From a virus (taxonomy: Duplodnaviria; Caudoviricetes), in the IMG/VR virus record IMGVR_UViG_3300037010_001838: a DNA stretch of 64,000 bases. One strand, 5' to 3'. The notes under the pieces were generated by a model. That model did no database searches, was not told the DNA's origin, and was given only the letters and a program-made list of their open reading frames with translations. How positions within the stretch are numbered: position 1 is the stretch's first letter; each line of letters begins with the position of its first letter. The translations under genes and the position numbers were made by a program. Shown here one piece after another: positions 1 to 64,000 of the stretch.

Positions 1-162
1 ATCGACACTGATGCTGAAACGGCTGAAGTGAAAATTAATAATAAATGTTGACACCAACTGATGTTTAATAGATAATGGGTTATCTTTTGTTCCATGTGTT
101 CGCAAAACACAAAGGTTCGCCAAACCACGAGCAAGAATTCTTAACTTTAAAGGTAAAAATAA

Positions 163-612
163 ATGTCTCTTATTGAACAAATTAAAACTGACCAAATTGT
201 TGCACGTAAATCTAAATCCGACGCTGCAAGTTTGTTGACCACACTTTACAGTGAAGCGTTGATGGTTGGAAAAAATGCTACACCACCTAGAGACCCAACC
301 GATGCAGAAGTTATAAACACAATTAAAAAATTCCTTAAAGGTGTCAACGAAAATATATCTTACGCTGGTGACCGACAGGATGCTGACTGGCGTGACGCGT
401 TAGAAATTGAACGAGAAATTTTGGAATATTACCTTCCGAAACAACTTTCCGTTGAAGAATTGACTTCTATTATTACTAAATTTATTTTAAATGGTGGGAT
501 TGCAACCCCAAAAGGAACAGGTCTTATTATGCAATATCTAAAAAATACATACGAGGGCATGTATGACGGGAAAGTTGCATCTGATATTATTAAAGGATTA
601 CTAAAACAATGA
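163..612 (+). CDS. yqeY: GatB/YqeY domain protein (tRNA-binding-like)
   Basis: 149 aa; MSLIEQIKTDQIVARK start and E.EILEYYLPKQLS.EEL motif typical of YqeY. Confidence 0.75.
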   Translation: MSLIEQIKTDQIVARKSKSDAASLLTTLYSEALMVGKNATPPRDPTDAEVINTIKKFLKGVNENISYAGDRQDADWRDALEIEREILEYYLPKQLSVEELTSIITKFILNGGIATPKGTGLIMQYLKNTYEGMYDGKVASDIIKGLLKQ

Positions 613-878
613 TAACTCAATATTACAAAATAAAAGCAACTCAAGAGAATATTGAGCATGGATATCCTGGATGTTTCGTCCTAGACGATTCTGATGATAA
701 AATCGTCGGTTTCGTTGATTTTGTTTCTGATTGTGAAATGGCTATTATGTTATTTGAACCAATGGATATAAACGTCCCAGGAATGGTAAATATTAGTTCA
801 ACATGTGACTGGGAAAAACGTCTTGTTGATATATTAGAGAACGATGTCGATATGGCACTCCAGTGGCTTTCACACTGA
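609..878 (+). CDS. hypothetical protein
   Basis: 89-aa ORF, ATGA overlap with upstream gene. Confidence 0.6.
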   Translation: MITQYYKIKATQENIEHGYPGCFVLDDSDDKIVGFVDFVSDCEMAIMLFEPMDINVPGMVNISSTCDWEKRLVDILENDVDMALQWLSH

Positions 879-884
879 ATTCTG

Positions 885-1217
885 ATGAATGAAGAAAAAA
901 CTTTTGACTATTGGATGAATCTATTCAAGGATAATCCAACAGAGTTCAACAAACAACGTAATGAAGCAATTCATGATGCTGTTATGGGGTGGCAAGAAGA
1001 CCCCGATAAACAGAAACAAATGGAAGCTAAAATATTCAACATGAACCTCCGATTAGACCGTATTCATGATTCAACAGAACGGTTCAATAAGGTTCAATCT
1101 ATATTTTGGACCCAATTCTATGCGTTTCAGTATGAGATGCAAGTGTTTAGTGGGGAAATTCGTTCCAATGTAGAACAGTCAAGATTAAGGATTGTTGTTG
1201 ACAACACAAAACAGTAA
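885..1217 (+). CDS. hypothetical protein (DUF3135-like)
   Basis: 110 aa; FDYWMNLFKDNPTEF start resembles the DUF3135 family. Confidence 0.5.
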   Translation: MNEEKTFDYWMNLFKDNPTEFNKQRNEAIHDAVMGWQEDPDKQKQMEAKIFNMNLRLDRIHDSTERFNKVQSIFWTQFYAFQYEMQVFSGEIRSNVEQSRLRIVVDNTKQ

Positions 1218-1226
1218 AGGAAAATC

Positions 1227-1691
1227 ATGCTTGAAATGAAAGATGGCTCACCAATAGAAGTTTCAATATCAAACGGCTTTAAATTAACCGAAGCACTCCC
1301 CGTTGTTCGAAAGTTCTTGCGGGGTCGTGATTATATTCGCCTATACGGAACTACAGTAATTTCACTTGAAGGTGTTCAAACAGTTGTTGATGATTGTGTT
1401 GTTATGTTTGACGATTTTAATACAATGACCGGTTATCCTGTTGGCCAAAGCTCTTTTGACAAATATGAAATTATGAACGATTCGAATGGAACAAACCCCG
1501 GAACAGCAACAAAAAGAGATACTACGATTTATCTTTCCAAACAATTCAAAGAAGACACATTTAGGTGTTCTATTTGGAATGGTAGTGTTTTGGAAAGTAT
1601 TCCAAGTGATTATCTGGTTGCAAATGTAAGCAATGAAGACTATCGAGTTTTAAAAAGCAATATTTTTGATATTTCGTACAAAGCAATATAA
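1227..1691 (+). CDS. hypothetical protein
   Basis: 154-aa ORF with AAGGA RBS. Confidence 0.6.
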   Translation: MLEMKDGSPIEVSISNGFKLTEALPVVRKFLRGRDYIRLYGTTVISLEGVQTVVDDCVVMFDDFNTMTGYPVGQSSFDKYEIMNDSNGTNPGTATKRDTTIYLSKQFKEDTFRCSIWNGSVLESIPSDYLVANVSNEDYRVLKSNIFDISYKAI

Positions 1692-1815
1692 CAATTTCAA
1701 TGTATAACTGGCCGCCTTGGTTATATTGGATTTGGGGACAAACGATTCGAACGATTCTTTTACCCTTGGTGTTGATTGTTAGATTGTTTGAGTGGGTTTA
1801 TAAATACACTAACAT

Positions 1816-1892
1816 GCGGGAGTAGCTCAGTTGGTTAGAGCGCAACTTTGCCAAAGTTGAGGTCGAGAGTTCAAGTCTCTTTTCCCGCTCCA
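1816..1892 (+). tRNA. tRNA-Gly(GCC)
   Basis: full cloverleaf, CAACT-TTGCCAA-AGTTG, encoded CCA; TATAAATA at 1799-1806. Confidence 0.95.
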
Positions 1893-2083
1893 AAAATTCT
1901 TTCTTAATGGAGATAAACATTAAGTGGTGGGTTGACTTTAAACGGGCTTCGGTCCGTTTTTTGTTATCTGTTGACATCACAGTGATTTAAGTGTAAAATT
2001 CAGTTATGTTCAAAATTACAGAGATAATCTGATGATTCGTTACGCCGTTCAATATACGCACACTTCCTCAAATAAGATTTGTT

Positions 2084-2545
2084 ATGAGTCCATTGGTAAG
2101 GGTTCATCAGAGAACCGCCAAGATGCTCACCTTTACACAAACTCCAACCTCGCTAACGACAAAGTTAGGTATTATTCAACAACACCCCCAGTGGTATACA
2201 AACGTCGAGGTTGTTCCCGTTGAAGCAATTTGTCTTGACGACAAATTTCATTTAATGAATGATGAACTAATGATGATTAATCACAAATGTATGAAAGAAG
2301 AGTGGCACGATCGCTGTTGTTGTAACTGTTTCTGGCGATGGACAGATTATGGTCACCCCTGGACAAACAAAACTAGCGTTACTACTCCAAGAGGTTATGT
2401 TTGTGCTAGTCCTGAGCTTTGGCGTGATGGTGAAATGAGTGTGTTGAGTGAATGGGGTGAACACGGACTTTGTGAAGTTTGGACTGGAAAAGATGAAGTA
2501 GTGTTAACGATTGATTATAAACAAAGAAACAAAAATGAATCTTGA
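2084..2545 (+). CDS. hypothetical Cys-rich protein
   Basis: 153-aa ORF; true start may be further downstream. Confidence 0.45.
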   Translation: MSPLVRVHQRTAKMLTFTQTPTSLTTKLGIIQQHPQWYTNVEVVPVEAICLDDKFHLMNDELMMINHKCMKEEWHDRCCCNCFWRWTDYGHPWTNKTSVTTPRGYVCASPELWRDGEMSVLSEWGEHGLCEVWTGKDEVVLTIDYKQRNKNES

Positions 2546-3017
2546 AATCGAACGAAAGTTTCTAGTAAAAAACGATAATTGGAAGAACAATATCGTTCGA
2601 ACTTTTCATATTAAACAAGCATACATTGCTCCGAATACTCGAGTTCGGATAAAGACTGAATCTGTTCCCCAGGTCCTGTCTTGGTACAGAATGACTATTA
2701 AAAAAGACACTGGTGATATGTTGAGGCGGGAGGAATTCGAATTTGATATCGAACCAACGTTAGCCAAGGAGTTATTTTCAGCCTTTGAACATAATTCCAT
2801 AGAGAAGGTTCGCTACATTGTTAAAAATAATTATCACTTGTGGGAAGTTGATGTGTTTAGGGGAAAACACGAGGGGCTTATCGTAGCCGAAATCGAGTTT
2901 AATCAAAACAAATCTCAGCTAGAAATTGATAGTTTAATTTTACCAGATTGGGTTGGTGAAGAAGTTACGAACGACCACCAATACACTAACAGTTGTATTG
3001 CTTTTAATAGGGTCTAA
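2535..3017 (+). CDS. CYTH-domain protein (triphosphatase/adenylate cyclase-like)
   Basis: N-terminal EIERKFLV, plus WEVDVF and IVAEIE motifs. Confidence 0.9.
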   Translation: MNLEIERKFLVKNDNWKNNIVRTFHIKQAYIAPNTRVRIKTESVPQVLSWYRMTIKKDTGDMLRREEFEFDIEPTLAKELFSAFEHNSIEKVRYIVKNNYHLWEVDVFRGKHEGLIVAEIEFNQNKSQLEIDSLILPDWVGEEVTNDHQYTNSCIAFNRV

Positions 3018-3018
3018 T

Positions 3019-3273
3019 ATGATGAATACAGAAATTTTTAAATTTGCGGCTCAATATACCATATTCGACCCTTCTAATCGTGAACATAGGACAATTGTTT
3101 ATGAATTTTTACGAACGAAATCCTGGCGGCACACAAATGTTCGTTTTGTGTTGGAACGTTCCTATTCGGATGTAATCCGCATGATTACAGAAAAATTGGC
3201 TGACTATTACATGAAAAACGAGTTTAATTTTTCCAAAAATGAACCCACTATTCATGCGGGAATTGGTATTTAA
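3019..3273 (+). CDS. hypothetical protein
   Basis: ORF contiguous with the CYTH gene. Confidence 0.55.
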   Translation: MMNTEIFKFAAQYTIFDPSNREHRTIVYEFLRTKSWRHTNVRFVLERSYSDVIRMITEKLADYYMKNEFNFSKNEPTIHAGIGI

Positions 3274-3364
3274 AGTCAGCGAACTCCTTGTTTATAGTAA
3301 ATAAATTCAATGAGAAACATTTGTTGACATTATTTAAAAGAACAAGTAATATTAGCAAATGATT

Positions 3365-3438
3365 GCTCAATTGGCTTAATGGTAAAGCAGGTGCTTCTAA
3401 AACACTTGACCGTCGGTTCGATTCCGACATTGGGCACC
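3365..3438 (+). tRNA. amber suppressor tRNA (CUA anticodon)
   Basis: acceptor GCTCAAT/ATTGGGC, D stem GCTT/AAGC, loop TT-CTA-AA (3395-3401) with a C31-A39 mismatch, T arm GTCGG-TTCGATT-CCGAC. Confidence 0.75.
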
Positions 3439-3612
3439 GAGAAGTTAGAAAAGGGTGTGGTTCAATTCCACAGGAAGGGATCCGAAGCTCTATAAAGGAC
3501 CGAGCGTTTCTAACGATGATTAAAAGTGTAGTAAATTGGAGATAACATCAATGATCAGGACTGGTACGCCATTCTTTAGTGAAAAACAGACCGTCTACAC
3601 TTTCGTATTAAT

Positions 3613-3688
3613 TGCGGGGTAGAGGAGGTAGTTCATCACCGGTCTCATAAGCCGAAATAGGTCAGTGCAAGTCTGACCCCCGCTACCA
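3613..3688 (+). tRNA. tRNA-Met(CAU), initiator-like
   Basis: loop CT-CAT-AA, unpaired 1:72, CCA end. Confidence 0.85.
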
Positions 3689-3950
3689 ATTTCTTACTAT
3701 AGAAAGATGAATGGTATATGACGACCCGTCTTGGTACGAAAAAGTGTGAAATGAAGGACCGTTTTTATTTCACGTGTGAACGTGAGTTTACATCGGTTTT
3801 ATCAAAGATTAGAGAATACCATAATGTAGTTGTGGAAATTGGGCGACTGGTTACGTAACAGACGATGAAGAAATAGAATGTGATTTTGAAGTTAGTACAA
3901 AATTAGTTGTTGACAATACGAAATAAAGTAGTAAAATAGACTTTGAGTTG

Positions 3951-4087
3951 TTTTTGTTGTGTTGTGCTCTCGCAAGGAGCTCACCCAGGTTGGGTTAGTT
4001 TGGATTGTTCTTCGAAATCAACCAGGAGAAGGCAAGGTGGTTACTCCAAGTGTAAGAGAACATGAGGAGTAAACAATACAACAAAAA
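3951..4087 (+). ncRNA. candidate small structured RNA
   Basis: terminal pairing TTTTTGTTGTGTTG/CAATACAACAAAAA, GCAA-capped hairpin, sigma70-like promoter upstream; shares AACATGAGGAGT with the large RNA. Confidence 0.5.
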
Positions 4088-4139
4088 TAATTTAAATATC
4101 TGTTGACTTAATGAAGAAGTTAGTATAAAGTATACAGAT

Positions 4140-5190
4140 AGTATTAAGAAAGTCACTCTTTTAATTAGTTCTGTGAATTCAGAACGTTTCATCAGAAACA
4201 ATTTAAAAGATAAAGAATTACGCGCTTGTGCAAAGTAACCAACAGCGATGTTGTGAAAGCGGTAGGTCCTACAACTACCGCGCCCTGTAAGGGGTACAAA
4301 CAAGCAAGCCTGACCTACTCCGAAAGGAGCTGATTATCGCCAACGGTAGTCATATGAGGGAAGTTAGGGGTGTGGAAAGAACGAATGTTTACAAGCCTGC
4401 TCTGCAGGGAACTTGGGCATTTGGAGAGTAACGGGTTGTGCCGACCTCACGCCTACACAAACTAGCCATCTCAAAAGGTAAAGGGTAGTACAGTGGTCCG
4501 AACCCGCAAGTAAGGGCTGTTGTGCAAGTTGAGGGGGTTTTGGTACCTGTAATAGGGTGTCACGATTCCTGAAAACTGGTTGAGTAGTCGGCAGATGAAA
4601 AACATGAGGAGTGTGGTATTTTTATACTCAAAAGGTATGAAATCCACTGGAAACGCACTTCTTGGTAGGTTTAACAATGTTAGGGTTAACAGCCCATATA
4701 AATTTGGATTATATTACATAAAACGCAAAGACGTTTCCAGTGTAAAGTGAAAATGGCTTAATCCTTCAGCCGCAAGGTAATGAAGGCGTCCAAAACTCGC
4801 AAGGTCGAGGATGTTGAAAGAAAGTCGCACGCAGAGAGTTAGCGCTCTTGTACAGCTCGCAAGGTTGGCGGTAGACAGATAATCGAGTAGCTTTACATGT
4901 TGGTGGAAAAGCAACCACTTAAAAAATGCAGTCATGTTGATAGACATAGTTGTGCGAAAGCTGATTATGTGGATAAGAGAAGAACTCTAGCTGTAGCAGG
5001 TGATGAGATAATGTCTCGAAGGTATCAATAGTATAGGTTTAATCTCAACCTTATACAAAGTAAATGCCTCGATTGGGGTGTCTGCTTTAAACAATCTGTG
5101 TAGAACCTCCCTTGTAAAAGGGGTTAGAGAGTTGGTAATGTAGATTGTTTAAAGCAGACTTATGAACTGCCACTTTGAAAAAAGAGAGTA
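4140..5190 (+). ncRNA. large ornate ncRNA candidate (GOLLD/ROOL-like class)
   Basis: ~1 kb without a credible ORF, raised GC, many GNRA-capped hairpins, perfect 18-bp (5080-5097/5142-5159) and 11-bp (4645-4655/4732-4742) helices, next to tRNAs; boundaries approximate. Confidence 0.65.
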
Positions 5191-5307
5191 CACGCTCTTG
5201 ATAAATCGTGTCAATGGGCCAGACCATTGGGAAAAATTTTCCGATAACTGCGAATAATATCGTTGATTTTTGATTTTAATCACCGTAAAATGTCTTTATT
5301 GAAGTTT

Positions 5308-5407
5308 GAGACACATATAGCAAACCAAAATTCTGCGCTTCACGGCGCACATTGGAGTGTGATCCACTTAAAACATCGGCTGATTGGACCTTCCAGTTGG
5401 TGTCTCG
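5308..5407 (+). ncRNA. stem-ACAGCAA family RNA copy E0
   Basis: GAGACAC-ATATAGCAA...GTGTCTC-G terminal helix with internal hairpins. Confidence 0.55.
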
Positions 5408-5417
5408 TAAAAAGTTT

Positions 5418-5574
5418 AAGACGCACACAGCAATCTTTTGACTTTGAGAAGTTGTGGAGAATCTGGGAAGTGGAGGAGCTTGCTCTTGTGAAGCTTCCCA
5501 GTGGAGACTACAACAAAAACGTGCTACCGTGTTTCAATACGGTAGGTGTTGACCGAGCTTCGGTTGGCGTCTTG
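5418..5574 (+). ncRNA. stem-ACAGCAA family RNA copy E1
   Basis: AAGACGC-ACACAGCAA...GCGTCTT-G terminal helix with several internal hairpins. Confidence 0.6.
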
Positions 5575-5597
5575 TTAAATTAACGAAAAGGATCAAA

Positions 5598-5819
5598 ATG
5601 ACTACCAAAAAAGCAAAGAAAGATCAAGCAGTTGCAGTGATTATTGGAAAACCCAACCGGCATTTTAAGTTACCAGGATCAATTAAGCGTGTGATGGTTT
5701 CAATTGAAGATAAGCATGCACGTGGAGCATATAAACGTGCTATGATTTCAGCTGAATTGACATACCAAGCAAACAAAAAGAAGCGTGTTGAACGAACTGA
5801 TACTAGTAAAGATGAATAA
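5598..5819 (+). CDS. small basic hypothetical protein
   Basis: 73 aa, AAAGGA RBS, Lys/Arg-rich. Confidence 0.7.
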   Translation: MTTKKAKKDQAVAVIIGKPNRHFKLPGSIKRVMVSIEDKHARGAYKRAMISAELTYQANKKKRVERTDTSKDE

Positions 5820-6043
5820 TGGATTCTCAACCAGTTATTAATTTTAACACCGTATTGGTGGAAATTTCAAAACTGGAACTTAATCCAGGTGATGTTTTAG
5901 TCATAAAAGTTCATGACGATTCTCTATTTAAGAAGAGTAACATAATAGAAATTTCGAACGCACTTGACAAAGCGTTGCCTAAAGACGTAAAAGCAGTTAT
6001 AGTTCCATCACAATATGAATTTCAAGTTATAAGAAATCTTTAA
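5819..6043 (+). CDS. hypothetical protein
   Basis: 74-aa ORF overlapping the upstream stop. Confidence 0.6.
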   Translation: MDSQPVINFNTVLVEISKLELNPGDVLVIKVHDDSLFKKSNIIEISNALDKALPKDVKAVIVPSQYEFQVIRNL

Positions 6044-6050
6044 TAGTTTA

Positions 6051-6113
6051 AAGACACTAACAGCAATCGCATAATACATTAGACATTTAATCTAACCAGT
6101 AAAATGTGTCTTG
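6051..6113 (+). ncRNA. stem-ACAGCAA family RNA copy E2
   Basis: AAGACAC-TAACAGCAA...GTGTCTT-G directly before the RBS of the TROVE-like gene. Confidence 0.6.
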
Positions 6114-6129
6114 ATAAAAGGAGAAACAA

Positions 6130-7632
6130 GTGAGCAAAGAATTTGTGGATGCCCTTTCTATTACAACCAATGTAGCGCACACGGAAAATGGTGCTGTTGC
6201 ATTTGATACAACCAAATCAGCTATGTTGGATTTGTTTGCACAAGGGGGTGCACTCCGCAATCGTGCTGATGATGAAATTCTTCGTTTGTTTTCAAAAGCT
6301 TATGCAGAAAATGCATTGTTTGCCACTCGTGCTATGTTCTATTTCAGGGACGCTCGTGGTGGTCAAGGTGAACGCGATACATTTAGAAAGCAATTAAAGT
6401 GGTTGATTAACGTTAACCCTGACGCTGTCCGTAAAAACATTAAACTTATTCCATACTTTGGACGTTGGGATGATTTGTATGTGTTATTTGATACAGAACT
6501 TGAAACAGATGCAATTACACTAATCTTTACACAGATTGCCGAAGACACGGCATCTGAACATCCCTCGTTGCTTGCAAAATGGTTGAAAAGTGAAAACGCT
6601 TCTTCAAAAGAAACGAAACGACTTGCAACAAAAACTCGTATAGGTCTTAAATTAAGTTCCAAAGCATATCGCTTGATGTTGAGCACTCTTCGTAAGAAAA
6701 TTAACATCGTTGAACGGTTGGTGTCTGCCAATCAGTGGGATAGTATTGAATACAGTGCCGTTCCTTCTCAAGCTAACTTGTTATATGGGAAAGCTTTCTT
6801 CACGCATGACGCTGAACGCCGTAAGAAATTCTTGGATTCTTTAAAGACTGGCGAAAAGAAAATCAATGCGAGTGTTCTTTTTCCATATGAAATCGTCCAT
6901 AAAGCACTTACGGTGGGCAGGAACACACCACAACACGAACGCCAACTCATAGATGCGTTGTGGGACGCTCTTCCAAACTATATTGGAGATAAACAAGAAA
7001 ATGCTCTTGCTGTAGTTGATGTGTCTGGTTCTATGGCTGGTCTTCCATTGGAAGTTGCTATTTCGGTTGGAATGTATTTGGCTGAACGTAACACTTGTGA
7101 AGCTTATCATAACAAGTTCATTACTTTTAGCTCTACACCTCAACTACTTAAAATTCAGGGAGCTGACCTTGTTGAAAAAATAGCTAATATGAATAGTTCT
7201 GCATGGGAAATGAATACAGATATTCAAGCTGTGTTCCGTTTGATTCTTACTGTTGCCAAACAAAACAAGTTAGCACAATCTGAATTACCACAGAAGTTGT
7301 ATATCATTTCTGATATGGAATTTGATGCCGCTATAAGCAACGCTAGATATTCTTATAAGAATCAATGTCGGGGTGTGGTTGACGAAAAATTTTTCCAAAC
7401 AATTTCTAAAGAATTTAGTGAGTGTGGATATACAATGCCCAATTTGGTGTTTTGGAATGTTGATGCTCGGAACCAACAGTTTCCAATGAGTATGGATGAG
7501 CGTGGTTTTCAAATGGTTAGTGGATGTAGTCCGTCTATCTTTAAGCACACAATAGGTGGAGAATTTATGTCTGCTTATGATTTGATGCTTGATGTTATTA
7601 ACAGTGAACGTTATCAACTCGTTACAATTTAA
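6130..7632 (+). CDS. TROVE/Ro60-related vWA protein (DUF2828-like)
   Basis: TENGA, RDARGGQGER and vWA MIDAS VVDVSGSM motifs; ISDMEFD; FWNV. Confidence 0.85.
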   Translation: MSKEFVDALSITTNVAHTENGAVAFDTTKSAMLDLFAQGGALRNRADDEILRLFSKAYAENALFATRAMFYFRDARGGQGERDTFRKQLKWLINVNPDAVRKNIKLIPYFGRWDDLYVLFDTELETDAITLIFTQIAEDTASEHPSLLAKWLKSENASSKETKRLATKTRIGLKLSSKAYRLMLSTLRKKINIVERLVSANQWDSIEYSAVPSQANLLYGKAFFTHDAERRKKFLDSLKTGEKKINASVLFPYEIVHKALTVGRNTPQHERQLIDALWDALPNYIGDKQENALAVVDVSGSMAGLPLEVAISVGMYLAERNTCEAYHNKFITFSSTPQLLKIQGADLVEKIANMNSSAWEMNTDIQAVFRLILTVAKQNKLAQSELPQKLYIISDMEFDAAISNARYSYKNQCRGVVDEKFFQTISKEFSECGYTMPNLVFWNVDARNQQFPMSMDERGFQMVSGCSPSIFKHTIGGEFMSAYDLMLDVINSERYQLVTI

Positions 7633-7635
7633 CTT

Positions 7636-8001
7636 TTGAAATATAATATGAGTAAATATACACCAGATTGTTGGGTTAAGGTCAAATTCACAAATGATGA
7701 ATTTGGAGAAATAGAAAAGATTTTTGCAGGTTGGTATGGTGGATACCTTAATGGTGACAGTTGGAAGTTAAGTTCAGGTATTACACAACAAGAAGAATTC
7801 GATGACCGTTATGAATTTACAAATTCTTCTGGTTCCGTGTATGTTTGTTATAAGGGGTCTGAACGTATGAGTGGTATAATGGGTAGTGTGTATGCGTCAT
7901 TTGCGGAACAGATTCGAGAAGCAAATGAAAAAAACTCAACGAACAAAACTTTAATGGAAATTATTCCTGTAACAGGAGATGGCGATGTTGTAACGAGTTA
8001 A
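7636..8001 (+). CDS. conserved phage hypothetical protein
   Basis: YTPDCWV...KIFAGWYGGYLNGDSWKLSSGI resembles a recurrent T4-like phage ORF. Confidence 0.7.
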   Translation: MKYNMSKYTPDCWVKVKFTNDEFGEIEKIFAGWYGGYLNGDSWKLSSGITQQEEFDDRYEFTNSSGSVYVCYKGSERMSGIMGSVYASFAEQIREANEKNSTNKTLMEIIPVTGDGDVVTS

Positions 8002-8089
8002 AGAGGGAGATTGGTTTGGAAAGAAACTAGTCGATGTGTTGGAGAAAGAATTTGTTGTTGGGGACAAAGTTGTTCGAGTAAATAGTATC

Positions 8090-8177
8090 GGAAGTATGCC
8101 AGAGCGGCTTATTGGCGCTGCCTTGAAAGCAGATGGTCCGAAAGGGCACGTGGGTTCAAATCCTACTACTTCCGCCA
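8090..8177 (+). tRNA. tRNA-Ser(UGA)
   Basis: loop CT-TGA-AA, long variable arm, G73, CCA. Confidence 0.95.
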
Positions 8178-8383
8178 AACACAACAGAAGTAAATCATGC
8201 AAATAAATCAAGATTGTCGTCCTTGATGTATCAACAAAGACAAAATTCGCCCTGGATACGAAATTCACGATTGTCCAAATATGAAAAGAGACCCAAAAGA
8301 TAAAGACATGGACACAGAAGGATATAAATGTGATGTGTGCGGACGGCGCGATTGGTTATATTATAGTGAGATGAGTTAAATAG

Positions 8384-9172
8384 ATGAAATTTCTTATTCA
8401 ACACAATTTAATGGATAAAGAACAACTTCAGTTAACAAAAGCTGCTGTTGAACAATACCCACATGAATTTGTTGGATTAATTCCTTTCTCTCGAGAAATA
8501 ACTTCAACCGAACCATTAACAGGAACCAAATACATTCCTTATGGTTCAACACTATTAACAAACCTTGCTTATGAATTAAAATGGGAAGGTCTCTATTTTG
8601 ATTTAGCTAAATTCAATTACGAAGCTGCTGCATCCAACCGTGACGATATGATGAATGCACAGTTCATTAAACCATTGAACGTGACGATTGAGTTTTTACA
8701 CACGAGACCAGATAACGAACTTTGGTTTATTCGTCCTTCAGAAGATCTGAAACAATTTTCTGGACAAATTATTGAAGCGAAAGAATGTAGAGAATGGCTC
8801 AAAGATGCAATGGAATGTGACATGTCTGGTACTTATAAAATGGAACCGGAAACGATGATTGTTCTTGCTGAACCACAGACGATTCAAGCTGAATGGCGTT
8901 GGTTTGTTGTTGGAGGGGAAATTGTTGACGGTTCCATGTACCGTGCAAATGGACAATTAATTAAAAATCATGAAACGGAAACTGGCGTTATAAAAGAAGC
9001 ACAAAAATTCGCCGATAAATGGGTACCAAGTCCGTGTTGTGTTATGGACACAGCTCTTGTCGATGACAAAATAAAGGTTATAGAATTTAACTGTATTAAC
9101 TCATCAGGTTTTTACAATCATAACGTATCAAAAATATTTTCAGCCTTATATGATTACTCAATCAATCGTTGA
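8384..9172 (+). CDS. ATP-grasp domain protein (DUF4343/R2K-like)
   Basis: FIRPSEDLKQFSG, EWRWFVVGGEIV, VMD, VIEFNCINSSGFY. Confidence 0.8.
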   Translation: MKFLIQHNLMDKEQLQLTKAAVEQYPHEFVGLIPFSREITSTEPLTGTKYIPYGSTLLTNLAYELKWEGLYFDLAKFNYEAAASNRDDMMNAQFIKPLNVTIEFLHTRPDNELWFIRPSEDLKQFSGQIIEAKECREWLKDAMECDMSGTYKMEPETMIVLAEPQTIQAEWRWFVVGGEIVDGSMYRANGQLIKNHETETGVIKEAQKFADKWVPSPCCVMDTALVDDKIKVIEFNCINSSGFYNHNVSKIFSALYDYSINR

Positions 9173-9207
9173 AAGGTTTGCGGTGTTAGTTTAAAATGTA
9201 ATTTTTT

Positions 9208-9798
9208 ATGGAGTTTCTTGAAAATAAGACAAACGAATTTGAATTAAATAATAAATTTGCTGACTTAAGTAGGTTATTTGTTTATTACAATGAACGCAAC
9301 ATGGAAGGAACAATTACTAAAGATGCTGGTGCAAGAATTTGTGATGGAATCCAAACGTTAGCAACATTTGGTGTGTGTTCAGAAGATGTTTGGCCATACT
9401 TAACTTAGCGTTTCGCCATTAAACCTGTTGATTCCGCTTATTCTGGTGCACTCTCAAGAAAAAATTTCAGCTTATGCTCGTGTGGATCGTTCAAACGGTG
9501 TAAACGGTATTAAACAAGTTTTGGCTTCAGGTTATCCTATCATATTCGGGTTTACAGTTTTCGGTAGTTTTGAAAGTGATCAAGTAGCCCAAACGGGAAT
9601 ACTGAATATGCCTGTTGATGGTGAACAATGTCAAGGAGGACACGCTGTTCTTATGGTGGGATATGATAATGCTACTCAACGAGTAATCGTCCGCAATTTT
9701 TTGGGGGGCAAGTTGGGGGCAGGGTGGATACTTTACAATGCCATATCAATACGTGGTAGATCGAAATTTAGCAAGCGATTTGTGGACAATAACCAAAT
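9208..9798 (+). pseudogene. papain-like (C1A) cysteine protease, disrupted
   Basis: LSRLFVYYNER, GGHAVLMVGYD and RNxWG remnants; in-frame TAG at 9406, frameshifts in homopolymer runs, catalytic-Cys N-terminus not found. Confidence 0.75.
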
Positions 9799-9938
9799 AA
9801 AATATAACATTACTCACACAAAAAGGCGCTTTGGCGCCTTTTTTGTTGATCACTGCGTTGACCTTAAATATTTTTTAATATATTATATTAACAATGAGAA
9901 CTAACCTCATTTAACCAGCAACGAAAGGAAAACAAATT

Positions 9939-10424
9939 ATGACGAACATTTCAATTACAAATCTCTCTTGGGGTCAGCGTTTTGCCCTAATTAACGCATA
10001 CCATCCATCTGACGATCAAGCATGTACGGTTCTTGGGGTTACTTCTCAAGAACTTAATACTGCAAAAGCACTAATTTCAAAGGGCGTTTTTCAAGTAGAT
10101 ACAACTTTAAACGTTGAACCTTATGGAGTTTTATTTGGGCGTGTAAGTTCCAATAAACCAAAAATCAAAAACATAGCTTCCACGACTACCGAAAAAAAGC
10201 GCGGGCGTAAGGGTGATAAAATTCAAACAGCGTTCTTAGCCATCACCGAAACTCCTGTTCCTGCAGAACAATTCATCGAAAAATATGGAATTTCGATGCC
10301 TGTTCTTCGCCAATTCAAACGGTTTGATAAAACAGGACTTCCAGGGCACGTAAACGTTCGAAAACAGGAAGGTGTTTTAATGGTTTGGCGCAGTGTGGAT
10401 CCAACACCCGAAACACAAACGTAA
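9939..10424 (+). CDS. hypothetical basic protein, possibly DNA-binding
   Basis: 161 aa, AAGGA RBS, KKRGRK patch. Confidence 0.7.
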   Translation: MTNISITNLSWGQRFALINAYHPSDDQACTVLGVTSQELNTAKALISKGVFQVDTTLNVEPYGVLFGRVSSNKPKIKNIASTTTEKKRGRKGDKIQTAFLAITETPVPAEQFIEKYGISMPVLRQFKRFDKTGLPGHVNVRKQEGVLMVWRSVDPTPETQT

Positions 10425-10509
10425 CCAAGCGTTATGTTGGAGAGTGGATTTATTTAAACAACTGTTTGACTTTAGTATAAATACGTTCACTCTCTATACT
10501 GGAAACAAA

Positions 10510-10746
10510 ATGAAATTAAACCAACTCCTCGAAACCACCAAAGATGAATACTCAAATGTATCAGAAGCAGACTATAAGTTATGGGTCGAGACATTAGCGG
10601 ACATGATCGAGAATGATAAAATGTCCTTCGACGAAGCGATAGACGTAATGCTTGACAATGATCCTAAATTCGAACACCTATCTACATCTGCTCAAAAGAA
10701 ATGTATTTCTAACATAAAGAAACGATACTACGATTCTATTCATTAA
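10510..10746 (+). CDS. late protein with capsid-targeting-like N-terminus
   Basis: TATAAATA at 10476-10483; starts MKLNQLLE. Confidence 0.65.
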   Translation: MKLNQLLETTKDEYSNVSEADYKLWVETLADMIENDKMSFDEAIDVMLDNDPKFEHLSTSAQKKCISNIKKRYYDSIH

Positions 10747-10931
10747 GGAGTTTATATGCGGGATAGGGTAAGTTGTGATATTTTACAGCTATACCTCGCG
10801 AAGGGAATTGCTCTTCATCCAACGTATTACTCTGATTTTCTTAACCAAATATGTTTTTTACATAGAAAGGGACTGGTTTCACCAGTCCCTATTGCTTTAC
10901 TTGATAGTTACAACATGAAAACCAAACACGG

Positions 10932-11288
10932 TTAATACATGTAATCAGAACCAATCGAAAAATTATCAAAATTACTTCCACTCCAATCATCAGACGTCCA
11001 ACGAGTTGTTGAATAACTATCCATCACGGAACCATAATCTTCTTCTATTTCAGGTAAAGAATTTTTTGATATACCCTTTTCAGGGAATTCTTCTAAATTT
11101 GTATTAGGTTGAACTTTTAAATTAATTTGATTCTTACGAGGACGTCCTCGAGGACGCTTTTCTTTAACTTCAACCAACTCTATTGGTATTTTACGAGGAC
11201 GTCCTCGAGGACGTTTTTCTGTTTGAACTACTTCGATAACATTTTCTTTATTTCTGTTCTTGCTACCTTTTGGTCTAGCCATACACAA
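10932..11288 (-). CDS. AT-hook repeat protein
   Basis: two EKRPRGRPRK repeats, an ARPKGSKN motif and an acidic C-terminus. Confidence 0.7.
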   Translation of the reverse strand: MCMARPKGSKNRNKENVIEVVQTEKRPRGRPRKIPIELVEVKEKRPRGRPRKNQINLKVQPNTNLEEFPEKGISKNSLPEIEEDYGSVMDSYSTTRWTSDDWSGSNFDNFSIGSDYMY

Positions 11289-11344
11289 CTCCTAAATGTC
11301 AAATTAAATGATAAAACATATAAATTAAAACGTCAACATAATTT

Positions 11345-11352
11345 TATAAATA
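11345..11352 (+). promoter_or_regulatory. T4-type late promoter TATAAATA (representative copy)
   Basis: exact motif upstream of the tail-fibre-like gene; other exact copies at 1799, 10476, 33792, 39569, 57353, 60694. Confidence 0.75.
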
Positions 11353-11385
11353 TCTTATGTGAAGTGTAATGATTAGGAGCCGTAT

Positions 11386-14300
11386 ATGCAGTTATCTTTT
11401 AGACAGGGGTTGGTTCAATATCAATCAAATTTTTTATCTTGGTCAACTGTTAGAAGTGATAGTATCTCTCTTTCAACAACGAACAAACCTGTAACCGTAA
11501 CATTTTCTCAACAAAGTTCAGAATATCTTCTCGTTGAACCATTGGGCCAGAATGCGACTGTACGTTGGACTGGTCTTCCTGTTTCTAACAGTTCCGATTT
11601 TTGGATTTTTTGGGACATAGATAATCTTACAGCTCTCGTAACGTATGGTTTCACGACAGTAGCTCCCGTGTTCGGTCCTATTGACCCATTTCAAACTACT
11701 ATCCCGTTCCCAACAATTCCAGCAACTGGACAACATTGGTTTGATACTTCTTCAATGACAATGAAGGTATGGAGTGGTTCGTCTTGGACTCCAAAGATTA
11801 GAGTATTTGCTGCAAAAATTGAAAATGGTTCTATCATTGTTCCATATCCTCCTGGAACACAAGTGGGGGTTGCGTCTCCTATTAAATCAGGACGCATTTT
11901 ACGAGACGGTACTGGAACTCCAATTAAAAAAGCTAACAAGACTTTCGTCACATCAGAAGATAGGTTTTTTATAGAAAATTCTGATGTTCGGACGGCAGAA
12001 CTTGAAACTTCTATTGTTGTCGGGATTGCAAGAGAAAGTATTCCTTCTTATTCAGCAGTGAAGTTAGAAGATTTCAATGATTATTATTTGGCTAACTATG
12101 AAGACACAACAGCTGGGTTTATAGGTATGGCTATTGATAGTGCAACATACGGAGAAAGTTTATTTGTTACAATCCAAGGAATGATTACTAATCCTGCTTG
12201 GGATTGGCAAACACCAAATGCAAAAATATGGATTGACTCTAACGGTCAACTAACTGATGTAAATCCCGGGATAGCCACCCCTACGAGAGGTTTTCAACAG
12301 CCAATTGCCAGAGTGATATCACCAACCTCAATTATATTTGGTCAAGGATATTTCAATGATGCGGGTACTGTAACCAATACTGTCGTAACTCAAAAAGCTT
12401 CTGGTTCTATTATTGGTATCACTGAATTATCTCTAGATCCACTTAATTTAAACACTCCAATCGCTGTTGGAGATAATGACCCAAGAATGTCGGATGCGAG
12501 AACACCACTGGCTCACACACACCAATCAACTGATGTTTTCTATCAAGGAACCCCCTTAGATACAACGTTAAATCTAATTATGTCAGACCTCTCTGGTAAG
12601 GTCTCCAAATCTGGCGACACGATGACGGGTTTCTTGACTTTGAATGCAAACCCAGTTGCTAATCTACAAGCTGCTACAAAACAGTACGTCGATAGTGCCG
12701 CTAATCAAACAATTACCTTGTCGGGTGATATTAGTGGTTCGGGTACAAGTGGTATTACAACTACTCTTTCAAACAGCGGAGTTACAGCTGGAACATATAA
12801 CAACAGTGCTCTAACTTCTACCCCATTTACCGTCGACGCGAAAGGACGTGTAACAGCAACAGGAACCCCTATTACAATTACTCCTGATTGGGCTTCTGTA
12901 TTATGGAAACCTACAACTCTTGCTGGTTATGGGATAACCGACGGTCAACCACTCAACGTTGATTTAACAGCAATTTCTAATCTCGCAACCGGAACAACAG
13001 GTGTATTAACAAAAACCGGACCAGGAACTTGGACACTTGGAGCTGCATCATCCGGTGCAAGTAACACGATTTTTCAAGAAGATACATCATTAACGATTAC
13101 AGATTCTGGAACTAATGGAACTATGTCATACGTTGTTGATGGTAGACTCGTTATGACAACTGATACAAGAAATATTCGGTTTTTCAGTGGAGCACCAGAT
13201 TCTTGGGTATCTGTTGTTGAAAGTGGAGCATTTACATTGGACAACACTGGAGGTTCAACTGTAAAAATTGACAGTTTGGGAAACATTATAACTCTTGGTT
13301 CTGTAAATCAAAGTTCTCTTACAAGTGTATTGGTAATTAAGGTCGATTCTACAGGAAATACTATATGGCAACGACTTATAAGTGATAATAATGGGACATC
13401 TGGAGCAACAGCAGATGCTAGTGCGATTGACTCTCAAGATAACATAATTATGGCAGTAAATGTTAATCATTATGGTACATCGGATACGCAACCCATACTT
13501 AAATTAGATTCAGATGGTAACATCTTATGGCAGGTAGGTGTTACTCAAAACATTGATATAAATTCTCCCCCAGGAACGTATCAACCCCAAATCACAGACA
13601 TTGTAGTCGATTCCTCAAATGACGTTTACGCTGGTGGATTTTTAATAATTCAAAATCCAGACAATCCAGGACTTCGAACGAACGCTGGTTTAATTGTAAA
13701 ACTGTCGGGTATCGATGGTTCCGTTATGTGGCAACAGTTGATTCAAGATTCAACATCATCGAGGGGTGATTGTCATTTAACAGGAATAACATATAATCCT
13801 TCTCTGAATCAGATATATGTGTGTGGAAATTTACTTACTAAGGATTCATTTTCCAATTCCAGTAACAACGGTTTTGTTGCAGCTTATGATTCTGCAGGAA
13901 ATAGACAGTGGATTAGCTTAAGTGATGTATCTGGAGACACTACTCACATAAACGATCAAGCGTATGATGCGCATGGTAACTTAGTTAACTATAAGACATT
14001 TTCGGGTATAACTCTTGGGGTTGGAAGTACATTACACAACTCTGGGGGAACTTCAATTTATGTGTGTGGACAAGCTTTCACTCCAAGATTGACCAACTTC
14101 TGTATATGTGAATATATTGCCACACAAGGTGCAGGAATAACAGCTACGATAGGTGAGTTGGTGACATCTCGAACATATGACAATTCTTATGGAAATCATA
14201 GTCAACTCTATGAAATTGTGGCAACTCCAACTGAATTAATAGCTGTTGGAAATCCTCAAACGAATACATTTGGTAGTGACTGGTCAATACTAAAAATAAG

Positions 14301-14520
14301 TCTTCCAAGTCTAACTCTTGATTGGTCTTCCGATATAGGTTTTGCAAGTTCAGAAGGTTTGTTATGGAATTTCTCAAATCGTTGTTTGGATGTTCGTAAT
14401 AATCAAGTAGCAGTTACAGGATACACGTACCAAAATGGAGCAGGAACAAATAATAGCCAAATGATGACTGTGAAAATACCGGTTGCCAACGTATTATTTT
14501 CTGTGGGGAATTGTAAATAA
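11386..14520 (+). CDS. large tail-fibre/virion structural protein
   Basis: 1044 aa, Ser/Thr/Gly-rich; fibre motifs (KVSKSGDTMTGFLTL, AATKQYVD, VDAKGRVT, KPTTLAGYGITD); propeller-like repeats at the C-terminus. Confidence 0.8.
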   Translation: MQLSFRQGLVQYQSNFLSWSTVRSDSISLSTTNKPVTVTFSQQSSEYLLVEPLGQNATVRWTGLPVSNSSDFWIFWDIDNLTALVTYGFTTVAPVFGPIDPFQTTIPFPTIPATGQHWFDTSSMTMKVWSGSSWTPKIRVFAAKIENGSIIVPYPPGTQVGVASPIKSGRILRDGTGTPIKKANKTFVTSEDRFFIENSDVRTAELETSIVVGIARESIPSYSAVKLEDFNDYYLANYEDTTAGFIGMAIDSATYGESLFVTIQGMITNPAWDWQTPNAKIWIDSNGQLTDVNPGIATPTRGFQQPIARVISPTSIIFGQGYFNDAGTVTNTVVTQKASGSIIGITELSLDPLNLNTPIAVGDNDPRMSDARTPLAHTHQSTDVFYQGTPLDTTLNLIMSDLSGKVSKSGDTMTGFLTLNANPVANLQAATKQYVDSAANQTITLSGDISGSGTSGITTTLSNSGVTAGTYNNSALTSTPFTVDAKGRVTATGTPITITPDWASVLWKPTTLAGYGITDGQPLNVDLTAISNLATGTTGVLTKTGPGTWTLGAASSGASNTIFQEDTSLTITDSGTNGTMSYVVDGRLVMTTDTRNIRFFSGAPDSWVSVVESGAFTLDNTGGSTVKIDSLGNIITLGSVNQSSLTSVLVIKVDSTGNTIWQRLISDNNGTSGATADASAIDSQDNIIMAVNVNHYGTSDTQPILKLDSDGNILWQVGVTQNIDINSPPGTYQPQITDIVVDSSNDVYAGGFLIIQNPDNPGLRTNAGLIVKLSGIDGSVMWQQLIQDSTSSRGDCHLTGITYNPSLNQIYVCGNLLTKDSFSNSSNNGFVAAYDSAGNRQWISLSDVSGDTTHINDQAYDAHGNLVNYKTFSGITLGVGSTLHNSGGTSIYVCGQAFTPRLTNFCICEYIATQGAGITATIGELVTSRTYDNSYGNHSQLYEIVATPTELIAVGNPQTNTFGSDWSILKISLPSLTLDWSSDIGFASSEGLLWNFSNRCLDVRNNQVAVTGYTYQNGAGTNNSQMMTVKIPVANVLFSVGNCK

Positions 14521-14581
14521 TAGCCAAACGATGACTGTAAAAATACCGGTTGCCAACGTATTATTTTCTGTGGGGAATTGT
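14448..14581 (+). repeat. 67-nt tandem duplication at the 3' end of the fibre gene
   Basis: 14448-14514 and 14515-14581, 2 mismatches. Confidence 0.95.
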
Positions 14582-14622
14582 GCGGTTGGTGGCGGTGGAT
14601 AACAATAAAAGGAGAATGACAA

Positions 14623-15471
14623 GTGCCAATATCAGTACCACCAACAAGTCCAATAGTAGGATCTTTTAATTTTTGCTCTTTTCACATTTTACCAGATGAT
14701 TTTATTGAAACAAGTGTAGATACACTACTTTCCAATAACATAAATTCGTTAATATCGGGGGAAGAGTGGTTATTAACAGCTGTAGCGTCAGGACCTACAA
14801 CCTTTGTAACTCCTTCAGCAGTGTCATATTCAATTGATGCTTCTCAATATAGCACATTAGAGATTGACACTTTACCTTTCTCTTCAACGGTTTATACATT
14901 AACCGTTGATACAATTAACTCTTCAACTATTGTTAATGGAACTTTAACTTCTGATAATATAACATCTACTAATATAACCAATTCAGGAATTATAAGCACT
15001 AATACATTGAATGTTACTACTGGTATTAATTTTGGAACAAATACAACAAGTCCTCCAAACACAGTTATAATATCTGATTCAGGTGGACACCAACTTTGGG
15101 CAAATCCAAGTAGTTTGATAACGTCTCAATCTAATATATGGACAGCAGGCCAACGTGGACAATATGTTTATTTGGTTTCTTCTGGAGGAATTATCAATCT
15201 AGATATGGATTCAGGAAACAACTTCTCCGTTGTTATGACAGAAAATTCAACACTCAACTCTCCTGTTAATTCTGGTGCTGGTCAGAGTGGAATAATCGTA
15301 ATTCAAAATGGAACAACTCCGAGCACTTTAACCTTTAATTCATACTGGAAGTTTGCTGGTGGTGTTGCTCCAACGTTAACACCAACAGCAAACGCAGTTG
15401 ATGTGTTGAGTTATATGGTAAGTCCATCAGGAAATTTTGCAATTTGTCAAATTCTGAATGATATAAAATGA
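14623..15471 (+). CDS. tail-fibre-associated protein
   Basis: Thr/Asn/Ser-rich; C-terminal WKFAGGVAPTLT...VDVLSY module typical of fibre proteins. Confidence 0.65.
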   Translation: MPISVPPTSPIVGSFNFCSFHILPDDFIETSVDTLLSNNINSLISGEEWLLTAVASGPTTFVTPSAVSYSIDASQYSTLEIDTLPFSSTVYTLTVDTINSSTIVNGTLTSDNITSTNITNSGIISTNTLNVTTGINFGTNTTSPPNTVIISDSGGHQLWANPSSLITSQSNIWTAGQRGQYVYLVSSGGIINLDMDSGNNFSVVMTENSTLNSPVNSGAGQSGIIVIQNGTTPSTLTFNSYWKFAGGVAPTLTPTANAVDVLSYMVSPSGNFAICQILNDIK

Positions 15472-15706
15472 TACCTGGAATCTTTGTACCACTTTGGGGG
15501 AAAATCAGGAACATGTGATAAACTTTGGAACAAAGTTTTCTATTGTTTATGGAAATGGAAAATTTGTAACTGTTGGTTATGGAGCAACAAAAGTTTCAGC
15601 TGTAAGTCCTGATGGAATAAATTGGACGCAATCTGGGTTACCTGTTGCAAGTACATATAGTTCTATTGCACACGGAAACGGACATAAATATCCTTGTCCT
15701 TTATGA
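15468..15706 (+). pseudogene. fragment of a virion propeller-repeat gene
   Basis: IVYGNGKFVTVG/SPDGINWT/SIAHGNG repeats in a short, frameshifted ORF. Confidence 0.5.
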
Positions 15707-15812
15707 AAGATAGAACTCAATATGTTAATTATGAAACTCATACGAGCACATTTGACGTTTATTATTCCTCCATACTGTCAAACATGTTCTTATTTAAAAG
15801 GTAAAAAATAAA

Positions 15813-16448
15813 ATGAATAAAATAGACGTTCACATATGTAGGTTTGGTGATTATGATAAAAAACTATATGAACAGTGTCTAAAATCTATAGAACCTGCTT
15901 CACATTTAATAAACATACATTTCGTTGATGATATATCACCTCTCAAAAAAGCCCGATACGTAGGCTATGGTACAGGTTCGGCTGAATACATTTGTCACGT
16001 AGACCACGACGATTATGTGTTTCCAGAAGCATTTCAAGCGTGTTTGGAAGAAATAGAAAAAGATAAAACGCTTTCAGGTGTATATACTAACTCTTTTATA
16101 GTCAATCCGTATAAAAACATAAGAAGACAATTTTACAGTGAAACAACAGAGTGGACAAGAGAGTATCACATTCAAACACCAATTCCTGTTCATCCATTAT
16201 GCATAATGAGACGTTCTGTGTTCGATAAAGTGAAAGACGAATATTTAGAACATGGGTTAGAATTTCGTACAGACCAATATCTTTTTACGTTGATGGCTCG
16301 AGAAGGAGATTTTAAATTTCTTGGAAAAAAATATGGATACGCATGGAGAGATTTTAAAACCGGACACCATGTAAAAAACAACTCCCCAAAAGATAAACAA
16401 CATTTGATAGAATTCAAGAGACAAGTTCTTGGACCTTCCAAAAATTAA
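15813..16448 (+). CDS. glycosyltransferase family 2-like
   Basis: AEYICHVDHDDYV DxD-type motif, GT-A fold pattern. Confidence 0.75.
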   Translation: MNKIDVHICRFGDYDKKLYEQCLKSIEPASHLINIHFVDDISPLKKARYVGYGTGSAEYICHVDHDDYVFPEAFQACLEEIEKDKTLSGVYTNSFIVNPYKNIRRQFYSETTEWTREYHIQTPIPVHPLCIMRRSVFDKVKDEYLEHGLEFRTDQYLFTLMAREGDFKFLGKKYGYAWRDFKTGHHVKNNSPKDKQHLIEFKRQVLGPSKN

Positions 16449-16507
16449 TCATTGACAGATAACTATAAAACGAGTACAATATTAAAAATTTTATAGACTG
16501 AATTGAT

Positions 16508-16885
16508 GTGTCTGATATACTTGAACAAAATTCGAATACCGAAAACGTCGAAGATATAGATTTAAACATTCAACGTTTTATACAAGCATTTAACAAAGCA
16601 CGAACCGTTATTTTAACGGCTATAGTATATCTGTATCCAGAAAACTGGTCTGCAAGGTGTTCATTAGCAGACACCAAATTTGATAACACAATTTGGGCTT
16701 TTGATATTTTAAATGAAAACGGTGAAGTTCACGCGCAATACCTTATTGATGATATTGTGGCTGTATTAAATACGGCGCGTGAAGAAGCAACAGAATTACT
16801 CGAAAAGAACCCACACTATAAAGATACAAAATATCTTATTGGTGTGGGAACTGAAAGAGCGTTACAACAATTTAATGTTAACTGA
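16508..16885 (+). CDS. hypothetical protein
   Basis: 125-aa ORF after a sigma70-like promoter. Confidence 0.55.
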   Translation: MSDILEQNSNTENVEDIDLNIQRFIQAFNKARTVILTAIVYLYPENWSARCSLADTKFDNTIWAFDILNENGEVHAQYLIDDIVAVLNTAREEATELLEKNPHYKDTKYLIGVGTERALQQFNVN

Positions 16886-17157
16886 ACACCAAGAATGAAG
16901 ACCCTGGACCGGCGTCGGTTGTTACTTGATTTTCATAATGCAATACCCTAAATACAGATGTGGTAATTGACCCTACGGTATACAGCAAAAACGACCGATG
17001 GTGTTCCAATAACATAATATCTGGATACGGATGTATATGTTGGAATAGTACCAAATGTTTGGAGTGGGGTTGTGTTTATTGCTGGCATGATGTATTTTTC
17101 TTAAAACTTAATAATAAATATAAAGGTATAAACGACAAACTTAAAAGGAACAATCAA

Positions 17158-17709
17158 ATGAAATTAAAAGACCTAATTCCTCTAACAGAAAATACTACAG
17201 ACTGGGTTGTGTATAAAGTTACCAACTCTAACAACCATAGCACTTATTATGGGTATGGAAAGGGTAATTTAAGACAGACGTTCTTAGCTGGTGCTAATCG
17301 GAACGCTGCCGATAGAACAGAAGCAAAATATGTGAACGCAGCAGGTGGAATTGATAATTGCAAATTTAAAGAGATGGAAATTTTTGATAGCGAATATGAA
17401 GCTTTTATGGAACGAAACGATCTTCGTTCAAAAGATCCAGATTCAATCACAGGGCCATCACGTTTACCATCAGGAATGTTCGAACGTGCCCTAAAAGAAA
17501 ATCCAAAACGAGTTAGTGGATGGAAATTAGGAGCTAGTATTAATGACGAGACTGCAAGAGGAGCCATGAAGAATTTTCCTGAAGAATGTGTGTATGATAC
17601 TAAGAGACTGAGAGATCTTGTTGGAACAGATAAAAAATTAGAAGCTCAAGTTAAAAAAGATTTGGACAGTATGACTTATCCTGCATTTATAAAGAAGTAC
17701 AACCTGTAA
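17158..17709 (+). CDS. GIY-YIG-like protein with capsid-targeting-like N-terminus
   Basis: MKLKDLIPLTE start; VYKVTN..NHSTYYGY and FDSEYEAFMER resemble GIY-YIG motifs. Confidence 0.55.
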   Translation: MKLKDLIPLTENTTDWVVYKVTNSNNHSTYYGYGKGNLRQTFLAGANRNAADRTEAKYVNAAGGIDNCKFKEMEIFDSEYEAFMERNDLRSKDPDSITGPSRLPSGMFERALKENPKRVSGWKLGASINDETARGAMKNFPEECVYDTKRLRDLVGTDKKLEAQVKKDLDSMTYPAFIKKYNL

Positions 17710-17794
17710 CTTATATTATTATAGTGAACTGGACATCAACGGATGTATCAAGTTGACTCTTTGATTAAAAAGATATATAATATTTTATTGATTT

Positions 17795-18027
17795 GTGGTG
17801 CCCGAATCCCTTTATGGTAAAGACACCACGAAAATAGTCCAGTGGACCTCAGAAACGGTGTATGTGTAGTGGTAGGCGCTAAACGTTGATACATACACTA
17901 GCCGTAAGGACCTCCTGAAGTAACAGGACACCTTGGATATTGCGGGTTAAGAACCTGTTGCCAAGGATGCGATAGTGTGAAGCCGACGAAGACGGGCTCA
18001 AACCTGGCAAGGAAGTGGAAAGCTTCC
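17795..18027 (+). ncRNA. candidate structured ncRNA
   Basis: own promoter (TTGACT 17753, TATAAT 17776), six hairpins, no ORF. Confidence 0.5.
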
Positions 18028-18042
18028 AAATTTAAACTTTTT

Positions 18043-18098
18043 TGTTGACTTTTATAAATAAGTCATATATACTTGTATCAACAGTTGAGCAAAGTGCT
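18043..18098 (+). promoter_or_regulatory. tRNA-cluster promoter A with TGACTT-N8-AAGTCA palindrome
   Basis: TTGACT(18045)-17 nt-TATACT(18068); 56-nt block identical to 31399-31454. Confidence 0.9.
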
Positions 18099-18127
18099 CA
18101 ATAAATTTAATTAATGGAGATTTGCAA

Positions 18128-18226
18128 ATGATTTTTACGACTTTCTTTACAGCGTTTACAACCCCTGAGGCATGGCATGCCCCAGAGATGGCTGTGTGCG
18201 CTCTTGAGGAAGGTTGGAAAAACTAA
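18128..18226 (+). CDS. attenuator leader peptide A (MIFTTFFTAFTTPEAWHAPEMAVCALEEGWKN)
   Basis: GGAG RBS, 32 codons rich in Phe/Thr/Ala/Pro/Glu, followed by a terminator. Confidence 0.85.
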   Translation: MIFTTFFTAFTTPEAWHAPEMAVCALEEGWKN

Positions 18227-18244
18227 AAAGTTTCCAGAAATTCT

Positions 18245-18276
18245 AAAAAGGGCGCTCCGAAAAAGCGCCCTTTTTT
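18245..18276 (+). terminator. attenuator terminator A
   Basis: AAAAAGGGCGCT-CCGAAAA-AGCGCCCTTTTTT; 5' arm can instead pair with GCGCTCTT at 18198-18205. Confidence 0.9.
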
Positions 18277-18310
18277 ATTGTTTGTTGATTTTGTAGTAAA
18301 TGTTTTAAAC

Positions 18311-18326
18311 TGTTCATTAACAATTT
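18311..18326 (+). promoter_or_regulatory. boxA-like antitermination element A
   Basis: TGTTCATTAACAATTT versus rrn boxA TGCTCTTTAACA. Confidence 0.7.
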
Positions 18327-18338
18327 GGATTCGTTTGT

Positions 18339-18412
18339 CAGGGTGTGGGAAAGTTTGGTAATCCGCGAGTTTTGGAAACTCGAGACCACTGGTTCAAATC
18401 CAGTCATCCTGA
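18339..18412 (+). tRNA. tRNA-Pro(UGG)
   Basis: CGAGT-TTTGGAA-ACTCG; no encoded CCA; flanks extend the acceptor pairing. Confidence 0.9.
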
Positions 18413-18440
18413 CAAACGAATTCTAAACAAAAAATATTAT

Positions 18441-18516
18441 CTCTGTGTGGTGCAATCTGGTAGCATAGCTGGTCCGGAGCCAGGCGATCAAGGTTCAAAT
18501 CCTTGCATGGAGACCA
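18441..18516 (+). tRNA. tRNA-Pro(CGG)
   Basis: loop TC-CGG-AG with non-canonical C33; CCA. Confidence 0.75.
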
Positions 18517-18523
18517 AACGAAT

Positions 18524-18602
18524 GGGGTTAGGGACTGCTTGGCGTGGTCGCCGCACTTGCAATACGGAAAACAGCTCGGTTCAAATCCGAGTAGCTCCAC
18601 CA
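18524..18602 (+). tRNA. tRNA-Ala(UGC)
   Basis: loop CT-TGC-AA, G3:U70, CCA. Confidence 0.9.
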
Positions 18603-18605
18603 AAT

Positions 18606-18744
18606 GGGTGATTCGGGTGGCTAAGGCGGGTTCGATTCCCGTATGCTCCACCAAAAGAACTTTTAAATGTTGAAGTTCTTTTAATGGGGGCATGATGGTT
18701 GCTGCCGACGGGCAAGACGAGTTCGATTCTCGTATCGTCCACCA
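18606..18744 (+). other. two truncated tRNA-like units (T arm plus CCA end)
   Basis: 18606-18653 and 18686-18744 have a T arm and TCCACCA end but no anticodon arm. Confidence 0.55.
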
Positions 18745-18793
18745 AAGTTTGTAAACCAAAGTTTGTAATTAGAGTGTGCTAAAACTAAAAAAT

Positions 18794-18880
18794 GCACGGG
18801 AAGTCAGATGGATTGGACACCACCCTTTCAAGGTGGCAGGTGAAAACCGTTTGCGGGTTCGAGTCCCGTTCCGTGCTCCA
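18794..18880 (+). tRNA. tRNA-Glu(UUC) with long variable arm
   Basis: CCACC-CTTTCAA-GGTGG, ~16-nt variable region, CCA. Confidence 0.85.
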
Positions 18881-18901
18881 ATTTTCACAAGTAAAACAAC
18901 T

Positions 18902-18971
18902 TTCAGTATAGTGTAATGGTTAGCACGACCCCGTTGGTGGGTTAGAGTGTGGTTCGATTCCCACCTGAATA
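18902..18971 (+). tRNA. degenerate tRNA (Gln UUG-like)
   Basis: D and T arms present; loop CG-TTG-GT and weak acceptor stem. Confidence 0.4.
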
Positions 18972-19042
18972 TGACAACTAGAGAGCAAGCTACTCTTTCA
19001 TTGGTGGTCTGATCAACTAAGATGACAAGTGAAACGATTAAC

Positions 19043-19120
19043 GTAACTGTAGCTCCAATCACGCAGAGCATTTGTCTAAAAAGCAAAGTGTTGCGGGTCC
19101 GAATCCTACTGGTTACACCA
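19043..19120 (+). tRNA. tRNA-Phe-like pseudogene with 6-nt anticodon loop
   Basis: TTTGT-CTAAAA-GCAAA (CTGAAAA lacking G34); CCA. Confidence 0.55.
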
Positions 19121-19149
19121 AACGAATTTACTTACAAATTCGTTATAAA

Positions 19150-19225
19150 GCCGCTATAGCAAAGATGGTCTATGCGACGGACTGAAAATCCGAGGATCTC
19201 CGATCGTTACGGAGTGGCGGCGCCA
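19150..19225 (+). tRNA. tRNA-Phe(GAA)
   Basis: loop CT-GAA-AA, CCA; atypical T loop. Confidence 0.85.
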
Positions 19226-19490
19226 AACAACGCTCCAACAAGTGCTGTGGGTAAGCCTATCGTTAAAAAACGAGATTGAAATCTCGGCTGAGGTTTCATT
19301 GAGTTTTACAAAACGGTGAAAATTCTAGACAGGGTTCGATTCCCTACGAGTGACCAACAACGGACACTAGACATTTGACATAGTGTCCACTGAATTAAAT
19401 CTTGGTTTTCTAGTATACTAAGAGTATAATTAACATTATATTTGTAATTTGCGTTTTCGAATAAATATACCACTTGTTGGAAAAATTAAC

Positions 19491-20093
19491 ATGATCAAAA
19501 ATTTTATGTTTTTAATGATGCTGGTTGTTTCAACACATGTTTACGCTCTTAGTTATTCTATTGTAAATTGGAGACTGATATTGTCGGGTGATATCACGAA
19601 AAAAGATTTAACCGAAATGCCAAAATATCTGACAAATCAAATAGATACAGTTGTGTTTGATAGTGTAAATGGAGGAGATGCTGGAACGACTTTAGAGTTG
19701 CTTCCATTATTTGAAGCAAGACCGAGAGTTCATATCGTTTCTGGGTTTTGTGAAAGTTCCTGTGTAATTATGTTTTTAGCCGGAACAGATAGAATATCTT
19801 ATGGTATAATTGGACTCCATTCTGTATATTCGTATGACACAAACAAGATAAACCCCCATCTAAGCCATCTCTTTAATAAGTATGTTGAAAAAAGACTTGG
19901 TTCAAAGTATGACAAGCAGTTATTTTCTTTTGTTTTTAATAAAATGATAGACCACAATGAATTGTTGATTTTTAGCAAAAATGATTTTGGAAAATTGTGT
20001 GGTTCTGATTCTTGTGGGACACCAATCGCAAGAACTGCTGAAGAACTGGGATTGACAACAGATAAACATTTTATGTTAACATCCAACTGGTAA
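19491..20093 (+). CDS. exported protein, Clp/crotonase-like fold
   Basis: signal peptide ending VYA; DSVNGG and GFCESSC...FLAG motifs. Confidence 0.55.
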   Translation: MIKNFMFLMMLVVSTHVYALSYSIVNWRLILSGDITKKDLTEMPKYLTNQIDTVVFDSVNGGDAGTTLELLPLFEARPRVHIVSGFCESSCVIMFLAGTDRISYGIIGLHSVYSYDTNKINPHLSHLFNKYVEKRLGSKYDKQLFSFVFNKMIDHNELLIFSKNDFGKLCGSDSCGTPIARTAEELGLTTDKHFMLTSNW

Positions 20094-20098
20094 CAAAC

Positions 20099-20172
20099 GC
20101 CGCCTTCGTATAATGGTATTACGCAACCTTTGTAACGTTGATATGTCAGTTCGATTCTGACAGGTGGCTCCA
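20099..20172 (+). tRNA. tRNA-Thr(UGU)
   Basis: loop TT-TGT-AA, CCA. Confidence 0.85.
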
Positions 20173-20266
20173 AATTGATTGTAAAATTTGACTTGCAAGC
20201 AACCGAGTTGGAATAGCTGGAGTGACTCTGGTAGACGGTTCAATTCCGTATCAATCAATTAACAAT

Positions 20267-20342
20267 GGTGACCATAGTGTAAAGGTAGCATTTCTCGCTG
20301 TGAACGAGGAGGAGTGGGTTCAATTTCCCACTGGTCACCCCA
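20267..20342 (+). tRNA. tRNA-His(GUG)
   Basis: loop CT-GTG-AA, G-1:C73, CCA. Confidence 0.9.
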
Positions 20343-20386
20343 ATTCAATCGTTGACTTTTTATAATAAATCTGTAAAATTAGTTTT

Positions 20387-20443
20387 AAGACACTAACAGC
20401 AACTCAAAAAACTTTCTATGCTAAGGAAACTAAACGTGTCTTG
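20387..20443 (+). ncRNA. stem-ACAGCAA family RNA copy E3
   Basis: AAGACAC-TAACAGCAA...GTGTCTT-G directly after a TTGACT/TAAAAT promoter. Confidence 0.6.
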
Positions 20444-20567
20444 TTCACAAAAACAGTAACTAAAACAAGGAGGGTAGGGAAATGCTAAACGCAAACAAAA
20501 ATGGAAGAAACACTTCGGTCTAAGACAAGTAGGAATAACTACCGACAACAAACCAGTTATCAGTGGT

Positions 20568-20804
20568 TTGGATGTATTCAAACACACAGAAACTCTTGGT
20601 ATCCCTCTCGAATTTATAATTGACCATATTAAAGAAAACAACTGTGTTGTAAATTGGTTGGAGTTTTTAACTGTGTCGATTGAGCACGGGTGGAACATAA
20701 AATCAACAATAACAAAAATTGAATATGCTCTCGTTGATGTATACGATAAGGTGTATGCAAACGAAGTAATTTCAAGGTTAAAACAACTAATCGCTTTCAA
20801 TTAG
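20568..20804 (+). CDS. hypothetical protein
   Basis: FKHTETLGIPLE motif; real start probably upstream (~20481) across a frameshift. Confidence 0.5.
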   Translation: MDVFKHTETLGIPLEFIIDHIKENNCVVNWLEFLTVSIEHGWNIKSTITKIEYALVDVYDKVYANEVISRLKQLIAFN

Positions 20805-20899
20805 TAAGGAACATTAAATTCAAATTTCCCCTAAACTGGTTTGATAAATATAAAATGGTTTGATAAATAGTGCTACAATATCGACCCAAAGGAAATCAA

Positions 20900-21946
20900 A
20901 TGTCAAAAGTTCTATTTATATTGAAGCGAAAAGAAAATTACGGTGTGGCTAATTTTCATGAACCAAGAGGATTGTCAACGGGTTTACTAAATTCAGCGTC
21001 ATATGTAAGTGATATGTTAAACAGTATTGGAATTTCATCAGAGATTGAAATTGCTGTCGATAATAATTGCATTGACAGGATTGTAACACAACACAAACCT
21101 TCCGTTGTGATTATAGAAGCTTTGTGGGTTGTTCCAGAAAAATTTGAAATTCTTCAAAAACTTCATCCTAGTATTCGTTGGATTGTAAGACTTCACAGTG
21201 AAGTTCCGTTTATGGCTCAAGAAGGAATTGCATTCGCTTGGATTACTGACTATTTAAAATATAAAAACGTTTACGTTGGTGTCAATTCACTAAGAATGGT
21301 TAAAAGTTTAATAAACCTTCATTTGAATAGTGAGGGGGCTGAAGATAAGTTTTTGTTTATGCCAAACTATTATCCAATTTTAAACACAAAAACAAAAGTT
21401 CCTGATTATAAATCAGAGGAACTCAACATTGGATGCTTTGGGGCTGTTAGACCATTGAAAAATCATATACACCAAGCACTAGCAGCAATTCACTTTGCTG
21501 ACAAAGAAAACAAAAAACTTAATTTTCACATTAACGCTAACAGACTTGAAATGAAAGGGGAACCAATTCTCCACAATTTACGAAGAATGTTTGACCGTCA
21601 GAAACAACATGGTCATAAATTAGTCGAACACGCATGGCAACCAAGAGAAGAATTTTTGGAATTGTGCGGGCAAGTGGATGTTGGAATGCAGGTGTCTTTT
21701 AGTGAAACGTTTAATATTGTTGGGGCGGACCTTATAAATCAAGGGATTCCAGTTGTTTCTTCAAGTGAAATTCCATGGGCAGTAGGATTTTTTGGTGCAA
21801 GTCCAGTAGACCAAGATTCCATCGAACGTGGGTTAAGTAGAGCATATCATTGTCCGAGAACGAATAGATATCTCAACTTCTTGAAATTACATTCTTATTC
21901 AGAAAATAGTTTAAGTGTGTGGAAAAAATTATTTTCTAATGTGTAA
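20900..21946 (+). CDS. glycosyltransferase (GT-B, family 1/4-like)
   Basis: NIGCFGAVRPLKN and VSFSETFNIVGAD motifs. Confidence 0.75.
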   Translation: MSKVLFILKRKENYGVANFHEPRGLSTGLLNSASYVSDMLNSIGISSEIEIAVDNNCIDRIVTQHKPSVVIIEALWVVPEKFEILQKLHPSIRWIVRLHSEVPFMAQEGIAFAWITDYLKYKNVYVGVNSLRMVKSLINLHLNSEGAEDKFLFMPNYYPILNTKTKVPDYKSEELNIGCFGAVRPLKNHIHQALAAIHFADKENKKLNFHINANRLEMKGEPILHNLRRMFDRQKQHGHKLVEHAWQPREEFLELCGQVDVGMQVSFSETFNIVGADLINQGIPVVSSSEIPWAVGFFGASPVDQDSIERGLSRAYHCPRTNRYLNFLKLHSYSENSLSVWKKLFSNV

Positions 21947-21980
21947 TTAATTGAATTAACCACGAGGAGATTAAAGAACT

Positions 21981-22349
21981 ATGAAGATTGAAGAGTTAAT
22001 GGAAAGTTTGGTTGTTTGGAAACCAATTGACGGTTGGTCAAACTATGAAGTTTCTAACACAGGACAAGTTCGTTCGACTAAAACAAATAAAGTTTTGGCC
22101 CAAGAAGAACACTACGGTCACGACAAAAAATCTCCGTATATGAGAGTTCACTTGTCACAAAATGGAGTCAAAAAACACCTTAGAGTGAACAGGTTAGTTG
22201 CATATGCTTTTATTGGACCACCACCAGATCGTAATATGCACGTAGACCATAAAGATAATAACACCAGAAATAACAAATCAACAAATCTTCAGTGGCTTAC
22301 TCCTACTGAAAATTTAAAAAAACGTCTAGCACATAAGTCAGAACATTAA
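21981..22349 (+). CDS. NUMOD4/HNH homing endonuclease
   Basis: WKPIDGWSNYEVSNTGQVRS; VDHKDNNTRNNKSTNLQW. Confidence 0.9.
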   Translation: MKIEELMESLVVWKPIDGWSNYEVSNTGQVRSTKTNKVLAQEEHYGHDKKSPYMRVHLSQNGVKKHLRVNRLVAYAFIGPPPDRNMHVDHKDNNTRNNKSTNLQWLTPTENLKKRLAHKSEH

Positions 22350-22375
22350 TTACAAAAACTGTTTCTATTTCAAAA

Positions 22376-22452
22376 GCCACATAAGCAGAACTGGTGATGC
22401 GCCTGTTTCGTAATCAGGAAATACGTTGGGTTCAAGTCCCCGATGTGGCACC
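22376..22452 (+). tRNA. tRNA-Thr(CGU)
   Basis: CCTGT-TTCGTAA-TCAGG. Confidence 0.85.
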
Positions 22453-22469
22453 TACACAAAAATAACTAA

Positions 22470-22765
22470 ACCTTCTATATCTATAAATTTATCGATAATA
22501 GCGTCTTCAATTAAAGATTTGTTTCCAGAAAAGGTGTCTCATCAAATAGTTGGTCTTGAACTTATTGGTGATGAATTAATCGCAACGCTTGAAACTTTGG
22601 ATACACCAGAAGGAATTGAAGTCAAAACACTGATTGAGAATGTCCCCACTGAATGTCGACCAACCGGAGTTGGGTATATCGTTGATGACCCAACAGGACA
22701 ATCATCTGGAATAATTAAAGAAGAATTTAGGATTTACGAATGTTGCGATAGTTCCAAAAGATTAA
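22470..22765 (+). pseudogene. prohead-protease (gp21-like) domain remnant
   Basis: VSHQIVGLELIGDELIATLETLDTPEG resembles the T4 gp21 VSH...LDTP.G motif; no clear start; boundaries approximate. Confidence 0.4.
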
Positions 22766-22766
22766 T

Positions 22767-22840
22767 AGACCACAAGTGTTACGGTAGCACAGCGGCCTCC
22801 AAAGCCGCGGGTCGGGGTTCGACTCCCTGGTGGTCTGCCA
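22767..22840 (+). tRNA. tRNA-Trp(CCA)
   Basis: GCGGC-CTCCAAA-GCCGC, CCA. Confidence 0.95.
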
Positions 22841-22918
22841 AATGGATGAAAATGTATAGATTTGAAGTGTACGTGATAGATCGAGAAGGTTTTGGTCCAC
22901 ATGGTGCAAGATAATATT

Positions 22919-22995
22919 GGTGATGTGGGTGAAAAGGTAATACCGCCTTGCTCATAACGAGGAACATTCCAGTTCGATTCTGGACATCACCACCA
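22919..22995 (+). tRNA. tRNA-Met/Ile2(CAU)
   Basis: loop CT-CAT-AA, paired G1:C72, CCA. Confidence 0.9.
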
Positions 22996-23024
22996 AGACA
23001 TTAAAACGCAAAAAACGTGTCTTG
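22995..23024 (+). ncRNA. minimal or degenerate stem-ACAGCAA copy E4
   Basis: AAGACAT-TAAAACGCAA-AAAAC-GTGTCTT-G between two tRNAs. Confidence 0.35.
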
Positions 23025-23028
23025 TTGC

Positions 23029-23102
23029 GCCCTTATAGTATATTGGTATTACTCTTCTCTGGTATAGAAGGAAATGCAGTTCAATTCTGCATGAGGGCAC
23101 CA
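23029..23102 (+). tRNA. tRNA-Thr(GGU)
   Basis: CTTCT-CTGGTAT-AGAAG, CCA. Confidence 0.9.
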
Positions 23103-23129
23103 TAAATAATAAAAACTGGAGAATCTAAC

Positions 23130-23366
23130 ATGAAAATTCGTGATTTCTTAAATGAAACTGTTTACAATTTAAATAAAACTGATGATATAGATAAAGGAAA
23201 TATTGATCCAGAGAAATATTATGTGTTTATCAGAACTGTTGACCCAACACTTGTCGGACCTTTTAACACATCAAGTGAAGCACATAAATACATGAATGGA
23301 GAGTATGTTACTGATCGTGTAGAAAAGATCGTTGTAAGTGGAACTGAAGCAAAAAGATTATTTTAA
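23130..23366 (+). CDS. late protein with capsid-targeting-like N-terminus
   Basis: TAAATA upstream, GGAG RBS, MKIRDFLNE. Confidence 0.65.
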   Translation: MKIRDFLNETVYNLNKTDDIDKGNIDPEKYYVFIRTVDPTLVGPFNTSSEAHKYMNGEYVTDRVEKIVVSGTEAKRLF

Positions 23367-23395
23367 ACGAATCCAACTTGTTTGTTGATATTAGT

Positions 23396-23510
23396 GTTGT
23401 TGTATATCAGTTGGTTAGAGATAACGTCTGCTCGAGGGTGTAGCCCCCGGTAAAGGACCGCAACGCTGCAGATAAAACGTTCGCCGATGGTTCGAGTCCA
23501 TCCAACAACA
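23396..23510 (+). tRNA. tRNA-like gene with ~41-nt structured insertion in the anticodon loop
   Basis: normal acceptor, D and T arms; AACGT-CTG[insert]ATAA-AACGTT. Confidence 0.7.
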
Positions 23511-23519
23511 CTAGATTTT

Positions 23520-23593
23520 GGGGCTGTAGTATAAAGGGATTACGGAAGCTTTGCAAGCTTTTTATCGGGGTTCGATTCCCCGCAGTTCCACCA
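23520..23593 (+). tRNA. tRNA-Ala(UGC)
   Basis: loop TT-TGC-AA, G3:U70, CCA. Confidence 0.9.
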
Positions 23594-23742
23594 AATTTTA
23601 CAATACAGGAAAGTAACGGAACCGAGAGCCTGTATCTCTCCGACGTTCCAGCCTTTTAATTCAGTTGTCTTCAAATTTAACATCTGGTATAATCTCTTAT
23701 AATAAATACTTTACAAATATAACTATAATGGAGAACAATATT

Positions 23743-24096
23743 ATGTCAATAAAAGAACTTGTAGCAATAAGTGATACACCATCAAAGATAGAAAAGGTGG
23801 AAAAGATATCTTCTGACATTTTAATAATTGTTCGAGATATGATAGCAACTATGGAACACCATAACCTCAAATATATTACAGCTCCAGACATTGGTGTTAA
23901 CCAACAAATTATCGCAGTTGATGTTACAGATCACGAACTTGGTATTTTAATAGCAGTAAATCCTGAAGTTGTGTACGATGAAGATGAGGTGTTAATTGTT
24001 GAATATGTTGATTTGTCAGGTCAAGTACAATCATCAGTATTCCACAAAAAACTCGCTAGTTTTATTCGCCACGCGTTATATGAAATTGGGGTATAA
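23743..24096 (+). CDS. peptide deformylase-like protein, catalytic motifs degenerate
   Basis: YITAPDIGVNQQIIAVD...AVNPEV matches the PDF N-half; EGCLS missing; HEXXH replaced by HALYE. Confidence 0.7.
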   Translation: MSIKELVAISDTPSKIEKVEKISSDILIIVRDMIATMEHHNLKYITAPDIGVNQQIIAVDVTDHELGILIAVNPEVVYDEDEVLIVEYVDLSGQVQSSVFHKKLASFIRHALYEIGV

Positions 24097-24098
24097 CA

Positions 24099-24359
24099 AT
24101 GTTGAAAGTAGCTTTTTTACAAACATGGAAACGTCACAGCTTTGAATTCGTTTTATTAATGATAATATCTGTCCTTTCTTTGAAATTCATTTTCTTGGAA
24201 ATTGACTGTACTAAAGGAATTACTACAGCGGAATTGTTGATAGCAGGGTTTTTTTGGTTAGTAACTGTATTATATCCCATATTGTCGTTTTTAACTTTTT
24301 ATTTTCAAGCTAAAATAGATCGATTACAAGAGGAGATTGACGAAAATGGCAAAGTTTGA
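24099..24359 (+). CDS. small membrane protein
   Basis: two hydrophobic segments. Confidence 0.6.
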   Translation: MLKVAFLQTWKRHSFEFVLLMIISVLSLKFIFLEIDCTKGITTAELLIAGFFWLVTVLYPILSFLTFYFQAKIDRLQEEIDENGKV

Positions 24360-25218
24360 GTGGAGTGAAGTTTTTACTTCAATAGAAGGTGAAGGACCTT
24401 ATGCTGGTGTACCAACAGCATATATCCGATTCACAAAGTGCAACTTTATGTGTAAAGGTTTTAATAATCCAACCCACATAGATACCGAAACAAACATAGG
24501 GTTAGGATTTGACCCCACGAAATTTAAAACATTAAAAGAACTACCACCAATTACTCTTGGGTGTGATAGCATTTATGCTTGGGACAATCGTTTTGCTCAT
24601 TTGTGGCAGTCTGGAAATGAGGAACAATTAATTGATGCTGTATTAGATACTATTCCCCACAAATCTTGGGTTCATCCTGTAACTGGACAACCAGTCATCT
24701 TGAGTTTAACAGGTGGAGAACCAACTCTCCGTCAAAAACAACTTTCTGCTTTGTTAAATCATCCAAAGATGGACGATTGTAAACATCTATTAATTGAAAC
24801 AAATTGTTCAGTTCCTATACGTGATGATTTCATTAATTTACTAAATTCGTGGTGGAAACCTGGACGAAAGATCACATTTGCCAATTCACCAAAACTCCGG
24901 GCAAGTGGAGAAAAATGGGAAGATGCGATTAAACCAGAGGTCGCGTTAGCGCAACAAAGAGTAAAGCGTGCTGAACAATATTTTAAATTTGTGTGTGATG
25001 CAAATGCAGAAGATTTTGATGAAGTTGAACGAGCGATGAAAGTTTATTGGGATGCTGGTGTTGTTCAACTAAATAATGTTCTAATTATGCCAACCGCGTG
25101 TACTGAAGAGCAACAAACAAACATAGCGGCGACTGTTGCTAATATGTGTATTGAAAAAGGGTATACATTCTGTTATAGAGTGCATGTTCCTGTATTTAAG
25201 AACGCAATTGGAACTTAA
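24346..25218 (+). CDS. queE: 7-carboxy-7-deazaguanine synthase (radical SAM)
   Basis: SEVFTSIEGEGPYAGVPTAYIRFTKCNFMC...GCDS; LTGGEP; LIETN. Confidence 0.85.
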   Translation: MAKFEWSEVFTSIEGEGPYAGVPTAYIRFTKCNFMCKGFNNPTHIDTETNIGLGFDPTKFKTLKELPPITLGCDSIYAWDNRFAHLWQSGNEEQLIDAVLDTIPHKSWVHPVTGQPVILSLTGGEPTLRQKQLSALLNHPKMDDCKHLLIETNCSVPIRDDFINLLNSWWKPGRKITFANSPKLRASGEKWEDAIKPEVALAQQRVKRAEQYFKFVCDANAEDFDEVERAMKVYWDAGVVQLNNVLIMPTACTEEQQTNIAATVANMCIEKGYTFCYRVHVPVFKNAIGT

Positions 25219-25331
25219 ATGAGTGACTTATATGAAGTGTCCTGATACTAACCATCAGGCTTCCTTCTGTAGTATTGATTTATGTTGGTATTGATATTTT
25301 ACGAAACAACTCACACAAATATAGGTGAAAT

Positions 25332-26294
25332 GTGTCTCTTTCAAATGTTAAGATTTTCGCTGGAAATTCAAATATTGAATTCGCCACAAAGATAGCAAGT
25401 AGGATGGGGTTAGCACTCGGTAAGGCTAAAGTAAGTAAGTTCAAAGACGGTGAAACATCTGTTGAAATTGAAGAGTCGGTTAGAGGAAGTGTTGTATTTG
25501 TTATTCAGTCAACGTGCAATCCTGTTAACGACAATTTAATGGAATTATTGACAATGACAGACGCATTAAGAAGAGCTGCTGCAAAACGCATTATTGCAGT
25601 TGTTCCTTATTATGGATATTCCAGACAAGATAGGCGTCCAGGATTTAGCCGTGGACCAATTACTTCCCGTCTTGTAGCAGATGTGATTCAAGCAGCTGGT
25701 ATTGACCATTTAGTATCGGTTGATATTCATTCTCTTCAACAACAAGGGTTTTTTACGATTCCCTTTACTAACATTTCCGCTTCCGTTGAATTCATTAAAG
25801 ATATCAGAATGATGTATCGTAAAGAAAAAGAAGAAAAAACACTTATGGTTGTTTCTCCTGATATCGGTGGAGTATTACGTTCTAGACAAATTGCAGAACA
25901 GTTAAACGGTGACACTCAATTAGCTATTGTGGATAAACGTCGCCCACGAGCTGGTGAATCAGAAGTTATGAACATCATCGGTGACGTAGAGGGAAAAGTT
26001 TGTATTATGGTTGATGATATTGTAGATACAGCTGGAACTTTATGTAAGGCTGCGAAATCTTTAAAGGACCATGGTGCTCTTAAAGTTGTTGCTTATGCCA
26101 CTCACCCTGTATTATCAGATAATGCTTACGAGAATTTAACTCATTCAGTGTTAGACGAATTAGTAGTAACAGATACAATTCCACTAATAGGCAATGTTCC
26201 AAATAACATCAGACAATTATCAATTAGTGATTTGGTTGCAGAAACTATACGAAGAATGAGGTCCAAGCAGTCTGTTAGTCAAATATATGTTTAA
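25332..26294 (+). CDS. prs: ribose-phosphate pyrophosphokinase
   Basis: FKDGET, PYYGYSRQDRR, VSPDIGG, MVDDIVDTAGT. Confidence 0.97.
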   Translation: MSLSNVKIFAGNSNIEFATKIASRMGLALGKAKVSKFKDGETSVEIEESVRGSVVFVIQSTCNPVNDNLMELLTMTDALRRAAAKRIIAVVPYYGYSRQDRRPGFSRGPITSRLVADVIQAAGIDHLVSVDIHSLQQQGFFTIPFTNISASVEFIKDIRMMYRKEKEEKTLMVVSPDIGGVLRSRQIAEQLNGDTQLAIVDKRRPRAGESEVMNIIGDVEGKVCIMVDDIVDTAGTLCKAAKSLKDHGALKVVAYATHPVLSDNAYENLTHSVLDELVVTDTIPLIGNVPNNIRQLSISDLVAETIRRMRSKQSVSQIYV

Positions 26295-26346
26295 AATATT
26301 TTAAAATTGCTGTATAGTTCTACAACAATTAAATTGGAGAAAAAAA

Positions 26347-27309
26347 ATGATAACACAAATCCCAGATAGTTTCAAAGAACCAGAATCATCAACAATGTTT
26401 CTCAGCAATTTAACCGTTGTTGATCACGCCTATATTGATAACGAAGGCTGTGTTAAAGGTGGGTCTTTCAATCCCAGTTTTATCGTATCTGGTCGTCCTG
26501 ACCCAACAGAAAAAGTCGTTGTAGACTTTTCCACTATTAAAAAAGATATTAAAACTGCTATTGATAAACACGAATTTGATATACACAAAAATGGTTTTGA
26601 TCATAAATTGTGGATAATTGAAGGATATTCGAACGTTGTCTCTATTGATGATAGTTCCGACGATGTTGTTACAATTGTAACACCAAATATGACTTTAATT
26701 TTGGCAAAAGACGCTGTTCGAGTCATAGAACAAGAAATGAACACAAATTCAGAATACAGTGTCTACTATATTGGTGATGCTTTTCAACGACACGTTCAAA
26801 CATATCTACAAACAAAGTATCCAGATATTAATGTAAAGGTTCAATGTTTTAATAATGTGGATGAACATTTAATTGACATTATGGTTGCTACAGCCACATT
26901 TCACTACGTTCACGGATTAAAAGATTCAACATCGTTTGGTTGTCAAAACATTGCTCATGGTCATCGTTCGTTTATCCATACCGATAACGTAAGTTATAAT
27001 AGTTTGGTATATGATGAATTGTGTGAAATTGCTAAAGAGTTGGACGACACAGTGTTTGTTCGTAAAGATAACGTATTATCAATTACACCCAACGAAATAG
27101 TGATTGGTTATTCAACCGAACAGCGTGGACGTTTCAAAATGACACTGAACACTGATTATCATAAAGTTGTAGTTCTTCCTACTGAAACAACCGTTGAGTT
27201 TTTAGCTGCGTATATTAAGCAATATTATAGTACGAAATTGAAAGTCCTTGGAGCACGAGAAATTTATGTTAGCGAAGGACTTTCCAAAGGTGCTGTTGAA
27301 CATCTATAA
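26347..27309 (+). CDS. QueD/6-pyruvoyl-tetrahydropterin synthase-like tandem-domain protein
   Basis: VVDFSTIK, FDHKL, YVHGLKDSTSFGCQNIAHGH, ETTVE, VSEGLSKG. Confidence 0.75.
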   Translation: MITQIPDSFKEPESSTMFLSNLTVVDHAYIDNEGCVKGGSFNPSFIVSGRPDPTEKVVVDFSTIKKDIKTAIDKHEFDIHKNGFDHKLWIIEGYSNVVSIDDSSDDVVTIVTPNMTLILAKDAVRVIEQEMNTNSEYSVYYIGDAFQRHVQTYLQTKYPDINVKVQCFNNVDEHLIDIMVATATFHYVHGLKDSTSFGCQNIAHGHRSFIHTDNVSYNSLVYDELCEIAKELDDTVFVRKDNVLSITPNEIVIGYSTEQRGRFKMTLNTDYHKVVVLPTETTVEFLAAYIKQYYSTKLKVLGAREIYVSEGLSKGAVEHL

Positions 27310-27490
27310 TTATGACAGTTAAAATCTTCAAATATCTAATGTATTTGATGGTTTGTGAAGTGATCGTATGGAATTCTTAAAACTACTACTTCTCATATTT
27401 GAAACTGAAGGAATGGTAATTGTGGTATTTCTATTATTTATGTGGTTAGTTGCACCCAAATTAAGGTTTGAGAAAGACGAAGAAAGTTAA

Positions 27491-27682
27491 ATGCCTCTTT
27501 ATACTTATCAATGTTCATCGTGTCATTCGAAAGAAGATGTGCTCGAAAAAGTCCAAGAATCCAATGAACCAAAAATTTGTCCATCTTGTGGAAAACCAAC
27601 GTTTTTGAGAATTATCTCACAAGGAATACCCTTTCATCTAAAAGGTGAAGGGTATTACGAAACTGACTTTAAAAACAAGTAG
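27491..27682 (+). CDS. FmdB-family zinc-ribbon protein
   Basis: MPLYTYQCSSC...CPSCG...FHLKGEGYYETD. Confidence 0.9.
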   Translation: MPLYTYQCSSCHSKEDVLEKVQESNEPKICPSCGKPTFLRIISQGIPFHLKGEGYYETDFKNK

Positions 27683-27869
27683 TCAATCGCGTTCTTTGTT
27701 CAATGGCTTCGGAGATGAACGTGATCAACTCCGTATACTCTGTCGGATCATACACCATTACTACCGTTGTTTTTAGTGGGCTGGTTTGTCTAAAATAGTC
27801 GTCCACCACCACATCAAACAATTGATTGTCAACATAATCAATTGTCCAAGTGGTTTCCCCAAATAGCAA
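27669..27869 (-). CDS. hypothetical protein
   Basis: ORF in the repeat-bounded segment. Confidence 0.35.
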   Translation of the reverse strand: MLFGETTWTIDYVDNQLFDVVVDDYFRQTSPLKTTVVMVYDPTEYTELITFISEAIEQRTRLTTCF

Positions 27870-27880
27870 ATACTGCGGTA

Positions 27881-28051
27881 CTATTCTGTGGGTGACTTAA
27901 TTTTGATTCTGTATTTTGAGTGAGGTGATCCTGTAGGCTCGGTTCTCACCCAGAGAACAGTTCCTGGTGGGAGGCCTGTATTGTGGGAGGAAAAGTTTAA
28001 CATCTCATACAGAGATGGTTCAAAGTATTCATTCAATTCTGTTAATTTCAT
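27881..28051 (-). CDS. small protein with capsid-targeting-like N-terminus, possibly truncated
   Basis: MKLTELNE start. Confidence 0.5.
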   Translation of the reverse strand: MKLTELNEYFEPSLYEMLNFSSHNTGLPPGTVLWVRTEPTGSPHSKYRIKIKSPTE

Positions 28052-28083
28052 GTGGTCATTATACCACCAACTGATGACGAAAG

Positions 28084-28374
28084 TCAACCACCTTCTCTGA
28101 TCTTACGAATTGCTTCGTCTCGGTCAGATGATTCTTTCTTCATCTGGTATGCAGCTTCTGTGCAATCGTCAACGCTGACCATACCCGTTGCAATCGCAAC
28201 CACGCACAGTGCCCGGATTTCATCTGAGTGCAGCGAAATGTGTTTTTGATCGTCAAAGTTGAATGTCAATCCTTCACCGTTCCACCATTCAGAAAAGTGA
28301 ACGCTAACGGGGACGAGGCTTGTGTCATCTTCGAACAATCCGGAGATCGTGTTATATCGTATGTCTTTTGTCAT
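28084..28374 (-). CDS. hypothetical protein
   Basis: 96 aa, coupled to neighbouring ORFs. Confidence 0.55.
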   Translation of the reverse strand: MTKDIRYNTISGLFEDDTSLVPVSVHFSEWWNGEGLTFNFDDQKHISLHSDEIRALCVVAIATGMVSVDDCTEAAYQMKKESSDRDEAIRKIREGG

Positions 28375-28616
28375 TCAGTTGAATCCCGATCGTCTGTTAC
28401 GTGTGCCTTCAACTGTTTAAGAATTTTATTGATAGCTTGTTGGTCGTGCACTCTGCACGACGTTATGATGGTTGGGTGAAATACTCTACCCGAATCACTT
28501 TCTTCTGTCATATCAAGGTAGTAGAAGAATTCTTTCACCAATTGCTTTAATGTGTCCTGACCAGTCGCTGTTACTTCAGCAAGGTCTGTTAGCGTTTTAT
28601 CAGTGTACATATTCAT
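28371..28616 (-). CDS. hypothetical protein
   Basis: 81 aa, coupled to the downstream ORF. Confidence 0.55.
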   Translation of the reverse strand: MNMYTDKTLTDLAEVTATGQDTLKQLVKEFFYYLDMTEESDSGRVFHPTIITSCRVHDQQAINKILKQLKAHVTDDRDSTE

Positions 28617-29071
28617 TTAGAATTCAATTTCAAGTGCGTTTGCAAACACGTTGGCATCTGCAATTGCGCGTGTAGAAAGGTGTTGAAGTTTGATCACAAA
28701 TACTCCAGATAAAATAACAGGATGAAGCAATCATCTCACATTCACCCCATAAAGTCAACAATCACTTTTTCAACGGTAAAAACACAACGGTAAAGGATGT
28801 ATTCCAGAGTATGGTTTTGTTCCTGATGCTTTTTCCACTCATCGTGAAACTTCCACTCAAGAGGTTCACGCGATAAGCGGTGGACGTTCTTACCGTCGTG
28901 CGCCATTACTCTGTAACCTCTTCTTCTGTGAACAGTACCCAAGTTCCTGGTGCGTATGCAACAGCAACCAGGCCAGATTCCATCAAAATGTTTTTGAGAA
29001 TTATCTCACAAGGAATACCCTTTCATCTAAAAGGTGAAGGGTATTACGAAACTGACTTTAAAAACAAGTAG

Positions 29072-29608
29072 TCAATCGCGTTCTTTGTAAAATGTAAGGT
29101 GCTTTGTTTTTAACACTTCAACAAAACTTGGAGATACTGCCCAAGAAGGTGTAACTCGTTCATCGTGAAAATGTGTAGCACCGTGTGTTATATCTGTACG
29201 TTGTTGAATTACAAATGCGTGCATAATACTTGCAGCAATTTCTTGAGCACTGGCCCATTTATCAGATTCCGTGTTTATGTCTTTATCCCCCTCACATTGA
29301 TATGAGAATTGACACACGTGCTTTCCGGACCGAGTTTTGGTTGTTTGATGTGTAACTGCACACACTGTTTTAGGATAGTCTGAATCTATTACACGATTTA
29401 TTACTACGTTTGCAACAGCAAGTTGTGATTTTTTATAATCTGCAGCTTCAAAATATATTGTTTCAGCTAAACAGTATCGTTGTTTGTCAATAGAGCTTTT
29501 ATTTGTATCAATAAGTTGTTGTAAATTGTTCTGTTTTTCTTGGTATTCAGAACCCGCGTAAACTGTAGATGTAACTAACAAAAAAATGGACAATAGTATC
29601 CCTCTCAT
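29072..29608 (-). CDS. SleB-like cell wall hydrolase
   Basis: CLAETIYFEA, AVANVVINRV, YPKTVCAV, CQFSY, GATHFH. Confidence 0.9.
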   Translation of the reverse strand: MRGILLSIFLLVTSTVYAGSEYQEKQNNLQQLIDTNKSSIDKQRYCLAETIYFEAADYKKSQLAVANVVINRVIDSDYPKTVCAVTHQTTKTRSGKHVCQFSYQCEGDKDINTESDKWASAQEIAASIMHAFVIQQRTDITHGATHFHDERVTPSWAVSPSFVEVLKTKHLTFYKERD

Positions 29609-29800
29609 GTTTTCTCCTTAATTAAGAAAATGTATCATCACAAAATCTGATGATGAGAAGGGGCTTGTTGGAGCCCTCTGTTGAAGTATATGGTAATTAT
29701 ATTTTATATTTTATATTTATACAACTAATAAATATGTTGACTTTCATTGGGGAATGTGTATGATTCACTCACTCGAATTAAGATTTAATAAGGAAAATGT

Positions 29801-30106
29801 ATGACGACAAACACAGAAGTATATGATGAAGCTGAATTGGCTGAATTTACAGAACGAGCAGAACGCGAGTCTGGTGTAAATGAAATTCGATCAAAGGTGT
29901 TCCAGGGAACGAAAGAAGAAGCAGCAAAATTGGCCGACCCAAACAAATTATGTCAAGACTGTGAATTACCAATTCCTGTTGAACGACAGTTGGCATATCC
30001 AACAGCAAAATTTTGCATTGATTGCCAAGAGTGGCACGATGCAACAGAAGAACGCAAACGTCGTATGACTGGAACTGGATTTAATGTTTTGGGAGTATTC
30101 GGATGA
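29801..30106 (+). CDS. DksA/TraR C4 zinc-finger protein
   Basis: CQDCELPIPVERQLAYPTAKFCIDCQ. Confidence 0.85.
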   Translation: MTTNTEVYDEAELAEFTERAERESGVNEIRSKVFQGTKEEAAKLADPNKLCQDCELPIPVERQLAYPTAKFCIDCQEWHDATEERKRRMTGTGFNVLGVFG

Positions 30107-30366
30107 GTTGTCATTGGAATCATCGATTGGTTCAGTGTGAAAGTGGTGGTGAAGTTTACTTTGAAATTCGTGAAGTATACTACAACAATGCTGGAAATGT
30201 TACAGCAATGACCGAAGACGCTATCGGAGTTGGAGGATACAGTGTTGAAGAAATTCTTGTGACTCTAGAACGAATGAAAGTTGCGTGTTCTAAAGAAGTC
30301 ATTATTGAAAAAGATTTTGTATACGATAAGTGGGATGATGAATTTGAACACGGAGATGATGATTAA
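30103..30366 (+). CDS. conserved phage hypothetical protein
   Basis: WNHRLV...EIREVYYNNAG motif. Confidence 0.65.
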   Translation: MSCHWNHRLVQCESGGEVYFEIREVYYNNAGNVTAMTEDAIGVGGYSVEEILVTLERMKVACSKEVIIEKDFVYDKWDDEFEHGDDD

Positions 30367-30426
30367 GACAGCAACGTATCCGACTCAAACTCCTGACACA
30401 ATAAAGCATGTTCTGCTATTAATGAG

Positions 30427-30849
30427 TTGAAAGTTAAACTAAACAATGAGGGAGGACCAGATGAGTTTTGGAACGAATTTTTAGTATCTCTGTCAACAGC
30501 ATCCATGTTTGTTGCTAACAATCTTGAACGGAGATATATGGAGATAACTGAAACTGAACGTCAGATTTTATTGAGAGGTCTTCTCTATTCCATAAAAATG
30601 AGTAATAATTTGATTAAAACTCATAAAGACATAGCGCTGTGGATTGCGTTAGAAGATTTTATCGGAGATAAAGATTTCTCTTTCCGAATAGCTCTAACAG
30701 TGCCGAATGCTTGTGAATATTCAAGAGACGCATCAGGAATTCTCCATTTATATTCTGAAGATAGTGCGCACCGTTTGTTAACAAGGAAAAGAATGTCTTT
30801 TTATGTTCAAGGACGAAGAAGTGAATTTCTTAAAAGGGATGTAATATGA
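30427..30849 (+). CDS. hypothetical protein
   Basis: 140-aa ORF; 5' end probably frameshifted from an ATG near 30359. Confidence 0.5.
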   Translation: MKVKLNNEGGPDEFWNEFLVSLSTASMFVANNLERRYMEITETERQILLRGLLYSIKMSNNLIKTHKDIALWIALEDFIGDKDFSFRIALTVPNACEYSRDASGILHLYSEDSAHRLLTRKRMSFYVQGRRSEFLKRDVI

Positions 30850-30993
30850 GCTGCCCAATGTGCGACGATGGTCATTTTCCAAACAAAGTAATGATTCCTG
30901 TAAAAGACAAAAAGACAGGCGAGTGAATTTGGTTGAGTGTGAAATCAGAAACTTATTCTAAATTAGAAAAATCAATTCAAGAAATATATAAAA

Positions 30994-31296
30994 ATGGCAG
31001 AAAATGATTTATGTCCATTGTGTGGAAGAACACTGGGTGACATTAATGTGGATTTCCACCATTTAATTCCAAAGACGTTTAAAGGGAAAGATGGAGTTAT
31101 GCTCCACCGTGTTTGCCATAGATATATCCACGCCACATTCAGTGAACGTGAATTGGCTAATTATTATCACACGATTGAACGTTTATTGGAGTATGAAAAC
31201 ATCCAAAAGTTTGTTAAGTGGATTACAAAAAAACCACCTGAATATTATGTAAGTGCTAATGAAAGCATTGAACGAAAAAAGAAAAGAAAAAGATAA
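30994..31296 (+). CDS. small HNH-family protein
   Basis: CPLCGR...HHLIPK...HRVCHRYIH. Confidence 0.8.
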   Translation: MAENDLCPLCGRTLGDINVDFHHLIPKTFKGKDGVMLHRVCHRYIHATFSERELANYYHTIERLLEYENIQKFVKWITKKPPEYYVSANESIERKKKRKR

Positions 31297-31398
31297 ATCG
31301 TTAGTTTAAAAATACTATATCTTTTAAGGAGACATAAGATGTCAACGACGTATATGATGCTCCAAGCACCAGATGTGTTCTTGAGATTGATAAATAAA

Positions 31399-31454
31399 TG
31401 TTGACTTTTATAAATAAGTCATATATACTTGTATCAACAGTTGAGCAAAGTGCT
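31399..31454 (+). promoter_or_regulatory. tRNA-cluster promoter B with palindrome
   Basis: identical to 18043-18098. Confidence 0.9.
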
Positions 31455-31468
31455 TAACTAAATAGTTA

Positions 31469-31564
31469 GGTGTTGAAAGCTAGGACGTCCCGGTACTAAC
31501 AAAACATAGAAATATGTGGGTGCGTAGAAGCGTATATTAAGCAGACGATAAAGTAGTAAACACC
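31469..31564 (+). ncRNA. structured 5'-UTR element upstream of leader B
   Basis: GGTGTT/AACACC closing helix, ACATA-GAAA-TATGT hairpin. Confidence 0.4.
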
Positions 31565-31587
31565 ATTTAATTTAAGGAGCTTTACAA

Positions 31588-31683
31588 ATGTTCGTAACCA
31601 GACAACAACAGAGTATTAGTATCATTCGCCGACGCCAAGTGCGTCGCGACAGTGATATTATTATGTCTGGAGGCTGGGTATAG
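31588..31683 (+). CDS. attenuator leader peptide B (MFVTRQQQSISIIRRRQVRRDSDIIMSGGWV)
   Basis: AAGGAG RBS, 31 codons rich in Gln/Arg/Ile/Ser/Asp/Val. Confidence 0.9.
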   Translation: MFVTRQQQSISIIRRRQVRRDSDIIMSGGWV

Positions 31684-31706
31684 CATAAAGCTAAATTCTT
31701 AAAAAG

Positions 31707-31739
31707 AAAAACCCAGTTTCCAAAAGAGACTGGGTTTTT
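31707..31739 (+). terminator. attenuator terminator B
   Basis: AAAAACCCAGTTTC-CAAAA-GAGACTGGGTTTTT; alternative pairing with GGAGGCTGGGT at 31669-31679. Confidence 0.9.
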
Positions 31740-31750
31740 CGTTTTACAAC

Positions 31751-31766
31751 TGTTCATTAAAAATTT
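31751..31766 (+). promoter_or_regulatory. boxA-like element B
   Basis: TGTTCATTAAAAATTT. Confidence 0.65.
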
Positions 31767-31776
31767 GAAAATATAT

Positions 31777-31851
31777 TGGGAAGAAGCCGATTGGTCGAGG
31801 CGGTGCGTTCTGAGCGCATTCGTATAGAGTTCGATTCTCTACTTCCTAGCC
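31777..31851 (+). tRNA. tRNA-Gln(CUG)
   Basis: GTGCG-TTCTGAG-CGCAT. Confidence 0.85.
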
Positions 31852-31857
31852 TTTAAT

Positions 31858-31931
31858 TGGCCCGTGGTGTAGCGGTAGCACAGAAGATTTTGAATCTTCT
31901 AGTCCAAGTTCAACTCTTGGTGGGCTTGCCA
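31858..31931 (+). tRNA. tRNA-Gln(UUG)
   Basis: GAAGA-TTTTGAA-TCTTC, CCA. Confidence 0.9.
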
Positions 31932-31944
31932 TTTGAAGTATAAT

Positions 31945-32019
31945 ACCGTCGTAGCTCTCGGGGAGAGCATCTCACTGTCTATGAGATTCAGGTGGGTTCG
32001 AGTCCCATCGGCGGTGCCA
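31945..32019 (+). tRNA. tRNA-Asp(GUC)
   Basis: TCTCA-CTGTCTA-TGAGA, G73, CCA. Confidence 0.9.
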
Positions 32020-32026
32020 AAACAGA

Positions 32027-32103
32027 TGCCCCGTTCATCTGGTGATGACGCAAGGTTTTGACCCTTGTTGATTTTTCGAGTCCGATTCTCGACGGGGTTG
32101 CCA
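32027..32103 (+). tRNA. tRNA-Gln(UUG)
   Basis: CAAGG-TTTTGAC-CCTTG, CCA; atypical D and T loops. Confidence 0.75.
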
Positions 32104-32303
32104 AAAAGGACGAAGTAAAATGAGCAAAGAAGATAAAAAGTAGCAAAAAATGCGTGGGCAGTTGAATAGATTAGAAACAGAATTAAAAAAGGCCCTAATA
32201 AAAAGTCTTCCAACGTTGCTGAAATTGACGTTTCTGAGTATAATAGGTATAATAGAAGGATTCAAGATTTAAGAAAGAAATTGGGGATGTAATGATTTGA
32301 TAT

Positions 32304-32380
32304 GCCCTTGTATATCAGTGGACTAGATTGTCTCGCTTCGAACGAGAAGGTCGGGAGTTCGAATCTCTCCAAGGGTACCA
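32304..32380 (+). tRNA. tRNA-Arg(UCG)
   Basis: TCTCG-CTTCGAA-CGAGA, CCA. Confidence 0.9.
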
Positions 32381-32436
32381 GTATTGTAATAACAGAACTC
32401 TAATATGAGTTAAACGATTTTTTAACCACAAAGGAA

Positions 32437-32799
32437 ATGATGATGAAACAATACTTTTTAGGAAATTTTGGTGATGTAGAAGACGTTGAACACAAATTTC
32501 AGATAGCACTGAATGATGGTGAAAAGATCTTATTAGCTTGGTATTCGTACGAAGATTATAGTGGATCCGCGTTTGTGTTGTATGAGCAAAACGGTAAACT
32601 GTATGAGGTTAATGGATCACACTGTTCGTGTTATGGTTTGGAGGAACAGTTCCAACCAGAAGAAACGTCAGTAGAAGCGTTGGAATATAGAATGAATAAA
32701 GGTACTTTGGGTCGTCGTGTATATTACAGCGAAGAAGGTTCCTTCAAAAATGAATTGTGTGATGTGTTGCAATTATATAAACAAAGACACAGAAAGTAA
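32437..32799 (+). CDS. conserved phage hypothetical protein
   Basis: YSYEDYSGSAFVL...LYEVNGSHCSCYGLEEQFQPE motif. Confidence 0.75.
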   Translation: MMMKQYFLGNFGDVEDVEHKFQIALNDGEKILLAWYSYEDYSGSAFVLYEQNGKLYEVNGSHCSCYGLEEQFQPEETSVEALEYRMNKGTLGRRVYYSEEGSFKNELCDVLQLYKQRHRK

Positions 32800-32823
32800 C
32801 AAACGGACAAAAAATCGTTCAAT

Positions 32824-32899
32824 GGGACCATAACTCAGTTGGTAGAGTATCTGCCCTACAAGCAGACTGTCATCGGTTCGAACCCGGTTGGTCCTACCA
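32824..32899 (+). tRNA. tRNA-Val(UAC)
   Basis: TCTGC-CCTACAA-GCAGA, CCA. Confidence 0.85.
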
Positions 32900-32905
32900 A
32901 ACAAC

Positions 32906-32990
32906 ACCACTGTGGCCGATAGGTTAGGCACAGGACCGATAATCCTGGAGGGAAACCTCGAAGTTGGTTCGATTCCAACCGGTGGTACCA
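32906..32990 (+). tRNA. tRNA-Ile(GAU) with long variable arm
   Basis: CAGGA-CCGATAA-TCCTG; V arm GAGG-GAAA-CCTC; CCA. Confidence 0.8.
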
Positions 32991-33084
32991 AATCAACACC
33001 GTCAAATAGCATTCGGTCTGCTATACCGAAGATGACGAAAGGGTGTGTACAACCTGACAGTAGTAGCGTGTTGTTTTAACTTTT

Positions 33085-33164
33085 GGGTGTGGGGACTGCA
33101 TGGCGTGGTCACCGGACTGTCACTTCGGAAAATCAGGAGGGTTCAATTCCCTTCACACCCGCCA
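33085..33164 (+). tRNA. tRNA-Asp(GUC)
   Basis: CCGGA-CTGTCAC-TTCGG, G73, CCA. Confidence 0.9.
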
Positions 33165-33172
33165 AAAATTAT

Positions 33173-33244
33173 CTCTCATCTAGGGGAACTAGCTTATTGA
33201 CTACGAATCAATTCTGGATCGTTCAACTCGGTCATGGGGGGCCA
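33173..33244 (+). tRNA. tRNA-Arg(ACG)
   Basis: TTGA-CTACGAA-TCAA, CCA; weak D arm. Confidence 0.7.
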
Positions 33245-33324
33245 ACATCATAAACAAATGTTGATATTAGTCTTTGTATTCAATACAATACAATGAGAGA
33301 ACAAACTTTTAAAGATTATTAACT

Positions 33325-33594
33325 ATGTCTAACACATTAAGACACAAAGAGAAGAATAAATCCAAAAGAGCAATACGTCAATATCGGGAAGATACAGATT
33401 GCTCTACCGAACACCCGTTTTGGATAGGTAAAGAAGAATTGGAAAACCCTGAACTGTTAAACATATTATACGATTTTTTGAATAAACCAGGGACTCGGCA
33501 TGGAAACAAAAGACGCTTTGAAGCATACATGAAGTGGAAAAAACGAAAGAAACAAAGAATTAAGTTAAACAAATTAGTTGATGAAATAGAATAA
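33325..33594 (+). CDS. basic hypothetical protein
   Basis: 89 aa, Lys/Arg-rich. Confidence 0.5.
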   Translation: MSNTLRHKEKNKSKRAIRQYREDTDCSTEHPFWIGKEELENPELLNILYDFLNKPGTRHGNKRRFEAYMKWKKRKKQRIKLNKLVDEIE

Positions 33595-33599
33595 TTATT

Positions 33600-33685
33600 G
33601 GAAGATGAACTGTTCTGGTGTTCAGGTTCGTTTGCTAAACGAAACGCTCCGCAAGGGGTGGGGTCCGATTCCTCCGTCTTCCGCC
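33600..33685 (+). tRNA. tRNA-Ser(GCU)
   Basis: TTCGT-TTGCTAA-ACGAA, long V arm, G73. Confidence 0.9.
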
Positions 33686-33840
33686 TGGCACGCAAGATAG
33701 ATATACCGGTTGTCTCTAGTTGGAAATGATGTGAAAAATATTTGTGCACAAATATTGTAGCACGTTTTCATTAACTTTTATGCCGCCAAATTATAAATAT
33801 TCGTTTAATTAAAACACTTTAAAGTAATGCACCTTTATTC

Positions 33841-33912
33841 CCCCTTGCCAATGGAGTGGTGGGACGCCTTCTAAGCGACCTTATGCCTGTTCGATTCAGG
33901 CCAAGGGGACCA
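33841..33912 (+). tRNA. tRNA-Arg(UCU)
   Basis: loop CT-TCT-AA, CCA; compact D arm. Confidence 0.7.
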
Positions 33913-34026
33913 ATACACAATTCTGTGTATTTCTGTAGTACAAATACAACAATGGGGTTTTAGTGTAAACGTGAAAGCACGAGTCAACAGACGAAGAAAA
34001 AAGTCCACAACTTTTTATATCCCACC

Positions 34027-34250
34027 CCAAAAAAGGAATTTTATCATGAACGTTAAAGAGTTAGTGAAAGACCAAACTGTACATTTTCAGTTTTGAATTA
34101 TGGTATAAAACAAATAATGGATTTGAATTTCCTGTTCCAGTATCAGACACAGGGGATGGAGTATTTAACGATTCCGACAAAGCAATATTGTTTATGCGTT
34201 ACATTAGAAAACATTTAGATAATATTGAACAAGGGAAAATTAACAATTAA
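34027..34250 (+). pseudogene. frameshifted small phage gene
   Basis: MNVKELVKDQTVHFQF, then ELWYKTNNGFEFPVPVSDTGDG...AILFMRYIRKHL in another frame. Confidence 0.55.
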
Positions 34251-34678
34251 CCTTTTGTAAAATAATATAGTTCTTTGGTTTTAAACGTTTCCTTATACAT
34301 TTTCCACCCTGGAACTTTAATAGATTGAGCCATTCGGTTGTATAATTTTACTCTGGATGGTTCATCTAATTTTGCAGAAAAGAAGAACGTAACAACTTTT
34401 GGATATAATTCAATCCATTTTTTAATACACTGGATAACAGCAGCCATAACTTGAGAAGCATTTCCGGAACCCGTTATTCCGTGTGACGTTTGATTTCCTT
34501 TTTGAGCACGGAATGCAACGTTCCAAACCTGATTTCCTTTGTCATCATTCGTTTGTGTCTCATAAGCATGGAAAACATATTCCATCTCCCCAACCACGAA
34601 AAACATTTTACATTCCTCATATGTTTTAACGTCAACATGTATTTCTACACTCGAATTAAAAATCTCATTCAATCTCAT
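34247..34678 (-). CDS. late protein with capsid-targeting-like N-terminus
   Basis: MRLNEIFN start; GITGSGNASQVMAAV...SRVKLYNRM. Confidence 0.65.
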   Translation of the reverse strand: MRLNEIFNSSVEIHVDVKTYEECKMFFVVGEMEYVFHAYETQTNDDKGNQVWNVAFRAQKGNQTSHGITGSGNASQVMAAVIQCIKKWIELYPKVVTFFFSAKLDEPSRVKLYNRMAQSIKVPGWKMYKETFKTKELYYFTKG

Positions 34679-35035
34679 TTCATGTCCCAATCGTTATATA
34701 ATATTTATGTTGTCTTTTAACATTAGTGTAAGTATGATGTCGATATAGCAATTTTAGGATAAATCATGAACCAAGGAACTAAAACGTGGGTTAGTACAAA
34801 GACAAAGATGCTGTCGGTGACCATTACGTAATTATGGAATTTTCGTCGAGAACTATACCTGGACTGGTGTGATAAGTTTTTCTTTGGGATGGCTTGGACA
34901 TAACTTATATGTGTATAATACAACACTGAACACCATGGCGCGGTAGCTTCACAAGAATGTGATTCAGTGTGAAAAAGACCTTCCAAGGAACCAACACTGC
35001 ATTGCAACAATAATTATTACGCCAGGAAAAATCAA

Positions 35036-35395
35036 ATGAGAAAGAATGACTTGATTAAAATGTTAACAGAACTTGAAGGCAATCCTGAAGTCGTGTTGTG
35101 GAATGGTATGGTCGGCGATTATATGCACATCGATTCCAAATTCATTGAAGGAAGTTTAGTTAGAATGACATTCGAAAATTACATGAAACAGTGTCAATTT
35201 GAAGAAGGTAGACACCAAAATAACATGAACTTTCAATTTACACCTGAAGAGGTTAAAGAACTGAAAAATTCTTACAAAAGATATGTTGATTGGGAAGACG
35301 ATGCATACGTTACTGACAAGGATATTGCTGAAAAACGATATAGCAGCAAACGAGTTGTATATATCAATTCAAAGCCTCGAGGTATTACATCTTGA
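35036..35395 (+). CDS. hypothetical protein
   Basis: 119-aa ORF with RBS. Confidence 0.65.
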   Translation: MRKNDLIKMLTELEGNPEVVLWNGMVGDYMHIDSKFIEGSLVRMTFENYMKQCQFEEGRHQNNMNFQFTPEEVKELKNSYKRYVDWEDDAYVTDKDIAEKRYSSKRVVYINSKPRGITS

Positions 35396-35495
35396 GACCG
35401 CCTTGGAAGTATAGAGTATTAATATACACTTAAAGAAAATTTAAATGGTGCTCAAAAGTATACAACCGATATGTAACTATAACAGGTGACCCAGA

Positions 35496-35783
35496 ATGAA
35501 CATTTTTGATAAACGTTGGTTAAATGCACGCAAATTCACTGAAAAGGTTAATTCTATTATTTCTGAAAATGAAGACTGCTTTGTGTTTTTTGATGGAGAA
35601 TCGTTTGATGAAATTAAGATCGATGAAGAACATCGGGAAATTTTATTAGTCTCAACTAATTGTGTTGTGTGCATTTACAATGGCGATAAAGATTGCGATG
35701 AAGGTGCTCATACTACATCAAAAGAATGGTTAACGGACACAAAACAACGATTACAAATTTTCAAAGAAATTCAGATTGAGTAA
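35496..35783 (+). CDS. hypothetical protein
   Basis: 95-aa ORF. Confidence 0.55.
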   Translation: MNIFDKRWLNARKFTEKVNSIISENEDCFVFFDGESFDEIKIDEEHREILLVSTNCVVCIYNGDKDCDEGAHTTSKEWLTDTKQRLQIFKEIQIE

Positions 35784-35794
35784 GGAATTTTAAC

Positions 35795-36160
35795 ATGACA
35801 CACAAAATAGCCATAATACACGTCGTTGGTGGGCATTGTAGAGACTACAATGATTATGACAATAAAATTGTTTCAAGTATTTCTGAATGGGAAGATGTAG
35901 ACGATGATACGTTTAATCTATTAGTTAACTCTACCAATCACTTAACAAATAATTATCAAATCATAGAACACGTTAAGACAGACGATATTTTTGTTATAAA
36001 AAATGTTAAACAGTATATTAAGATGGTTGAAGAACAAAAACGTCGAGAAGATGAGGCAGAAGTAGAACGGGCAAAAAAGCACAACTTCGAGCTCAAAAGG
36101 CAAAAGAACGAAAGTTACAAAAACTTAGAAAAGATAAAGAATCTAGGCGTTTATTGTTAG
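35795..36160 (+). CDS. hypothetical protein
   Basis: 121-aa ORF with AAGGA RBS. Confidence 0.6.
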   Translation: MTHKIAIIHVVGGHCRDYNDYDNKIVSSISEWEDVDDDTFNLLVNSTNHLTNNYQIIEHVKTDDIFVIKNVKQYIKMVEEQKRREDEAEVERAKKHNFELKRQKNESYKNLEKIKNLGVYC

Positions 36161-36206
36161 AACAACTTCAAAAAGAATTTAAAGTTGACACCAAAAAGGA
36201 ATAAAA

Positions 36207-36413
36207 ATGGATAAGCGAAAAGTAAAACAAGCAGTAAAACCAGCACCAGTTCCAGGGATTTTTGAAAACCCGATAAATCAGGAGCGGTGGGAATGCAACG
36301 ACATCTATGACATTCGTTCAATCGACGGAGTTGAGTTTCTTCAAGTTCATAAGTATGGAAATGATAGAACAGTGTTAATGCGCAAAGATGCTTTAAAAAA
36401 GGTTAAGAAGTAA
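36207..36413 (+). CDS. hypothetical protein
   Basis: 68-aa ORF with AAGGA RBS. Confidence 0.65.
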   Translation: MDKRKVKQAVKPAPVPGIFENPINQERWECNDIYDIRSIDGVEFLQVHKYGNDRTVLMRKDALKKVKK

Positions 36414-36421
36414 GACTCTTT

Positions 36422-36497
36422 CTCGTCGAAGCCAAAGGGAAAGGCAATAGTTTCCTAAACTATTATTTTGTCAGTTCGAATCTGACCGACGGGACCA
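36422..36497 (+). tRNA. tRNA-Arg(CCU)
   Basis: ATAGT-TTCCTAA-ACTAT, CCA. Confidence 0.85.
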
Positions 36498-36514
36498 ATT
36501 TATGGAGATGAAAA

Positions 36515-36802
36515 ATGAACAACGATATCAGATATACGACGTGTAAAAAATGTGGACAAGTTCATTTTAGTGTATCATTAGCATATGTTCAAAATATTGT
36601 TAACACTTTTAATGAATATTTCGATACACTATCGATTGAAGATCAACAAACATTATATAATGGACAAAGATCTTCAATAACTCCATATACAAAATGTGTT
36701 GTTTGTGGTAACCCATACACAAATTTTAAACTTTTTGAAAATAACGATTGCCCTTCTGGTGTAACTATTAATCCAATCTTGGAAAGGAATGAAAAACTAT
36801 GA
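36515..36802 (+). CDS. zinc-finger hypothetical protein
   Basis: two CxxC pairs, GGAG RBS. Confidence 0.65.
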   Translation: MNNDIRYTTCKKCGQVHFSVSLAYVQNIVNTFNEYFDTLSIEDQQTLYNGQRSSITPYTKCVVCGNPYTNFKLFENNDCPSGVTINPILERNEKL

Positions 36803-37017
36803 CTGAACAATTTATTATCAATGATAAAGAAGTAAATGTTAATTCGTTGGAGGTTGATGGAGTTGATTCTTTAGATTATCCTGATTTCTGTGATGCTTAT
36901 TTCTGTTCAGGTACGTTTGAAGATGGGTCAAATATGTCTGATGATGAATTGAATGAGTTTTCCGATAAATATGGGTATATTTTAAATGAAAAGGCCCATG
37001 AAAGCCTTCAAGGATAA
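36799..37017 (+). CDS. conserved phage hypothetical protein
   Basis: DGVDSLDYPDFCDAYF motif. Confidence 0.7.
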   Translation: MTEQFIINDKEVNVNSLEVDGVDSLDYPDFCDAYFCSGTFEDGSNMSDDELNEFSDKYGYILNEKAHESLQG

Positions 37018-37166
37018 GTCAAATGGTAATTAAAACAACGTCTTTAAAAGCAATGGCAACCGTGATTCGGTTTTTACGTGGTAAAAATCATGTTTTATAT
37101 AATCACTTTATGATTATTGGAAACCAACACGCTTAATAATAAATACTCGAATAACCGAGAAAAATA

Positions 37167-37406
37167 ATGAAATTAAAACAATTGTTTGAAACTGAATTAT
37201 ATAAGTTTTATTGTTCAAAGTCCAATGGATTTATCACGAGTGCTGCTAGTCTTACACCAGAAGTGATTTCGACAATGAAGAAACATTCTGAAAAGACGGG
37301 ATACCCTGTCGAAGTAAAGAAAGATGGAAAGGTTGTTGGAAAGATTACGAAGAGTGGTATGGAAAAGTTGAATGAAAGTGAAATCACAAAAGGTAAGACA
37401 AAATAG
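37167..37406 (+). CDS. late protein with capsid-targeting-like N-terminus
   Basis: TAAATA upstream; MKLKQLFE. Confidence 0.65.
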   Translation: MKLKQLFETELYKFYCSKSNGFITSAASLTPEVISTMKKHSEKTGYPVEVKKDGKVVGKITKSGMEKLNESEITKGKTK

Positions 37407-37638
37407 TTGTGTGAAGCTGCAACCCATTTAATGTCCGAAAGAGTGGAAGATACACAAGCGGATTTAGTAGACGAGTTTACTGAACTATCAAAAAAACATA
37501 GGAACCACGCCGACTTCGTACGCTTGAAAAACAATTTGACAGAGGTATGAGGGATTTCAAAAAGGATATGAAAAAGATGACGAAGATTTGAAAAAATCTA
37601 AAGATTATGAAGTTGCAACAGTTATCTGTAAACTTTTG

Positions 37639-37667
37639 TTGACTTTCATAAATAAGTCATATATACT
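37639..37667 (+). promoter_or_regulatory. tRNA-cluster promoter C with palindrome
   Basis: TTGACTTTCATAAATAAGTCATATATACT, one base different from promoters A and B. Confidence 0.9.
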
Positions 37668-37703
37668 TATAACACTAACTTAACAAACTTAAAGAATTTA
37701 CAA

Positions 37704-37805
37704 ATGTTCGATTCAACAAAACCAATTTTTATCAATAATGTAAACGTTAATAATAAACGTTCACACGCTGAGGCATTGACTGTTGAAATCAAACTAATCA
37801 TCTGA
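37704..37805 (+). CDS. attenuator leader peptide C (MFDSTKPIFINNVNVNNKRSHAEALTVEIKLII)
   Basis: 33 codons with an NNVNVNNK core; weak RBS; same TTTACAAATG start context as leader B. Confidence 0.8.
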   Translation: MFDSTKPIFINNVNVNNKRSHAEALTVEIKLII

Positions 37806-37825
37806 AAGTAAACAAAAGTTAATAG

Positions 37826-37858
37826 GCCTCGGCAGAGAAATCTCCCGAGGCTTTTTTT
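37826..37858 (+). terminator. attenuator terminator C
   Basis: GCCTCGG-CAGAGAAATCTC-CCGAGGC-TTTTTTT; alternative pairing with GCTGAGGC at 37767-37774. Confidence 0.9.
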
Positions 37859-37859
37859 A

Positions 37860-37875
37860 TGTTCTTTAAAAATTT
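37860..37875 (+). promoter_or_regulatory. boxA-like element C
   Basis: TGTTCTTTAAAAATTT. Confidence 0.7.
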
Positions 37876-37878
37876 AAT

Positions 37879-37952
37879 AGTCCCTTAACTCAATGGTAGA
37901 GTGCTGTCGTGACATGGCAGATACAGAAGTTCAATTCTTCTAGGGACTACCA
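37879..37952 (+). tRNA. tRNA-Val(GAC)
   Basis: CTGTC-GTGACAT-GGCAG, CCA. Confidence 0.85.
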
Positions 37953-37965
37953 AAGTTTCACTTGC

Positions 37966-38050
37966 TCCGGTCGGACTGGCTTGGTGAAGGTCTCGCACTG
38001 TTAATGCGAAGGCTCCGAAAGGAGGCGAGGTTCGATTCCTCGGACCGGAG
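37966..38050 (+). tRNA. tRNA-Asn(GUU) with long variable arm and extended acceptor helix
   Basis: TCGCA-CTGTTAA-TGCGA; V arm CTCC-GAAA-GGAG; flanks pair from 37957 to 38059; no CCA. Confidence 0.8.
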
Positions 38051-38065
38051 CAAGTGGAATTTAAT

Positions 38066-38140
38066 GGGGTGTTAGTGTCAGCGGAAGCACAGAAGACTTT
38101 TAATCTTTTAGGCTGGATTCGAATTCCAGGCGCCCTACCA
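38066..38140 (+). tRNA. tRNA-Lys(UUU)
   Basis: loop CT-TTT-AA, CCA. Confidence 0.9.
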
Positions 38141-38149
38141 AAATATAAT

Positions 38150-38223
38150 GCACCGCAAGCATTAAGGTGATGCAATAGGCTCTTACCCTGTAGAACACGG
38201 CTCAATACCGTGGCGGTGTACCA
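38150..38223 (+). tRNA. tRNA-Lys(CUU)
   Basis: ATAGG-CTCTTAC-CCTGT, CCA; atypical T loop. Confidence 0.8.
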
Positions 38224-38228
38224 TATTT

Positions 38229-38312
38229 CCATCCGACACCGAACTGGTACGGTACGAGACTTTTAATCTCGCGTCTTTGACTATGAGGGTTCGAATCCCT
38301 CCGGGTGGACCA
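38229..38312 (+). tRNA. tRNA-Lys(UUU) with variable-arm hairpin
   Basis: CGAGA-CTTTTAA-TCTCG; V region GTC-TTT-GAC; A73, CCA. Confidence 0.8.
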
Positions 38313-38433
38313 ACATATATAACAAGGAAACGAGGTAGTTGACTATCAAAACGATTCTAACTATAATATTTTAAGAAGCATTTGGGGTTTTCTTAGTTGA
38401 GAGATTGATAAATACTCAAAATTGGAGTATTGT

Positions 38434-39072
38434 ATGAAGTTATTTGAAATTATTGGAGGAGAAGCTCTTCGAAAATCTGATAGTGTTAAAGTTAGAAATG
38501 GTTACACAGACACAGATTCATTAAAACGCCTTGGGGTTGGCCTTCAGGCTGTTGTAGTCGATAGAATAAAGAAGCCTGGAGTGGTAACAAAAGTCTTTGG
38601 TTTTAACACAGAAGAAGATGGGTATCTTCAATTCCTGCGGTTTATTCAAAAACACCAAAATAACCCCTTTTTACCTCGAATTTATAAAATTCGTCTGTAT
38701 CGGAAAGAGTTTGATATATACATCAATAGAACAGATTCTGTTTATGATAATACAGGAGTTGTTGACATGGAAAAATTATTACCATTAAATTCTCCTAAAA
38801 TTAAAGATGCTATTTCTCATCAACTTCAGGCACTCGGAATGAATGAACAGTTTGCCGAAAGTCTTGCAACGAGCCAATTGATTAATTATTATCATGATGC
38901 TGTTGTTAACAAAAAAATTGAGCGCAACGCTCAATTTGAAGAAGTTGTTAATTTCTTACGCACGTATGGTGCTATAGCAGATTTAGACTTACATTCAGGA
39001 AACATTATGGCAAGGTTAACTTCTGTTGGTCCCCAGTTAGTTCTAATTGACCCTATTTGGAAACCTGATTAA
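38434..39072 (+). CDS. protein-kinase-like protein with capsid-targeting-like N-terminus
   Basis: LGVGLQAVV, VVTKV, DLHSGNIM, LVLIDP; MKLFEI start after TAAATA. Confidence 0.75.
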   Translation: MKLFEIIGGEALRKSDSVKVRNGYTDTDSLKRLGVGLQAVVVDRIKKPGVVTKVFGFNTEEDGYLQFLRFIQKHQNNPFLPRIYKIRLYRKEFDIYINRTDSVYDNTGVVDMEKLLPLNSPKIKDAISHQLQALGMNEQFAESLATSQLINYYHDAVVNKKIERNAQFEEVVNFLRTYGAIADLDLHSGNIMARLTSVGPQLVLIDPIWKPD

Positions 39073-39122
39073 AAATATCTGTTGACCCTTTAATCGTTTC
39101 TGTATATAATATTCCTTAATAT

Positions 39123-39198
39123 GTCCCGTTAGCTCAGTTGGATAGAGCACTTGTGTGACATGCAATATACGGCAGTTCAATTCTGCCGGGGACTACCA
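39123..39198 (+). tRNA. tRNA-Val(GAC), acceptor stem out of register
   Basis: loop GT-GAC-AT as at 37879; CCA; imperfect acceptor. Confidence 0.55.
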
Positions 39199-39208
39199 AA
39201 GTTTCAAG

Positions 39209-39326
39209 TGTTCCAGTTGAGCCGCGGGGTGTGGCAGCGGACTGATGCAAAAGCCCCTTCTAACGAGGAGGCTTTGATTAATCCGTGACGAAAGTCTAGT
39301 TTGGTTCGACACCAAAAACTGGAGCA
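39209..39326 (+). ncRNA. atypical tRNA-like RNA with 10-bp acceptor and elongated central arm
   Basis: TGTTCCAGTT/AACTGGAGCA, D-like CCGC/GCGG, GAC-GAAA-GTC arm, T arm TTTGG-TTCGACA-CCAAA. Confidence 0.6.
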
Positions 39327-39341
39327 GTTGGAATTTTATAT

Positions 39342-39457
39342 GGAGGTCTAGCCTAGTGGATAGGCACCGGACTTATTCGAGCATCTGCGAAATCGGGTGT
39401 TCCTGTTAATCCGGACCGTAATGGTATAGCGTGAGTTCGAATCTCCGGGCCTCTACC
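39342..39457 (+). tRNA. tRNA-Asn(GUU)-like with 31-nt hairpin insertion in the anticodon loop
   Basis: CCGGA-CT[39374-39404]GTTAA-TCCGG; V arm hairpin; imperfect T stem. Confidence 0.7.
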
Positions 39458-39466
39458 GAATTATTT

Positions 39467-39530
39467 GGATTGCAAGCATTAAGATGGTGCAGTGAGCTTT
39501 CACCTCACAGAACACGGATTGTTGTTGTGG
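39467..39530 (+). pseudogene. tRNA-Glu(UUC)-like 5' portion, 3' end lost
   Basis: GTGAG-CTTTCAC-CTCAC anticodon arm intact; no acceptor 3' strand. Confidence 0.55.
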
Positions 39531-39601
39531 AAGTATACCAGTGTAACGGATAACACACTCGTCTTTCGTATAAATAAATAAATACAAATCGGAAGATCGT
39601 A

Positions 39602-40426
39602 TTGGTGAGAAGAAACAAGCAGTGTGATAAGTGTGGAGATTTAATCTCACTATCGAATATATCAAAACACGAGAAATCGTGTAATGGGACGGGTAAAACA
39701 AATAAACCAAAATTGTTATGTTGTCCGTATTGTAACATAAACTTGGCCGAACACTACCTAACTACACCCAGTCGCCGAGCAAATCACGTTAGGTGGTGTA
39801 TTGATAACCCAAAGCATGATGAATATATAGATAACCTTAACATTCACCTTGATAACGCACGTCGCACAGTAATATCCACCCCAGAAGAAGTTAAACGCCG
39901 GGCTTTACTTGTATCACAAAGACACAAAGAAGGTCGATATGAGCAAGCACACAAAGATAGAATAGGTAAAACAGGTAAAAAACATACCCCTGAGACAAAA
40001 GCAAGATTATCAAACATCAGAAAAGAATGGCTTAAAAACAATCCAGACAAACATCCGTGGAAACGTCCTGGAAAAAATATATCAAAACCTTGTGAAGATT
40101 TTAAACAGTTGTTAACAAATAATGAATATGAATATACGTCAGAATTTCAACCGTTGCAAACAAGATATTTCTCTATTGATATTGTATTCCCTCAGTATAA
40201 AGTAGGAATAGAAATAAACGGAAACCAGCACTACAACAGAGATGGTACACTGAAGACATATTACCAAAACAGGCATGATCTAATAGTAACTGATGGTTGG
40301 GTGTTGTTTGAATTGCCATATTATGAAGTATACAGTCAGGATTCAGTTGACATTATGATGTGTTTACTGGATAATCTACTTATATTAAATGGAAATAACC
40401 AGGCTCTTCTAAAGCCTCATTCGTGA
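39602..40426 (+). CDS. putative homing endonuclease (Zn finger, NUMOD3-like, DUF559/Vsr-type domain)
   Basis: GKKHTPETKARLS; YFSIDIVF...IEINGNQHY. Confidence 0.8.
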   Translation: MVRRNKQCDKCGDLISLSNISKHEKSCNGTGKTNKPKLLCCPYCNINLAEHYLTTPSRRANHVRWCIDNPKHDEYIDNLNIHLDNARRTVISTPEEVKRRALLVSQRHKEGRYEQAHKDRIGKTGKKHTPETKARLSNIRKEWLKNNPDKHPWKRPGKNISKPCEDFKQLLTNNEYEYTSEFQPLQTRYFSIDIVFPQYKVGIEINGNQHYNRDGTLKTYYQNRHDLIVTDGWVLFELPYYEVYSQDSVDIMMCLLDNLLILNGNNQALLKPHS

Positions 40427-40448
40427 TTCGATTCCACGGCGGGGCCAC
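40375..40448 (+). pseudogene. tRNA-Arg(UCU) remnant overlapping the endonuclease 3' end
   Basis: AGGCT-CTTCTAA-AGCCT and a T-like arm; 5' acceptor strand lost. Confidence 0.5.
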
Positions 40449-40766
40449 TTACAACACATGAAGGTCACACGAAACACACTACTATTCCAGCAGGTTATCG
40501 GTTGACAGTCAAATCTTGGGAAAACGATGGAGACCACAACAAAACTACAGTAACAGCAGGTCTCTCAAATGGACGAAATTGTTGATCTAACACTAAGATA
40601 CTACGACCAGATCGCTATAAGGTCAGCAGTGAAACTGTTTTGAGATATAGGTAAAAATCAACAACTACTAACTAATTTTGTAGTTCTAGTAGTTGGTCTT
40701 CTTTTGATTCGGATTCCAGTAGTGCGTCATTTGACTGACGGTGGTGGTTCTTCAGAAGGATGGTAA

Positions 40767-41339
40767 TTAAGACGGTTTTGTAATTGATAAAAACACCTTC
40801 ATTATTTCAGGATCGAATTTAGTTCCAGTTTCTGTTTTTAAGGTTTCAATTGCTTCTTCGTGTGTCAATGAACAATGGTACGTTCTATGAGATACTAAAG
40901 CATCATATGCGTCAACAATACTAACAATTCGGGAATTTAGCGGGATATCCTTACCAACGAGTTGGTCGGGGTATCCTTCCCCGTTAAACCATTCGTGATG
41001 ATGCCGAACAATTGTTCCTGCTTCAATACACCCTTCAACACCCAAAGCATTGACAATCTGTTGACCAATAACTGTATGGGTTTTCATCTTCTCCCACTCT
41101 TTTTCAGTTAATGAAGATGTTTTTAATAAAATACTATCAGGTATCCCTATTTTTCCAATGTCATGAAAACATGCCCCCATTTTAAGAACATGAAAATCCT
41201 TTTCTGTAATCTTAAGTTCTTGTGCTAATAATCTCGCAAGTTCACACACTCGTTCAGAATGAAGTCCTGTAACGATGTCCCGTTCCTTTAATGCTAATGA
41301 TAAACTGTGGACAGTCGTGTCCAAAACTGTTTTCTTCAT
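40767..41339 (-). CDS. HD-GYP cyclic-dinucleotide phosphodiesterase
   Basis: HSERV, FHDIGKIGIPDSILLK, HHHEWFNGEGYP, IVDAYDAL. Confidence 0.95.
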   Translation of the reverse strand: MKKTVLDTTVHSLSLALKERDIVTGLHSERVCELARLLAQELKITEKDFHVLKMGACFHDIGKIGIPDSILLKTSSLTEKEWEKMKTHTVIGQQIVNALGVEGCIEAGTIVRHHHEWFNGEGYPDQLVGKDIPLNSRIVSIVDAYDALVSHRTYHCSLTHEEAIETLKTETGTKFDPEIMKVFLSITKPS

Positions 41340-41663
41340 AAGTTGACTTTAATGTTTAAATAGTGTATAATATTTATTGAATTGTAACAAAATAATTTAT
41401 ATGTAAGGAGTGTTAAGTGTTAGTAATATTCACGAGAGGATGTTAAATTGACAAATTATAAACTCAACAACTTTATAAAATCTTAAGGAAACAAAAAATG
41501 ATTATTTTTTCACTTGTAACATTTATTATTTTATATGTTTTTGTAAGTGTTGGTTGGTTCATTACAACCAACAGTAAGACACTTGCTAATGCCCCTTTGT
41601 GGTGGGAACGGATTTTAGCCGCACCTGTTTTCGCTATTCTGCGGGCAGCAAGTAAACTCATGG

Positions 41664-41942
41664 GTGATGAATAATATGACAATATTTTGGGTTATATTAG
41701 GAATTTTAATATACACAGGATTAAACATTTGGTGGTTTTTAAGTATGATGGGATATAAATTTCGTAAAGGTGAATGTACAGATTGGATTTTTGGTTTTCC
41801 AACATATGTAATCGCATGCTGTTTTGGTCTTTATTATAAGATAAGAGAGAAAAATAATATGTTACTTAATTTGTTCCCTTTTGATCCAGCGAAACAAGCT
41901 GGAAGATATGCTGGAACACCAAAACCAACAGGATGTGTATAG
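41664..41942 (+). CDS. small membrane protein
   Basis: hydrophobic N-terminus. Confidence 0.45.
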   Translation: MMNNMTIFWVILGILIYTGLNIWWFLSMMGYKFRKGECTDWIFGFPTYVIACCFGLYYKIREKNNMLLNLFPFDPAKQAGRYAGTPKPTGCV

Positions 41943-42146
41943 ATGAAACAACCAAAATACCTTTTCTATTTTTCAGGATATGTTACGACTTCCGACAAAA
42001 CTCGAGGAACAGAAATTGGTGAAGATGATATACAAGCTGTGATATCAACAGACACAGAAGACCCAAGAAATTCATGTTCTTTAAATTCTCCTGTGTTTAT
42101 CAGTAAACTGTTGCTTAACAGCGATTGGTGAACAAGGAGAATTAAT

Positions 42147-42368
42147 ATGGGGTGGTGTGGCGGAACAATCGTGTTTGATAAGGTTTGTGACATTTTAATA
42201 GGTGAAAATCCTGTTACAGACAAAAAACAGTTTTTACGACATTTAATTAGCGAACTTGAAGATATGGATTGGGACTGTGAAAGTGACAGCAATTATTGGG
42301 AAAATCCACTAGTTCGAGAAGTGTTCAAAGAATTACACCCAAATTGGTTCGAAGAGGATGAAGAATGA
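42147..42368 (+). CDS. hypothetical protein
   Basis: AAGGAG RBS; DMDWDCESD motif. Confidence 0.7.
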   Translation: MGWCGGTIVFDKVCDILIGENPVTDKKQFLRHLISELEDMDWDCESDSNYWENPLVREVFKELHPNWFEEDEE

Positions 42369-42613
42369 TGTTTACGCTTGATGAAAAACAACTAGAAAGA
42401 CTTTACGTGTGGCAGGATGAAATATACGAAAAAGCTTTTAACTCTCAATCAGACCTACCTCCTGGACTTTCAATGAAAGGAGCTCCATATTATGGGGTGA
42501 TTGGAGGTGGGTTAACTTACAAGTTTACTCCAACCAGTCTTGGGATAATTGTGAAAGTTCAAGAGGCAGTAACTGGAGAAGAAATTGATCTCACAGATTA
42601 CGATTCGTGGTAA
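42365..42613 (+). CDS. conserved phage hypothetical protein
   Basis: GVIGGGLTYKFTPTSLG...IDLTDYDSW motif. Confidence 0.75.
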   Translation: MMFTLDEKQLERLYVWQDEIYEKAFNSQSDLPPGLSMKGAPYYGVIGGGLTYKFTPTSLGIIVKVQEAVTGEEIDLTDYDSW

Positions 42614-42646
42614 GATAAATATATTATCCATACAAAGGAAACTACC

Positions 42647-42934
42647 ATGAAACTAAAACAACTTTTTGAAAATAACAGAGCAGAAACTGTACCAGTTGAA
42701 ATTGATTACACCCACGAAACTGAAAATGAAAACGATAAGATTACTTTTGAACTTGAAGTAACAATTACCCCCGATGGTTATGGTACTGGTGATAGTCCCA
42801 CAGATTATCAAGTCCACATTACAGACGCTTTTTATAAAAACGACCACGCAAAAAAATTCAATTGGAAAAAAGAATTGAACAGCAAAGAAGTTACATGGAT
42901 TGAAGATAAAGCTATTAGGAAAGCTCAATCATAA
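42647..42934 (+). CDS. late protein with capsid-targeting-like N-terminus
   Basis: TAAATA upstream; MKLKQLFE. Confidence 0.7.
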   Translation: MKLKQLFENNRAETVPVEIDYTHETENENDKITFELEVTITPDGYGTGDSPTDYQVHITDAFYKNDHAKKFNWKKELNSKEVTWIEDKAIRKAQS

Positions 42935-43504
42935 ATGTCACAAATCATATTTATAGACATCGACGGACCACTACTTCCACGTAGAGCTTGGTGTCTACCT
43001 GAAAATATTCAACTTTTAAATGAATCCCGAAAATCTGGAAATCATCCCTTTAGACACAAGGATTTACACAACATTGTTAAATTTGACCCAATTGCCGTCA
43101 GTTTCTTTAACACGTGGACAGAGAACAATGATGTTGTTGGAGTTATTTCATCAAACTGGTTTCATTATGCGTCTCGAGAACAAATTGAACTGACGTTCAA
43201 AAACAACAATTTGAAAATTCAGTTACACCAAAATTGGCACACACCAAGAGCCGGTGATGGTGGGAGAACTGAAGAAATAAAACGTTGGTTGGATGTTCAT
43301 TATGTTGACAATTTCATCATCGTTGATGATGACCCTGACTTAATAAGTCCGTCTGCTTCCATATTAATACCTGATATTGAATCACATCTACTTTATATAC
43401 AGTATGAGATTGGCTTGACATTGGAACACCACGCTCGGGCTTGTAACCTACTAAACGTGGATTTTTCCCATCAAGGATTACCGAAATTAACATATCAAAT
43501 ATAA
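42935..43504 (+). CDS. HAD-superfamily phosphatase (RNA-repair-associated type)
   Basis: IFIDIDGPL, ISSNW, R.EEIKRWL, FIIVDDD. Confidence 0.8.
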   Translation: MSQIIFIDIDGPLLPRRAWCLPENIQLLNESRKSGNHPFRHKDLHNIVKFDPIAVSFFNTWTENNDVVGVISSNWFHYASREQIELTFKNNNLKIQLHQNWHTPRAGDGGRTEEIKRWLDVHYVDNFIIVDDDPDLISPSASILIPDIESHLLYIQYEIGLTLEHHARACNLLNVDFSHQGLPKLTYQI

Positions 43505-43511
43505 ATTAAAA

Positions 43512-44633
43512 GTGGAACATTTACACGATATTTATACCAAAAAAGGTGACACCTATTTGGATAATCTTTTGAATGATACTGTGGTTATCAACGTGAAGAT
43601 TGACCAGTGTGCATTTGTAATTAAGAAGAATGATGGAATATTTTCTTACCACGGAAGAGAAGGTCGTGGGGAAATTAATAACATAAAACGTTCAACGATG
43701 GACATTTATGAAGATTGCATTCATCATGTTGAGCCTCTTTTATCCAACAAAATTCCAGATAATTCTGAAATATATTTGGAATTGTTTAACGAAAAACTAA
43801 AAACTAAAGTCCAATATTCAACTAAACCCAAAAACAACTTAATATTGTCATATATTAATCAGAGTGGTTCTACACTATTACCAACTAACCCTGAAAATAA
43901 ACGTATTGCATCTCTATTAGACATTTCTGAACCTCCTGTGTTGTTCAGTGGAAAATTATCAGAAAACCAGAAAAAACAAATTAAATCATTTGTTATAACG
44001 TCAGCAGAAGAACGAAAACACAAATATGGTGGAAAAGAGTTTATAGAATATATTATGTCTATATTCAAAACACCAGAACATTTAAGTTGGTTACACGAAG
44101 GGGGATATGAGGGGCTTGTATTTTACTTTGAAAACAATAAATGTTCTGCAAAACTTGTGGACCCACTGTTTACTTCAGATAAACAAGAAGAACGATATAA
44201 TGAAATGAGTGACTTTAAGAAACTGTTAACGGATATTATATTTCAACATTTAGAAGAGGACGTGGATCTATGTATAAAACATACTACATTCTCACTAGAC
44301 GAAACCACAGATGACACTTTTATTTACTTTATATCAAGATTAACGTTGTTAATGTGTATGATACACAGTGAAGAACTTAAAAACCTTAACCAATTTATGT
44401 TAGTTCAAAAGGAGCAACGTTTTTCTAACATAACGTATTCACTTCTTCCGTTGTTTATGGGTCCATTAATTAATAATTATCATTGGTGGGCTGAAGAATT
44501 ATACATCACTCTTGCCAATCTTTTACAAAAAGAAAAGAAAAGAATAAATATAAAACAAGGGTTAACACAAGAGCGAAAAGAAACTATTAATAGAATAGTT
44601 TCAGTGCTTCGTGAACAAGGAATAGTGAAATGA
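43512..44633 (+). CDS. ligase-like nucleotidyltransferase-fold protein
   Basis: VKIDQ (KxDG-like), YLELF, YEGLVF and AKLV resemble ligase motifs I/III/IV/V. Confidence 0.45.
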   Translation: MEHLHDIYTKKGDTYLDNLLNDTVVINVKIDQCAFVIKKNDGIFSYHGREGRGEINNIKRSTMDIYEDCIHHVEPLLSNKIPDNSEIYLELFNEKLKTKVQYSTKPKNNLILSYINQSGSTLLPTNPENKRIASLLDISEPPVLFSGKLSENQKKQIKSFVITSAEERKHKYGGKEFIEYIMSIFKTPEHLSWLHEGGYEGLVFYFENNKCSAKLVDPLFTSDKQEERYNEMSDFKKLLTDIIFQHLEEDVDLCIKHTTFSLDETTDDTFIYFISRLTLLMCMIHSEELKNLNQFMLVQKEQRFSNITYSLLPLFMGPLINNYHWWAEELYITLANLLQKEKKRINIKQGLTQERKETINRIVSVLREQGIVK

Positions 44634-45415
44634 TAAAGACGTTTAAACAGTATCTCATTGAAGAAGGACAAGAATATGATTTATTTGTGGGACGATTCCA
44701 ACCGTTCCACAAAGGGCACACTTCTATAATTGAATCTATGAAGAATCCTATAATCGCAGTTATTAGAGGCAAAAAATCTTCAGAAGATAAAGTTAACAAT
44801 CCATTATCGTTTAAACAACAAAAATCGTTAATACATGAAGTATTTCCTTCTGCAATTGTAATCGAAGTAATGAACGCTAACTTAAATGGAATGTTGTTTC
44901 ATTTAAAAAACGAAGGAAAACAAATTCGTGCAATTTATGCTGGTGAAGATAGAATTAAGCGATATAGAGAAATTGTTGAAGAAAGTAACAAAAAGACAGG
45001 ATTGAATATTCAAGTAAAACAAACACCCCGAATTACATCCGCAACAGATGTAAGAGAAGCAATTCGGTCGAATAATTTCGAAGAATATATACAGTTAATG
45101 CCTATGCAATTAGCTAATGAAGACACATTTATGAAATTACAATCATCTATGCTAATCGAACAACGAAATTCAGAATATCGTGCTTGGTCTGATATGAACG
45201 ATAGAGTAAAACTACGCCGGAAAGAATCAAGAGAAGAAGTAGAACAACGTGTAATTAAACAAATGCAAGACAGTAGAAGAGCGGCGGAACAAGAACGACT
45301 TAAAAGGGAATTAGAAGTTCACAAAACGGCTTTATCAAAAACAAAGCCTGGAACTCCTGCTCACGAAATAATCAAAAAGAAAATTGCACAACATGAACAA
45401 AAAATGAATAGTTAA
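44630..45415 (+). CDS. HxGH cytidylyl/adenylyltransferase-like protein
   Basis: FVGRFQPFHKGH, NPLSF, AGEDR, SATDVR. Confidence 0.85.
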   Translation: MIKTFKQYLIEEGQEYDLFVGRFQPFHKGHTSIIESMKNPIIAVIRGKKSSEDKVNNPLSFKQQKSLIHEVFPSAIVIEVMNANLNGMLFHLKNEGKQIRAIYAGEDRIKRYREIVEESNKKTGLNIQVKQTPRITSATDVREAIRSNNFEEYIQLMPMQLANEDTFMKLQSSMLIEQRNSEYRAWSDMNDRVKLRRKESREEVEQRVIKQMQDSRRAAEQERLKRELEVHKTALSKTKPGTPAHEIIKKKIAQHEQKMNS

Positions 45416-45463
45416 CTGTTCATTTTTTGTTTGTAAATACAATCAACGACAAACAAAGCAAAC

Positions 45464-45712
45464 ATGAACACACGCCTATTAACAGACTTAATCACAGACT
45501 TAATTGAGTCTATCAAGAACAACGACGATTATATGTCAAAATCACGAAAGTTCAATGAACTGGCACGATATATTGGTCCAGTTGAGTTAAATGGTCTTCG
45601 TGAAGCATGGGGATACTTTGAAGCTCCAAGTTCTATGGTATATTCATATGCGTTTGACGACACTTTCGATTATCTCCTCCAAAAATATAAGGGTATACAA
45701 ATTAGCAGTTGA
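45464..45712 (+). CDS. hypothetical protein
   Basis: 82-aa ORF. Confidence 0.5.
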   Translation: MNTRLLTDLITDLIESIKNNDDYMSKSRKFNELARYIGPVELNGLREAWGYFEAPSSMVYSYAFDDTFDYLLQKYKGIQISS

Positions 45713-45755
45713 CATTTCTTCGTTTGAGGGGTAAGGTATTATCGCATTATTAACT

Positions 45756-46097
45756 ATGATAATACTCTCTATGAAAACCCACACATTACGAAAATCAAAA
45801 ACACCAGGGCGTAAAATTCTTACGTTCACGCCCGGTTTTGTAGAAACAATCGTTGAAGCCCATCCTTGGGCAGCGCGGGCCTTTATTGGTTGTGTTCTCG
45901 AAGAGATTGACGCGTCTCTTGATATGGATCAACAACTTTTATTAACAGAACGAATTAAACCAATACCCACAACATCTTACGAACAACACACGACACTACA
46001 CTGGTTACAACAAGGTATACGTGTTCTTGATACTACATTACCAGTTTTATTATCAACACTGGATTTTGCTGCAAAAAGGATCTTTGGTGAAAATTGA
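45756..46097 (+). CDS. hypothetical protein
   Basis: 113-aa ORF after a promoter. Confidence 0.5.
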   Translation: MIILSMKTHTLRKSKTPGRKILTFTPGFVETIVEAHPWAARAFIGCVLEEIDASLDMDQQLLLTERIKPIPTTSYEQHTTLHWLQQGIRVLDTTLPVLLSTLDFAAKRIFGEN

Positions 46098-46731
46098 TTT
46101 TAAAAGAACGTGCCCAATTAAGTTATTCCCAATTATTACAGTACTAAACGCATTTTCTGACAACAATTACGTTGTGGGGGGAGCGACTCGTGATTTGTTG
46201 ATGGGAAAAACTCCAAATGATTACGACATCGTTACGGATATCCCAATGAAACGGTTAATCGAACTGTTTGAAGACGGTGGATTTGAAGTGTCTTTGACTG
46301 GTGTCGCACACTTTGTGCTTAACGTCCATTTCAGTAGTTATACCGTTGAAGTCAGCAATTTCCGAAAAGATGTGGTATGTGATGGTCGCCACGCGGAAGT
46401 TGAATTGGGAACAATCGATGATGATGCTCACCGTCGCGATTTTACCGTAAACGCGTTATACATTAACACCAAAACGATGGAGCTTATTGACCCAACTGGT
46501 ATGGGGATGGACGATATTAAAACGAGAACGTTACGTTTTGTTGGAAAACCCAAAGACCGTATCAAAGAAGACTACTTGAGGGTAATCCGTTTTTACAGAT
46601 TTGTTGGCCGTGGATTTACTCCAGACCCGAAATCTTTAAAGGCTTGTCGAGAAATGTTCAACGAAGCATACACCAGTGTCGCAGCCGAACGCGTTCGGGT
46701 TGAAATTGAAAAAATCGTTGGGATTGATTAG
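46087..46731 (+). CDS. cca: class II tRNA nucleotidyltransferase (CCA-adding/poly(A) polymerase head domain)
   Basis: VVGGATRDLLMG..PNDYDIVT, DAHRRDFTVNAL, EDYLRVIRFYRF. Confidence 0.85.
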   Translation: MKIDFKRTCPIKLFPIITVLNAFSDNNYVVGGATRDLLMGKTPNDYDIVTDIPMKRLIELFEDGGFEVSLTGVAHFVLNVHFSSYTVEVSNFRKDVVCDGRHAEVELGTIDDDAHRRDFTVNALYINTKTMELIDPTGMGMDDIKTRTLRFVGKPKDRIKEDYLRVIRFYRFVGRGFTPDPKSLKACREMFNEAYTSVAAERVRVEIEKIVGID

Positions 46732-46938
46732 GAAGAATAATGAAAAAAACACAAATTTAGTATTAACCGAATAAAATGAAATGTCCTAATTGTGGAGCTG
46801 CGTTTGTTTTTAGGAACAAAAACTTAACAGTTAATACGTATACAACAGATGAACAATCTATTAATGTTATCATTAAATGTACAATCTGTTATCACAGATA
46901 TCAAATACCTATTTCAATTGACGACGGTATTGATTTAG

Positions 46939-47166
46939 ATGAAGGGAAATAAAATGGAATGTGAAGAACACCGAGAACAAGTATCAAAGTTTTTTGAACA
47001 AGATGACCCCGAGTTAGTCGGTAATCTCTCCGAAGCGTTATATGCGATGGATGAATTTGGTCTGTGGCCTGATGATGTAACTGTAAGTGAAGAACAAGCT
47101 ATTACATGTTGGGCGGTCGTGGAAAAATTACGAAAAAAGAAGTTTCCAAAAAAACTAGTAATGTAG
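46939..47166 (+). CDS. hypothetical protein
   Basis: 75-aa ORF. Confidence 0.45.
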   Translation: MKGNKMECEEHREQVSKFFEQDDPELVGNLSEALYAMDEFGLWPDDVTVSEEQAITCWAVVEKLRKKKFPKKLVM

Positions 47167-47229
47167 TCGTTGACCCTTATGTCTTCATGATGTATAATTT
47201 TATTTGATATAAAATTTGGGGTTTACATC

Positions 47230-47643
47230 ATGACGACTAATTGGGTTAAAGCAACAGGGAAACTTGTATATGAACCAAAACGTCCAGAACTTCGGAAAAC
47301 TCGCCAAAACGATGATTGGTGGTTAATCGTCGAAACGGACCCCCGTATTGCAAATTATTACAATTGGTGGGTTGAAAGAATGTGGGGGCTTCGACTTCAA
47401 CTTCCAGCGTGGAAAGCTCATGTCACAGTTCTTGATGGACGGTATCCAGTTAAGCCTGAATTTCGAAACATGTGGAAAGCTCATGCTGGTGAAATCATCA
47501 CGTTCGAATACAATGTTGAATTTGAACAACATTGGAAGTTCTTCGCACTTCCTGTTCGTAGCAAAAAATTAAACGACTATAGAAAAGAACTTGGATTCAA
47601 ACCAATTAACAATATGCATATTACTTTTGGGAGAATGGTGTGA
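47230..47643 (+). CDS. 2H-phosphoesterase-like protein
   Basis: two HxT motifs (AHVTV, MHITF) about 70 aa apart in 137 aa. Confidence 0.7.
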   Translation: MTTNWVKATGKLVYEPKRPELRKTRQNDDWWLIVETDPRIANYYNWWVERMWGLRLQLPAWKAHVTVLDGRYPVKPEFRNMWKAHAGEIITFEYNVEFEQHWKFFALPVRSKKLNDYRKELGFKPINNMHITFGRMV

Positions 47644-47793
47644 ACGACACAAAAGTTGACTTTATTACGGAAAAAGACGAAAATAGGTGGAGGGTCGTAT
47701 TATCTACAAAGAACGATATTACGCTTTACCTATAGATGTTGTGCTTGACTACAAAAGGTTGAAAGATAAAGAACTTAAAGAATTGGAGAATAA

Positions 47794-49938
47794 ATGAAAC
47801 AGGAAGTAATTCAGAAAACTGTTGAACGTGGTGGCAATTTTACTGAAAAAGCTTTTACTATTAAAGCTGACGCTAAAATGTTTAACCTTTTATCAGATAA
47901 AATATATGCCGATAAAACAGGAGCTGTAATACGAGAGCTTGCAAGTAACGCAAAAGATGCTCATACAGTAGCAGGAAAAGAAAATATTCCTTTTGACATT
48001 CATGTTCCGAATGAAATGTATCCTCACTTCTCTGTTCGTGATTATGGAAAAGGTTTAACTCACACGGAAATGTTTGACATCTATACTACATATTCGGAGA
48101 GTACTAAAAATTTATCCAACAGAGAAATTGGAGCTTTTGGGGTTGGTGCGAAGAGTCCGTTTGCGTATACAGATAATTTTACAATCGTGTCCCGAATCGA
48201 ACAATTTAAACGAACATACACTGCTTATATTGGCGAAGAAGGAATCCCAGTTCTTGCTCTAATAAACGAAGAACCGAGTGACGAACCTTCTGGTTTGGAA
48301 GTAATCGTTCCAATTAAACAATACGATTTTAAAGTATTTCAACTCAAGGTTTTTTCTGTATTACAATATTTTACTCCTTTACCAAACATAAAGGGACTTG
48401 CACCTGAACGAGTTGTGTTCGACAGTCATGAATATCTTATAAGAGGAACAAACTGGGGATTGAGAACAAAACGATTTGGAGGTCCACGAGTAATTCAAGG
48501 TGGGGTTTTTTACCCAGTTAATTTTAATTCAGTATACAAACAAGATATTCCAGACTGTGTTAGCTCACTGATAAATTCTCCAATAGATTTCTATTTTGAT
48601 ATGTTTGATGATAACAATGAACGTGGAAATCTAGACGTTGCATTGTCACGTGAAGCACTTTCTTATGATGCTTACACGTGTGAACAATTAAAAAAGACTC
48701 TCGTTTCAACTCGAAATGAAATTATCGACAAAATGGTTAAAGATTTAGACACTCTACCCACCTATTGGGAAGCCTGCAAACAGTTCACTACACTTTTCCG
48801 TTCGTTTGGAAGCATTCTCCCCCACGACTTAAAATGGAAAAATGGTAAAGCATTAGATGTTCAGTTTGATTTTAAACAATCTTTAACTATAAAGACACAT
48901 ATTACAATAAAAGTGTTTGCAAACCGACGAGGACACCGAACTGGAAAATATTTATCAAATGAAGTACGCGGAGAATATTCCAATTCTCACTTTTTTCTTA
49001 ATAATAGTTCAAAGGGTGCGGGAATTCGAATTAAAGAACACGCAAAGAAACAACCAGGAGAACTGTATCTAATTTCTCTGGATTCGAATTCAGACGAGGC
49101 AAAACGAGCATATGATGAATTAATTGATTTACTAGGAAACCCTCCAATAAAAAACGTTGAAGAGTTGCCGCTCCCCGTTGTCACACAAACGACGAAGGTT
49201 AGAGTTGTTAATCAGCCAGGAACGATAAATTGTTATGAACGGAATGACAGAACGTGGGTTAACAAACGGGACATGTGGAATTCTGTTTCTGTTGATATAA
49301 AGGATGGTGGGCATTATGTTGAACTAGATAGGTTTGGTGTTGTAATCAAAGATTCTGGTTCAACAGCTAACATTGATGACCTAGTGCAATTAATGTCACG
49401 CCTTAACCTCATTAAACCAAACATAACAGTCTATGGTGTAGGGCCAAGAGTTTTGAAACAACTCAAGAAAGAAAAAAATTGGGTCAATTTAGTCGAATTA
49501 GCCCAACGATCTTGTGAAGATCCAAGTGCTAAAAAAATGATATACACCAAGATGGTGTATGATCAACTCAGGGCACAGTCACTTCCCCTACTCAAACTCT
49601 TTTTAAGACTTGGTCTTGTCGAAAAACGAAAATCTTTCAAACAGTTTTCAGTGGATATAAAGGATAAAGATGTAAAAGAATTCTTTACATCTTTATCACA
49701 AGAACATCAATATAACGATGATACAATATCTTATTGGAGCCGGTTGGGAAATATAGTTCAAGCAAAAACTGATTCAAAGGAAAATATTTATAAAGTGGGA
49801 AAATCCAAAGTAGACTTTTACCAAAAATTATGGGATAATATTATCATTAAATACCCAATATTAAAATATTTAGATTTTGAACAAATGATAGATGAGAATT
49901 TTGATACTGATTTCATACAATTCATTAACGGAGATTAA
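47794..49938 (+). CDS. rIIA: rIIA-like protein (GHKL ATPase N-terminus)
   Basis: IRELASNAKDAH, VRDYGKGL, GAFGVGAKSPFAY, SREALSYD. Confidence 0.85.
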   Translation: MKQEVIQKTVERGGNFTEKAFTIKADAKMFNLLSDKIYADKTGAVIRELASNAKDAHTVAGKENIPFDIHVPNEMYPHFSVRDYGKGLTHTEMFDIYTTYSESTKNLSNREIGAFGVGAKSPFAYTDNFTIVSRIEQFKRTYTAYIGEEGIPVLALINEEPSDEPSGLEVIVPIKQYDFKVFQLKVFSVLQYFTPLPNIKGLAPERVVFDSHEYLIRGTNWGLRTKRFGGPRVIQGGVFYPVNFNSVYKQDIPDCVSSLINSPIDFYFDMFDDNNERGNLDVALSREALSYDAYTCEQLKKTLVSTRNEIIDKMVKDLDTLPTYWEACKQFTTLFRSFGSILPHDLKWKNGKALDVQFDFKQSLTIKTHITIKVFANRRGHRTGKYLSNEVRGEYSNSHFFLNNSSKGAGIRIKEHAKKQPGELYLISLDSNSDEAKRAYDELIDLLGNPPIKNVEELPLPVVTQTTKVRVVNQPGTINCYERNDRTWVNKRDMWNSVSVDIKDGGHYVELDRFGVVIKDSGSTANIDDLVQLMSRLNLIKPNITVYGVGPRVLKQLKKEKNWVNLVELAQRSCEDPSAKKMIYTKMVYDQLRAQSLPLLKLFLRLGLVEKRKSFKQFSVDIKDKDVKEFFTSLSQEHQYNDDTISYWSRLGNIVQAKTDSKENIYKVGKSKVDFYQKLWDNIIIKYPILKYLDFEQMIDENFDTDFIQFINGD

Positions 49939-49940
49939 AA

Positions 49941-50927
49941 ATGGCTTACCCTTATATTATGACAGACACGTTTATATCAATTACGATTGATTCAAAAGCG
50001 TACACAATTGACCAGACTCACCGGAATTTCACTGAAGTCTATAACGCTATTCGCAACCAAGATTGGGAAAACATTGAATCACTTCTTAATATCAAACCTT
50101 GGTTTGATAGACAAATGAACCAACAACAAAATAATTTATTTGACATAGATTTTGACTACGAAGTCGTTACGTATGGTGGTAAAACGATTCACAATACACT
50201 CACTTCCCGAATTTTTAAAATGTGGAAAGATGGTTTTGATGTTAAACCAATGGTGGAGTTTTTAGCAAATTTATTACAAAATCCGAGTTCAACGGCCGTT
50301 AATGAATTATATGATTTTTTGGAATCTGGAAATATGCCAATTACTGAAGATGGTTGTTTTCTTGCTTACAAAAAAGTTGGATTAGATTATAAAGATATAT
50401 ACTCTGGAACTTTTGACAATTCTGTAGGAAGTATATGTGAGATGCCAAGGAACCAAGTTGACGACAATCGAAATAATACCTGCTCAAAAGGATTACACTT
50501 CTGTTCTCAATCATACCTCGAAAATTACGGTGGTAATCCTAATTATACAAGAGTTGTTTTAGTTAAAATCAACCCAGCAGATGTCGTATCTATTCCGAGG
50601 GACTACAACAACACTAAAGGACGTTGTTGGAAATATGAAGTTTATGGAGAAGTTGATTCTGTAACAGCCCACAAACAAGATGTTTTTGAACAAAGTGTGT
50701 ATCCAACTAAACAATCTGGAGACCGTATAGATATTAAACAAATTGAAAACAAACTGAATAATTTAACCAATGGTGAACTTGTTAAATTGTTCAACAACTT
50801 AACCTATTCACATTTGGTGAAATTTAGAGATAAAGCAACTGGTATTAAAAGAATACTGCGCTGGGTGGAACTTGAAAACGAATCTTCCTCGCGAGTTGAG
50901 ACGTTAAAGCAATATCTGGACTTATAA
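49941..50927 (+). CDS. rIIB: rIIB-like protein
   Basis: NPSSTAVNELYDF, ITEDGCFLAYK, CSKGLHFC, VKINPADVVSIP. Confidence 0.9.
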   Translation: MAYPYIMTDTFISITIDSKAYTIDQTHRNFTEVYNAIRNQDWENIESLLNIKPWFDRQMNQQQNNLFDIDFDYEVVTYGGKTIHNTLTSRIFKMWKDGFDVKPMVEFLANLLQNPSSTAVNELYDFLESGNMPITEDGCFLAYKKVGLDYKDIYSGTFDNSVGSICEMPRNQVDDNRNNTCSKGLHFCSQSYLENYGGNPNYTRVVLVKINPADVVSIPRDYNNTKGRCWKYEVYGEVDSVTAHKQDVFEQSVYPTKQSGDRIDIKQIENKLNNLTNGELVKLFNNLTYSHLVKFRDKATGIKRILRWVELENESSSRVETLKQYLDL

Positions 50928-50998
50928 TTCGGTTGACTTTTTAAGGTAAAGTGAGATAATGGGGTTATTAACCCCATTTTCTATTAGGAGATTGAAAA

Positions 50999-51493
50999 AT
51001 GAAAAGTATTCTATTAAGCGTGTTGTTACTGTCGAGTAGTTTGTGTTATGCGGAAACAGAATACGTTCACGTTCTCGCCTCAAAACCTCAATTTGGAACT
51101 ACAGGTATGAGACAAGTATGCGTCAACGATTATCAAACAGGAAAAGCACCACAACAATACATCCAACAAAATTCAAATATTGGAGCAGTTCTTGGAGCAA
51201 TTGCTGGTGGTGTTATTGGACACTCAATTGGTGGAGGTAGTGGAAAATTGATTGCAACGGGTGTTGGTGCTGCCGTTGGAACAGTCACTGGGCAAGAACT
51301 GGCAAGTCCACAAACTCCTTACTCACCCCAACCAGTTGTTCATTGTAACATGATTCCTGGAGATACAGTTATTATTGGTTATGTGCTAACAGTTCGTTCA
51401 CATGGGAAATTAAATACAGTTACATCTACAGAAAATATTCCAGTTGGTTCTCTTATTCCCGTCGAAACCAGTCTTTCCTTATCAACAAATTAA
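50999..51493 (+). CDS. exported glycine-zipper protein
   Basis: signal peptide; GAVLGAIAGGVIGHSIGGGSG zipper. Confidence 0.8.
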   Translation: MKSILLSVLLLSSSLCYAETEYVHVLASKPQFGTTGMRQVCVNDYQTGKAPQQYIQQNSNIGAVLGAIAGGVIGHSIGGGSGKLIATGVGAAVGTVTGQELASPQTPYSPQPVVHCNMIPGDTVIIGYVLTVRSHGKLNTVTSTENIPVGSLIPVETSLSLSTN

Positions 51494-51548
51494 TAGTTGA
51501 ATTTTTATTCAAAATCCCATATAATATCTAAAATGTAAAGGATATTAT

Positions 51549-51953
51549 ATGGGAATAAAATCATTCATCTATGTAAAAACTCAAAAAGAAGGAATACACT
51601 GTTATCCAGCAGCGTTAACAGATCCTTTACTCAATACAAAGGATGACCCCGAGAATGCTTGGAAAGATGTAAGTTTTTTAGGACACTTACATAGGCACAT
51701 TTTCCATATTGAAGTAACCATAGAAGTTTACCACGCAGACAGAGATATCGAATTTATCCAATTTAAACGTTGGATTGAAAGACTTTATGACCAGAAAACA
51801 CTTGATTTGGATTATAAAAGTTGTGAGATGCTCGCCCACGAATTACTAAAACATATTCAAAATGAGTACGGATTTGATCGAACCGTGCATGTTAATGTAA
51901 GTGAAGATAACGAAAATGGGGCAATTATTAAATACGTTCGAGACTCCATATAA
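51549..51953 (+). CDS. QueD-like T-fold protein
   Basis: EGIHCYP, HLHRHIFH, DRDIEFIQFK, SCEMLA, VSEDNENG. Confidence 0.6.
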   Translation: MGIKSFIYVKTQKEGIHCYPAALTDPLLNTKDDPENAWKDVSFLGHLHRHIFHIEVTIEVYHADRDIEFIQFKRWIERLYDQKTLDLDYKSCEMLAHELLKHIQNEYGFDRTVHVNVSEDNENGAIIKYVRDSI

Positions 51954-51962
51954 GGATTATAC

Positions 51963-52817
51963 ATGAAAAAACAATTAAAAGATTACACCCCATCATTCTG
52001 TTTTATAGCTCCAACTAATTATATTGAAATGTCAGCTTTGTCATCTACACATTTGGTGTTAGCTCATCTCGTAGAAAAAGACAAAACGTATGCATCAATC
52101 TACAAAAATTTCAGTGAATCAGACGACTTAATTATCATGGACAACTCAGCCTATGAACTCAAAGAACCATATTCACCTGAAAAATTAATTGAATTGGGAC
52201 ACGAGTGTGGGGCTGATGTTATAGTTCTTCCAGATTATCCTTTTCAACATTCATCGAAAACGATTGATGCTGCAAGAGAATTTATTCCATTATTCAAAGA
52301 TGCTGGATTTGGAACTTTCTTCGTTCCACAATCTGTAACCGGAGATACGGTGGATTGGATTGCCTCATACGATTGGGCTGCTAACAATTCCGATGTTGAC
52401 ATTATTGGAATGTCTATTCTTGGTGTTCCAAACGCTATTCCTTGGTGTGACCCATCTTACTCAAGAGTCGTAATGACTCAAATGTTGATTGACAGAGGGT
52501 TGTTTAATTTCAACAAACACCACCATTATCTTGGATTAAATTCTGGACCAGCATTGGAAATTCCCACACTAATGAGAATGCAAGCATTAGATACGATTGA
52601 TTCGTCTGGACCTGTGTGGGCTGCAATTCTCGGTCATGAATATACAACAAATTCCGATAGTTATATGGCAACAAAGAAGTTAAAGATGCCTGTTAAATTT
52701 GATTATCCTTTAACAAAAGACAAAGAAACTTTAAAAAGAATTGAACATAATGTAAAAATGACTATTGATTTATTTGATACAGTGCAAGACAGTGCAGTTT
52801 GGTATGCACAAGAATGA
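51963..52817 (+). CDS. TGT/DpdA-like TIM-barrel protein (tentative)
   Basis: IIMDNSAYE (DSG-like), VLPD, HYLG, TIDSS motifs. Confidence 0.45.
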   Translation: MKKQLKDYTPSFCFIAPTNYIEMSALSSTHLVLAHLVEKDKTYASIYKNFSESDDLIIMDNSAYELKEPYSPEKLIELGHECGADVIVLPDYPFQHSSKTIDAAREFIPLFKDAGFGTFFVPQSVTGDTVDWIASYDWAANNSDVDIIGMSILGVPNAIPWCDPSYSRVVMTQMLIDRGLFNFNKHHHYLGLNSGPALEIPTLMRMQALDTIDSSGPVWAAILGHEYTTNSDSYMATKKLKMPVKFDYPLTKDKETLKRIEHNVKMTIDLFDTVQDSAVWYAQE

Positions 52818-52820
52818 TAT

Positions 52821-52983
52821 GTGTGGTTTAACTGCATTTGGTATTTCTTTGGTATTCGGGAGTGTGGGGTTCTTTGGGTTGTATGGTGGGCCGTTAAATG
52901 CAGAAACGTCAGTTGTGTATGCTTTAGGGGTCTTTCTTGGATCTATAAGTATGTGGACACTTATGACCTGGATTCGAGAATAA
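52821..52983 (+). CDS. small membrane protein
   Basis: two hydrophobic helices; start approximate. Confidence 0.4.
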
Positions 52984-53047
52984 TAAGTACTAGAATAATA
53001 AAAAGGTTCACAGAAGTATAATAACAATAATAAAAAGGAGTTAAGTT

Positions 53048-53563
53048 ATGAGTATGGTTCATGCTGCATCATCAAAAAGTAAAACGGAATTAACAAATTT
53101 AGACGCAGATTGTATTCAACAAAACGCTGTTGATCTTCGATTGAAAACAGTTCGCCGAATCAAGCCGACGTTATTCGTAATTGACGAAGAATCAAAAATA
53201 CATCGTGAGACAGAAGAAGTAGCGTTGGATGAAGAAGGTTATTGGTTTCTTGAACCTGGAACTTACGAAATTACAACCAATCATATTATCAAAATGGGTG
53301 AAACAGAAGCCGGTTTTGTTATTACACGATCAACACTAAACCGTAATGGTGTATTCATTACATCAGGAAATTATGATAGTGGGTACAATGGTTCAATGGC
53401 TGGATGTTTACATGTTCATGGTGGACCAATGAAGATTAAACCGGGAACAAGAGTAGGTCAAATGCTATTATGGGAAGCAGAAGCACTATCTCAATATAAT
53501 GGAGATTACGGTTTCAACGAAGACGGAACTCCAAAAACCATGGAACAGAAATACCACAAATAA
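53048..53563 (+). CDS. dUTPase/dCTP deaminase family protein
   Basis: AVDLRL, RSTLNRNG, YDSGYNG, RVGQM. Confidence 0.85.
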   Translation: MSMVHAASSKSKTELTNLDADCIQQNAVDLRLKTVRRIKPTLFVIDEESKIHRETEEVALDEEGYWFLEPGTYEITTNHIIKMGETEAGFVITRSTLNRNGVFITSGNYDSGYNGSMAGCLHVHGGPMKIKPGTRVGQMLLWEAEALSQYNGDYGFNEDGTPKTMEQKYHK

Positions 53564-53565
53564 AT

Positions 53566-53841
53566 ATGAAATATTCAACAGCCTCCCAAACGGAAATTTT
53601 TCTCATTGCAACTCAACTTCATGATGAACTTCAACAGTTGTTATCAAAAGCTTCTGATTATTATATAGATGGGTTCAATTCGGCATTCCGAAAAGCGAAC
53701 AAAAAGCCGAATCCCCCAGAAGCTTGTCCTGATGAAGATCAAAACAGACAAGAAGAATTCATGAAAGGCTTCACGTTTGGAGTCGCTTTAAGAGCAATTA
53801 TTCGACGAAAACACATTGGAATTGTTGATGAAGATGAATGA
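53566..53841 (+). CDS. hypothetical protein
   Basis: 91-aa ORF. Confidence 0.55.
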   Translation: MKYSTASQTEIFLIATQLHDELQQLLSKASDYYIDGFNSAFRKANKKPNPPEACPDEDQNRQEEFMKGFTFGVALRAIIRRKHIGIVDEDE

Positions 53842-53904
53842 GCGTTGATTTCAACAAACATATAGTGTAATATTTAAAATATACTGACATCTGAATGATA
53901 TTAA

Positions 53905-55065
53905 ATGAGCATCTCAATTAAAATTCCCGACCAATTTTATGTAGGTTTAAAACAACAACATAAAGCCGAATCGTCTTTGCCTCTTGGATTTGCTACTCCA
54001 TACGAACCAGGAACGAAAGCATACGAAAAAAGAAAAGAGACTGTTGACAGGTGGGCAAACTTCAATACCCGGGGAACCACACCTGATTCTATAAACCCCG
54101 TTATTATTAACAACACACCTGTAGCAGGTTTTAAGATTGCAGAAAGTGTTCGCCGTGTTTATTGGGGTGGAGGGAATGTTGTTTGGAGAATCGTCGACCC
54201 TCGTGGATTCGAATTAGAAATTTCTTCGTCAAACTTTGCAAAAATCATTGACTGCACGACCATAGAAAACGGTGAAATCAAGATGGAGTGTGTTTGGGGT
54301 AGAGATAAAGCTCAAAATGTTTTACTTCCAATTAATTCAGAACCATACGAACAAGCTATAGTGAACACAAAACGTGTTAAGACGCGAGTCCCAATTAAAG
54401 ATGTTAACATCGGTGATATTATTTTACTTCACAGTGGATTAGAATGTGAATACGTCGGTGCATATAATTTGGTTTCCACAGACGAGAAATCAAGCCATAT
54501 GTCCACCACAGATTTGTGTAACGTAAAACGAAAGTTCTGTATAAAACGAATCGTTGACCCAACTAACATATGGAACTATATTAACATTAAAGAGGGTGAT
54601 CCGGTTTTTGAATTTTATTCTGATTTAAGCGTTTCAGAAATTATTACAAAAATCCAAACACCAAAGCAGCCTCCCTTAAAAGAATTAAACCTTTTTATTG
54701 AAAAAGATCGTTATACACTTGTGTATTTTATCACGGATAAACCAGTTAAGCGAAATAATATAGAAGTTATATTCCAACCCGTTGGAAAGGAACGCGTTCA
54801 AGAATTTTATGAAAAATTCCGTATTCCTATTTTTATCACAAGGCAATATTACGCTATCAAACCAGCATTTGGGTATACAGGAGCCAGATTTCAATTAGTA
54901 TCAATAAACACCACGAATGTTGAAAAAACTAAACTGGTTGTTATATCACGAGGTGTCCAAAATTATTGGGATCACAGTGAATCAAAGGACTTAAGTGTAG
55001 AAGAAATTCATCAAATTAATGTAAAAATTGGTGGAGAAATATATACTCCACACATAGGTGTATAA
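53905..55065 (+). CDS. conserved phage hypothetical protein
   Basis: PLGFATPY...WRIVDPRGFELEISSSN motif recurrent in large phages. Confidence 0.75.
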   Translation: MSISIKIPDQFYVGLKQQHKAESSLPLGFATPYEPGTKAYEKRKETVDRWANFNTRGTTPDSINPVIINNTPVAGFKIAESVRRVYWGGGNVVWRIVDPRGFELEISSSNFAKIIDCTTIENGEIKMECVWGRDKAQNVLLPINSEPYEQAIVNTKRVKTRVPIKDVNIGDIILLHSGLECEYVGAYNLVSTDEKSSHMSTTDLCNVKRKFCIKRIVDPTNIWNYINIKEGDPVFEFYSDLSVSEIITKIQTPKQPPLKELNLFIEKDRYTLVYFITDKPVKRNNIEVIFQPVGKERVQEFYEKFRIPIFITRQYYAIKPAFGYTGARFQLVSINTTNVEKTKLVVISRGVQNYWDHSESKDLSVEEIHQINVKIGGEIYTPHIGV

Positions 55066-55083
55066 TTATAAAGGACACAAGGA

Positions 55084-55698
55084 ATGAGTAACGCATCAAC
55101 AAAAGGATATTTTGGAAAAGTTCTTGCAATGGACTGTGAAACAAGTGGGTTAGCTGTTAATAGCGATGACCCGTCAATAGGCTATCAAGCTGTGTCTTGG
55201 GGATTGGTAGTAGCAGATGCTTCCACGCTGAAACAAATTGACGAACTCTATGTTGAAATCAAGTGGAATGGTGAATCAAAGTGGGACAAAAAGGCGGAAG
55301 CCGTTCACGGTTTAACGAAACAACATTTAGATACTTTCGGACTATCCGAAGAAGATGCACTTGTTCAAATTGCAAATTTCGTTTATAAACATTGGGACCC
55401 CAAATCCGAATTCAGTTCTCAGCGATCTGTTAGATGTTTGGGGCATAATGTAGCTACATTTGATATTTGGTTTATGCGTCAACTATTCCGAAAATTTGAT
55501 CTTGAATTTAAAAGTGGAAACAGGTTTATTGATACCAGTACAGTGGGATGGACAGTATTTGATTGCTTTAATTCTGATGACGTGTTTGAACTTGTAGGTG
55601 TTCAAAGAGCAGCACACAACGCTCTTGAAGATGCAAAAGCTTCACTGGCTGTAGTGAGAACAGCAAAAACACTATGTAGATCATTTTTGGAAGATTAA
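55084..55698 (+). CDS. DEDDh 3'-5' exonuclease
   Basis: MDCETSG, GHNVATFD, HNALEDA. Confidence 0.9.
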   Translation: MSNASTKGYFGKVLAMDCETSGLAVNSDDPSIGYQAVSWGLVVADASTLKQIDELYVEIKWNGESKWDKKAEAVHGLTKQHLDTFGLSEEDALVQIANFVYKHWDPKSEFSSQRSVRCLGHNVATFDIWFMRQLFRKFDLEFKSGNRFIDTSTVGWTVFDCFNSDDVFELVGVQRAAHNALEDAKASLAVVRTAKTLCRSFLED

Positions 55699-55701
55699 CA
55701 A

Positions 55702-56277
55702 ATGGAAAAAATGTATCAAGATAAAAAAACTGGGAACTGTACTTTGGTTAATGATGGTAAGTATGAAGGTGCATTGGCATATCACAAAAGAAAACAGAAT
55801 GAAAATGTACCTTTAATTCTATCTCATCCAACATATGATTACATTCACGCATTAAGTATTAAAATATGGGATGATATTCAAACACAAAAAACGAATTTTG
55901 ATTTGATTGTTGGGTTATCAAGAGGAGGACTACTTCCAGGTGTTATAATTTCTCATCAATTTGATATCCCATTTAAACCATTGGAATACTCATCAAAAAA
56001 AGGACAAGGTGGAAAACAGTCGTTAAATAATATACCAAAATGGATATTACACAATAAATATAATCTCAAACCAACAAAAGTTCTTCTGGTTGATGATATT
56101 GTTGATAGTGGACACACGTTTAAAGAAATCGTTGATATTTTAAAGTCACAAAAATTTGAAGTTACTACAGCTGCTTTGTATCATAAAGAATCAGCAATAT
56201 TCGCCCCAGATTATGTAGGACACATAATCCCCAAAGATTTTGGATGGGTGGTATTTCCATTCGAAAAAGAAGTTTAA
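55702..56277 (+). CDS. purine phosphoribosyltransferase-like
   Basis: VGLSRGGLLPG, LLVDDIVDSGHT, WVVFPFE. Confidence 0.9.
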   Translation: MEKMYQDKKTGNCTLVNDGKYEGALAYHKRKQNENVPLILSHPTYDYIHALSIKIWDDIQTQKTNFDLIVGLSRGGLLPGVIISHQFDIPFKPLEYSSKKGQGGKQSLNNIPKWILHNKYNLKPTKVLLVDDIVDSGHTFKEIVDILKSQKFEVTTAALYHKESAIFAPDYVGHIIPKDFGWVVFPFEKEV

Positions 56278-56299
56278 CAACTAATAAAAAGGAAACAGT

Positions 56300-56509
56300 A
56301 TGAAAGTTTATGTAAAAGAAAATGAAAACATCGATCGCGCCATTCAACGTTTTAAGAGAGTTGTAGATCAATCTGGTTTACTCAAAGAACTTCGAGCGAG
56401 AGAATCTTATGAAAAACCAACAGTTGAACGTAAACGAAAAAAAGCGGCGGCGGTAAGCAGACAACTTCGTGAACTCCAAAAACACCAGTTAATCAAAAAA
56501 TTGTATTGA
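56300..56509 (+). CDS. rpsU: ribosomal protein bS21
   Basis: AIQRFKR...[24 protein letters not shown]. Confidence 0.95.
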
Positions 56510-56583
56510 TGTTTCACAAAATAATGAAATCCCTGAAGGGATTTCATTATTTTCATAAATAATTTTAATATTGGGGTTATTAT

Positions 56584-56979
56584 ATGAAACATTATGGTAT
56601 TGAAATTGCTGAAGGGGCAGACGTCGTCAATTTAACGATTGACCACAATTCATCTTTCCCTGGAACACCAAATGTTGGGGAATTATTTTTCAAGACGGGA
56701 AGCGGTGCTGGATTATATTTACACGACGGAACAAACTGGAATCAAGTCGTTTCAGGAAATACTACTGGATTTGTGGGGACCGTAACAACACTTTCTTCTT
56801 CATGGTCTATTAATCATAATTTAAACAACTCAAACTTACAATTTACGGTATATGTAGACGATGGGGCTTCTCAAGTAATAATTTCCCCCTTATCAATTAC
56901 TGTAATAGACGCTAACAACATTCAAATTGATTTCACTAAAACTTATACAGGAAAAGTTGTTATTATTGCAGTTCTATAG
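56584..56979 (+). CDS. virion structural protein (tentative)
   Basis: WSINHNLNN...VYVDD module seen in fibre/baseplate proteins; TAAATA upstream. Confidence 0.55.
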   Translation: MKHYGIEIAEGADVVNLTIDHNSSFPGTPNVGELFFKTGSGAGLYLHDGTNWNQVVSGNTTGFVGTVTTLSSSWSINHNLNNSNLQFTVYVDDGASQVIISPLSITVIDANNIQIDFTKTYTGKVVIIAVL

Positions 56980-56987
56980 GAAATATT

Positions 56988-57323
56988 ATGATAACAGAAA
57001 GCATAAAAAAGATGAACTTATTGAAACTTGCTGGAAGCATGTTAGTTTCAGTGGTGGGTATTTTCGTAGCTGTTAATACAGTGGATGATAGATATGCTCA
57101 TGCAACTGACGTCAACAAACAATTCCAACAAGAAGATCAAAAGCAGATCGAAATCCAAAAACAAGTAAGGTCCGTAGGAATTGAGATGAGACGGAAACAA
57201 CTTGACGACTACATTTTCACATATGAATATAAAGTTCAAACTAAACAAGCTACTCCACTTGACAAAGCATTGTTGGATAGATATAAACGTGAAATGCAAA
57301 CTCTTCCAATTCCTCAAAATTAA
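56988..57323 (+). CDS. membrane-anchored coiled-coil protein
   Basis: single transmembrane segment followed by a Gln-rich helix. Confidence 0.55.
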   Translation: MITESIKKMNLLKLAGSMLVSVVGIFVAVNTVDDRYAHATDVNKQFQQEDQKQIEIQKQVRSVGIEMRRKQLDDYIFTYEYKVQTKQATPLDKALLDRYKREMQTLPIPQN

Positions 57324-57368
57324 CTGTTGATCTTTCCCCCAAAAAGGGCTACTATAAATAGATATTAT

Positions 57369-57459
57369 GGTGAATAATCCCTTGTGGTCTTGGGGGGCTG
57401 TTTCGAAAACAGATCGATCTTGAAAAACAGGTTGGGGTTCAATTCCTCTATTCACCGCC
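57369..57459 (+). tRNA. tRNA-Ser(CGA)
   Basis: loop TT-CGA-AA, long V arm, G73; TATAAATA at 57353. Confidence 0.85.
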
Positions 57460-57495
57460 CTCCGGAACAACTTTATTTAATATTGGAGAAGTAAA

Positions 57496-58071
57496 TTGAG
57501 CGCACCGTTGATCTTAACTTTAGACACATCAGGAATGCCGCGACAGTGGGTTACGTGGCAAGATGCAATTGTTTATCATGCAAAAGGTCTTGTTGCTTGG
57601 CAACATGGCCAGAGTGACTATACCTTTATGGGTGGAACTTCACGTATGACAGGAGAACGTTCCAAAATTTCAACACAAAGCATCATTGCTGTTGATGGTA
57701 TGGACGTTGGGAAAACATGGAAAAGAGTTGCAAAGGAACCACCATTGTCAAGTAAATTAATTTTTCGTCGAGATCGCCACATCTGTGCGTACTGTGGACG
57801 TCCTTTCTCGGAAGATAGTTTAACTCGTGACCACATCATCCCCCAACGGATGCATGGAAAAGACACGTGGATGAATTTGGTATCCGCTTGCAAAAGTTGT
57901 AATCATAGGAAGGCTGACAGAACTCCTCAAGGTGCAAACATGGAATTGTTGTATGTTCCATATGTCCCCGTAAAGAGTGAATTTTTGATTCTTGCAAACA
58001 GAAAGATTCTGGCTGACCAAATGGAATATTTAATGCAGAATGTTCCAGAAACCAGTAGACTGCATAGTTAA
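57496..58071 (+). CDS. HNH endonuclease (McrA-like)
   Basis: RDRHICAYCG, TRDHIIP, NLVSACKSCNHRKAD. Confidence 0.9.
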   Translation: MSAPLILTLDTSGMPRQWVTWQDAIVYHAKGLVAWQHGQSDYTFMGGTSRMTGERSKISTQSIIAVDGMDVGKTWKRVAKEPPLSSKLIFRRDRHICAYCGRPFSEDSLTRDHIIPQRMHGKDTWMNLVSACKSCNHRKADRTPQGANMELLYVPYVPVKSEFLILANRKILADQMEYLMQNVPETSRLHS

Positions 58072-58096
58072 AAGGGGGGCCTAGGCCCCCCTTTTA

Positions 58097-59089
58097 TTAA
58101 CTCAACCCAACACCTGACTTCAGAGATTTATTAATAAATCCTACCGCGAAGTTAGCATTCAGTGCTTCAAAGTGACATAATCCTACTGAAAAATCCACGA
58201 TTCTTGGTTCATCGTTGAGACCTTTCCAGAACTTTCTCAACAAATCTTCAATAAACCCGATTGCGTCATTACTACCAACCATTTGAGCCATACTAAATTC
58301 ACCAACACGAGTTACAATACCCGATAATACTTCTGATGGCTGAATTTTACGACAAAGATCAACAATATCTTCAATCCACAATAAATCATTACAATATGGA
58401 TCAAATTCAATCTTAATAGTTGCTTCACTTCGTTGTGAATGAGAAATTGCTGGTGTATCCAGTTGTTCACGAGAATAACGTGCCAATTCATATGAACACG
58501 GACAGGCACTGTTATATGTGTAAACGATAGTTATGTATGTTTTCAGTACACCGTCAACGTCTTGAATTTCGAATTCAGTTGGATAGTATAACCAACCGGA
58601 ATGTTCTTCACGCCAGTGTTTCTGTTTATATGGATAATCAAAGCGAACTTTCAAATATCCTTCAACTGCTGGTAACTTTTCCTTATAATCTTCGACGACT
58701 TTAATCAAATCAAGTAATTCAATACTTCCTTTCCCGTCTACGTGGTCATAAAAACAACGTGCTAACCGTGACATATTAATACCCCGAGCATGAACATCGT
58801 CTAATGATACGTAAGCACTTATATCACCCTTAACAGTAATAACATCTCCAGCACGACGCTTAACGTTTAGTGGAAGCACCAAACTCTTAATTCCAACTTT
58901 TGGAATCCTAACTTGGGCGTGTTCATTAAAATGTAAATTTTGTGGATCTGGAATATCATCTTTTGTAACTTTTAAATCCCAATCAAACGATTTAAGTTGC
59001 GACTTTTGATGTTGAATATCTGAAAGATTGTTTTCAGTTGATGAATCCACACAATTACCACAGCATCCTGTTCCTTCGCTACATGACAT
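58097..59089 (-). CDS. folE2: GTP cyclohydrolase I type B
   Basis: RGINMSR, SACPCS, SHSQRS, HFEALN. Confidence 0.9.
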   Translation of the reverse strand: MSCSEGTGCCGNCVDSSTENNLSDIQHQKSQLKSFDWDLKVTKDDIPDPQNLHFNEHAQVRIPKVGIKSLVLPLNVKRRAGDVITVKGDISAYVSLDDVHARGINMSRLARCFYDHVDGKGSIELLDLIKVVEDYKEKLPAVEGYLKVRFDYPYKQKHWREEHSGWLYYPTEFEIQDVDGVLKTYITIVYTYNSACPCSYELARYSREQLDTPAISHSQRSEATIKIEFDPYCNDLLWIEDIVDLCRKIQPSEVLSGIVTRVGEFSMAQMVGSNDAIGFIEDLLRKFWKGLNDEPRIVDFSVGLCHFEALNANFAVGFINKSLKSGVGLS

Positions 59090-59102
59090 ATATTTCTCCT
59101 TA

Positions 59103-59714
59103 TTATTTTGTCTTATTTTTCCAATTATATTCACTTTGTGTTGCAATTATATTAATACGTTCTTCCAAATCTGGTGTTTGAATGGTGTTGATCTTACTAT
59201 TCATCGTCATCTGTTGAGTATAATCTAACATAACCAAATCAACCATTCGACTGTAATGTTTACCTGCCCCACGAACCCCATCGCTTACAACATTAAAATA
59301 TCCTGCACGTAAGTAATAAACATGCTCGTAATGTTGTTGAAATAACATACATCTTTTGTAATACTCATTTAACCAGTCTGAATATTTGTTGTCTTTTCCC
59401 AAAGAAATAAGCGCATATGTAAATAAATCCGCATACGTCCGTTCTCCATAATACAACTGGGAAGAATTAACTGCATCACATTCGTCGTTATATTTACGAA
59501 GAATAATCTCGTCTTGAAATTTAAGCGTAAGATCAGGGTTGTTATTAACTTCTTCTAGAGTGACATTCCATTCAGAGAGAATAGACCGCGAAGTTTTTCT
59601 ATCAATCGTTTTTGCGTGAACATATTCTTGTCCATCATGGAACTCTCGTTTCACTAACTCATTAATAATGGTAGATTTACCACTACCTTGACTCCCGGAA
59701 ATAGCAATTAGCAT
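59103..59714 (-). CDS. P-loop dNMP kinase-like protein
   Basis: ISGSQGSGKST, ERT..D. Confidence 0.75.
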   Translation of the reverse strand: MLIAISGSQGSGKSTIINELVKREFHDGQEYVHAKTIDRKTSRSILSEWNVTLEEVNNNPDLTLKFQDEIILRKYNDECDAVNSSQLYYGERTYADLFTYALISLGKDNKYSDWLNEYYKRCMLFQQHYEHVYYLRAGYFNVVSDGVRGAGKHYSRMVDLVMLDYTQQMTMNSKINTIQTPDLEERINIIATQSEYNWKNKTK

Positions 59715-60103
59715 TATTCCACCTCTACTAATTCTTCTTTTATTTCAGCTAACTTTTTTTCAACAGCAGCTTGTTTTTGAACTCTGAATCGTTCATAGAA
59801 TGATAATGCTTGTTCGATTATTGGTGTAATGTGTTGAATTTTCTTTGAAAAATACTTTCGTTTAGCTGACGTCTTCGCTTCACTGAACTTTGATCTATAT
59901 TCGACAACTTGTTTAAGCATTGACATTATTTCAGTTTCAACTTGTTCTTCAACTGTTAACTTATCTGTTGTTTCCACAGATTCTTGAATGGAATCGCTTA
60001 TTAATTCATAGGAAAACTCATCATTTTCAATGATAGAAGGTTTATCATTCATGTTTTGCCTCTTCAAAATATAACATATATTATACAATAAAGACAAAAA
60101 CAA
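59714..60103 (-). CDS. hypothetical protein
   Basis: 129-aa ORF; start may be downstream. Confidence 0.55.
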   Translation of the reverse strand: MFLSLLYNICYILKRQNMNDKPSIIENDEFSYELISDSIQESVETTDKLTVEEQVETEIMSMLKQVVEYRSKFSEAKTSAKRKYFSKKIQHITPIIEQALSFYERFRVQKQAAVEKKLAEIKEELVEVE

Positions 60104-60111
60104 ATCTACGA

Positions 60112-60642
60112 TTAATTTGGTAATCCTTCAATTTTTATCATCTGAACGTTTCCAGAAGTCCACAAAGAATATGTTTGTGTTCCATCTTCTGATGCTGTAT
60201 TATCAATTGGAATATCTGTTCCGGCCAGTATATTTTTTCGAATTTTAAATTCATCTGTTCGTTGGTCACCAATCTTATATACCCACAATTCTGAAAAAGT
60301 TCCATCTTCTGACTCACGTTTATACACCAGGTGAGCACCTTTAACAACACGGATGGCTCCCTGTCTATTAGGATCTTGTTCATCTACTGTCGTTTGTTGT
60401 GGGTCCATCTGATCTTGATCTTCAGTATTTTCTACATCTAACTGTAATAAATCATCATCTTCTTCATTGTCTTCGTCTGGTAATGTTGAAGATATAGAAC
60501 CACCCACAACATCACCAATCTGTTGTTTATTGTGTGGATTATTATAACCAGCATAATAACCAGAACCAGCGTTTGCTTGATTTCGATTAATAGGATTAGT
60601 AATAGAATTTTTGCTCAAATAGTCTTTAAAGGTTAGAGGCAT
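60112..60642 (-). CDS. hypothetical late/virion protein
   Basis: acidic linker; LTFKDYL start motif. Confidence 0.6.
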   Translation of the reverse strand: MPLTFKDYLSKNSITNPINRNQANAGSGYYAGYNNPHNKQQIGDVVGGSISSTLPDEDNEEDDDLLQLDVENTEDQDQMDPQQTTVDEQDPNRQGAIRVVKGAHLVYKRESEDGTFSELWVYKIGDQRTDEFKIRKNILAGTDIPIDNTASEDGTQTYSLWTSGNVQMIKIEGLPN

Positions 60643-60730
60643 ATTTTTTCTTTTCAATTTATTATATTTATTTATCACTATTCGTTCCTACACTATAAAT
60701 AACCCGTGAAGAACAATTACAGAGAACAAC

Positions 60731-61132
60731 ATGATAGTAGAAACACATCCAGAAGAGTATAACGGTTATTCATTTATCACACTGATTCAGTTTAACGAAA
60801 AACATTTATTAACAATAATCGACAATTGTGACAAAAAAACAATAAAAGCATATGTATTGGACTTTTGTGAAGTAGCAAACGTAGATGAAATTGAAATTAT
60901 TAATGTTGCAAATGAGTGGTGGAATAGTAAAAATCCTCCATATCCAGTATCAATAGAGTTTGCAAAAAAAGGATTAACATCCGAAGCATCCAAAATATAT
61001 CGTTCGTATGCTGTGGATTCCGTGTCCCGGGTTATTGGCCCAATTCCTTCCTTTGATATGGATAATATTCAAAAGATTCGTAGGAAACGACGAGTTTCCC
61101 CAAGTAACATTATTACCTTTCGAGCAACATAA
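60731..61132 (+). CDS. conserved phage hypothetical protein
   Basis: TATAAATA at 60694; ANEWWNS..PVSI motif. Confidence 0.65.
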   Translation: MIVETHPEEYNGYSFITLIQFNEKHLLTIIDNCDKKTIKAYVLDFCEVANVDEIEIINVANEWWNSKNPPYPVSIEFAKKGLTSEASKIYRSYAVDSVSRVIGPIPSFDMDNIQKIRRKRRVSPSNIITFRAT

Positions 61133-61502
61133 GATAATTTTTAAACGAAATGTGAAAAGTTTCGTTTGACAGTTGTTGATTTTGAGGAGAAGCAGATTCT
61201 TTAGTGGTGGAAGGAGTTTCTCCTTTTGCATATTGTTTACCTATATCTGTAAGTTGTCCTGTTTCATCCAAAATGCCTTCCTCTTGCATTAGAACTATTG
61301 CTGTATCTGTAAGATTCATTAATTCGGTTTCTGTATCAAATGTAATTAAATTAAGTTTCAATAAAAATTCTTTTGCACTACTCAATTTATCACTATCAAT
61401 ATGAATTTTTTTTCCACCATTAGGGGATTCTGGTGCATTTGCTATTTTAGCAAGTAGCATTTTTTGGTGATTGGTTAAGTTAACCGTTGGCATGACACGC
61501 AT
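61113..61502 (-). CDS. hypothetical protein
   Basis: GGAG RBS, TATAAATA on the minus strand at the IS junction. Confidence 0.55.
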   Translation of the reverse strand: MRVMPTVNLTNHQKMLLAKIANAPESPNGGKKIHIDSDKLSSAKEFLLKLNLITFDTETELMNLTDTAIVLMQEEGILDETGQLTDIGKQYAKGETPSTTKESASPQNQQLSNETFHISFKNYLMLLER

Positions 61503-61536
61503 TATATTCTCCAAGATTTAATATATTTATACTGAA

Positions 61537-62736
61537 CTACCACTTGTCCAAAGAACAAGTGGGGTCACCCAATGGCAACGCAATTCCTGTTTCATTGATA
61601 TTAGAATCAATATCTCTGCAGGCGTAAATTCGGCTAGTTCCCAGCCTATATAATTCAGATAACCCAAATGAACGAATATTAACAGCTGCATTAATGTCTC
61701 TATCGTGTTTAACGCCACATTCACAATCCCACTCTCTATCGTTCAGAGTTAGATTGTTGTTAAGCGTTCCGCACGATGAACACATTTTAGAACTAGGGGA
61801 GTATCTATCAATTTCAACTAATATTCCACCGGTTTCAGCTAATTTATGTTGGAGTTTTGTTTTAAATAACCCCCAACTAGCGGAACTGATTGATTTAGCC
61901 AATTTCCTGTTCTGAACCATGCCTTTAATATTCAGGTCTTCCATGCAAACAACTTGATAGTTTTTGGTTATCGAACTAACAAGTTTCCATTGGAAGTCTT
62001 TTCTTTGATTTGCCACATGTCTATGTAGCTTATTTAATTTCTTCTTTGCTTTTGTTCTATTTGAGCTACCTTTCACCTTTTTTGAGAGCGATTTCTGTTT
62101 GTGTTTTAACAGCTTTTCGCTCTTTTGAAGGTGTTTTGGGTTTGAATATTTAACACCTGTGTTAAGAACAGCAAAATCTTTGATTCCGACATCAATGCCA
62201 ATAACTTCTTGTTCTGTAAAGATATTTCTAACTGGAACGTCGGGTAATTCGCAGGTAATATATCCAAACCACTTATCATCGACGCATTTAACTACTATTC
62301 GTTTTGCTTTTCCCTCAAATTCTCGCTGTTTGTTGTATTTAATTCGACCAATTTTAGGTAATTTAATGCTTCTATTGCAAATATTAAAGTGTTGTGGCAC
62401 CGCAAATGTAGCAACTGATGTGTGTTTGCTTTTAAATTTAGGAAATCCCACTGCTTTCTTATTTTTAATTTTTCTGGTGATTGCGTTGTTTAAATTAATC
62501 ACTTGTTCTTGTAGAGATTGGCTGTTTGTCTCACTTAGCCAAGGATATGTTGCCTTCAGCTCAGGCAATAACTTGCTCATTTCAAAACGAAACACAAACT
62601 GCTTGTCAGCCTCATATTTCTTAATATTTAAATCAAGCATTTGGTTCCATAACCAACGAACAGAACCACAGTGTTGTTTGAACAACACAATTTGATCTTC
62701 ATTTGGTAACAATTGAACCTCAAAGGTTTTGATCAT
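61537..62736 (-). CDS. tnpB: TnpB RNA-guided nuclease
   Basis: HTH start, RuvC GIDVG / MEDL / DRDINAAVNI, Zn finger CSSCG..CECG. Confidence 0.95.
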   Translation of the reverse strand: MIKTFEVQLLPNEDQIVLFKQHCGSVRWLWNQMLDLNIKKYEADKQFVFRFEMSKLLPELKATYPWLSETNSQSLQEQVINLNNAITRKIKNKKAVGFPKFKSKHTSVATFAVPQHFNICNRSIKLPKIGRIKYNKQREFEGKAKRIVVKCVDDKWFGYITCELPDVPVRNIFTEQEVIGIDVGIKDFAVLNTGVKYSNPKHLQKSEKLLKHKQKSLSKKVKGSSNRTKAKKKLNKLHRHVANQRKDFQWKLVSSITKNYQVVCMEDLNIKGMVQNRKLAKSISSASWGLFKTKLQHKLAETGGILVEIDRYSPSSKMCSSCGTLNNNLTLNDREWDCECGVKHDRDINAAVNIRSFGLSELYRLGTSRIYACRDIDSNINETGIALPLGDPTCSLDKW

Positions 62737-62796
62737 AAATATTTAGCACAAGTGAATTAATTTCATATAGAGGTATTTACGCTAGATCATTCGAAG

Positions 62797-63207
62797 TTGT
62801 CCAGTAACTACAAAAGAGGTAGTCATTACAAGCATCATTTATCTATCCACTTGATTTTAACAGTAAAATATAGAAGGGATATCTTGAAGCACGTTGGTGC
62901 TGAGTTGATTGAAAAGATAAATGATATAGCAACAACGCAAAACTTTAAGGTAAAACAAGCACAACATGATAACAACCACATTCATCTACTGATTGATTTT
63001 GACCCAAAAGTATCTGTCTCCTCAATTTGTCGCAAAATCAAAGCAGAAACCACAATATGGGTTTGGGCTACACATGAGGGAACTTGTCGTAAATATTTTT
63101 GGAAACCAGGTAGAAAATTATTGTGGGCAGATGGGTATTTTGTCTGCACGACTGGAGATGCAAGTCGCGAAAAGCTGGTTGAATATGTTGCAAATCAGGG
63201 CAAATAG
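62797..63207 (+). CDS. tnpA: IS200-type Y1 (HUH) transposase
   Basis: HLILTVKYRR, NHIHLL, LWADGYFV, YVANQ. Confidence 0.92.
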   Translation: MSSNYKRGSHYKHHLSIHLILTVKYRRDILKHVGAELIEKINDIATTQNFKVKQAQHDNNHIHLLIDFDPKVSVSSICRKIKAETTIWVWATHEGTCRKYFWKPGRKLLWADGYFVCTTGDASREKLVEYVANQGK

Positions 63208-63257
63208 CTCCTTTTCATCCATTTGTCTAAAGAACAAGTGGGATTCAGTAGATCTAA

Positions 63258-63842
63258 CTAAATTTCAATTCCTACGTTTATTAAATGGAGTTGGAGTACA
63301 ATATTGTGGGCGTAAGCAACAGAATGACTTCTTTTAAACCAAATGGCATTCTTTTTGGTTGGTGTTTTATACAACTCATCGCGAACAATATCTCTGTCTT
63401 TAATATAATCTTCTAACAAGTATTTTTTCCCAGGACGAATTAAAGCGAGAACGTCAGCCAACTCTTGGATGGACCTTGGGGCAATTCTAGAAACAACATC
63501 ATAGTGGTTCGATAAGTGAAACAGTTTACTAACAACAGATGGAATCTTCAATAAATCCCAATTTGGTTCTTTTTTCAATAACACTCTAATTTCATTCTTG
63601 TTTTCAAAATAATCAAGTAATGACAGGTGCAAGAAATCAACTTTAAAATATCCCAAGTCTTCAGCATCTTTATATGGTATAGCTGATAAACCTGTTACTT
63701 TATCTTTCGGAATTTCTTGGAAATACGTTCCAACTGGATGTCGTACAAGTTCTTCATTTTTTACCATAGAAGCAGCAACAGAAGTTTTAAAAACACTCTG
63801 TGCGTCGAATGAGGTTTGAGTATCAATATCAATATCAGGCAT
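63258..63842 (-). CDS. DNA polymerase III alpha (DnaE)-like fragment
   Basis: starts MPDIDID; HPVG.Y, GYFKVDFL, LALIRPG, FKRSHSVAY. Confidence 0.8.
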   Translation of the reverse strand: MPDIDIDTQTSFDAQSVFKTSVAASMVKNEELVRHPVGTYFQEIPKDKVTGLSAIPYKDAEDLGYFKVDFLHLSLLDYFENKNEIRVLLKKEPNWDLLKIPSVVSKLFHLSNHYDVVSRIAPRSIQELADVLALIRPGKKYLLEDYIKDRDIVRDELYKTPTKKNAIWFKRSHSVAYAHNIVLQLHLINVGIEI

Positions 63843-64000
63843 ATTTTAATTATACCTAATATTGAAAAAATTGTCAAGAAAGACTATCTAATTGTAAAAA
63901 TATGTTTTGTATAACATTATCGACACATTCTTTAGTTTCACAAACAAAAATTTTGCTATACGCTTGTTTTCTAATTTTTTCTGTTTGTGCAGCTATATTT

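Follow-up and report, generated by a model that had tools for sequence, protein, structure and literature searches.

Why does a short open reading frame, closed off by a strong terminator, stand between a promoter and an array of phage tRNA genes? To our knowledge, how phages control their own tRNA genes is largely unknown, and we know of no tRNA operon that is under leader-peptide attenuation. We analyzed a stretch of 64,000 nucleotides of phage DNA (hereafter the window), which is AT-rich (about 36% GC) and carries at least 32 phage tRNA genes. Judged from its sequence, the unit found near 18 kb, which we call cassette A, probably controls a phage tRNA operon by ribosome-mediated leader-peptide attenuation of transcription. 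The parts of this cassette and the array behind it are as follows.

18045..18073, + strand: promoter A, TTGACT-17-TATACT, near-consensus and sigma-70-type by sequence
18084..18102, + strand: 5' stem-loop just past the presumed transcription start
18116..18119, + strand: Shine-Dalgarno sequence GGAG, 8 nt 5' of the ATG
18128..18226, + strand: leader ORF A, 32 codons plus TAA (ATG at 18128, TAA at 18224-18226)
18138..18220, + strand: 1:2 hairpin of the untranslated RNA, regulatory codons (region 1) paired to the distal part of the ORF (region 2)
18198..18255, + strand: antiterminator 2:3, GCGCTCTT (18198-18205) paired with AAGGGCGC (18248-18255), with inner helices between
18245..18281, + strand: intrinsic terminator 3:4, 12 pairs and a T-run, -17.3 kcal/mol
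18308..18326, + strand: rrn-type boxA, 3' of the terminator and 5' of the first tRNA; its core, TGTTCATTAACAA, is at 18311-18323
18339..23593, + strand: tRNA array A (ARAGORN and Rfam)

The terminator is made up of a 5' arm (18245-18256), a loop (18257-18263), and a 3' arm (18264-18275) followed by the T-run, and the first tRNA gene lies 63 nt past it. Folding predictions suggest that the 1:2 hairpin is a protector or pause structure. The 5' stem-loop is common to cassette B (see below) and to the relatives L035 and L033, and may have a role in transcript stability. A leader ORF with a ribosome-binding site just 3' of the promoter is the layout seen in 13 cassettes.

The stretch was detected only in four DNA sequencing runs, from mats and sediments, and in no RNA run; the phage is known only from such metagenomes. 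Its nearest record is the IMG/VR contig G001 (178,796 bp), which is 99% identical to the window and rated 52% complete, implying a genome of about 340 kb. When the GenBank phage collection was searched for close relatives, only tRNA-level matches were obtained, and the QueE proteins of the nearest phage isolates show <48% identity to the QueE of the window. Besides G001 and a second IMG/VR contig, G002, orthologs were sought with the neighboring QueE-like gene as a handle. In total, the 13 cassettes are distributed across seven related jumbo-phage contigs, whose proteins are about 34–78% identical. G002 (proteins 34–76% identical to those of the window) has cassettes A, B, and D; L035 has cassette A; L039 has both A and B; and cassette B was found in L034, in L033/L036 (a 343-kb NCBI assembly), and in L040. 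Two further QueE relatives, G003 and L037 (53–57% identity), have no tRNAs near QueE. Promoter pattern scans matched the two IMG/VR contigs and none of the metagenome contigs. A scan of metagenomes with a leader-core pattern produced 52 matches, which were rejected as chance occurrences inside ordinary genes, apart from one contig that was already known.

The first line of evidence is the match between the leader and the tRNA genes behind it. Codons 3-22 of leader A (18134-18193) are FTTFFTAFTTPEAWHAPEMA and specify exclusively Phe, Thr, Ala, Pro, Glu, Trp, His, and Met; the Thr codons of the leader are ACG, ACT, ACA, ACA, and ACC. The first block of array A comprises Pro-UGG, Pro-CGG, Ala-UGC, Glu-UUC, Phe-GAA, Thr-UGU, and His-GUG, and inserted ORFs separate it from Thr-CGU, Trp-CCA, Met-CAU, Thr-GGU, and Ala-UGC. 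An extra Phe-AAA between Glu and Phe was called by Rfam only. The isotypes of the array are exactly Pro, Ala, Glu, Phe, Thr (UGU, CGU, and GGU), His, Trp, and Met. An earlier note on this DNA had claimed that codons 3-22 are all cognate to tRNAs at 18.3–23.6 kb, and that all four Thr codons are used in a region with Thr UGU, CGU, and GGU tRNAs; the ARAGORN and Rfam calls agree with it on both points. Over its whole length, 24 of the 31 residues of leader A are cognate to the array, compared with a proteome expectation of 0.33 (binomial P = 5e-7), and chance is excluded as the source of this match. Between tRNA-Ala and tRNA-Glu, we also observed a fragment resembling a tRNA 3' half (T arm, acceptor, and CCA; 18626-18700, + strand), which has weak tmRNA-type Rfam matches.

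The earlier note had also raised a caveat, namely that Thr-CGU, Thr-GGU, Trp, and Met lie 4–5 kb downstream. The distance stands, but it weighs less in the light of L035 and of the boxA. In L035, a single compact array of 1.4 kb directly after the orthologous leader A contains Pro, Glu, Phe, Thr, His, Trp, and Met tRNAs, and thus every one of the eight isotypes except Ala. Array A of the window therefore appears to have been split by later insertions of ORFs, one of which encodes an HNH endonuclease (21981-22349). The processivity that a boxA would confer softens the caveat further. Promoter-like sites at 18884 and 20352 within array A could drive the distal tRNAs independently; such sites are no commoner in this region than in shuffled sequences.

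Cassette A is one of four paralogous cassettes (A–D), three of which are in the window, while D lies in G001 about 5.7 kb upstream of the window. All four share a common plan: promoter, leader of 31–33 codons, strong terminator, rrn-type boxA, and tRNA array. Alignment of the four units revealed the same promoter followed by unrelated leader ORFs. The other two cassettes of the window are located as follows.

31401..31763, + strand: cassette B (promoter 31401-31429, leader ORF 31588-31683, terminator 31708-31738, boxA 31751-31763)
37639..37872, + strand: cassette C (promoter 37639-37667, leader ORF 37704-37805, terminator 37825-37852, boxA 37860-37872)

Each of these cassettes has an array of its own. 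The array of B is Gln, Gln, Asp, Gln, Arg, Val, Ile, Asp, Arg, Ser-GCU, and Arg; that of C is Val-GAC, Asn, and three Lys; and that of D is Tyr, Cys, Leu, Gly, and Ser. Leader B has many Gln, Arg, Ile, Asp, Ser, and Val residues, with the run RQQQSISIIRRRQVRRDSD; the corresponding runs are NNVNVNNK in leader C and GLGYCLSLGSLS in leader D. Counts of cognate residues are 18/30 in D, 24/31 in A, 24/30 in B, and 11/32 in C (binomial P against the phage proteome of 7e-3, 5e-7, 6e-7, and 3e-2, respectively), so that the whole-length enrichment of C and D is modest (P = 0.03 and 0.007). In the leader-by-array matrix, D, A, and B each have their highest count on the diagonal, and off-diagonal counts lie between 2 and 12. 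Leader C has slightly more residues cognate to the larger B set (12/32) than to its own (11/32), but its own set is the most enriched relative to set frequency. When the 605 ATG-ORFs of 25–45 codons in G001 were ranked by enrichment in any of the four sets, leaders A and B took the first and second places. The agreement extends to codons: Val in leader B is GTA or GTG and its own Val tRNA is Val-UAC, Ser is AGT with its own Ser-GCU, and Val in leader C is mostly GTT with its own Val-GAC.

Comparison of orthologous leaders pointed in the same direction, as their substitutions remain within the cognate set. In L040, where Asn, Met, and Ile-UAU tRNAs form part of the array, there are AAT, ATG, and ATA codons in the leader, which are missing from the regulatory stretch of leader B of the window. 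Judged by these sequences, leader and array evidently co-vary in the L040 lineage.

The 29-nt promoter, spacer included, recurs at 31401, at 37639 (with one change), and upstream in G001. It shows 0–2 changes in G002 and L039 and at most four in L033 and L035; the A copies of G002 and L039 are identical to that of the window, and their other copies differ at two positions. An inverted repeat, TGACTT-N8-AAGTCA, is present within it. Its conservation together with this repeat suggests that the promoter may be an operator for a regulator. A further near-consensus promoter, TTGACT-17-TATAAT (17753-17781), opens the region 17753-18040 (+ strand) upstream of cassette A. Past it, some 250 nt of non-coding RNA are moderately structured (z = -2.2), and no terminator intervenes before cassette A; this region is absent from G002. 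B is the only one of cassettes A–D whose 5' leader is extended, by a structured segment of about 140 nt (31436-31575, + strand) between the promoter hairpin and the Shine-Dalgarno sequence. A long 5' leader is likewise present in L040.

The second line of evidence is the predicted behavior of the RNA. In the free leader RNA of the 13 cassettes, the terminator had a predicted probability of 0.83–1.0 in 12 cases and 0.48 in L035, the 1:2 pairing one of 0.41–0.98, and the 2:3 pairing one of about 0; the corresponding values for leader A are 0.96, 0.73, and 0.00. In the folding model, the default of the free leader RNA is the off state. Ribosomes were then modeled by removing the covered RNA and all RNA behind it, with the transcript cut before the 3' arm of the terminator. 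Under these conditions, region 2 captures the 5' arm when the A site is at about codons 2-19 in A, 2-23 in B, 2-17 in C, and 2-15 in D, and capture is lost past these ranges. In leader A, occupancy of the 5' arm is about 0.66 at A-site codons 2-19 and 0.2–0.3 afterward, that is, the antiterminator competes once the ribosome footprint is masked. These stall limits, derived from structure, fall where the cognate runs end. In A, C, and D, region 2 stays physically uncovered when the ribosome has reached the stop codon, and termination in that situation would rely on steric exclusion and 1:2 re-pairing, which lie beyond what the masking model can prove.

With the limits of the regulatory stretch set from RNA structure alone, cognate residues make up 56/70 inside it and 20/53 outside it in the four paralogs (p = 1.8e-6). 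In the 12 cassettes with at least five downstream tRNAs, the counts are 187/231 (81%) inside and 57/136 (42%) outside (Fisher p = 3e-14); orthologous cassettes are related, so these pooled counts are not independent events.

The pairing between 18198-18205 and 18248-18255, by which the earlier note had linked the distal ORF to the 5' arm of the terminator, holds at these coordinates: GCGCTCTT and AAGGGCGC form eight pairs, one of which is G-U. The antiterminator duplex of A reaches -13.5 kcal/mol, compared with -9.4 +/- 1.7 in dinucleotide shuffles (p = 0.017). A duplex of the distal ORF with the 5' arm was stronger than in shuffles in all seven cassettes tested (p from <0.003 to 0.027), and in each cassette the distal ORF segment pairs with its own 5' arm at -9 to -23 kcal/mol. 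The terminator arms themselves differ among cassettes (GGGCGC, CCCAG, GGCCTCGG, and GCCTGGC), and in a cross-matrix of distal segments against arms, each segment's own arm ranks first or close to first. Changes in region 2 are matched by changes in both terminator arms; for instance, region 2, 5' arm, and 3' arm are CTGGG/CCCAG/CTGGG in cassette B of the window and CCGGG/CCCGG/CCGGG in that of G002. Since MAFFT placed the helices between region 2 and the terminator out of register, and registers differ between lineages, we relied on per-cassette duplexes and the cross-matrix rather than on column-wise covariation. The arm-occupancy measure for A was only weakly above shuffles (p = 0.10); this measure discriminates poorly because A-rich arms pair with any U-rich stretch.

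The third line of evidence lies between the terminator and the tRNAs. In the alignment of the four units, the box after the terminator has the form AACTGTTCATTAAAAATTTG, and matches to its core pattern, TGYTCWTTAAMAA, number exactly three in the window's 64 kb, each of them after a cassette terminator and before the first tRNA. By our count, the box agrees at 16/19 positions with the E. coli rrnB boxA region as given in PMC2176067. A boxA at this place in every cassette indicates that transcripts from the promoter are meant to run on into stable-RNA genes. By analogy with rRNA operons, it would make the polymerase that reads through processive. Like the boxA of rrn operons (a Nus antitermination signal, also known from lambda nut), the phage box is part of a leader transcribed ahead of stable-RNA genes; it differs in directly following a putative attenuator, and no boxB or boxC partner was identified.

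Taken together, these lines of evidence indicate that cassette A probably operates as follows. The strong sigma-70-type promoter would start a transcript whose first 100 nt or so encode the 32-codon leader. If the leader is read fast, region 2 would be covered by the ribosome, left behind it, or paired again with region 1, so that the terminator (18245-18275) forms and transcription ends ahead of the tRNAs. Where decoding is slowed at a codon for Phe, Thr, Ala, Pro, Glu, Trp, His, or Met among codons 3-19, the stalled ribosome would hold region 1, leaving region 2 (18198-18205) to pair with the 5' arm; no terminator would form and the polymerase would read on. At the boxA, this polymerase might then recruit Nus factors, and could thereby cross the structured, untranslated tRNA array processively. 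Leader A would act as an OR gate over eight isotypes, and the three sister cassettes would exert the same control for the other amino acids. The output would be the very tRNAs whose shortage caused the stall, hence a negative-feedback supply loop that senses demand. Candidate triggers include codon-usage mismatch with the host, loss of host tRNAs during infection, tRNA-cleaving defenses, and amino-acid starvation. The earlier note had already read the cassette as a leader-peptide attenuator, and this reading is strengthened by the full anatomy, the paralogous cassettes, the diverged orthologs, and the matching of each leader to its own set.

Other explanations were weighed against this evidence. 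The ORF might be a free-standing small gene or an insulator unit, with the tRNAs transcribed from other promoters or by constitutive leak, and with a resemblance in residues that is not regulatory. A small gene, too, would consist of a promoter, a short ORF, and a terminator; array A contains promoter-like sites (18884 and 20352); and the tRNAs of phage T5 are driven from many promoters with small ORFs in between. However, such an arrangement would leave unexplained why four unrelated leaders each match their own array and why the cognate residues fall exactly within the structure-defined stretch. In addition, the C-termini of the peptides vary along with the terminator arm, and in each cassette the terminator is followed by a boxA, with no consensus promoter between the boxA and the first tRNA. 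We consider this explanation unlikely.

Alternatively, the transcript from promoter to terminator might be an untranslated small or structured RNA in which the reading frame is incidental. The leader A transcript does fold far better than its shuffles (z = -6.0), and in other bacteria attenuator RNAs that have been terminated are capable of acting in trans, as described in PMC6614838. On the other hand, the Shine-Dalgarno sequence and the ATG are kept in 13/13 cassettes, and although the sequence has changed heavily, the frame stays open for 28–34 codons. The signal in composition lies at the level of codons and amino acids, and no Rfam family matches. Moreover, a role in trans could accompany attenuation and would not replace it. 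An incidental frame is accordingly quite improbable.

Least probable of all is a control of read-through that does without translation, whether tRNA is bound directly as in a T-box or the conserved promoter or leader is the target of a protein that binds RNA or DNA. The (near) identity of the 29-nt promoter across phages with about 50% protein identity and its TGACTT-N8-AAGTCA repeat hint at a protein site. However, Rfam scans of the window gave neither a T-box nor any other riboswitch, a T-box relies on a single specifier codon rather than on a translated run of 20 codons for eight isotypes, and an operator at the promoter would add a layer of control while leaving the leaders unexplained.

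The attenuation proposed here has well-known cellular counterparts. The general mechanism of leader-peptide attenuation is outlined in PMC1183508, and the his leader has been used to measure ribosome speed on given codons, according to PMC4046918. The leaders trpL, hisL, pheL, and leuL, and the multivalent thrL and ilvL, likewise consist of a promoter-proximal short ORF with a run of regulatory codons, overlapping 1:2, 2:3, and 3:4 hairpins, and an intrinsic terminator, and slow decoding favors read-through. Unlike the phage cassettes, which precede tRNAs, these enterobacterial leaders control biosynthetic enzymes and cover one to three isotypes, compared with eight for leader A. The phage element further differs in being viral, in being one of four elements among which the 20 amino acids are divided, and in having a boxA after it. 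No match to the Rfam leader families was detected at E <= 1 in positions 15000-26000. As the downstream genes are tRNAs rather than genes for biosynthesis, transport, or a synthetase, the cassette falls into no named leader family.

Two other systems are closer to the translation apparatus. In E. coli, pheST is controlled by a leader-peptide attenuator (pheM) that senses decoding of cognate codons, and its product is phenylalanyl-tRNA synthetase. This is likewise a component of the translation apparatus, but one synthetase for one amino acid is controlled rather than tRNAs themselves. The T-box binds uncharged tRNA directly, without translation and through a single specifier codon. It likewise couples tRNA status to terminator read-through via a competing antiterminator; however, no T-box was matched by Rfam in 15000-26000 at E <= 1, nor in the whole window at the gathering score.

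Among phages, the tRNA clusters of T4, T5, and other jumbo phages are likewise arrays in which small ORFs and homing endonucleases occur among the tRNAs. According to PMC12409363, phage tRNAs are considered to compensate for the loss or cleavage of host tRNAs. In T5, promoters abut the tRNAs, unlike in the cassettes of the window. A generic scan for a terminator and a codon-matched ORF upstream of tRNAs recovered most known cassettes but missed those of L035 and L036, and the same crude scan found no such combination in T5 or in the Yersinia jumbo phage fHe-Yen9-04, a negative that is weak since true cassettes were missed. A full-text literature search returned no report of leader-peptide attenuation of tRNA operons, whether phage or cellular. 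The mechanism itself is known; what would be new are tRNA genes as its target, leaders for eight isotypes, the partition into four channels, and the pairing of an attenuator with a boxA.

A broader proposal, which we put forward only tentatively, is that this family of phages of about 340 kb carries a four-channel, translation-coupled sensor of decoding, with 3–8 amino acids per channel, that serves as an inducible counter-defense and represents the first attenuated tRNA genes. If this is true, each channel would turn on only the matching tRNA array, allowing a selective response to depletion of host tRNAs, including the cleavage of isoacceptors by anticodon-nuclease defenses. On the attenuation reading itself, the speed of ribosomes on chosen codons would feed back on tRNA supply through four separate channels, a circuit that is testable. 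Such a circuit would explain why tRNAs are grouped by amino acid in these phages and would tie phage tRNA arrays to host defenses that target tRNA. In addition, the cassettes would be small natural devices for sensing the capacity to decode defined sets of codons, and could serve as reporters.

Several additional features of the window and its relatives were observed. A full-length GOLLD RNA (Rfam RF02032, 198.8 bits, with a gathering score of 150) is located among the upstream tRNAs at 4606-5051 (+ strand) and is also present in G001. At 3365-3438 (+ strand) there is a tRNA with the anticodon CUA, of the amber suppressor type (Rfam tRNA, 63.9 bits), and proteins with an RF-1/PCRF domain are encoded within the tRNA regions of relatives (L034 3158-3655 and L039 4337-4861). 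Together, these observations hint at stop-codon reassignment or late-stage recoding. The stop codon of leader B of the window is TAG.

Many of the tRNAs are over-long (84–93 nt). With permissive ARAGORN settings, predicted tRNA genes were found that have insertions of about 31–33 nt in or near the anticodon loop, one example being the Tyr-GUA just after cassette D. These insertions may be small tRNA introns. The predicted genes bearing them include the following.

G001 37395-37513: insertion-bearing predicted tRNA (permissive ARAGORN)
Window 39212-39325: insertion-bearing predicted tRNA (permissive ARAGORN)
Window 39342-39457: insertion-bearing predicted tRNA (permissive ARAGORN)
Window 23396-23511: insertion-bearing predicted tRNA (permissive ARAGORN)

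Finally, two kinds of repeats were noted. Two tandem 67-nt copies, 97% identical, are located at 14448-14581 (+ strand), at the 3' end of an ORF of 1044 amino acids with a head-decoration-like domain, and a 108-nt direct repeat, also 97% identical, occurs at 27598-27705 and 28987-29094, its copies lying 1.4 kb apart.

Follow-up and report, generated by a model that had tools for sequence, protein, structure and literature searches.

In a large uncultured phage, the region in front of one tRNA array (unit B) probably acts as a trp-type, ribosome-mediated transcription attenuator that gates the phage tRNA operon and would be opened by slow decoding of matched codons. From the sequence and from folding models, we put the probability of this reading at about 80%. 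All sequence-level hallmarks of such an attenuator occur in unit B and go beyond chance expectation, in support of the interpretation offered by an earlier sequence-only reading. The ORF of unit B, its codon match to the downstream tRNAs, the alternative helices and the conservation of these helices can be read directly from the DNA; their coordinates are collected in Table 1. The window, by which we mean the whole 64,000-nucleotide stretch analysed, is part of the phage genome, has a GC content of ~36%, carries rIIA and contains 32 tRNA genes in a default ARAGORN run.

The record nearest to the window is the IMG/VR contig G001 (179 kb), which is 99% identical at unit B. A blastn search with the region and its flank found no match among 50,697 phage records, and tblastn with rIIA found nothing above 32% identity, which argues that the phage has no cultured relative. 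Sequencing runs containing the unit B stretch are microbial-mat, sediment and vent metagenomes, with no RNA runs among them, and contigs assembled from matching metagenome runs yielded strain variants only. Relatives were sought by scanning IMG/VR and JGI metagenomes with promoter and 5′-hairpin patterns, which returned three lineages only: window/G001; G002, an IMG/VR contig of 56 kb; and G003, an IMG/VR contig of 257 kb that is identical over the compared units to the 342-kb metagenome contig Ga0209958_1000078. The remaining matches were chance occurrences inside unrelated genes. A neighbouring 120-aa protein was rejected as a marker for finding relatives, being too widespread. Units are labelled W_ in the window/G001 lineage, G2_ in G002 and M_ in G003/Ga0209958_1000078, with a suffix A–D for unit type.

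Table 1. Features of unit B and of related units, in window positions
Feature	Position	Strand	Details
Promoter block	31397–31430	+	−35 TTGACT 31401–31406; 17-nt spacer; −10 TATACT 31424–31429
Structured insert between promoter and SD	31431–31584	+	154 nt; lineage-specific
5′ stem-loop just past presumed transcription start	31439–31459	+	minimum-energy fold
Shine–Dalgarno (SD) AAGGAG	31574–31579	+	8 nt before ATG 31588
Leader ORF	31588–31683	+	31 codons; MFVTRQQQSISIIRRRQVRRDSDIIMSGGWV; stop TAG 31681–31683
Region 1	31594–31612	+	pairs with 31666–31681 in the ribosome-free fold, sequestering the antiterminator strand
Control run	31600–31662	+	codons 5–25; 21 consecutive, all readable by downstream array tRNAs
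Inner hairpin within ORF	31613–31664	+	apical GACGC-CAAGU-GCGUC; also present in G002 unit B
Antiterminator 5′ strand (region 2)	31668–31679	+	ends 1 nt before stop codon
Intrinsic terminator	31709–31745	+	stem 31709–31720 with 31726–31737, 12 bp, −16.1 kcal/mol, then UUUUUCGUUUU
rrn-boxA-like box	31751–31763	+	TGTTCATTAAAAA
boxA-like boxes of the three window units	18311–18323, 31751–31763, 37860–37872	+	
Array, first tRNAs	31777–32380	+	Gln(CUG), Gln(UUG), Asp(GUC), Gln(UUG), Arg(UCG); ARAGORN
Array, remainder	32824–33912	+	Val(UAC), Ile(GAU), Asp(GUC), Arg(ACG), Ser(GCU), Arg(UCU); ARAGORN, Rfam, G002 synteny
Unit A			leader rich in F, T, A, P, E, W, H, M; downstream tRNAs Pro, Ala, Glu, Phe, Thr, His, Trp, Met
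Unit C			leader core run INNVNVNNK; downstream tRNAs Val, Asn, Lys
Unit D			leader rich in G, L, S, Y, C, K; downstream tRNAs Tyr, Cys, Leu, Gly, Ser, Lys
G002 unit B			leader MFAVSRTQQIIIDRQRQVRRDSDSISSEGTGSC; array Gln, Gln, Gln, Arg, Ile, Asp, Arg, Ser
G003 unit B			leader MFTITTQIINRQMNIVVDRQDCEGTGFCVNF; array Val, Ile, Ile, Gln, Asp, Asp, Met, Asn
G003 D-type unit			leader MFTLKSKSYCSKLLGGLS; array Gly, Cys, Gly, Tyr, Lys, Lys, Leu, Ser, with further Leu, Ser

Leader ORF, codon match and tRNA array

A sequence-only reading of this region had placed attenuator B at 31588–31739, the first position being that of the leader ATG, and had listed the leader codons as CAA/CAG, AGA/CGC/CGA/CGT, AGT, ATT/ATC, GTA/GTG and GAC/GAT, with AGG absent. 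The codon list was right, as were the positions given for CCAGACA (31598–31604), TGTCTGG (31664–31670), GGAGGCTGGGT (31669–31679) and ACCCAGTTTCC (31711–31721). Judged by standard wobble rules against the window's long ORFs as background, 23 of the 30 post-ATG codons are readable by the array, compared with a background fraction of 0.241 (binomial P = 2e-9), and the chance of 21 matched codons in a row is ~1e-12. Outside the readable set lie the three codons that follow the ATG, except GTA, and the tail ATG TCT GGA GGC TGG, most of which makes up the antiterminator strand. AT-rich phage DNA contains many short ORFs and terminators, and the leader could in principle be an unremarkable small gene, or an ORF that arose by chance, next to an ordinary terminator, its codon match and attenuator likeness being coincidental. 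We regard this as very improbable given the P value of unit B alone and the recurrence of the match in nine further units, and given that neither the antiterminator (0/1,000 shuffles) nor the modelled switch (0/200) was reproduced by chance. Moreover, what is conserved is composition and structure rather than peptide sequence.

The list of downstream tRNAs that had been proposed holds in large part. ARAGORN at default settings calls Gln(CUG), Gln(UUG), Asp(GUC), Arg(UCG), Arg(UCU), Val(UAC) and Ile(GAU), and also the Arg(CCU) that was said to lie apart at 36422, whereas Arg(ACG) and Ser(GCU) are weak calls. Rfam tRNA matches cover all of the tRNAs in 31777–32380 except Gln(UUG) at 32027. Arg(ACG) (33173–33244) is called only at a relaxed ARAGORN threshold, and G002 has a conserved copy of its anticodon loop at the syntenic position. 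Ser(GCU) (33600–33682) is a sub-threshold match to the Rfam tRNA-Sec model (36.7 bits) and has a cloverleaf fold with a GCU anticodon; ARAGORN calls a Ser(gct) in G002 at the matching place. Both are probably real genes.

Other arrays and flanks of the window hold further RNA-like and repeated sequences. Two tRNAs are called by ARAGORN only with introns allowed: Tyr(GUA), the first gene of array D, on the G001 contig upstream of the window (7396–7514), and Lys(UUU) at window 39342–39455 (Rfam tRNA, 31 bits). Among the array A tRNAs, T-arm/acceptor-like fragments at 18626–18700 and 23566–23625 (+ strand) give weak tmRNA-model matches (25–28 bits) and may be degenerate or unusual tRNA-like genes. 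A 216-aa ORF (38422–39072, + strand) among the array C tRNAs matches a PHROG (E = 6e-14) annotated as a T7 gp0.7-like protein kinase/host-transcription inhibitor. A GOLLD RNA at 4606–5051 (+ strand), again among tRNA genes, is a full-length match to Rfam RF02032 (198.8 bits; cut-off 150). The window also contains a 67-nt tandem duplication (14448–14581, 97% identity), a 108-nt direct repeat (27598–27705 and 28987–29094, 1.4 kb apart, 97% identity) and, at 11125–11220, two copies of a 39-nt unit that contains the palindrome ACGAGGACGTCCTCG.

Leader B is the only leader with a TAG stop, and read-through of this TAG would take the ribosome over the terminator. A well-formed, amber-suppressor-like tRNA with a CUA anticodon lies at 3365–3438 (+ strand; ‘Pyl’ in ARAGORN; Rfam tRNA, 63.9 bits). 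Because of this tRNA and the TAG of leader B, we considered stop-codon recoding in the window, which is not supported: of the three stops, TAG gives the smallest gain in ORF length when read as sense.

Upstream of the leader, the unit B promoter scores 10/12 in a promoter scan. Near-identical copies of the promoter block lie at 18041 and 37635 in the window, and its spacer is also conserved in G002 and G003. The same 5′ stem-loop is found in unit A and in M-lineage units. The insert between promoter and SD matches no Rfam family and is not repeated anywhere else in the DNA that was compared; metagenome contigs from two runs skip it, and G002-type variants have 31 nt in its place. The leader ORF consequently starts ~150 nt after the presumed transcription start in unit B and after 31–58 nt in other units (33 nt from presumed start to ATG in G002 unit B). 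A mini-ORF inside the insert (MWVRRSVY, 31515–31541) is without a clear SD.

We infer that the leader ORF is translated. All ten units have a purine-rich SD 7–9 nt ahead of the ATG, and homologous leader ORFs of 31–33 codons occur in G001, G002 and G003. The leader as a whole folds very stably (z = −7.95 over 31437–31745), and in the full-length leader a long hairpin hides the SD, as might be expected if an untranslated structured RNA, such as a protein or ligand switch or a processing signal, controlled the terminator and the ORF were incidental. Several findings make this most improbable. First, the region matches no Rfam family at threshold. Second, SD/ATG spacing and the 31–33-codon ORF are kept in eight of nine units (the exception, M_D, has 18 codons) despite 27% sequence divergence. 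Finally, substitutions keep codon-set membership, which is relevant only to an RNA that is decoded.

Alternative helices and ribosome-mask folding

The terminator lies 32 nt upstream of the first tRNA; a simple terminator scan left it unlisted. Its 5′ arm can pair instead with the end of the leader ORF. The sequence-only reading had proposed an 11-bp helix between 31669–31679 and 31711–31721; this pairing is present, includes two G-U pairs and extends to 12 bp (31668–31679 with 31711–31722; −21.3 kcal/mol). Among 1,000 dinucleotide shuffles of the ORF and spacer (mean −7.2 ± 1.8), none gave a duplex as good. The corresponding counts for W_B, G2_B and M_B are 0, 4 and 0 of 1,000, and the antiterminator strand ends 0, 5 and 12 nt from the stop codon in these three units; that it adjoins the stop codon in unit B had been claimed and is borne out. 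The antiterminator of unit A is weak, no better than shuffles.

A second proposed helix, the 7-bp 1:2 pairing of CCAGACA with TGTCTGG, is possible (−9.6 kcal/mol), but the minimum-energy fold uses another register and the pairing is not conserved. In the minimum-energy register, CCAG (31598–31601) pairs with CTGG (31674–31677) and CAGA (31609–31612) with TCTG (31666–31669), covering the antiterminator strand more fully than the CCAGACA/TGTCTGG helix would. These 1:2 helices are held within a long imperfect hairpin (31571–31703) that also sequesters the SD. The inner hairpin within the ORF is a candidate RNA-polymerase pause hairpin.

To place the ribosome on this RNA, we folded the transcript up to the terminator 3′ arm with nucleotides A−15 to A+12 around the A-site codon kept single-stranded; these are equilibrium models with an assumed footprint. 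In W_B without a ribosome, the probability of the terminator is 1.00. If pairs that span the ribosome are barred, this probability falls to ≤0.01 for A-site codons 4–10 or 14–22, is 0.39–0.63 for codons 11–13, rises to 0.77 at codon 23 and is ≥0.99 from codon 24 to the stop. The modelled switch thus takes place as the A-site moves from codon 22 to codon 24, some two codons short of where the matched run ends. The proposal that a ribosome completing the leader would cover the antiterminator strand agrees with the terminator being restored from codon 24 onward, and, for the broader proposal of a full 1:2/2:3/3:4 switch, equilibrium modelling with the assumed footprint gives the predicted three-state behaviour. 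When ribosome-spanning pairs are allowed, W_B stalls at codons 11–21 mostly give the terminator.

Other units behave similarly in ribosome-mask folding. G2_B and M_B likewise switch near the end of their own matched runs; in W_D and W_C the switch coincides with the end of the unit's own run. Shuffling codon order reproduced the switch in 0 of 200 cases in each of W_B, G2_B and M_B. The ribosome-free terminator probabilities of G2_B (0.21–0.25) and W_D (0.01) both favour the antiterminator. Because the ribosome-free state thus differs among homologues, the region 1:2 element is not a conserved part of the design.

Paralogous units and diverged relatives

The window lineage has four units with a common promoter, three of them in the window. 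The window copies at 18.0 kb and 37.6 kb each have a promoter, SD, 31–33-codon ORF, terminator, boxA-like box and tRNA array; the fourth, unit D, lies upstream of the window in G001. When each leader is scored against each array, the codon matrix is diagonal-dominant in both the window and M lineages. Across the four window-lineage leaders, own-array fractions are 0.50, 0.65, 0.77 and 0.31. Leader B scores 0.77 on its own array and 0.00–0.13 on foreign arrays; foreign arrays never score above 0.20 with leaders A, B and D, and leader C reaches 0.25–0.28 on arrays A and B. In total, the codon match is seen in unit B and nine further units of three lineages.

This correspondence extends to isoacceptors, a point that bears on the nature of the signal. 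Serine codons follow the local tRNA, with AGT in leader B (Ser GCU) and TCN in leader D; leader D encodes lysine by AAG and leader C by AAA; and valine is GTA/GTG in leader B (Val UAC) and GTT in leader C. The trp and his attenuators respond to charged tRNA, and an amino-acid shortage would also stall the leader ribosome. The same attenuator could therefore serve as a stress or timing switch that reports amino-acid starvation or general translation capacity, and the presence of six amino acids in one leader would make it responsive to many shortages. We consider this signal unlikely. The match holds at the level of codon and isoacceptor, with Ser AGY/TCN, Lys AAG/AAA and Val GTR/GTT split according to local tRNAs; leader composition tracks tRNA content across lineages; and extra tRNA would give no relief from amino-acid starvation. 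We infer instead that, physiologically, the attenuator would respond to the supply of tRNAs and not to that of amino acids.

The diverged relatives preserve both codon match and pairing while changing sequence, although the covariation evidence comes from few sequences, in three lineages. G002 unit B is 73% identical to the window over the leader. In the ungapped block shared by W_B and G2_B, all five codon differences (three substitutions, I→D, R→Q and I→S, plus two synonymous changes) stay within the readable set. In G002, the terminator arm changes from CCCAG to CCCGG together with a change of the antiterminator from CUGGG to CCGGG, which is compensatory. In M_B, Asn and Met codons have been gained by the leader, and tRNAs for both amino acids are present in the array. 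The M_B antiterminator, GGGAC-GGGUUU, and the strand that it pairs with, AAACCCAGUCCC, have both changed, and the replacement of GGAGG/UUUCC in the window by GGGAC/GUCCC in M is compensatory. In the D-type leader of G003, the array supplies a tRNA for the amino acid at each position after MFT, and the wobble rules applied give a match for 13 of 17 codons. The A-type leader of G003 also matches its own array.

A combined scan for ORF, terminator and codon match recovers all three window units. Two other tRNA-rich phages gave no convincing unit in the same scan: Vibrio phage ValKK3, with 26 ARAGORN tRNA calls in the stretch scanned and 30 Rfam hits across its record, and the uncultured phage LR756511.1 (595 kb), with 60 tRNAs. 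The design is thus lineage-restricted and is not shared by tRNA-rich phages in general.

Proposed mechanism, known systems and implications

In the attenuation model, host RNA polymerase would start at the conserved sigma70-type promoter, and a ribosome would load on the leader ORF behind it. If this ribosome were slow at any of codons 5–25, which specify Arg, Gln, Ser (AGY), Ile, Val (GTR) and Asp, the strand 31668–31679 would remain free and could pair with 31711–31722 once the latter had been transcribed, blocking the terminator stem. Polymerase would then pass the boxA-like box and enter the tRNA array. Under fast decoding, by contrast, the ribosome would reach the last codons or the stop and cover 31668–31679, allowing the terminator to form and transcription to stop near 31740. 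The control codons are those read by the gated tRNAs, and the predicted sign of regulation is therefore negative feedback on the supply of these tRNAs. The attenuator need not control the whole array. Near-consensus sigma70-like promoters (11/12) lie in or after the tRNA arrays at 32225–32253, 38339–38367 and 39082–39110 (+ strand), and distal tRNAs and interspersed ORFs may be transcribed independently of the attenuator from internal promoter-like sites such as 32225–32253.

The boxA-like box allows a different view of the same region. Matches to GYTCTTTAAMAA with at most one mismatch on the + strand of the 64 kb occur only at 18312, 31752 and 37861, each right behind a unit terminator, and similar boxes are present in G002 and G003. 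Long untranslated RNAs, as the arrays would be, are normal Rho targets. A stalled ribosome could thus uncouple from polymerase and expose the transcript to Rho, giving regulation of the opposite sign, with the box counteracting termination through Nus factors. Such Rho/Nus coupling seems highly improbable here, as it leaves unexplained the strong, conserved antiterminator complementarity and its placement against the stop codon, and a hairpin followed by a U-tract terminates without Rho. Under ribosome-mediated attenuation, the box has a parallel in rrn operons: TGTTCATTAAAAA resembles the rrn boxA consensus, TGCTCTTTAACAA, and both precede long untranslated stable-RNA genes. The unit B box differs in lying behind a probable attenuator, and is a candidate NusB/NusE site.

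Unit B shares its organization with the enterobacterial trpL, hisL, leuL and pheL attenuators: a short, promoter-proximal ORF has an SD and a run of control codons, the 5′ arm of the intrinsic terminator is also part of an antiterminator, and the stop codon stands where a ribosome finishing the leader would block that antiterminator. The nearest cases are the multivalent leaders thrL (Thr, Ile) and ilvL of ilvGMEDA (Ile, Leu, Val), which, like unit B, combine several amino acids in one leader. Rfam scores for Thr_leader (RF00506; 31649–31743, 27.1 bits, cut-off 55) and His_leader (RF00514; 37729–37860, 30.1 bits, cut-off 49) are far below threshold, and unit B is therefore not a member of those families. 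In contrast to the enterobacterial leaders, unit B would gate tRNA genes rather than biosynthetic enzymes, so that its output feeds back directly on the sensor; it matches six amino-acid types at the codon and isoacceptor level; and it is phage-encoded, belongs to a paralogous set that partitions the tRNA complement and has a boxA-like box behind it.

Two other systems offer partial parallels. The E. coli pheST attenuator, with its pheM leader, gates the mRNA of a tRNA synthetase, senses one amino acid and is cellular; it shares with unit B the leader-peptide attenuation of a component of the translation apparatus, as opposed to a biosynthetic pathway. T-box riboswitches also make a terminator/antiterminator decision that reports the state of a specific tRNA, and control genes for tRNA charging or amino-acid supply. 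A T-box, however, binds uncharged tRNA directly, without an ORF or ribosome, whereas the sensor in unit B would be the ribosome; an Rfam scan of the region found no match to the T-box or any other family. We found no description of leader-peptide attenuation of tRNA genes in a full-text literature search that covered a minority of subscription journals, and we know of no earlier example of attenuation acting on tRNA genes, with a regulated product that acts back on the ribosome doing the sensing.

More broadly, to our knowledge the regulation by phages of their own tRNA genes is essentially unknown, and phage tRNAs are usually discussed as aids to codon usage or as substitutes where degradation or defence nucleases have removed those of the host. 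A leader attenuator written in the codons of the tRNAs that it gates would be a direct sensor of demand, and the model is concrete in its defined helices, codons and tRNAs. The four units would split the phage tRNA set between them. More tentatively, and with somewhat less than even confidence, we suggest that they form a closed-loop controller of tRNA supply by subset, in which each of four attenuators tests the codons of its own operon and opens on demand. If so, the phage would detect and offset the loss of host tRNAs, whether through host shut-off or through tRNA-cleaving defence nucleases of the host, without the cost of constitutive tRNA synthesis. A short ORF, terminator and boxA-like box in front of a tRNA array, together with a codon match between leader and array, provide a signature that could be sought in viral metagenomes and may help to assign both function and transcription-unit boundaries to phage tRNA clusters.

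What the first reader, a model, noticed from the sequence alone, without database searches (positions are those of the whole stretch)
37704..37858. Attenuator C: Asn/Val/Lys leader before Val, Asn and three Lys tRNAs
Eight consecutive codons (AAT AAT GTA AAC GTT AAT AAT AAA) lie just upstream of GCTGAGGC-ATTGACT (37767-37781). That segment can pair with AGTTAAT-AG-GCCTCGGC (37817-37833), which includes the terminator 5' arm. The match outside the core is weaker and the RBS is poor. tRNA-Lys is a known target of PrrC, so triple Lys backup under such a sensor fits a counter-defence role (inference).
Basis: partly seen in the sequence, partly recalled or inferred. Interest (0 to 1): 0.8.

Follow-up and report, generated by a model that had tools for sequence, protein, structure and literature searches.

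The report
Leader-peptide switch gating phage tRNA genes
An uncultured large phage places its Val-Asn-Lys-Lys-Lys tRNA genes behind a tiny translated test gene rich in Asn, Val and Lys codons and a switchable transcription stop, so it probably makes these tRNAs only when those codons are read slowly, a trp-operon-style control I could not find published for tRNA genes.

Summary
A sigma-70-type promoter (37639-37667) is followed by a 33-codon ORF (37704-37805) with the run NNVNVNNK, then a strong intrinsic terminator (37824-37858), a boxA-like motif, and tRNAs Val, Asn, Lys, Lys, Lys.

The proposed antiterminator (37767-37781 with 37817-33) is a 15-bp duplex of -20.2 kcal/mol. Shuffled leaders give -7.2 +/- 1.9. 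It becomes occluded exactly one codon after the run ends.

Unit C is one of four paralogous units: A and B in this window, D in a near-identical IMG/VR contig. Each leader is spelled in the amino acids of its own tRNA array, and together they cover all 20. Other phage contigs carry orthologous or re-partitioned units, and their leader codons follow the tRNAs that moved. A divergent environmental variant of unit C keeps the frame, the stop position and a Val/Lys/Asn run.

My reading is a ribosome-mediated attenuator that senses decoding speed and therefore charged-tRNA supply (confidence 0.8). The PrrC counter-defence idea is compatible but untested. There are no expression data and the host is unknown.

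This scan has already reported the same kind of system on other phage DNA. I found no publication.

The parts
37639..37667 (+). Sigma-70-type promoter TTGACT-17-TATACT. It is part of a 30-nt box shared with units A (18045) and B (31401). It contains the imperfectly conserved palindrome TGACTT-N8-AAGTCA.
   Evidence: 3 matches in the window, 0 expected in shuffles.
37691..37696 (+). Weak Shine-Dalgarno AAAGAA, 7 nt before the ATG. It is positionally homologous to AAAGGA or GGAG in the paralogous units.
   Evidence: A natural variant in run X3 has A37695G, giving AAAGGA.
37704..37805 (+). Leader ORF of 33 codons with a TGA stop.
   Evidence: The frame and stop position are kept in a divergent variant despite 7 substitutions and a 3-nt insertion.
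37734..37757 (+). Sensor run NNVNVNNK (codons 11-18).
   Evidence: Run P = 5e-5. The variant reads VVKNNVVSNVNNK.
37739..37765 (+). Local hairpin built on the AACGTT...AACGTT repeat inside the run. It is a possible pause or synchronising hairpin (inference).
   Evidence: Present in all folds.
37767..37781 (+). Antiterminator 5' strand (region 2), inside codons 22-26.
   Evidence: T37769C in the relative turns a G-U pair into G-C.
37817..37833 (+). Antiterminator 3' strand (region 3). It overlaps the terminator 5' arm.
37824..37858 (+). Intrinsic terminator: a 9-bp stem, an inner 3-bp stem with a GAAA loop, and a T7 tract.
   Evidence: -18.5 kcal/mol.
37860..37875 (+). boxA-like motif TGTTCTTTAAAAATTT. 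It matches 13 of 16 positions of E. coli rrn boxA plus spacer, TGCTCTTTAACAATTT.
   Evidence: Reference sequence from PMC2724277 Table 1. The motif is present after the terminator in all units.
37879..38312 (+). Regulated tRNA array: Val(GAC), Asn(GTT), Lys(TTT), Lys(CTT), Lys(TTT).
   Evidence: Three of the five also reach the Rfam tRNA gathering score.
18045..18326 (+). Paralogous unit A. The leader (18128-18226) is rich in F, T, A, P, E, W, H and M. It precedes tRNAs Pro Pro Ala Glu Phe Thr His Thr Trp Met Thr Ala.
31401..31766 (+). Paralogous unit B. The leader (31588-31683) is rich in R, Q, S, I, V and D. It precedes tRNAs Gln Gln Asp Gln Arg Val Ile Asp Arg Ser Arg Arg.

Best explanation
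Unit C is a ribosome-mediated (leader-peptide) transcription attenuator that gates a phage tRNA array.

Transcription starts at the sigma-70-type promoter. A ribosome then translates the 33-codon leader.

- Fast decoding. If Asn, Val and Lys codons 11-18 are read quickly, the ribosome moves onto region 2 (37767-81) and on to the stop codon while RNA polymerase makes regions 3 and 4. The terminator hairpin forms and transcription stops at the T-tract.
- Slow decoding. If charged tRNA-Asn, -Val or -Lys is scarce, the ribosome lags on the run and region 2 stays free. Region 2 pairs with region 3, which is the terminator 5' arm. The terminator cannot form, and polymerase runs on over a boxA-like site into the Val-Asn-Lys-Lys-Lys genes.

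Because the products are the sensed molecules, the loop is self-limiting.

What the sequence shows:
- the anatomy of the unit;
- the significance of the pairing and of the codon match;
- the paralogues and orthologues;
- the occlusion geometry.

What is inferred:
- that the leader is translated;
- that transcription and translation are coupled in the unknown host;
- that termination is actually regulated;
- that the boxA-like site recruits Nus factors.

For unit C specifically, the predicted default without translation is read-through, because the 1:2 pairing is weak.
For: 1. Architecture. The promoter is at 37639-67. There is no other promoter-like site on the + strand before 38339. The terminator ends 20 nt before the first tRNA.

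2. Antiterminator. The duplex is -20.2 kcal/mol against -7.2 +/- 1.9 in shuffles, 0 of 1000 reaching it. It is the MFE of the nascent RNA once region 3 exists: -27.5, against -17.4 before region 3.

3. Occlusion scan. The terminator 5' arm is sequestered while the A site is at codons 1-18 and freed from codon 19 to 21 onward. The switch therefore falls right after the run. The same geometry holds in all 12 units tested.

4. Codon match. For unit C the run of 8 has P = 5e-5. The other units match in their sensor zones as follows: A 18/19 (P = 6e-7), B 19/24 (P = 4e-7), D 12/16 (P = 7e-4). In the window lineage (A, B, C in the window and D in the near-identical contig), each leader matches its own array better than the other arrays.

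5. Out-of-sample tests.
- Unit D was found only after the hypothesis was formed. Its leader run GLGYCLSLGSLS precedes Tyr, Cys, Leu, Gly, Ser, Lys, Leu, Ser, Leu tRNAs.
- In the 257-kb contig, Lys tRNAs sit in the D-like array and its leader has three K. Asn and Met tRNAs sit in the B-like array and its leader has N and M.

6. Covariation. Terminator stems differ between units and orthologues, and the antiterminator strand tracks them. In unit B the strand is CUGGG in the window and CCGGG in the 56-kb contig.

7. Variants of unit C.
- Both substitutions in the near-identical contig are synonymous. One upgrades a G-U pair to G-C.
- A divergent co-occurring variant keeps the ORF through an in-frame 3-nt insertion.
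- That variant keeps the stop position, changing TGA to TAA.
- It reads VVKNNVVSNVNNK.
- Its run codons pair with region 2, a classical 1:2 pairing.

8. No Rfam family such as T-box matches the leader.
Against: - There are no RNA or ribosome data, and the host is unknown.
- The SD of unit C is weak (AAAGAA).
- The window's version has no strong anti-antiterminator. An untranslated leader should therefore read through, and regulation depends wholly on efficient leader translation.
- Only 9 of the 17 codons ahead of the switch are cognate, because the first ten residues are not.
- The run contains one Lys codon, although three Lys tRNAs follow.
- GTA is not read by Val(GAC) under strict wobble.
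- At equilibrium the terminator conformation is about 9 kcal/mol more stable (-38.7 against -29.4), so the switch must be kinetic.
- Only near relatives and one partial variant of unit C were recovered. C-specific covariation rests on two one-sided changes.
- A phage-specific promoter between terminator and tRNAs cannot be excluded by consensus scans.
- Predicted attenuators can fail experimentally. Mutating the regulatory codons of S. coelicolor ilvB had no effect (PMC1262725).
Confidence: 0.8

Rival explanations
1. This is an ordinary small phage gene with its own terminator. The tRNAs are made by unregulated leak-through or from another promoter, and the Asn/Val/Lys run is a by-product of an AT-rich genome.
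For: The genome is 36-37% GC, so AAT and AAA codons are common. The SD is weak. The first ten codons do not match the array.
Against: The run has P = 5e-5 under the phage's own codon usage. Three paralogous units, and further units in other phage contigs, show the same array-specific match. The antiterminator is far beyond chance. Among orthologous leaders of units A, B and D, composition and stop position are conserved more than residue order.
Confidence: 0.05
2. The terminator/antiterminator switch is real but is set by another input. Candidates are a phage or host RNA-binding protein, direct binding of uncharged tRNA (T-box-like), control of leader translation initiation, or a repressor at the promoter palindrome. 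Decoding speed of the run would not be the signal.
For: The promoter carries TGACTT-N8-AAGTCA. Units A and B share a conserved 5' hairpin right after the predicted start. Without translation the antiterminator is the default for unit C, so anything that blocks initiation would also turn the array on.
Against: No T-box or other Rfam leader family matches. The palindrome is broken in two of the three promoters of the 56-kb contig. Nothing but translation explains why each leader is spelled in its own array's amino acids, or why the run ends exactly where occlusion of region 2 begins.
Confidence: 0.1
3. The conserved motif after each terminator is a phage-specific promoter, for a phage RNA polymerase or sigma factor, and it drives the arrays. 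The leader-terminator cassette would be a separate early transcript.
For: The motif is conserved in every unit, 19-28 nt before the first tRNA in the window's three units. Phage-specific promoters are invisible to a sigma-70 scan.
Against: The motif matches rrn boxA plus spacer at 13-14 of 16 positions in the window's three units. In one orthologue it matches the nutL boxA-spacer almost exactly. This reading leaves the codon match and the antiterminator unexplained.
Confidence: 0.05

Closest known systems
Multivalent leader-peptide attenuators of enterobacterial amino-acid operons (ilvGMEDA Ile/Leu/Val, thr Thr/Ile; also trpL, hisL, pheL, leuL)
   Same: Both have a promoter-proximal short ORF with a run of regulatory codons, an intrinsic terminator, an overlapping antiterminator, and a ribosome position that selects the fold. 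Several amino acids are sensed by one leader. This is established knowledge; a general description is in PMC1183508.
   Different: The regulated genes here are tRNAs, not biosynthetic enzymes, so the sensed molecule is the product itself. The element is in a phage and occurs as a four-unit regulon covering all 20 amino acids. In the window's unit C the 1:2 anti-antiterminator is weak, so the default is predicted to be ON.
Leader-peptide attenuators of aminoacyl-tRNA synthetase genes (pheST in gamma-proteobacteria; predicted for trpS and leuS in Streptomyces)
   Same: A translation-supply gene is controlled by the decoding speed of its cognate codons (PMC1262725).
   Different: Those control a protein gene for one amino acid. 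This one controls untranslated tRNA arrays for several.
T-box riboswitches
   Same: Both are a terminator/antiterminator decision that reports tRNA charging and controls translation-supply genes.
   Different: A T-box binds uncharged tRNA directly and needs no ORF. No T-box match was found here, and the leader has the marks of translation.
rrn / lambda nut boxA processive antitermination
   Same: The motif after the terminator resembles rrn boxA plus spacer and nutL boxA. It stands at the head of a long untranslated transcript.
   Different: It lies downstream of the attenuator terminator, so it cannot be what decides that terminator. Its function here is inferred only.
Phage tRNAs as counter-defence against tRNA-cleaving immunity (T5 tRNA-Lys versus PARIS; anticodon-loop variants versus PrrC-type nucleases)
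   Same: The array supplies three Lys tRNAs, and tRNA-Lys is a known target of such systems (PMC11464382, PMC10264068).
   Different: Those reports describe the tRNAs, not a sensor that switches them on. No nuclease, host or resistant anticodon-loop feature was identified here.

Membership tests
Ribosome-mediated leader-peptide transcription attenuator | Short ORF with a ribosome-binding site close behind a promoter and ahead of the regulated genes. | tested here: met
   The promoter is at 37639-67 and the 33-codon ORF at 37704-37805. The SD is weak (AAAGAA) but positionally homologous to AAAGGA or GGAG in the paralogues.
Ribosome-mediated leader-peptide transcription attenuator | A run of regulatory codons cognate to what the operon supplies. 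| tested here: met
   NNVNVNNK precedes Val, Asn, Lys, Lys, Lys tRNAs (P = 5e-5). Units A, B and D match their own arrays.
Ribosome-mediated leader-peptide transcription attenuator | An intrinsic terminator between the leader and the regulated genes. | tested here: met
   The hairpin plus T7 tract at 37824-37858 folds at -18.5 kcal/mol.
Ribosome-mediated leader-peptide transcription attenuator | An antiterminator helix mutually exclusive with the terminator. | tested here: met
   The helix 37767-81 with 37817-33 is 15 bp at -20.2 kcal/mol, and 0 of 1000 shuffles reach it. It is the MFE of the nascent RNA.
Ribosome-mediated leader-peptide transcription attenuator | Geometry: a ribosome stalled on the run leaves the antiterminator free, and a ribosome further on occludes it. 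| tested here: met
   The occlusion scan switches at codon 19, right after the run. All 12 units behave the same way. The footprint assumed was the A-site first base plus 12 nt.
Ribosome-mediated leader-peptide transcription attenuator | A 1:2 anti-antiterminator or pause hairpin that gives termination when the leader is not translated. | tested here: inconclusive
   It is weak in the window's unit C. It is clear in the divergent variant and in unit A. A local hairpin at 37739-65 could serve as a pause site.
Ribosome-mediated leader-peptide transcription attenuator | Read-through rises when the cognate charged tRNA is limiting. | not testable with these tools
   Only DNA metagenome contigs hold the sequence, and no RNA holder is listed.
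T-box riboswitch | Matches the T-box covariance model (specifier loop, T-box sequence). | tested here: not met
   The Rfam gathering-threshold scan of the whole window found only tRNAs and GOLLD.
rrn-type boxA antitermination site | boxA consensus in the transcript leader. | tested here: met
   TGTTCTTTAAAAATTT at 37860 compares with rrn TGCTCTTTAACAATTT.
rrn-type boxA antitermination site | NusB/NusE binding and termination-resistant elongation. | not testable with these tools
   This is inference from sequence likeness only.
Counter-defence against PrrC-type anticodon nucleases | A host nuclease that targets tRNA-Lys, with phage tRNAs that escape or replace it. | not tested
   The host is unknown, no nuclease was seen, and the run has only one Lys codon.

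The most novel reading that the evidence does not exclude
The four units form a closed-loop regulon for tRNA supply. Each array is switched on by slow decoding of exactly the codons it serves, and switched off by its own products. The phage would therefore detect and repair any shortfall in the host tRNA pool on demand. Shortfalls could come from codon-usage mismatch, host shut-off, or cleavage by anticodon nucleases such as PrrC, RloC or PARIS. Leader codon sets would co-evolve with array content as tRNA genes move between arrays.
Probability: 0.5. Interest if true: 0.9.

Novelty: new variant of a known kind. Interest (0 to 1): 0.8.

Why it matters
Why phages carry tRNA genes, and how those genes are expressed, has been debated for decades. 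The main ideas are codon compensation and replacement of tRNAs destroyed during infection or by host defence.

An attenuator whose sensor codons mirror the tRNAs it controls would show that the phage measures decoding speed itself and supplies tRNAs on demand. It would extend leader-peptide attenuation from enzyme and synthetase genes to tRNA genes. It would be an example of a product-sensed feedback loop.

It also makes the function of phage tRNA arrays directly testable. The promoter, terminator and boxA-like parts look E. coli-compatible, so reporter tests need not wait for the unknown host. The leaders could serve as compact, programmable sensors of tRNA availability.

Tried and rejected
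- The whole genome of the window is not held.
- BLAST of unit C plus its array, and of unit A, against 50,697 isolate phage records gave only a 61-nt tRNA match or nothing. The largest ORF has no close isolate relative.
- A protein-based search with the ORF downstream of the array (38434-39072) gave relatives at 25-40% identity. None had a syntenic tRNA array on the same strand.
- The promoter pattern in metagenome contigs gave 0 hits.
- The 30-nt tag of the divergent unit C variant gave 0 hits in viral contigs and in metagenome contigs. That variant is therefore known only from the read laying tables and is partial. Two of its ten differences are not listed.
- No RNA holder is listed among the sequencing runs. 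The contigs laid say nothing about expression.
- My first occlusion script counted the inner mini-stem of the terminator and was replaced.
- A forced-terminator fold used pair indices off by one and is ignored. The unconstrained MFE (-38.7) is used for the terminator state.
- Literature searches for leader-peptide or attenuator control of phage or viral tRNA genes found nothing relevant.
- A T-box or other known RNA family was rejected.
- A functional peptide was rejected because orthologous leaders conserve composition rather than residue order.

Full report
**Observation**

- A sigma-70-type promoter, TTGACT-17-TATACT, lies at 37639-37667.
- The only sizeable + strand ORF after it runs 37704-37805 (33 codons).
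- Codons 11-18 are AAT AAT GTA AAC GTT AAT AAT AAA.
- A strong intrinsic terminator follows at 37824-37858. It has a 9-bp stem, an inner 3-bp stem capped by GAAA, and a T7 tract. It folds at -18.5 kcal/mol.
- Twenty bases later the tRNA genes begin: Val(GAC), Asn(GTT), Lys(TTT), Lys(CTT), Lys(TTT).
- No other promoter-like site lies on the + strand before 38339.
- Rfam finds no known leader family here.

**The switch**

Segment 37767-81 pairs with 37817-33 over 8 + 7 bp with a 2-nt bulge, at -20.2 kcal/mol.
- One thousand dinucleotide shuffles of the leader give -7.2 +/- 1.9, and none reaches the observed value.
- The 3' strand contains the terminator's 5' arm, so the two helices exclude each other.
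- The nascent RNA folds at -17.4 kcal/mol before region 3 exists. It folds at -27.5, with the antiterminator as MFE, once region 3 is made.
- The complete leader prefers the terminator: -38.7 against -29.4 with the antiterminator forced.
- The choice must therefore be kinetic, as in classical attenuators.

I also modelled a ribosome with its A site at each codon and folded only the RNA ahead of it.
- The terminator 5' arm stays sequestered for codons 1-18.
- It is released from codon 19-21 onward, which is immediately after the Asn/Val/Lys run.
- A ribosome at the stop codon fills the 35-nt loop between regions 2 and 3. Inference: the antiterminator cannot close around it.

**Unit C is not alone**

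The 30-nt promoter box occurs three times in the window, at 18045, 31401 and 37639, with none expected by chance. Each copy is followed by the same series of parts: an SD, a mini-ORF, a terminator, a boxA-like motif and a tRNA array.
- Leader A's codons 3-22 use only F, T, A, P, E, W, H and M. They precede tRNAs Pro, Pro, Ala, Glu, Phe, Thr, His, Thr, Trp, Met, Thr, Ala.
- Leader B's codons 5-25 use only R, Q, S, I, V and D. They precede Gln, Gln, Asp, Gln, Arg, Val, Ile, Asp, Arg(ACG), Ser(GCT), Arg, Arg.
- Under the phage's own codon usage the sensor-zone matches have P = 6e-7 for A and 4e-7 for B. The 8-codon run of C has P = 5e-5.
- In a cross-table of the window lineage's four units (A, B, C here, D in the near-identical contig), each leader fits its own array best.

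**Out-of-sample tests**

The near-identical contig IMGVR_UViG_3300035181_001013 has the three units plus a fourth, unit D. Unit D lies about 5.7 kb before the window's start.
- Leader D runs GLGYCLSLGSLS, then I(ATA) L D K(AAG).
- It precedes Tyr, Cys, Leu, Gly, Ser, Lys(CTT), Leu, Ser, Leu and Ile(TAT) tRNAs.
- Together the four units cover all 20 amino acids.

A more distant 56-kb contig (3300020048_000168) has orthologues of A, B and D.
- The residue order is scrambled but the composition is conserved.
- The terminator stems have changed, and the antiterminator strands have changed with them.

Two further contigs (3300024983_000001, 257 kb, and 3300024978_000004) partition the tRNAs differently, and the leaders follow.
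- Where both Lys tRNAs sit in the D-like array, the leader has three Lys codons.
- Where Asn and Met tRNAs sit in the B-like array, the leader has Asn and Met codons.
- The window's leader B has no Asn codon.

**Variants of unit C itself**

Four microbial-mat and sediment DNA runs hold the stretch.
- The near-identical contig's form differs by two synonymous changes. One of them, T37769C, turns a G-U pair of the antiterminator into G-C.
- Another variant has A37695G, which converts the weak SD AAAGAA into AAAGGA.
- A divergent co-occurring variant is known only in part. It replaces the upstream half of the run region, yet reads VVKNNVVSNVNNK.
- That variant carries seven substitutions and an in-frame 3-nt insertion in the last codons. 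It keeps the stop at the same place, with TGA changed to TAA.
- It leaves region 2 intact and changes region 3 only from G-C to G-U.
- In it the run codons pair with region 2, which is a classical 1:2 anti-antiterminator.

**Mechanism proposed**

This is a leader-peptide attenuator that reads out how fast Asn, Val and Lys codons are decoded. It releases RNA polymerase into the Val-Asn-Lys-Lys-Lys array when they are decoded slowly.

The motif after the terminator matches E. coli rrn boxA plus spacer at 13 of 16 positions. It probably makes the escaped polymerase processive over the untranslated array. That step is inference.

Because the array's products relieve the stall, the loop should be self-limiting.

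For the window's unit C the 1:2 pairing is weak. An untranslated leader should therefore read through, whereas unit A should terminate. This contrast is a testable prediction.

**Limits**

- There are no RNA data, and the host is unknown.
- The SD is weak, and the first ten codons are non-cognate.
- The run has one Lys codon only.
- GTA is not read by Val(GAC) under strict wobble.
- Covariation specific to unit C is thin.
- Phage-specific promoters cannot be excluded.
- A predicted attenuator has failed mutational tests before (PMC1262725).

The PrrC idea is compatible with known phage tRNA counter-defence (PMC11464382, PMC10264068), but nothing here tests it. The 20-amino-acid coverage argues for general supply control.

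**Comparison and novelty**

The element works like the multivalent attenuators of ilv and thr operons and the pheST attenuator. It meets all sequence-level criteria of that family. The regulated class (tRNA arrays), the product-sensed feedback and the phage regulon are not described in any paper I could find.

This scan's earlier notes report the same kind of system in at least eight other phage genomes. Those are unpublished AI notes. The only one I checked is the 257-kb phage, whose units I re-analysed here. I class the finding as a new variant of a known kind.

Noticed in passing
window 4606-5051 (+): A full-length GOLLD RNA (Rfam RF02032, 198.8 bits, E = 1e-54) lies in the tRNA-rich region.
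   Followed up: no
window 3365-3438 (+) and 31681-31683: There is a tRNA with anticodon CTA, a possible amber suppressor. Leader B ends in TAG, whereas A uses TAA and C uses TGA. Suppression would carry ribosomes through B's terminator. This is speculation only.
   Followed up: no
window 39082-39457 (+): A second Val(GAC)-Asn-Lys set sits behind its own near-consensus promoter (39082-39110). ARAGORN calls the Asn and Lys genes only when 33- and 31-nt inserts in the anticodon loop are allowed.
   Followed up: partly
window 32906-32990, 37966-38051, 38229-38312: The Ile(GAT), Asn(GTT) and one Lys(TTT) gene are 84-86 nt long. That implies long variable arms, which are unusual for these identities.
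   Followed up: no
window 18603-18790 and 18901-19120: Array A contains truncated or odd tRNA-like pieces and low-scoring tRNA calls, namely Gln(TTG) and Phe(AAA).
   Followed up: no
window 18078-18095 and 31434-31451; also L037, L038: A conserved hairpin (UUGAGCAAAGUGCUCAA type) lies directly after the predicted transcription start of units A and B and of both units of the 257-kb contig. It is absent from units C and D. Unit B also has an extra structured 5' UTR of about 120 nt.
   Followed up: no
L023 minus strand, about 745-275: In the 56-kb contig an ORF rich in CxxC and HH motifs is inserted between unit D's terminator and its boxA-like motif. By eye it looks like an HNH-type homing endonuclease. 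I did not check it against Pfam.
   Followed up: no
window 61537-62736 (-): A TnpB/IS605 OrfB-type protein with OrfB_IS605, Cas12f1-like TNB and HTH domains.
   Followed up: no
window 6130-7632 (+): A 500-aa protein with DUF2828 and DUF7788 domains lies next to the GOLLD RNA.
   Followed up: no
window 37640-37659, 18046-18065, 31402-31421: The palindrome TGACTT-N8-AAGTCA overlaps the -35 box of all three promoters. It is broken (AACTCA) in two of the three promoters of the 56-kb relative, so an operator role is doubtful.
   Followed up: partly

Follow-up and report, generated by a model that had tools for sequence, protein, structure and literature searches.

The stretch of DNA analysed here, 64,000 nucleotides long and referred to below as the window, comes from the large genome of a T4-like phage, with 36% GC and about 40 tRNA genes; it also carries a GOLLD RNA within its tRNA region (positions 4606-5051; Rfam RF02032, 198.8 bits) and genes of the rIIA/rIIB type. 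A tRNA with a CUA anticodon, of the amber suppressor type, is present at 3365-3438, although TAG or TAA is the stop codon of many of the window's ORFs (code 11). The gene that concerns us, at positions 39342-39457, was missed by standard ARAGORN and by Rfam and was detected by ARAGORN with introns allowed, which also called two further split tRNA genes in the window (39212-39325 and 23396-23511). It consists of a tRNA body in which the anticodon stem CCGGA/TCCGG (39367-39371/39410-39414) encloses 38 nt in place of the usual 7, so that, as an earlier note on this DNA had recognized, the anticodon loop contains an extra 31 nt. The exons joined to one another give an 85-nt spliced form that folds as a cloverleaf. 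Coordinates of the features are collected in Table 1.

Table 1. Features of the split tRNA gene, its cassette and the nearby RNA repair genes (positions are those of the window)
Feature	Positions	Strand	Basis or remarks
Intronless tRNA-Lys(UUU), same slot of the resident cluster	38066..38140	+	Second copy at 38229-38312
Predicted sigma-70-type promoter, TTGACC-N17-TATAAT	39082..39110	+	Consensus match only; upstream of the cassette
Strain-variable cassette, 1516 bp	39100..40615	+	Missing from G001/L020/L242, L243 and L245
tRNA-Val(GAC), first cassette gene	39123..39198	+	
tRNA-Asn(GUU) with 33-nt hairpin insert at 34/35 (39245-39277)	39212..39325	+	ARAGORN with introns, model R1
5' exon, tRNA-Lys(UUU)	39342..39374	+	ARAGORN with introns; identical in L224; acceptor 5' strand (G1), D arm, anticodon stem 5' strand 39367-39371, C32 U33 U34
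Predicted 31-nt mini-intron at 34/35	39375..39405	+	Fold, register table, covariation, L224 changes
3' exon	39406..39457	+	U35 U36 A37 A38, stem 39410-39414, long variable arm, T arm with one bulge/mismatch, acceptor 3' strand, A73 (39455), CC
Degenerate tRNA, Lys(CUU) slot	39467..39540	+	Alignments to 38150-38223 and L224; not called by ARAGORN
Free-standing Vsr/DUF559-like endonuclease ORF, NUMOD3-like motif	39602..40426	+	
HAD phosphatase, RNA-repair type (HAD_SAK_2)	42935..43504	+	Pfam E 2e-16
Candidate ATP-dependent RNA ligase, 373 aa	43512..44633	+	KxD motif I and EGxV motif IV conserved in alignment
tRNA nucleotidyltransferase, CCA-adding type	46021..46731	+	Pfam PolyA_pol E 3e-29
2H phosphoesterase-like protein (2H-SAK)	47230..47643	+	Pfam E 8e-4, below cut-off

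Since an independent contig (L049) is 100% identical across positions 39147-40521, the split tRNA gene is not an assembly artefact. Its insert is laid out as 4 unpaired nt, a hairpin and 3 unpaired nt, the hairpin pairing 39379-39387 with 39394-39402 around a 6-nt loop (-10.2 kcal/mol). The earlier note had drawn this hairpin as GAGCATC/GGTGTTC; the structure is real and covaries across nine relatives, but at 9 bp it is longer than was stated. Taken alone the hairpin is modest when compared with shuffled sequences (p about 0.04), and it is the comparative evidence that gives it significance.

Eight different 31-nt deletions each restore a 7-nt loop and, when tabulated by register, read as Asn GUU, Lys UUU or Ile UAU. 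The note had removed 39374-39404, bounded by a CT repeat, and had called the gene tRNA-Asn; this deletion does formally give the loop CTGTTAA, but data from the related genes select 39375-39405, one base later. A cut between positions 34 and 35 leaves a normal anticodon that fits the tRNA body in 10 of 10 related genes of clear identity (Leu, Tyr, Asn), identities that were assigned from sequence features and not from charging data, with the 5' exon of L172 matching annotated tRNA-Leu genes. The next best register, 33/34, fits in 3 of the 10, and the remaining ones in 0-1. Further, in a related phage (L224; ENA ERZ19569207), the proteins of which are 49-68% identical to those of the window, the orthologue of the adjacent tRNA-Asn gene is free of an insert and has the loop CTGTTAA, which is reproduced by the 34/35 register only.

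The discriminator base of the split gene is A in both the window and L224, and among phage tRNAs from the fetched loci A73 was found in 13/13 Lys(UUU) and G73 in 12/14 Asn. When base 34 was masked, the Lys(UUU) of L002 was the best match to be had from 436 intronless tRNAs, and in the Val-Asn-Lys-Lys order of its cluster the gene stands in the slot where Lys(UUU) belongs, after Asn and before Lys(CUU). Taken together, the register fit in the family, the Asn orthologue, A73 with the best intronless match, and the gene slot place the intron at 39375-39405, where it is predicted to split anticodon bases 34 and 35, its removal yielding tRNA-Lys(UUU). After removal the gene has both the UUU anticodon and the A73 of a tRNA-Lys(UUU), and it lacks the G73 of a tRNA-Asn(GUU). 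An insert located at 33/34 or earlier, bounded by the CT repeat and leaving tRNA-Asn(GUU), is formally possible in the window gene and in L224; we give it very little chance in view of the 3/10 fit, the discriminator base, and the best intronless match and gene slot, all of which point elsewhere. The second CT of the supposed repeat reads CG in L224, and the repeat is therefore not a conserved feature of the insert bounds but incidental.

The insert belongs to a family of 31-33-nt hairpins that occur in tRNA genes for Leu(UAA), Leu(UAG), Tyr(GUA), Asn, Lys and probably Met/Ile2(CAU) of uncultured large phages. The consensus obtained from genome reads and pattern scans is a core GAGYATCTGC, a loop of 4-5 nt and GCGGGTRYTC; most matches in the pattern scans were due to chance, and nine distinct tRNA-embedded members were kept. 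Over these nine the hairpin is 97.8% paired, three pairs show double changes (covariation), and two U-G pairs are retained in 9/9 and 8/9 members, indicating that pairing is preserved on the RNA strand only. A model built from the nine members (R1) gave them 59.5-70.9 bits on the forward strand and at most 33.8 on the reverse strand, and it recovered the insert of the L224 orthologue (44 bits) and that of the adjacent Asn gene (33.7 bits, E 1e-5), neither of which had been used in training. With the 34/35 register, exactly 3 unpaired nt are found on the 3' side in 12 of 13 inserts and 4-5 on the 5' side in all of them, the 13 being related and not independent sequences; the ends of the 43-nt insert of L231, whose stem is different, follow the same layout. 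No junction bases are conserved among the 13. The unpaired-base counts place each junction 3 nt after a helix, within a nearly two-fold symmetric internal loop. The earlier note had proposed that homologues be compared for conservation of the insert, and its position, 34/35, is kept across the family.

Neither the split gene nor the insert was found in cultured phage records. One exact pattern, which misses variants, gave a single chance match in GTDB genomes, within a coding region, and IMG/VR pattern scans for direct orthologues of the split gene returned chance matches or nothing. No description of the hairpin family was found in a literature search that reached few subscription papers. In a sister genome (G001; an IMG/VR record of 179 kb, 52% complete and about 98.5% identical to the window) a tRNA-Tyr(GUA) gene lying upstream of the window (L058:17895-18013) carries a 33-nt hairpin with GAGCAT/GTGTTC as in the Lys insert; no intronless Tyr gene was seen in the window or in the scanned stretches of that genome. 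The 10-mer GAGTATCTGC has the same sequence as the 5' arm of the Leu(UAG) insert and is found at position 22 of tRNA-Val(UAC) in the window (32824-32899); 2 of 436 tRNAs contain it. This similarity does no more than suggest that the hairpin may have arisen from part of a tRNA.

Other kinds of insert were also seen in phage tRNA genes. The third split tRNA-like gene of the window (23396-23511) has a 42-nt branched insert (23431-23472), identical in the sister genome; it gives no match to model R1, and removal at 34/35 leaves the loop CTGTAAA (Tyr GUA) on a body with a short variable arm. A second insert family, of 28 nt, forms a fully paired extension of the anticodon stem in register 36/37 and leaves Arg(UCU) or Val(UAC); it was located in related phages of the same clade (L220:4300-4403, L221:2854-2960, L224:6991-7094 and L222:8219-8322). 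At L264:2744-2869, and in L269, L276 and L278, a tRNA-Lys(UUU)-like gene contains an insert that holds a complete Arg(UCU)-type anticodon arm, and beside this gene lies one homologous to the endonuclease gene of the cassette. Other phage tRNA arrays have unrelated inserts, 25-82 nt long, in their anticodon loops (L002:7567-7699, L051:7192-7358, L089, L203, L215 and L251).

Comparison with the L224 orthologue of the split Lys gene revealed 1/85 exon changes vs 5/31 insert changes (Fisher p 0.005), and among the latter a double change turns a C-G pair into A-U, while a U-G pair becomes C-G. Both phages share the irregular T stem and the long variable arm, which are hence not signs of recent decay. 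Long variable arms occur on intronless Lys, Asn, Ile and Glu genes of the window phage as well (18794-18880, Glu; 32906-32990, Ile; 37966-38051, Asn; 38229-38312, Lys), which is unusual for these amino acids. The exons of the split gene diverge less between the window and L224 than all neighbouring tRNAs and proteins do, an identity that could, on the sequences compared, reflect recent transfer of the gene instead of selection.

The cassette that holds the split gene comprises tRNA-Val(GAC), the Asn and Lys(UUU) genes with their inserts, the degenerate gene that occupies the Lys(CUU) slot (its loop is CTTTCAC, its T arm is weak and its acceptor has two mismatches), tRNA fragments and the endonuclease gene. 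It is a diverged paralogue, spacers included, of the cluster at 37879-38223, which has the order Val-Asn-Lys-Lys and is intronless. The predicted promoter is halved in strains that lack the cassette; that the strain junction splits it suggests loss from a larger acquired block. One such strain, L245, also lacks the kinase gene at 38422-39072, which lies between two tRNA clusters and encodes a T7-kinase-like Ser/Thr protein kinase; the same kinase is also recorded on a 338-kb contig. The endonuclease ORF is preceded by a T4-type late promoter motif, TATAAATA, at 39569-39576, and is flanked by tRNA-Arg-like fragments (39541-39568 and 40401-40447); for 26 of its 33 viral homologues, a tRNA gene lies within 1.5 kb. 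Judging from this gene arrangement, the cassette probably owes its mobility to the neighbouring endonuclease, in the way that T4 tRNA genes are carried along by SegB. Two intronless Lys(UUU) genes lie 1.1 kb from the split gene, itself a redundant third copy in this strain, and three sister assemblies are without the cassette; the split copy is therefore dispensable in this strain, where most Lys codons are AAA (187 vs 49).

A strain-variable, redundant cassette with a degenerate tRNA and tRNA fragments beside an endonuclease gene is consistent with a pseudogene carried in a homing cassette, the gene having been inactivated by a selfish or neutral insertion at the DNA level that, for example, blocks an endonuclease or integrase site. 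We regard this as improbable, since L224 has the same split Lys gene in an intact cluster with no endonuclease gene there, the exons show the low divergence described above, and the compensatory changes and conserved U-G pairs indicate selection on RNA.

At 31 nt and with no catalytic core, the insert is too small for self-splicing, as the earlier note had judged, and proteins would thus probably excise it and rejoin the halves. The note's suggestion of an intron remnant did not survive where group I is concerned. A core-less group I relic could be excised in trans by a group I ribozyme, and the sister genome has a candidate, a 235-nt intron of group I-like size in its tRNA-Leu(UAA) (L057:9390-9709); U34 and a terminal intron G do occur together in the split Lys gene and its L224 orthologue, though only in these two. 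The group I junction rule (U before the 5' site, terminal G) fails in the family, with U34 in 8/13, G or C at position 34 in the other 5/13, and a final G in only 2/13; the insert has no similarity beyond that of shuffled sequences to the tRNA-Leu intron, and there is no Rfam intron match at the locus. This origin we consider extremely improbable.

Ordinary maturation nucleases would need no new enzyme if RNase P at the 5' side, and RNase Z/E or exonucleases at the 3' side, mistook the hairpin for a mini-tRNA before ligation. Such a route requires a T loop, CCA and junctions at the stem base, whereas the hairpins, of 9-11 bp, lack both a T-loop consensus and CCA, and their junctions are separated from the stem base by 4-5 nt on the 5' side and by 3 nt on the 3' side; hence it seems very improbable. 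RNase III makes staggered cuts that leave 2-nt 3' overhangs, and it was rejected because the excised hairpin would carry 4-5 nt on the 5' side and 3 nt on the 3' side, the opposite stagger. Two further candidates were discarded. The pattern of group II intron domain V is GAGC...GAAA...GUUC; here its 2-nt bulge is missing, and the GNRA loop is absent in most members. Sequence-specific cutting like that of colicin E5 (YG/U at the 3' junction) would find GG/U in L224 and AA/A in others, the site not being conserved.

Candidate enzymes for end healing and sealing are encoded by the phage (Table 1). The predicted structure of the candidate ligase (pLDDT 89.7) has T4 Rnl2, a fungal tRNA ligase and T4 Rnl1 as its best Foldseek matches (E 2e-5 to 3e-4, TM 0.33-0.38), and on this confident model the protein is a candidate RNA ligase with a ligase fold of unclassified type. 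In the sister genome there is an intact gene for an RNA ligase of the DRB0094 type (L233:1021-2028; TIGR02306, over cut-off) as well as one for a Pnk-like kinase, and another relative, G003, encodes an Rnl1. A DUF2828/DUF7788 protein (6130-7632) and an R2K-clade ATP-grasp protein (8384-9172), both in the tRNA region, are plausible RNA-repair partners. The search for RtcB or a splicing endonuclease that the earlier note had advised turned up neither RtcB (PF01139) nor EndA (PF01974) in three incomplete relatives (G001, G003 and G004; 49-78% complete), but it did bring out this T4-type heal-and-seal set. It is worth noting that repair enzymes are common in large phages, and that anti-defence alone explains their presence.

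With the rules for group I, bulge-helix-bulge, RNase III and RNase P/Z processing all failing, and with sealing enzymes encoded, nuclease cuts followed by healing and sealing are favoured. We think it reasonably probable that the split Lys(UUU) gene holds a small non-catalytic intron which is removed by two structure-guided nuclease cuts and then heal-and-seal ligation; the protein-spliced mini-intron that the earlier note had listed is thus the leading option. In the folded precursor transcript, the anticodon stem would lead into an internal loop, 7x7 (or 8x7) and with approximate two-fold symmetry, and this in turn into the intron hairpin. A structure-reading endoribonuclease, either phage-encoded or a host nuclease of the anticodon type, would cut each strand 3 nt after the helix preceding the cut. 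The exon ends would be healed by the Pnk-type kinase and the HAD/2H end-healing enzymes of the phage, and the exons joined by an ATP-dependent RNA ligase (or host RtcB) to give the loop CUUUUAA. Position 76 is G in the window and C in L224; as it is not A, completion of the CCA must be enzymatic, and the CCA enzyme would finish the 3' end of the spliced tRNA before charging.

The RNA might instead remain unspliced and act at full length. It could then serve as a decoy or sponge that occupies host nucleases directed against tRNAs, or it could be a tRNA-like RNA that has a lengthened anticodon arm and resists nucleases. Conservation at the level of RNA structure extends over the whole gene, intronless backup tRNA genes are present in the window and in G003, phage tRNAs are shaped by anticodon nucleases (PMC10264068), and the search of the three incomplete relatives for a splicing nuclease (EndA) was empty, all of which would agree with such a role. 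It would, however, leave unexplained why base 34 and bases 35-38 match the tRNA body in 10/10 genes, and why the insert diverges faster than the exons; we therefore consider it unlikely. Protein-mediated removal of the intron remains our preferred reading. Its extension, that large phages run protein-catalysed tRNA splicing in bacteria by means of a new structure-specific endoribonuclease and phage ligation, with the hairpins spreading at 34/35, is advanced more tentatively.

Textbooks divide tRNA introns into those of bacteria, which self-splice, and those of archaea and eukaryotes, for which a protein endonuclease does the cutting (PMC3400036). A phage tRNA intron that is 31 nt long and non-catalytic belongs to neither class. 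Phage tRNA introns have been on record since 2019 with a mechanism lacking, and the hairpin family supplies a minimal 116-nt substrate, a predicted junction (CUU/UUAA), candidate ligases that can be named, and the rule that each junction falls 3 nt beyond a helix. Should the cuts be made by a host anticodon nuclease, the intron would let a defence set off the production of a phage tRNA. The redundancy of this Lys(UUU) copy lowers the weight of the case.

Among known systems, the cassette can be compared with T4 SegB, a free-standing homing endonuclease in a tRNA cluster that spreads itself with neighbouring tRNA genes (PMC2330249; PMC13096335). In both, an endonuclease gene sits in a tRNA array and the flanking tRNA genes are present or absent among close strains; SegB is a GIY-YIG enzyme, whereas the cassette ORF is Vsr/DUF559-like, with homing suggested by its context only. 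The repair step has its counterpart in T4 Pnkp and Rnl1, which reseal tRNA-Lys cut in the anticodon loop by PrrC (PMC3400036). The target, the anticodon loop of tRNA-Lys, is the same, and equivalents of the heal-and-seal enzyme classes are encoded by the window phage or its sister; the T4 enzymes mend one cut in a host tRNA with nothing excised, and the ligases here are of the DRB0094 type and of an unclassified ligase fold. As for group I introns of bacteria, their classical site is 34/35 of tRNA-Leu(UAA), and the hairpins share with them the 34/35 insertion and frequent occurrence in Leu(UAA) genes. They differ in being about one eighth of the size and in having no catalytic core P3-P9 (about 200 nt or more).

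Archaeal and eukaryotic tRNA introns are protein-spliced by EndA/TSEN and a ligase, archaeal ones being 16-44 nt in size (PMC3400036). The Lys insert is likewise short enough for that range and lies in the anticodon loop, and its removal restores a normal cloverleaf; as in those introns, it would present a pseudo-symmetric substrate for two cuts and would require a protein ligase. Unlike them, it occurs in a phage of a bacterial host, with no PF01974 in the three incomplete relatives, and there is no bulge-helix-bulge at the junctions: no family member has 4/4 central pairs, the exon-side helix has 0-1 of 2 pairs, a central 4-bp helix is missing, and the predicted cuts fall 3 nt beyond the flanking helices. 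Because of this failed test the hairpin intron is not classed with the archaeal introns, though it would work most like them.

The closest published case is that of the Lak megaphages, whose tRNA genes contain 'enigmatic' introns for which no mechanism or RNA evidence has been published (Devoto et al., 2019; PMC6784885, Table S6). Lak inserts are about 79-114 nt, AT-rich and tRNA-shaped with a T arm, at a site one base off the 37/38 prediction (36/37 by our reading), whereas the hairpins described here are 31-33 nt, consist of a single GC-rich hairpin at 34/35, and belong to one and the same sequence family, which extends over five or more types of tRNA. What the two have in common is a non-catalytic anticodon-loop insert in a tRNA of a very large phage, with no Rfam intron match and with optional presence, as evidenced here by the insert-free orthologue of the Asn neighbour in L224 and the intronless Lys(UUU) relative in L002.
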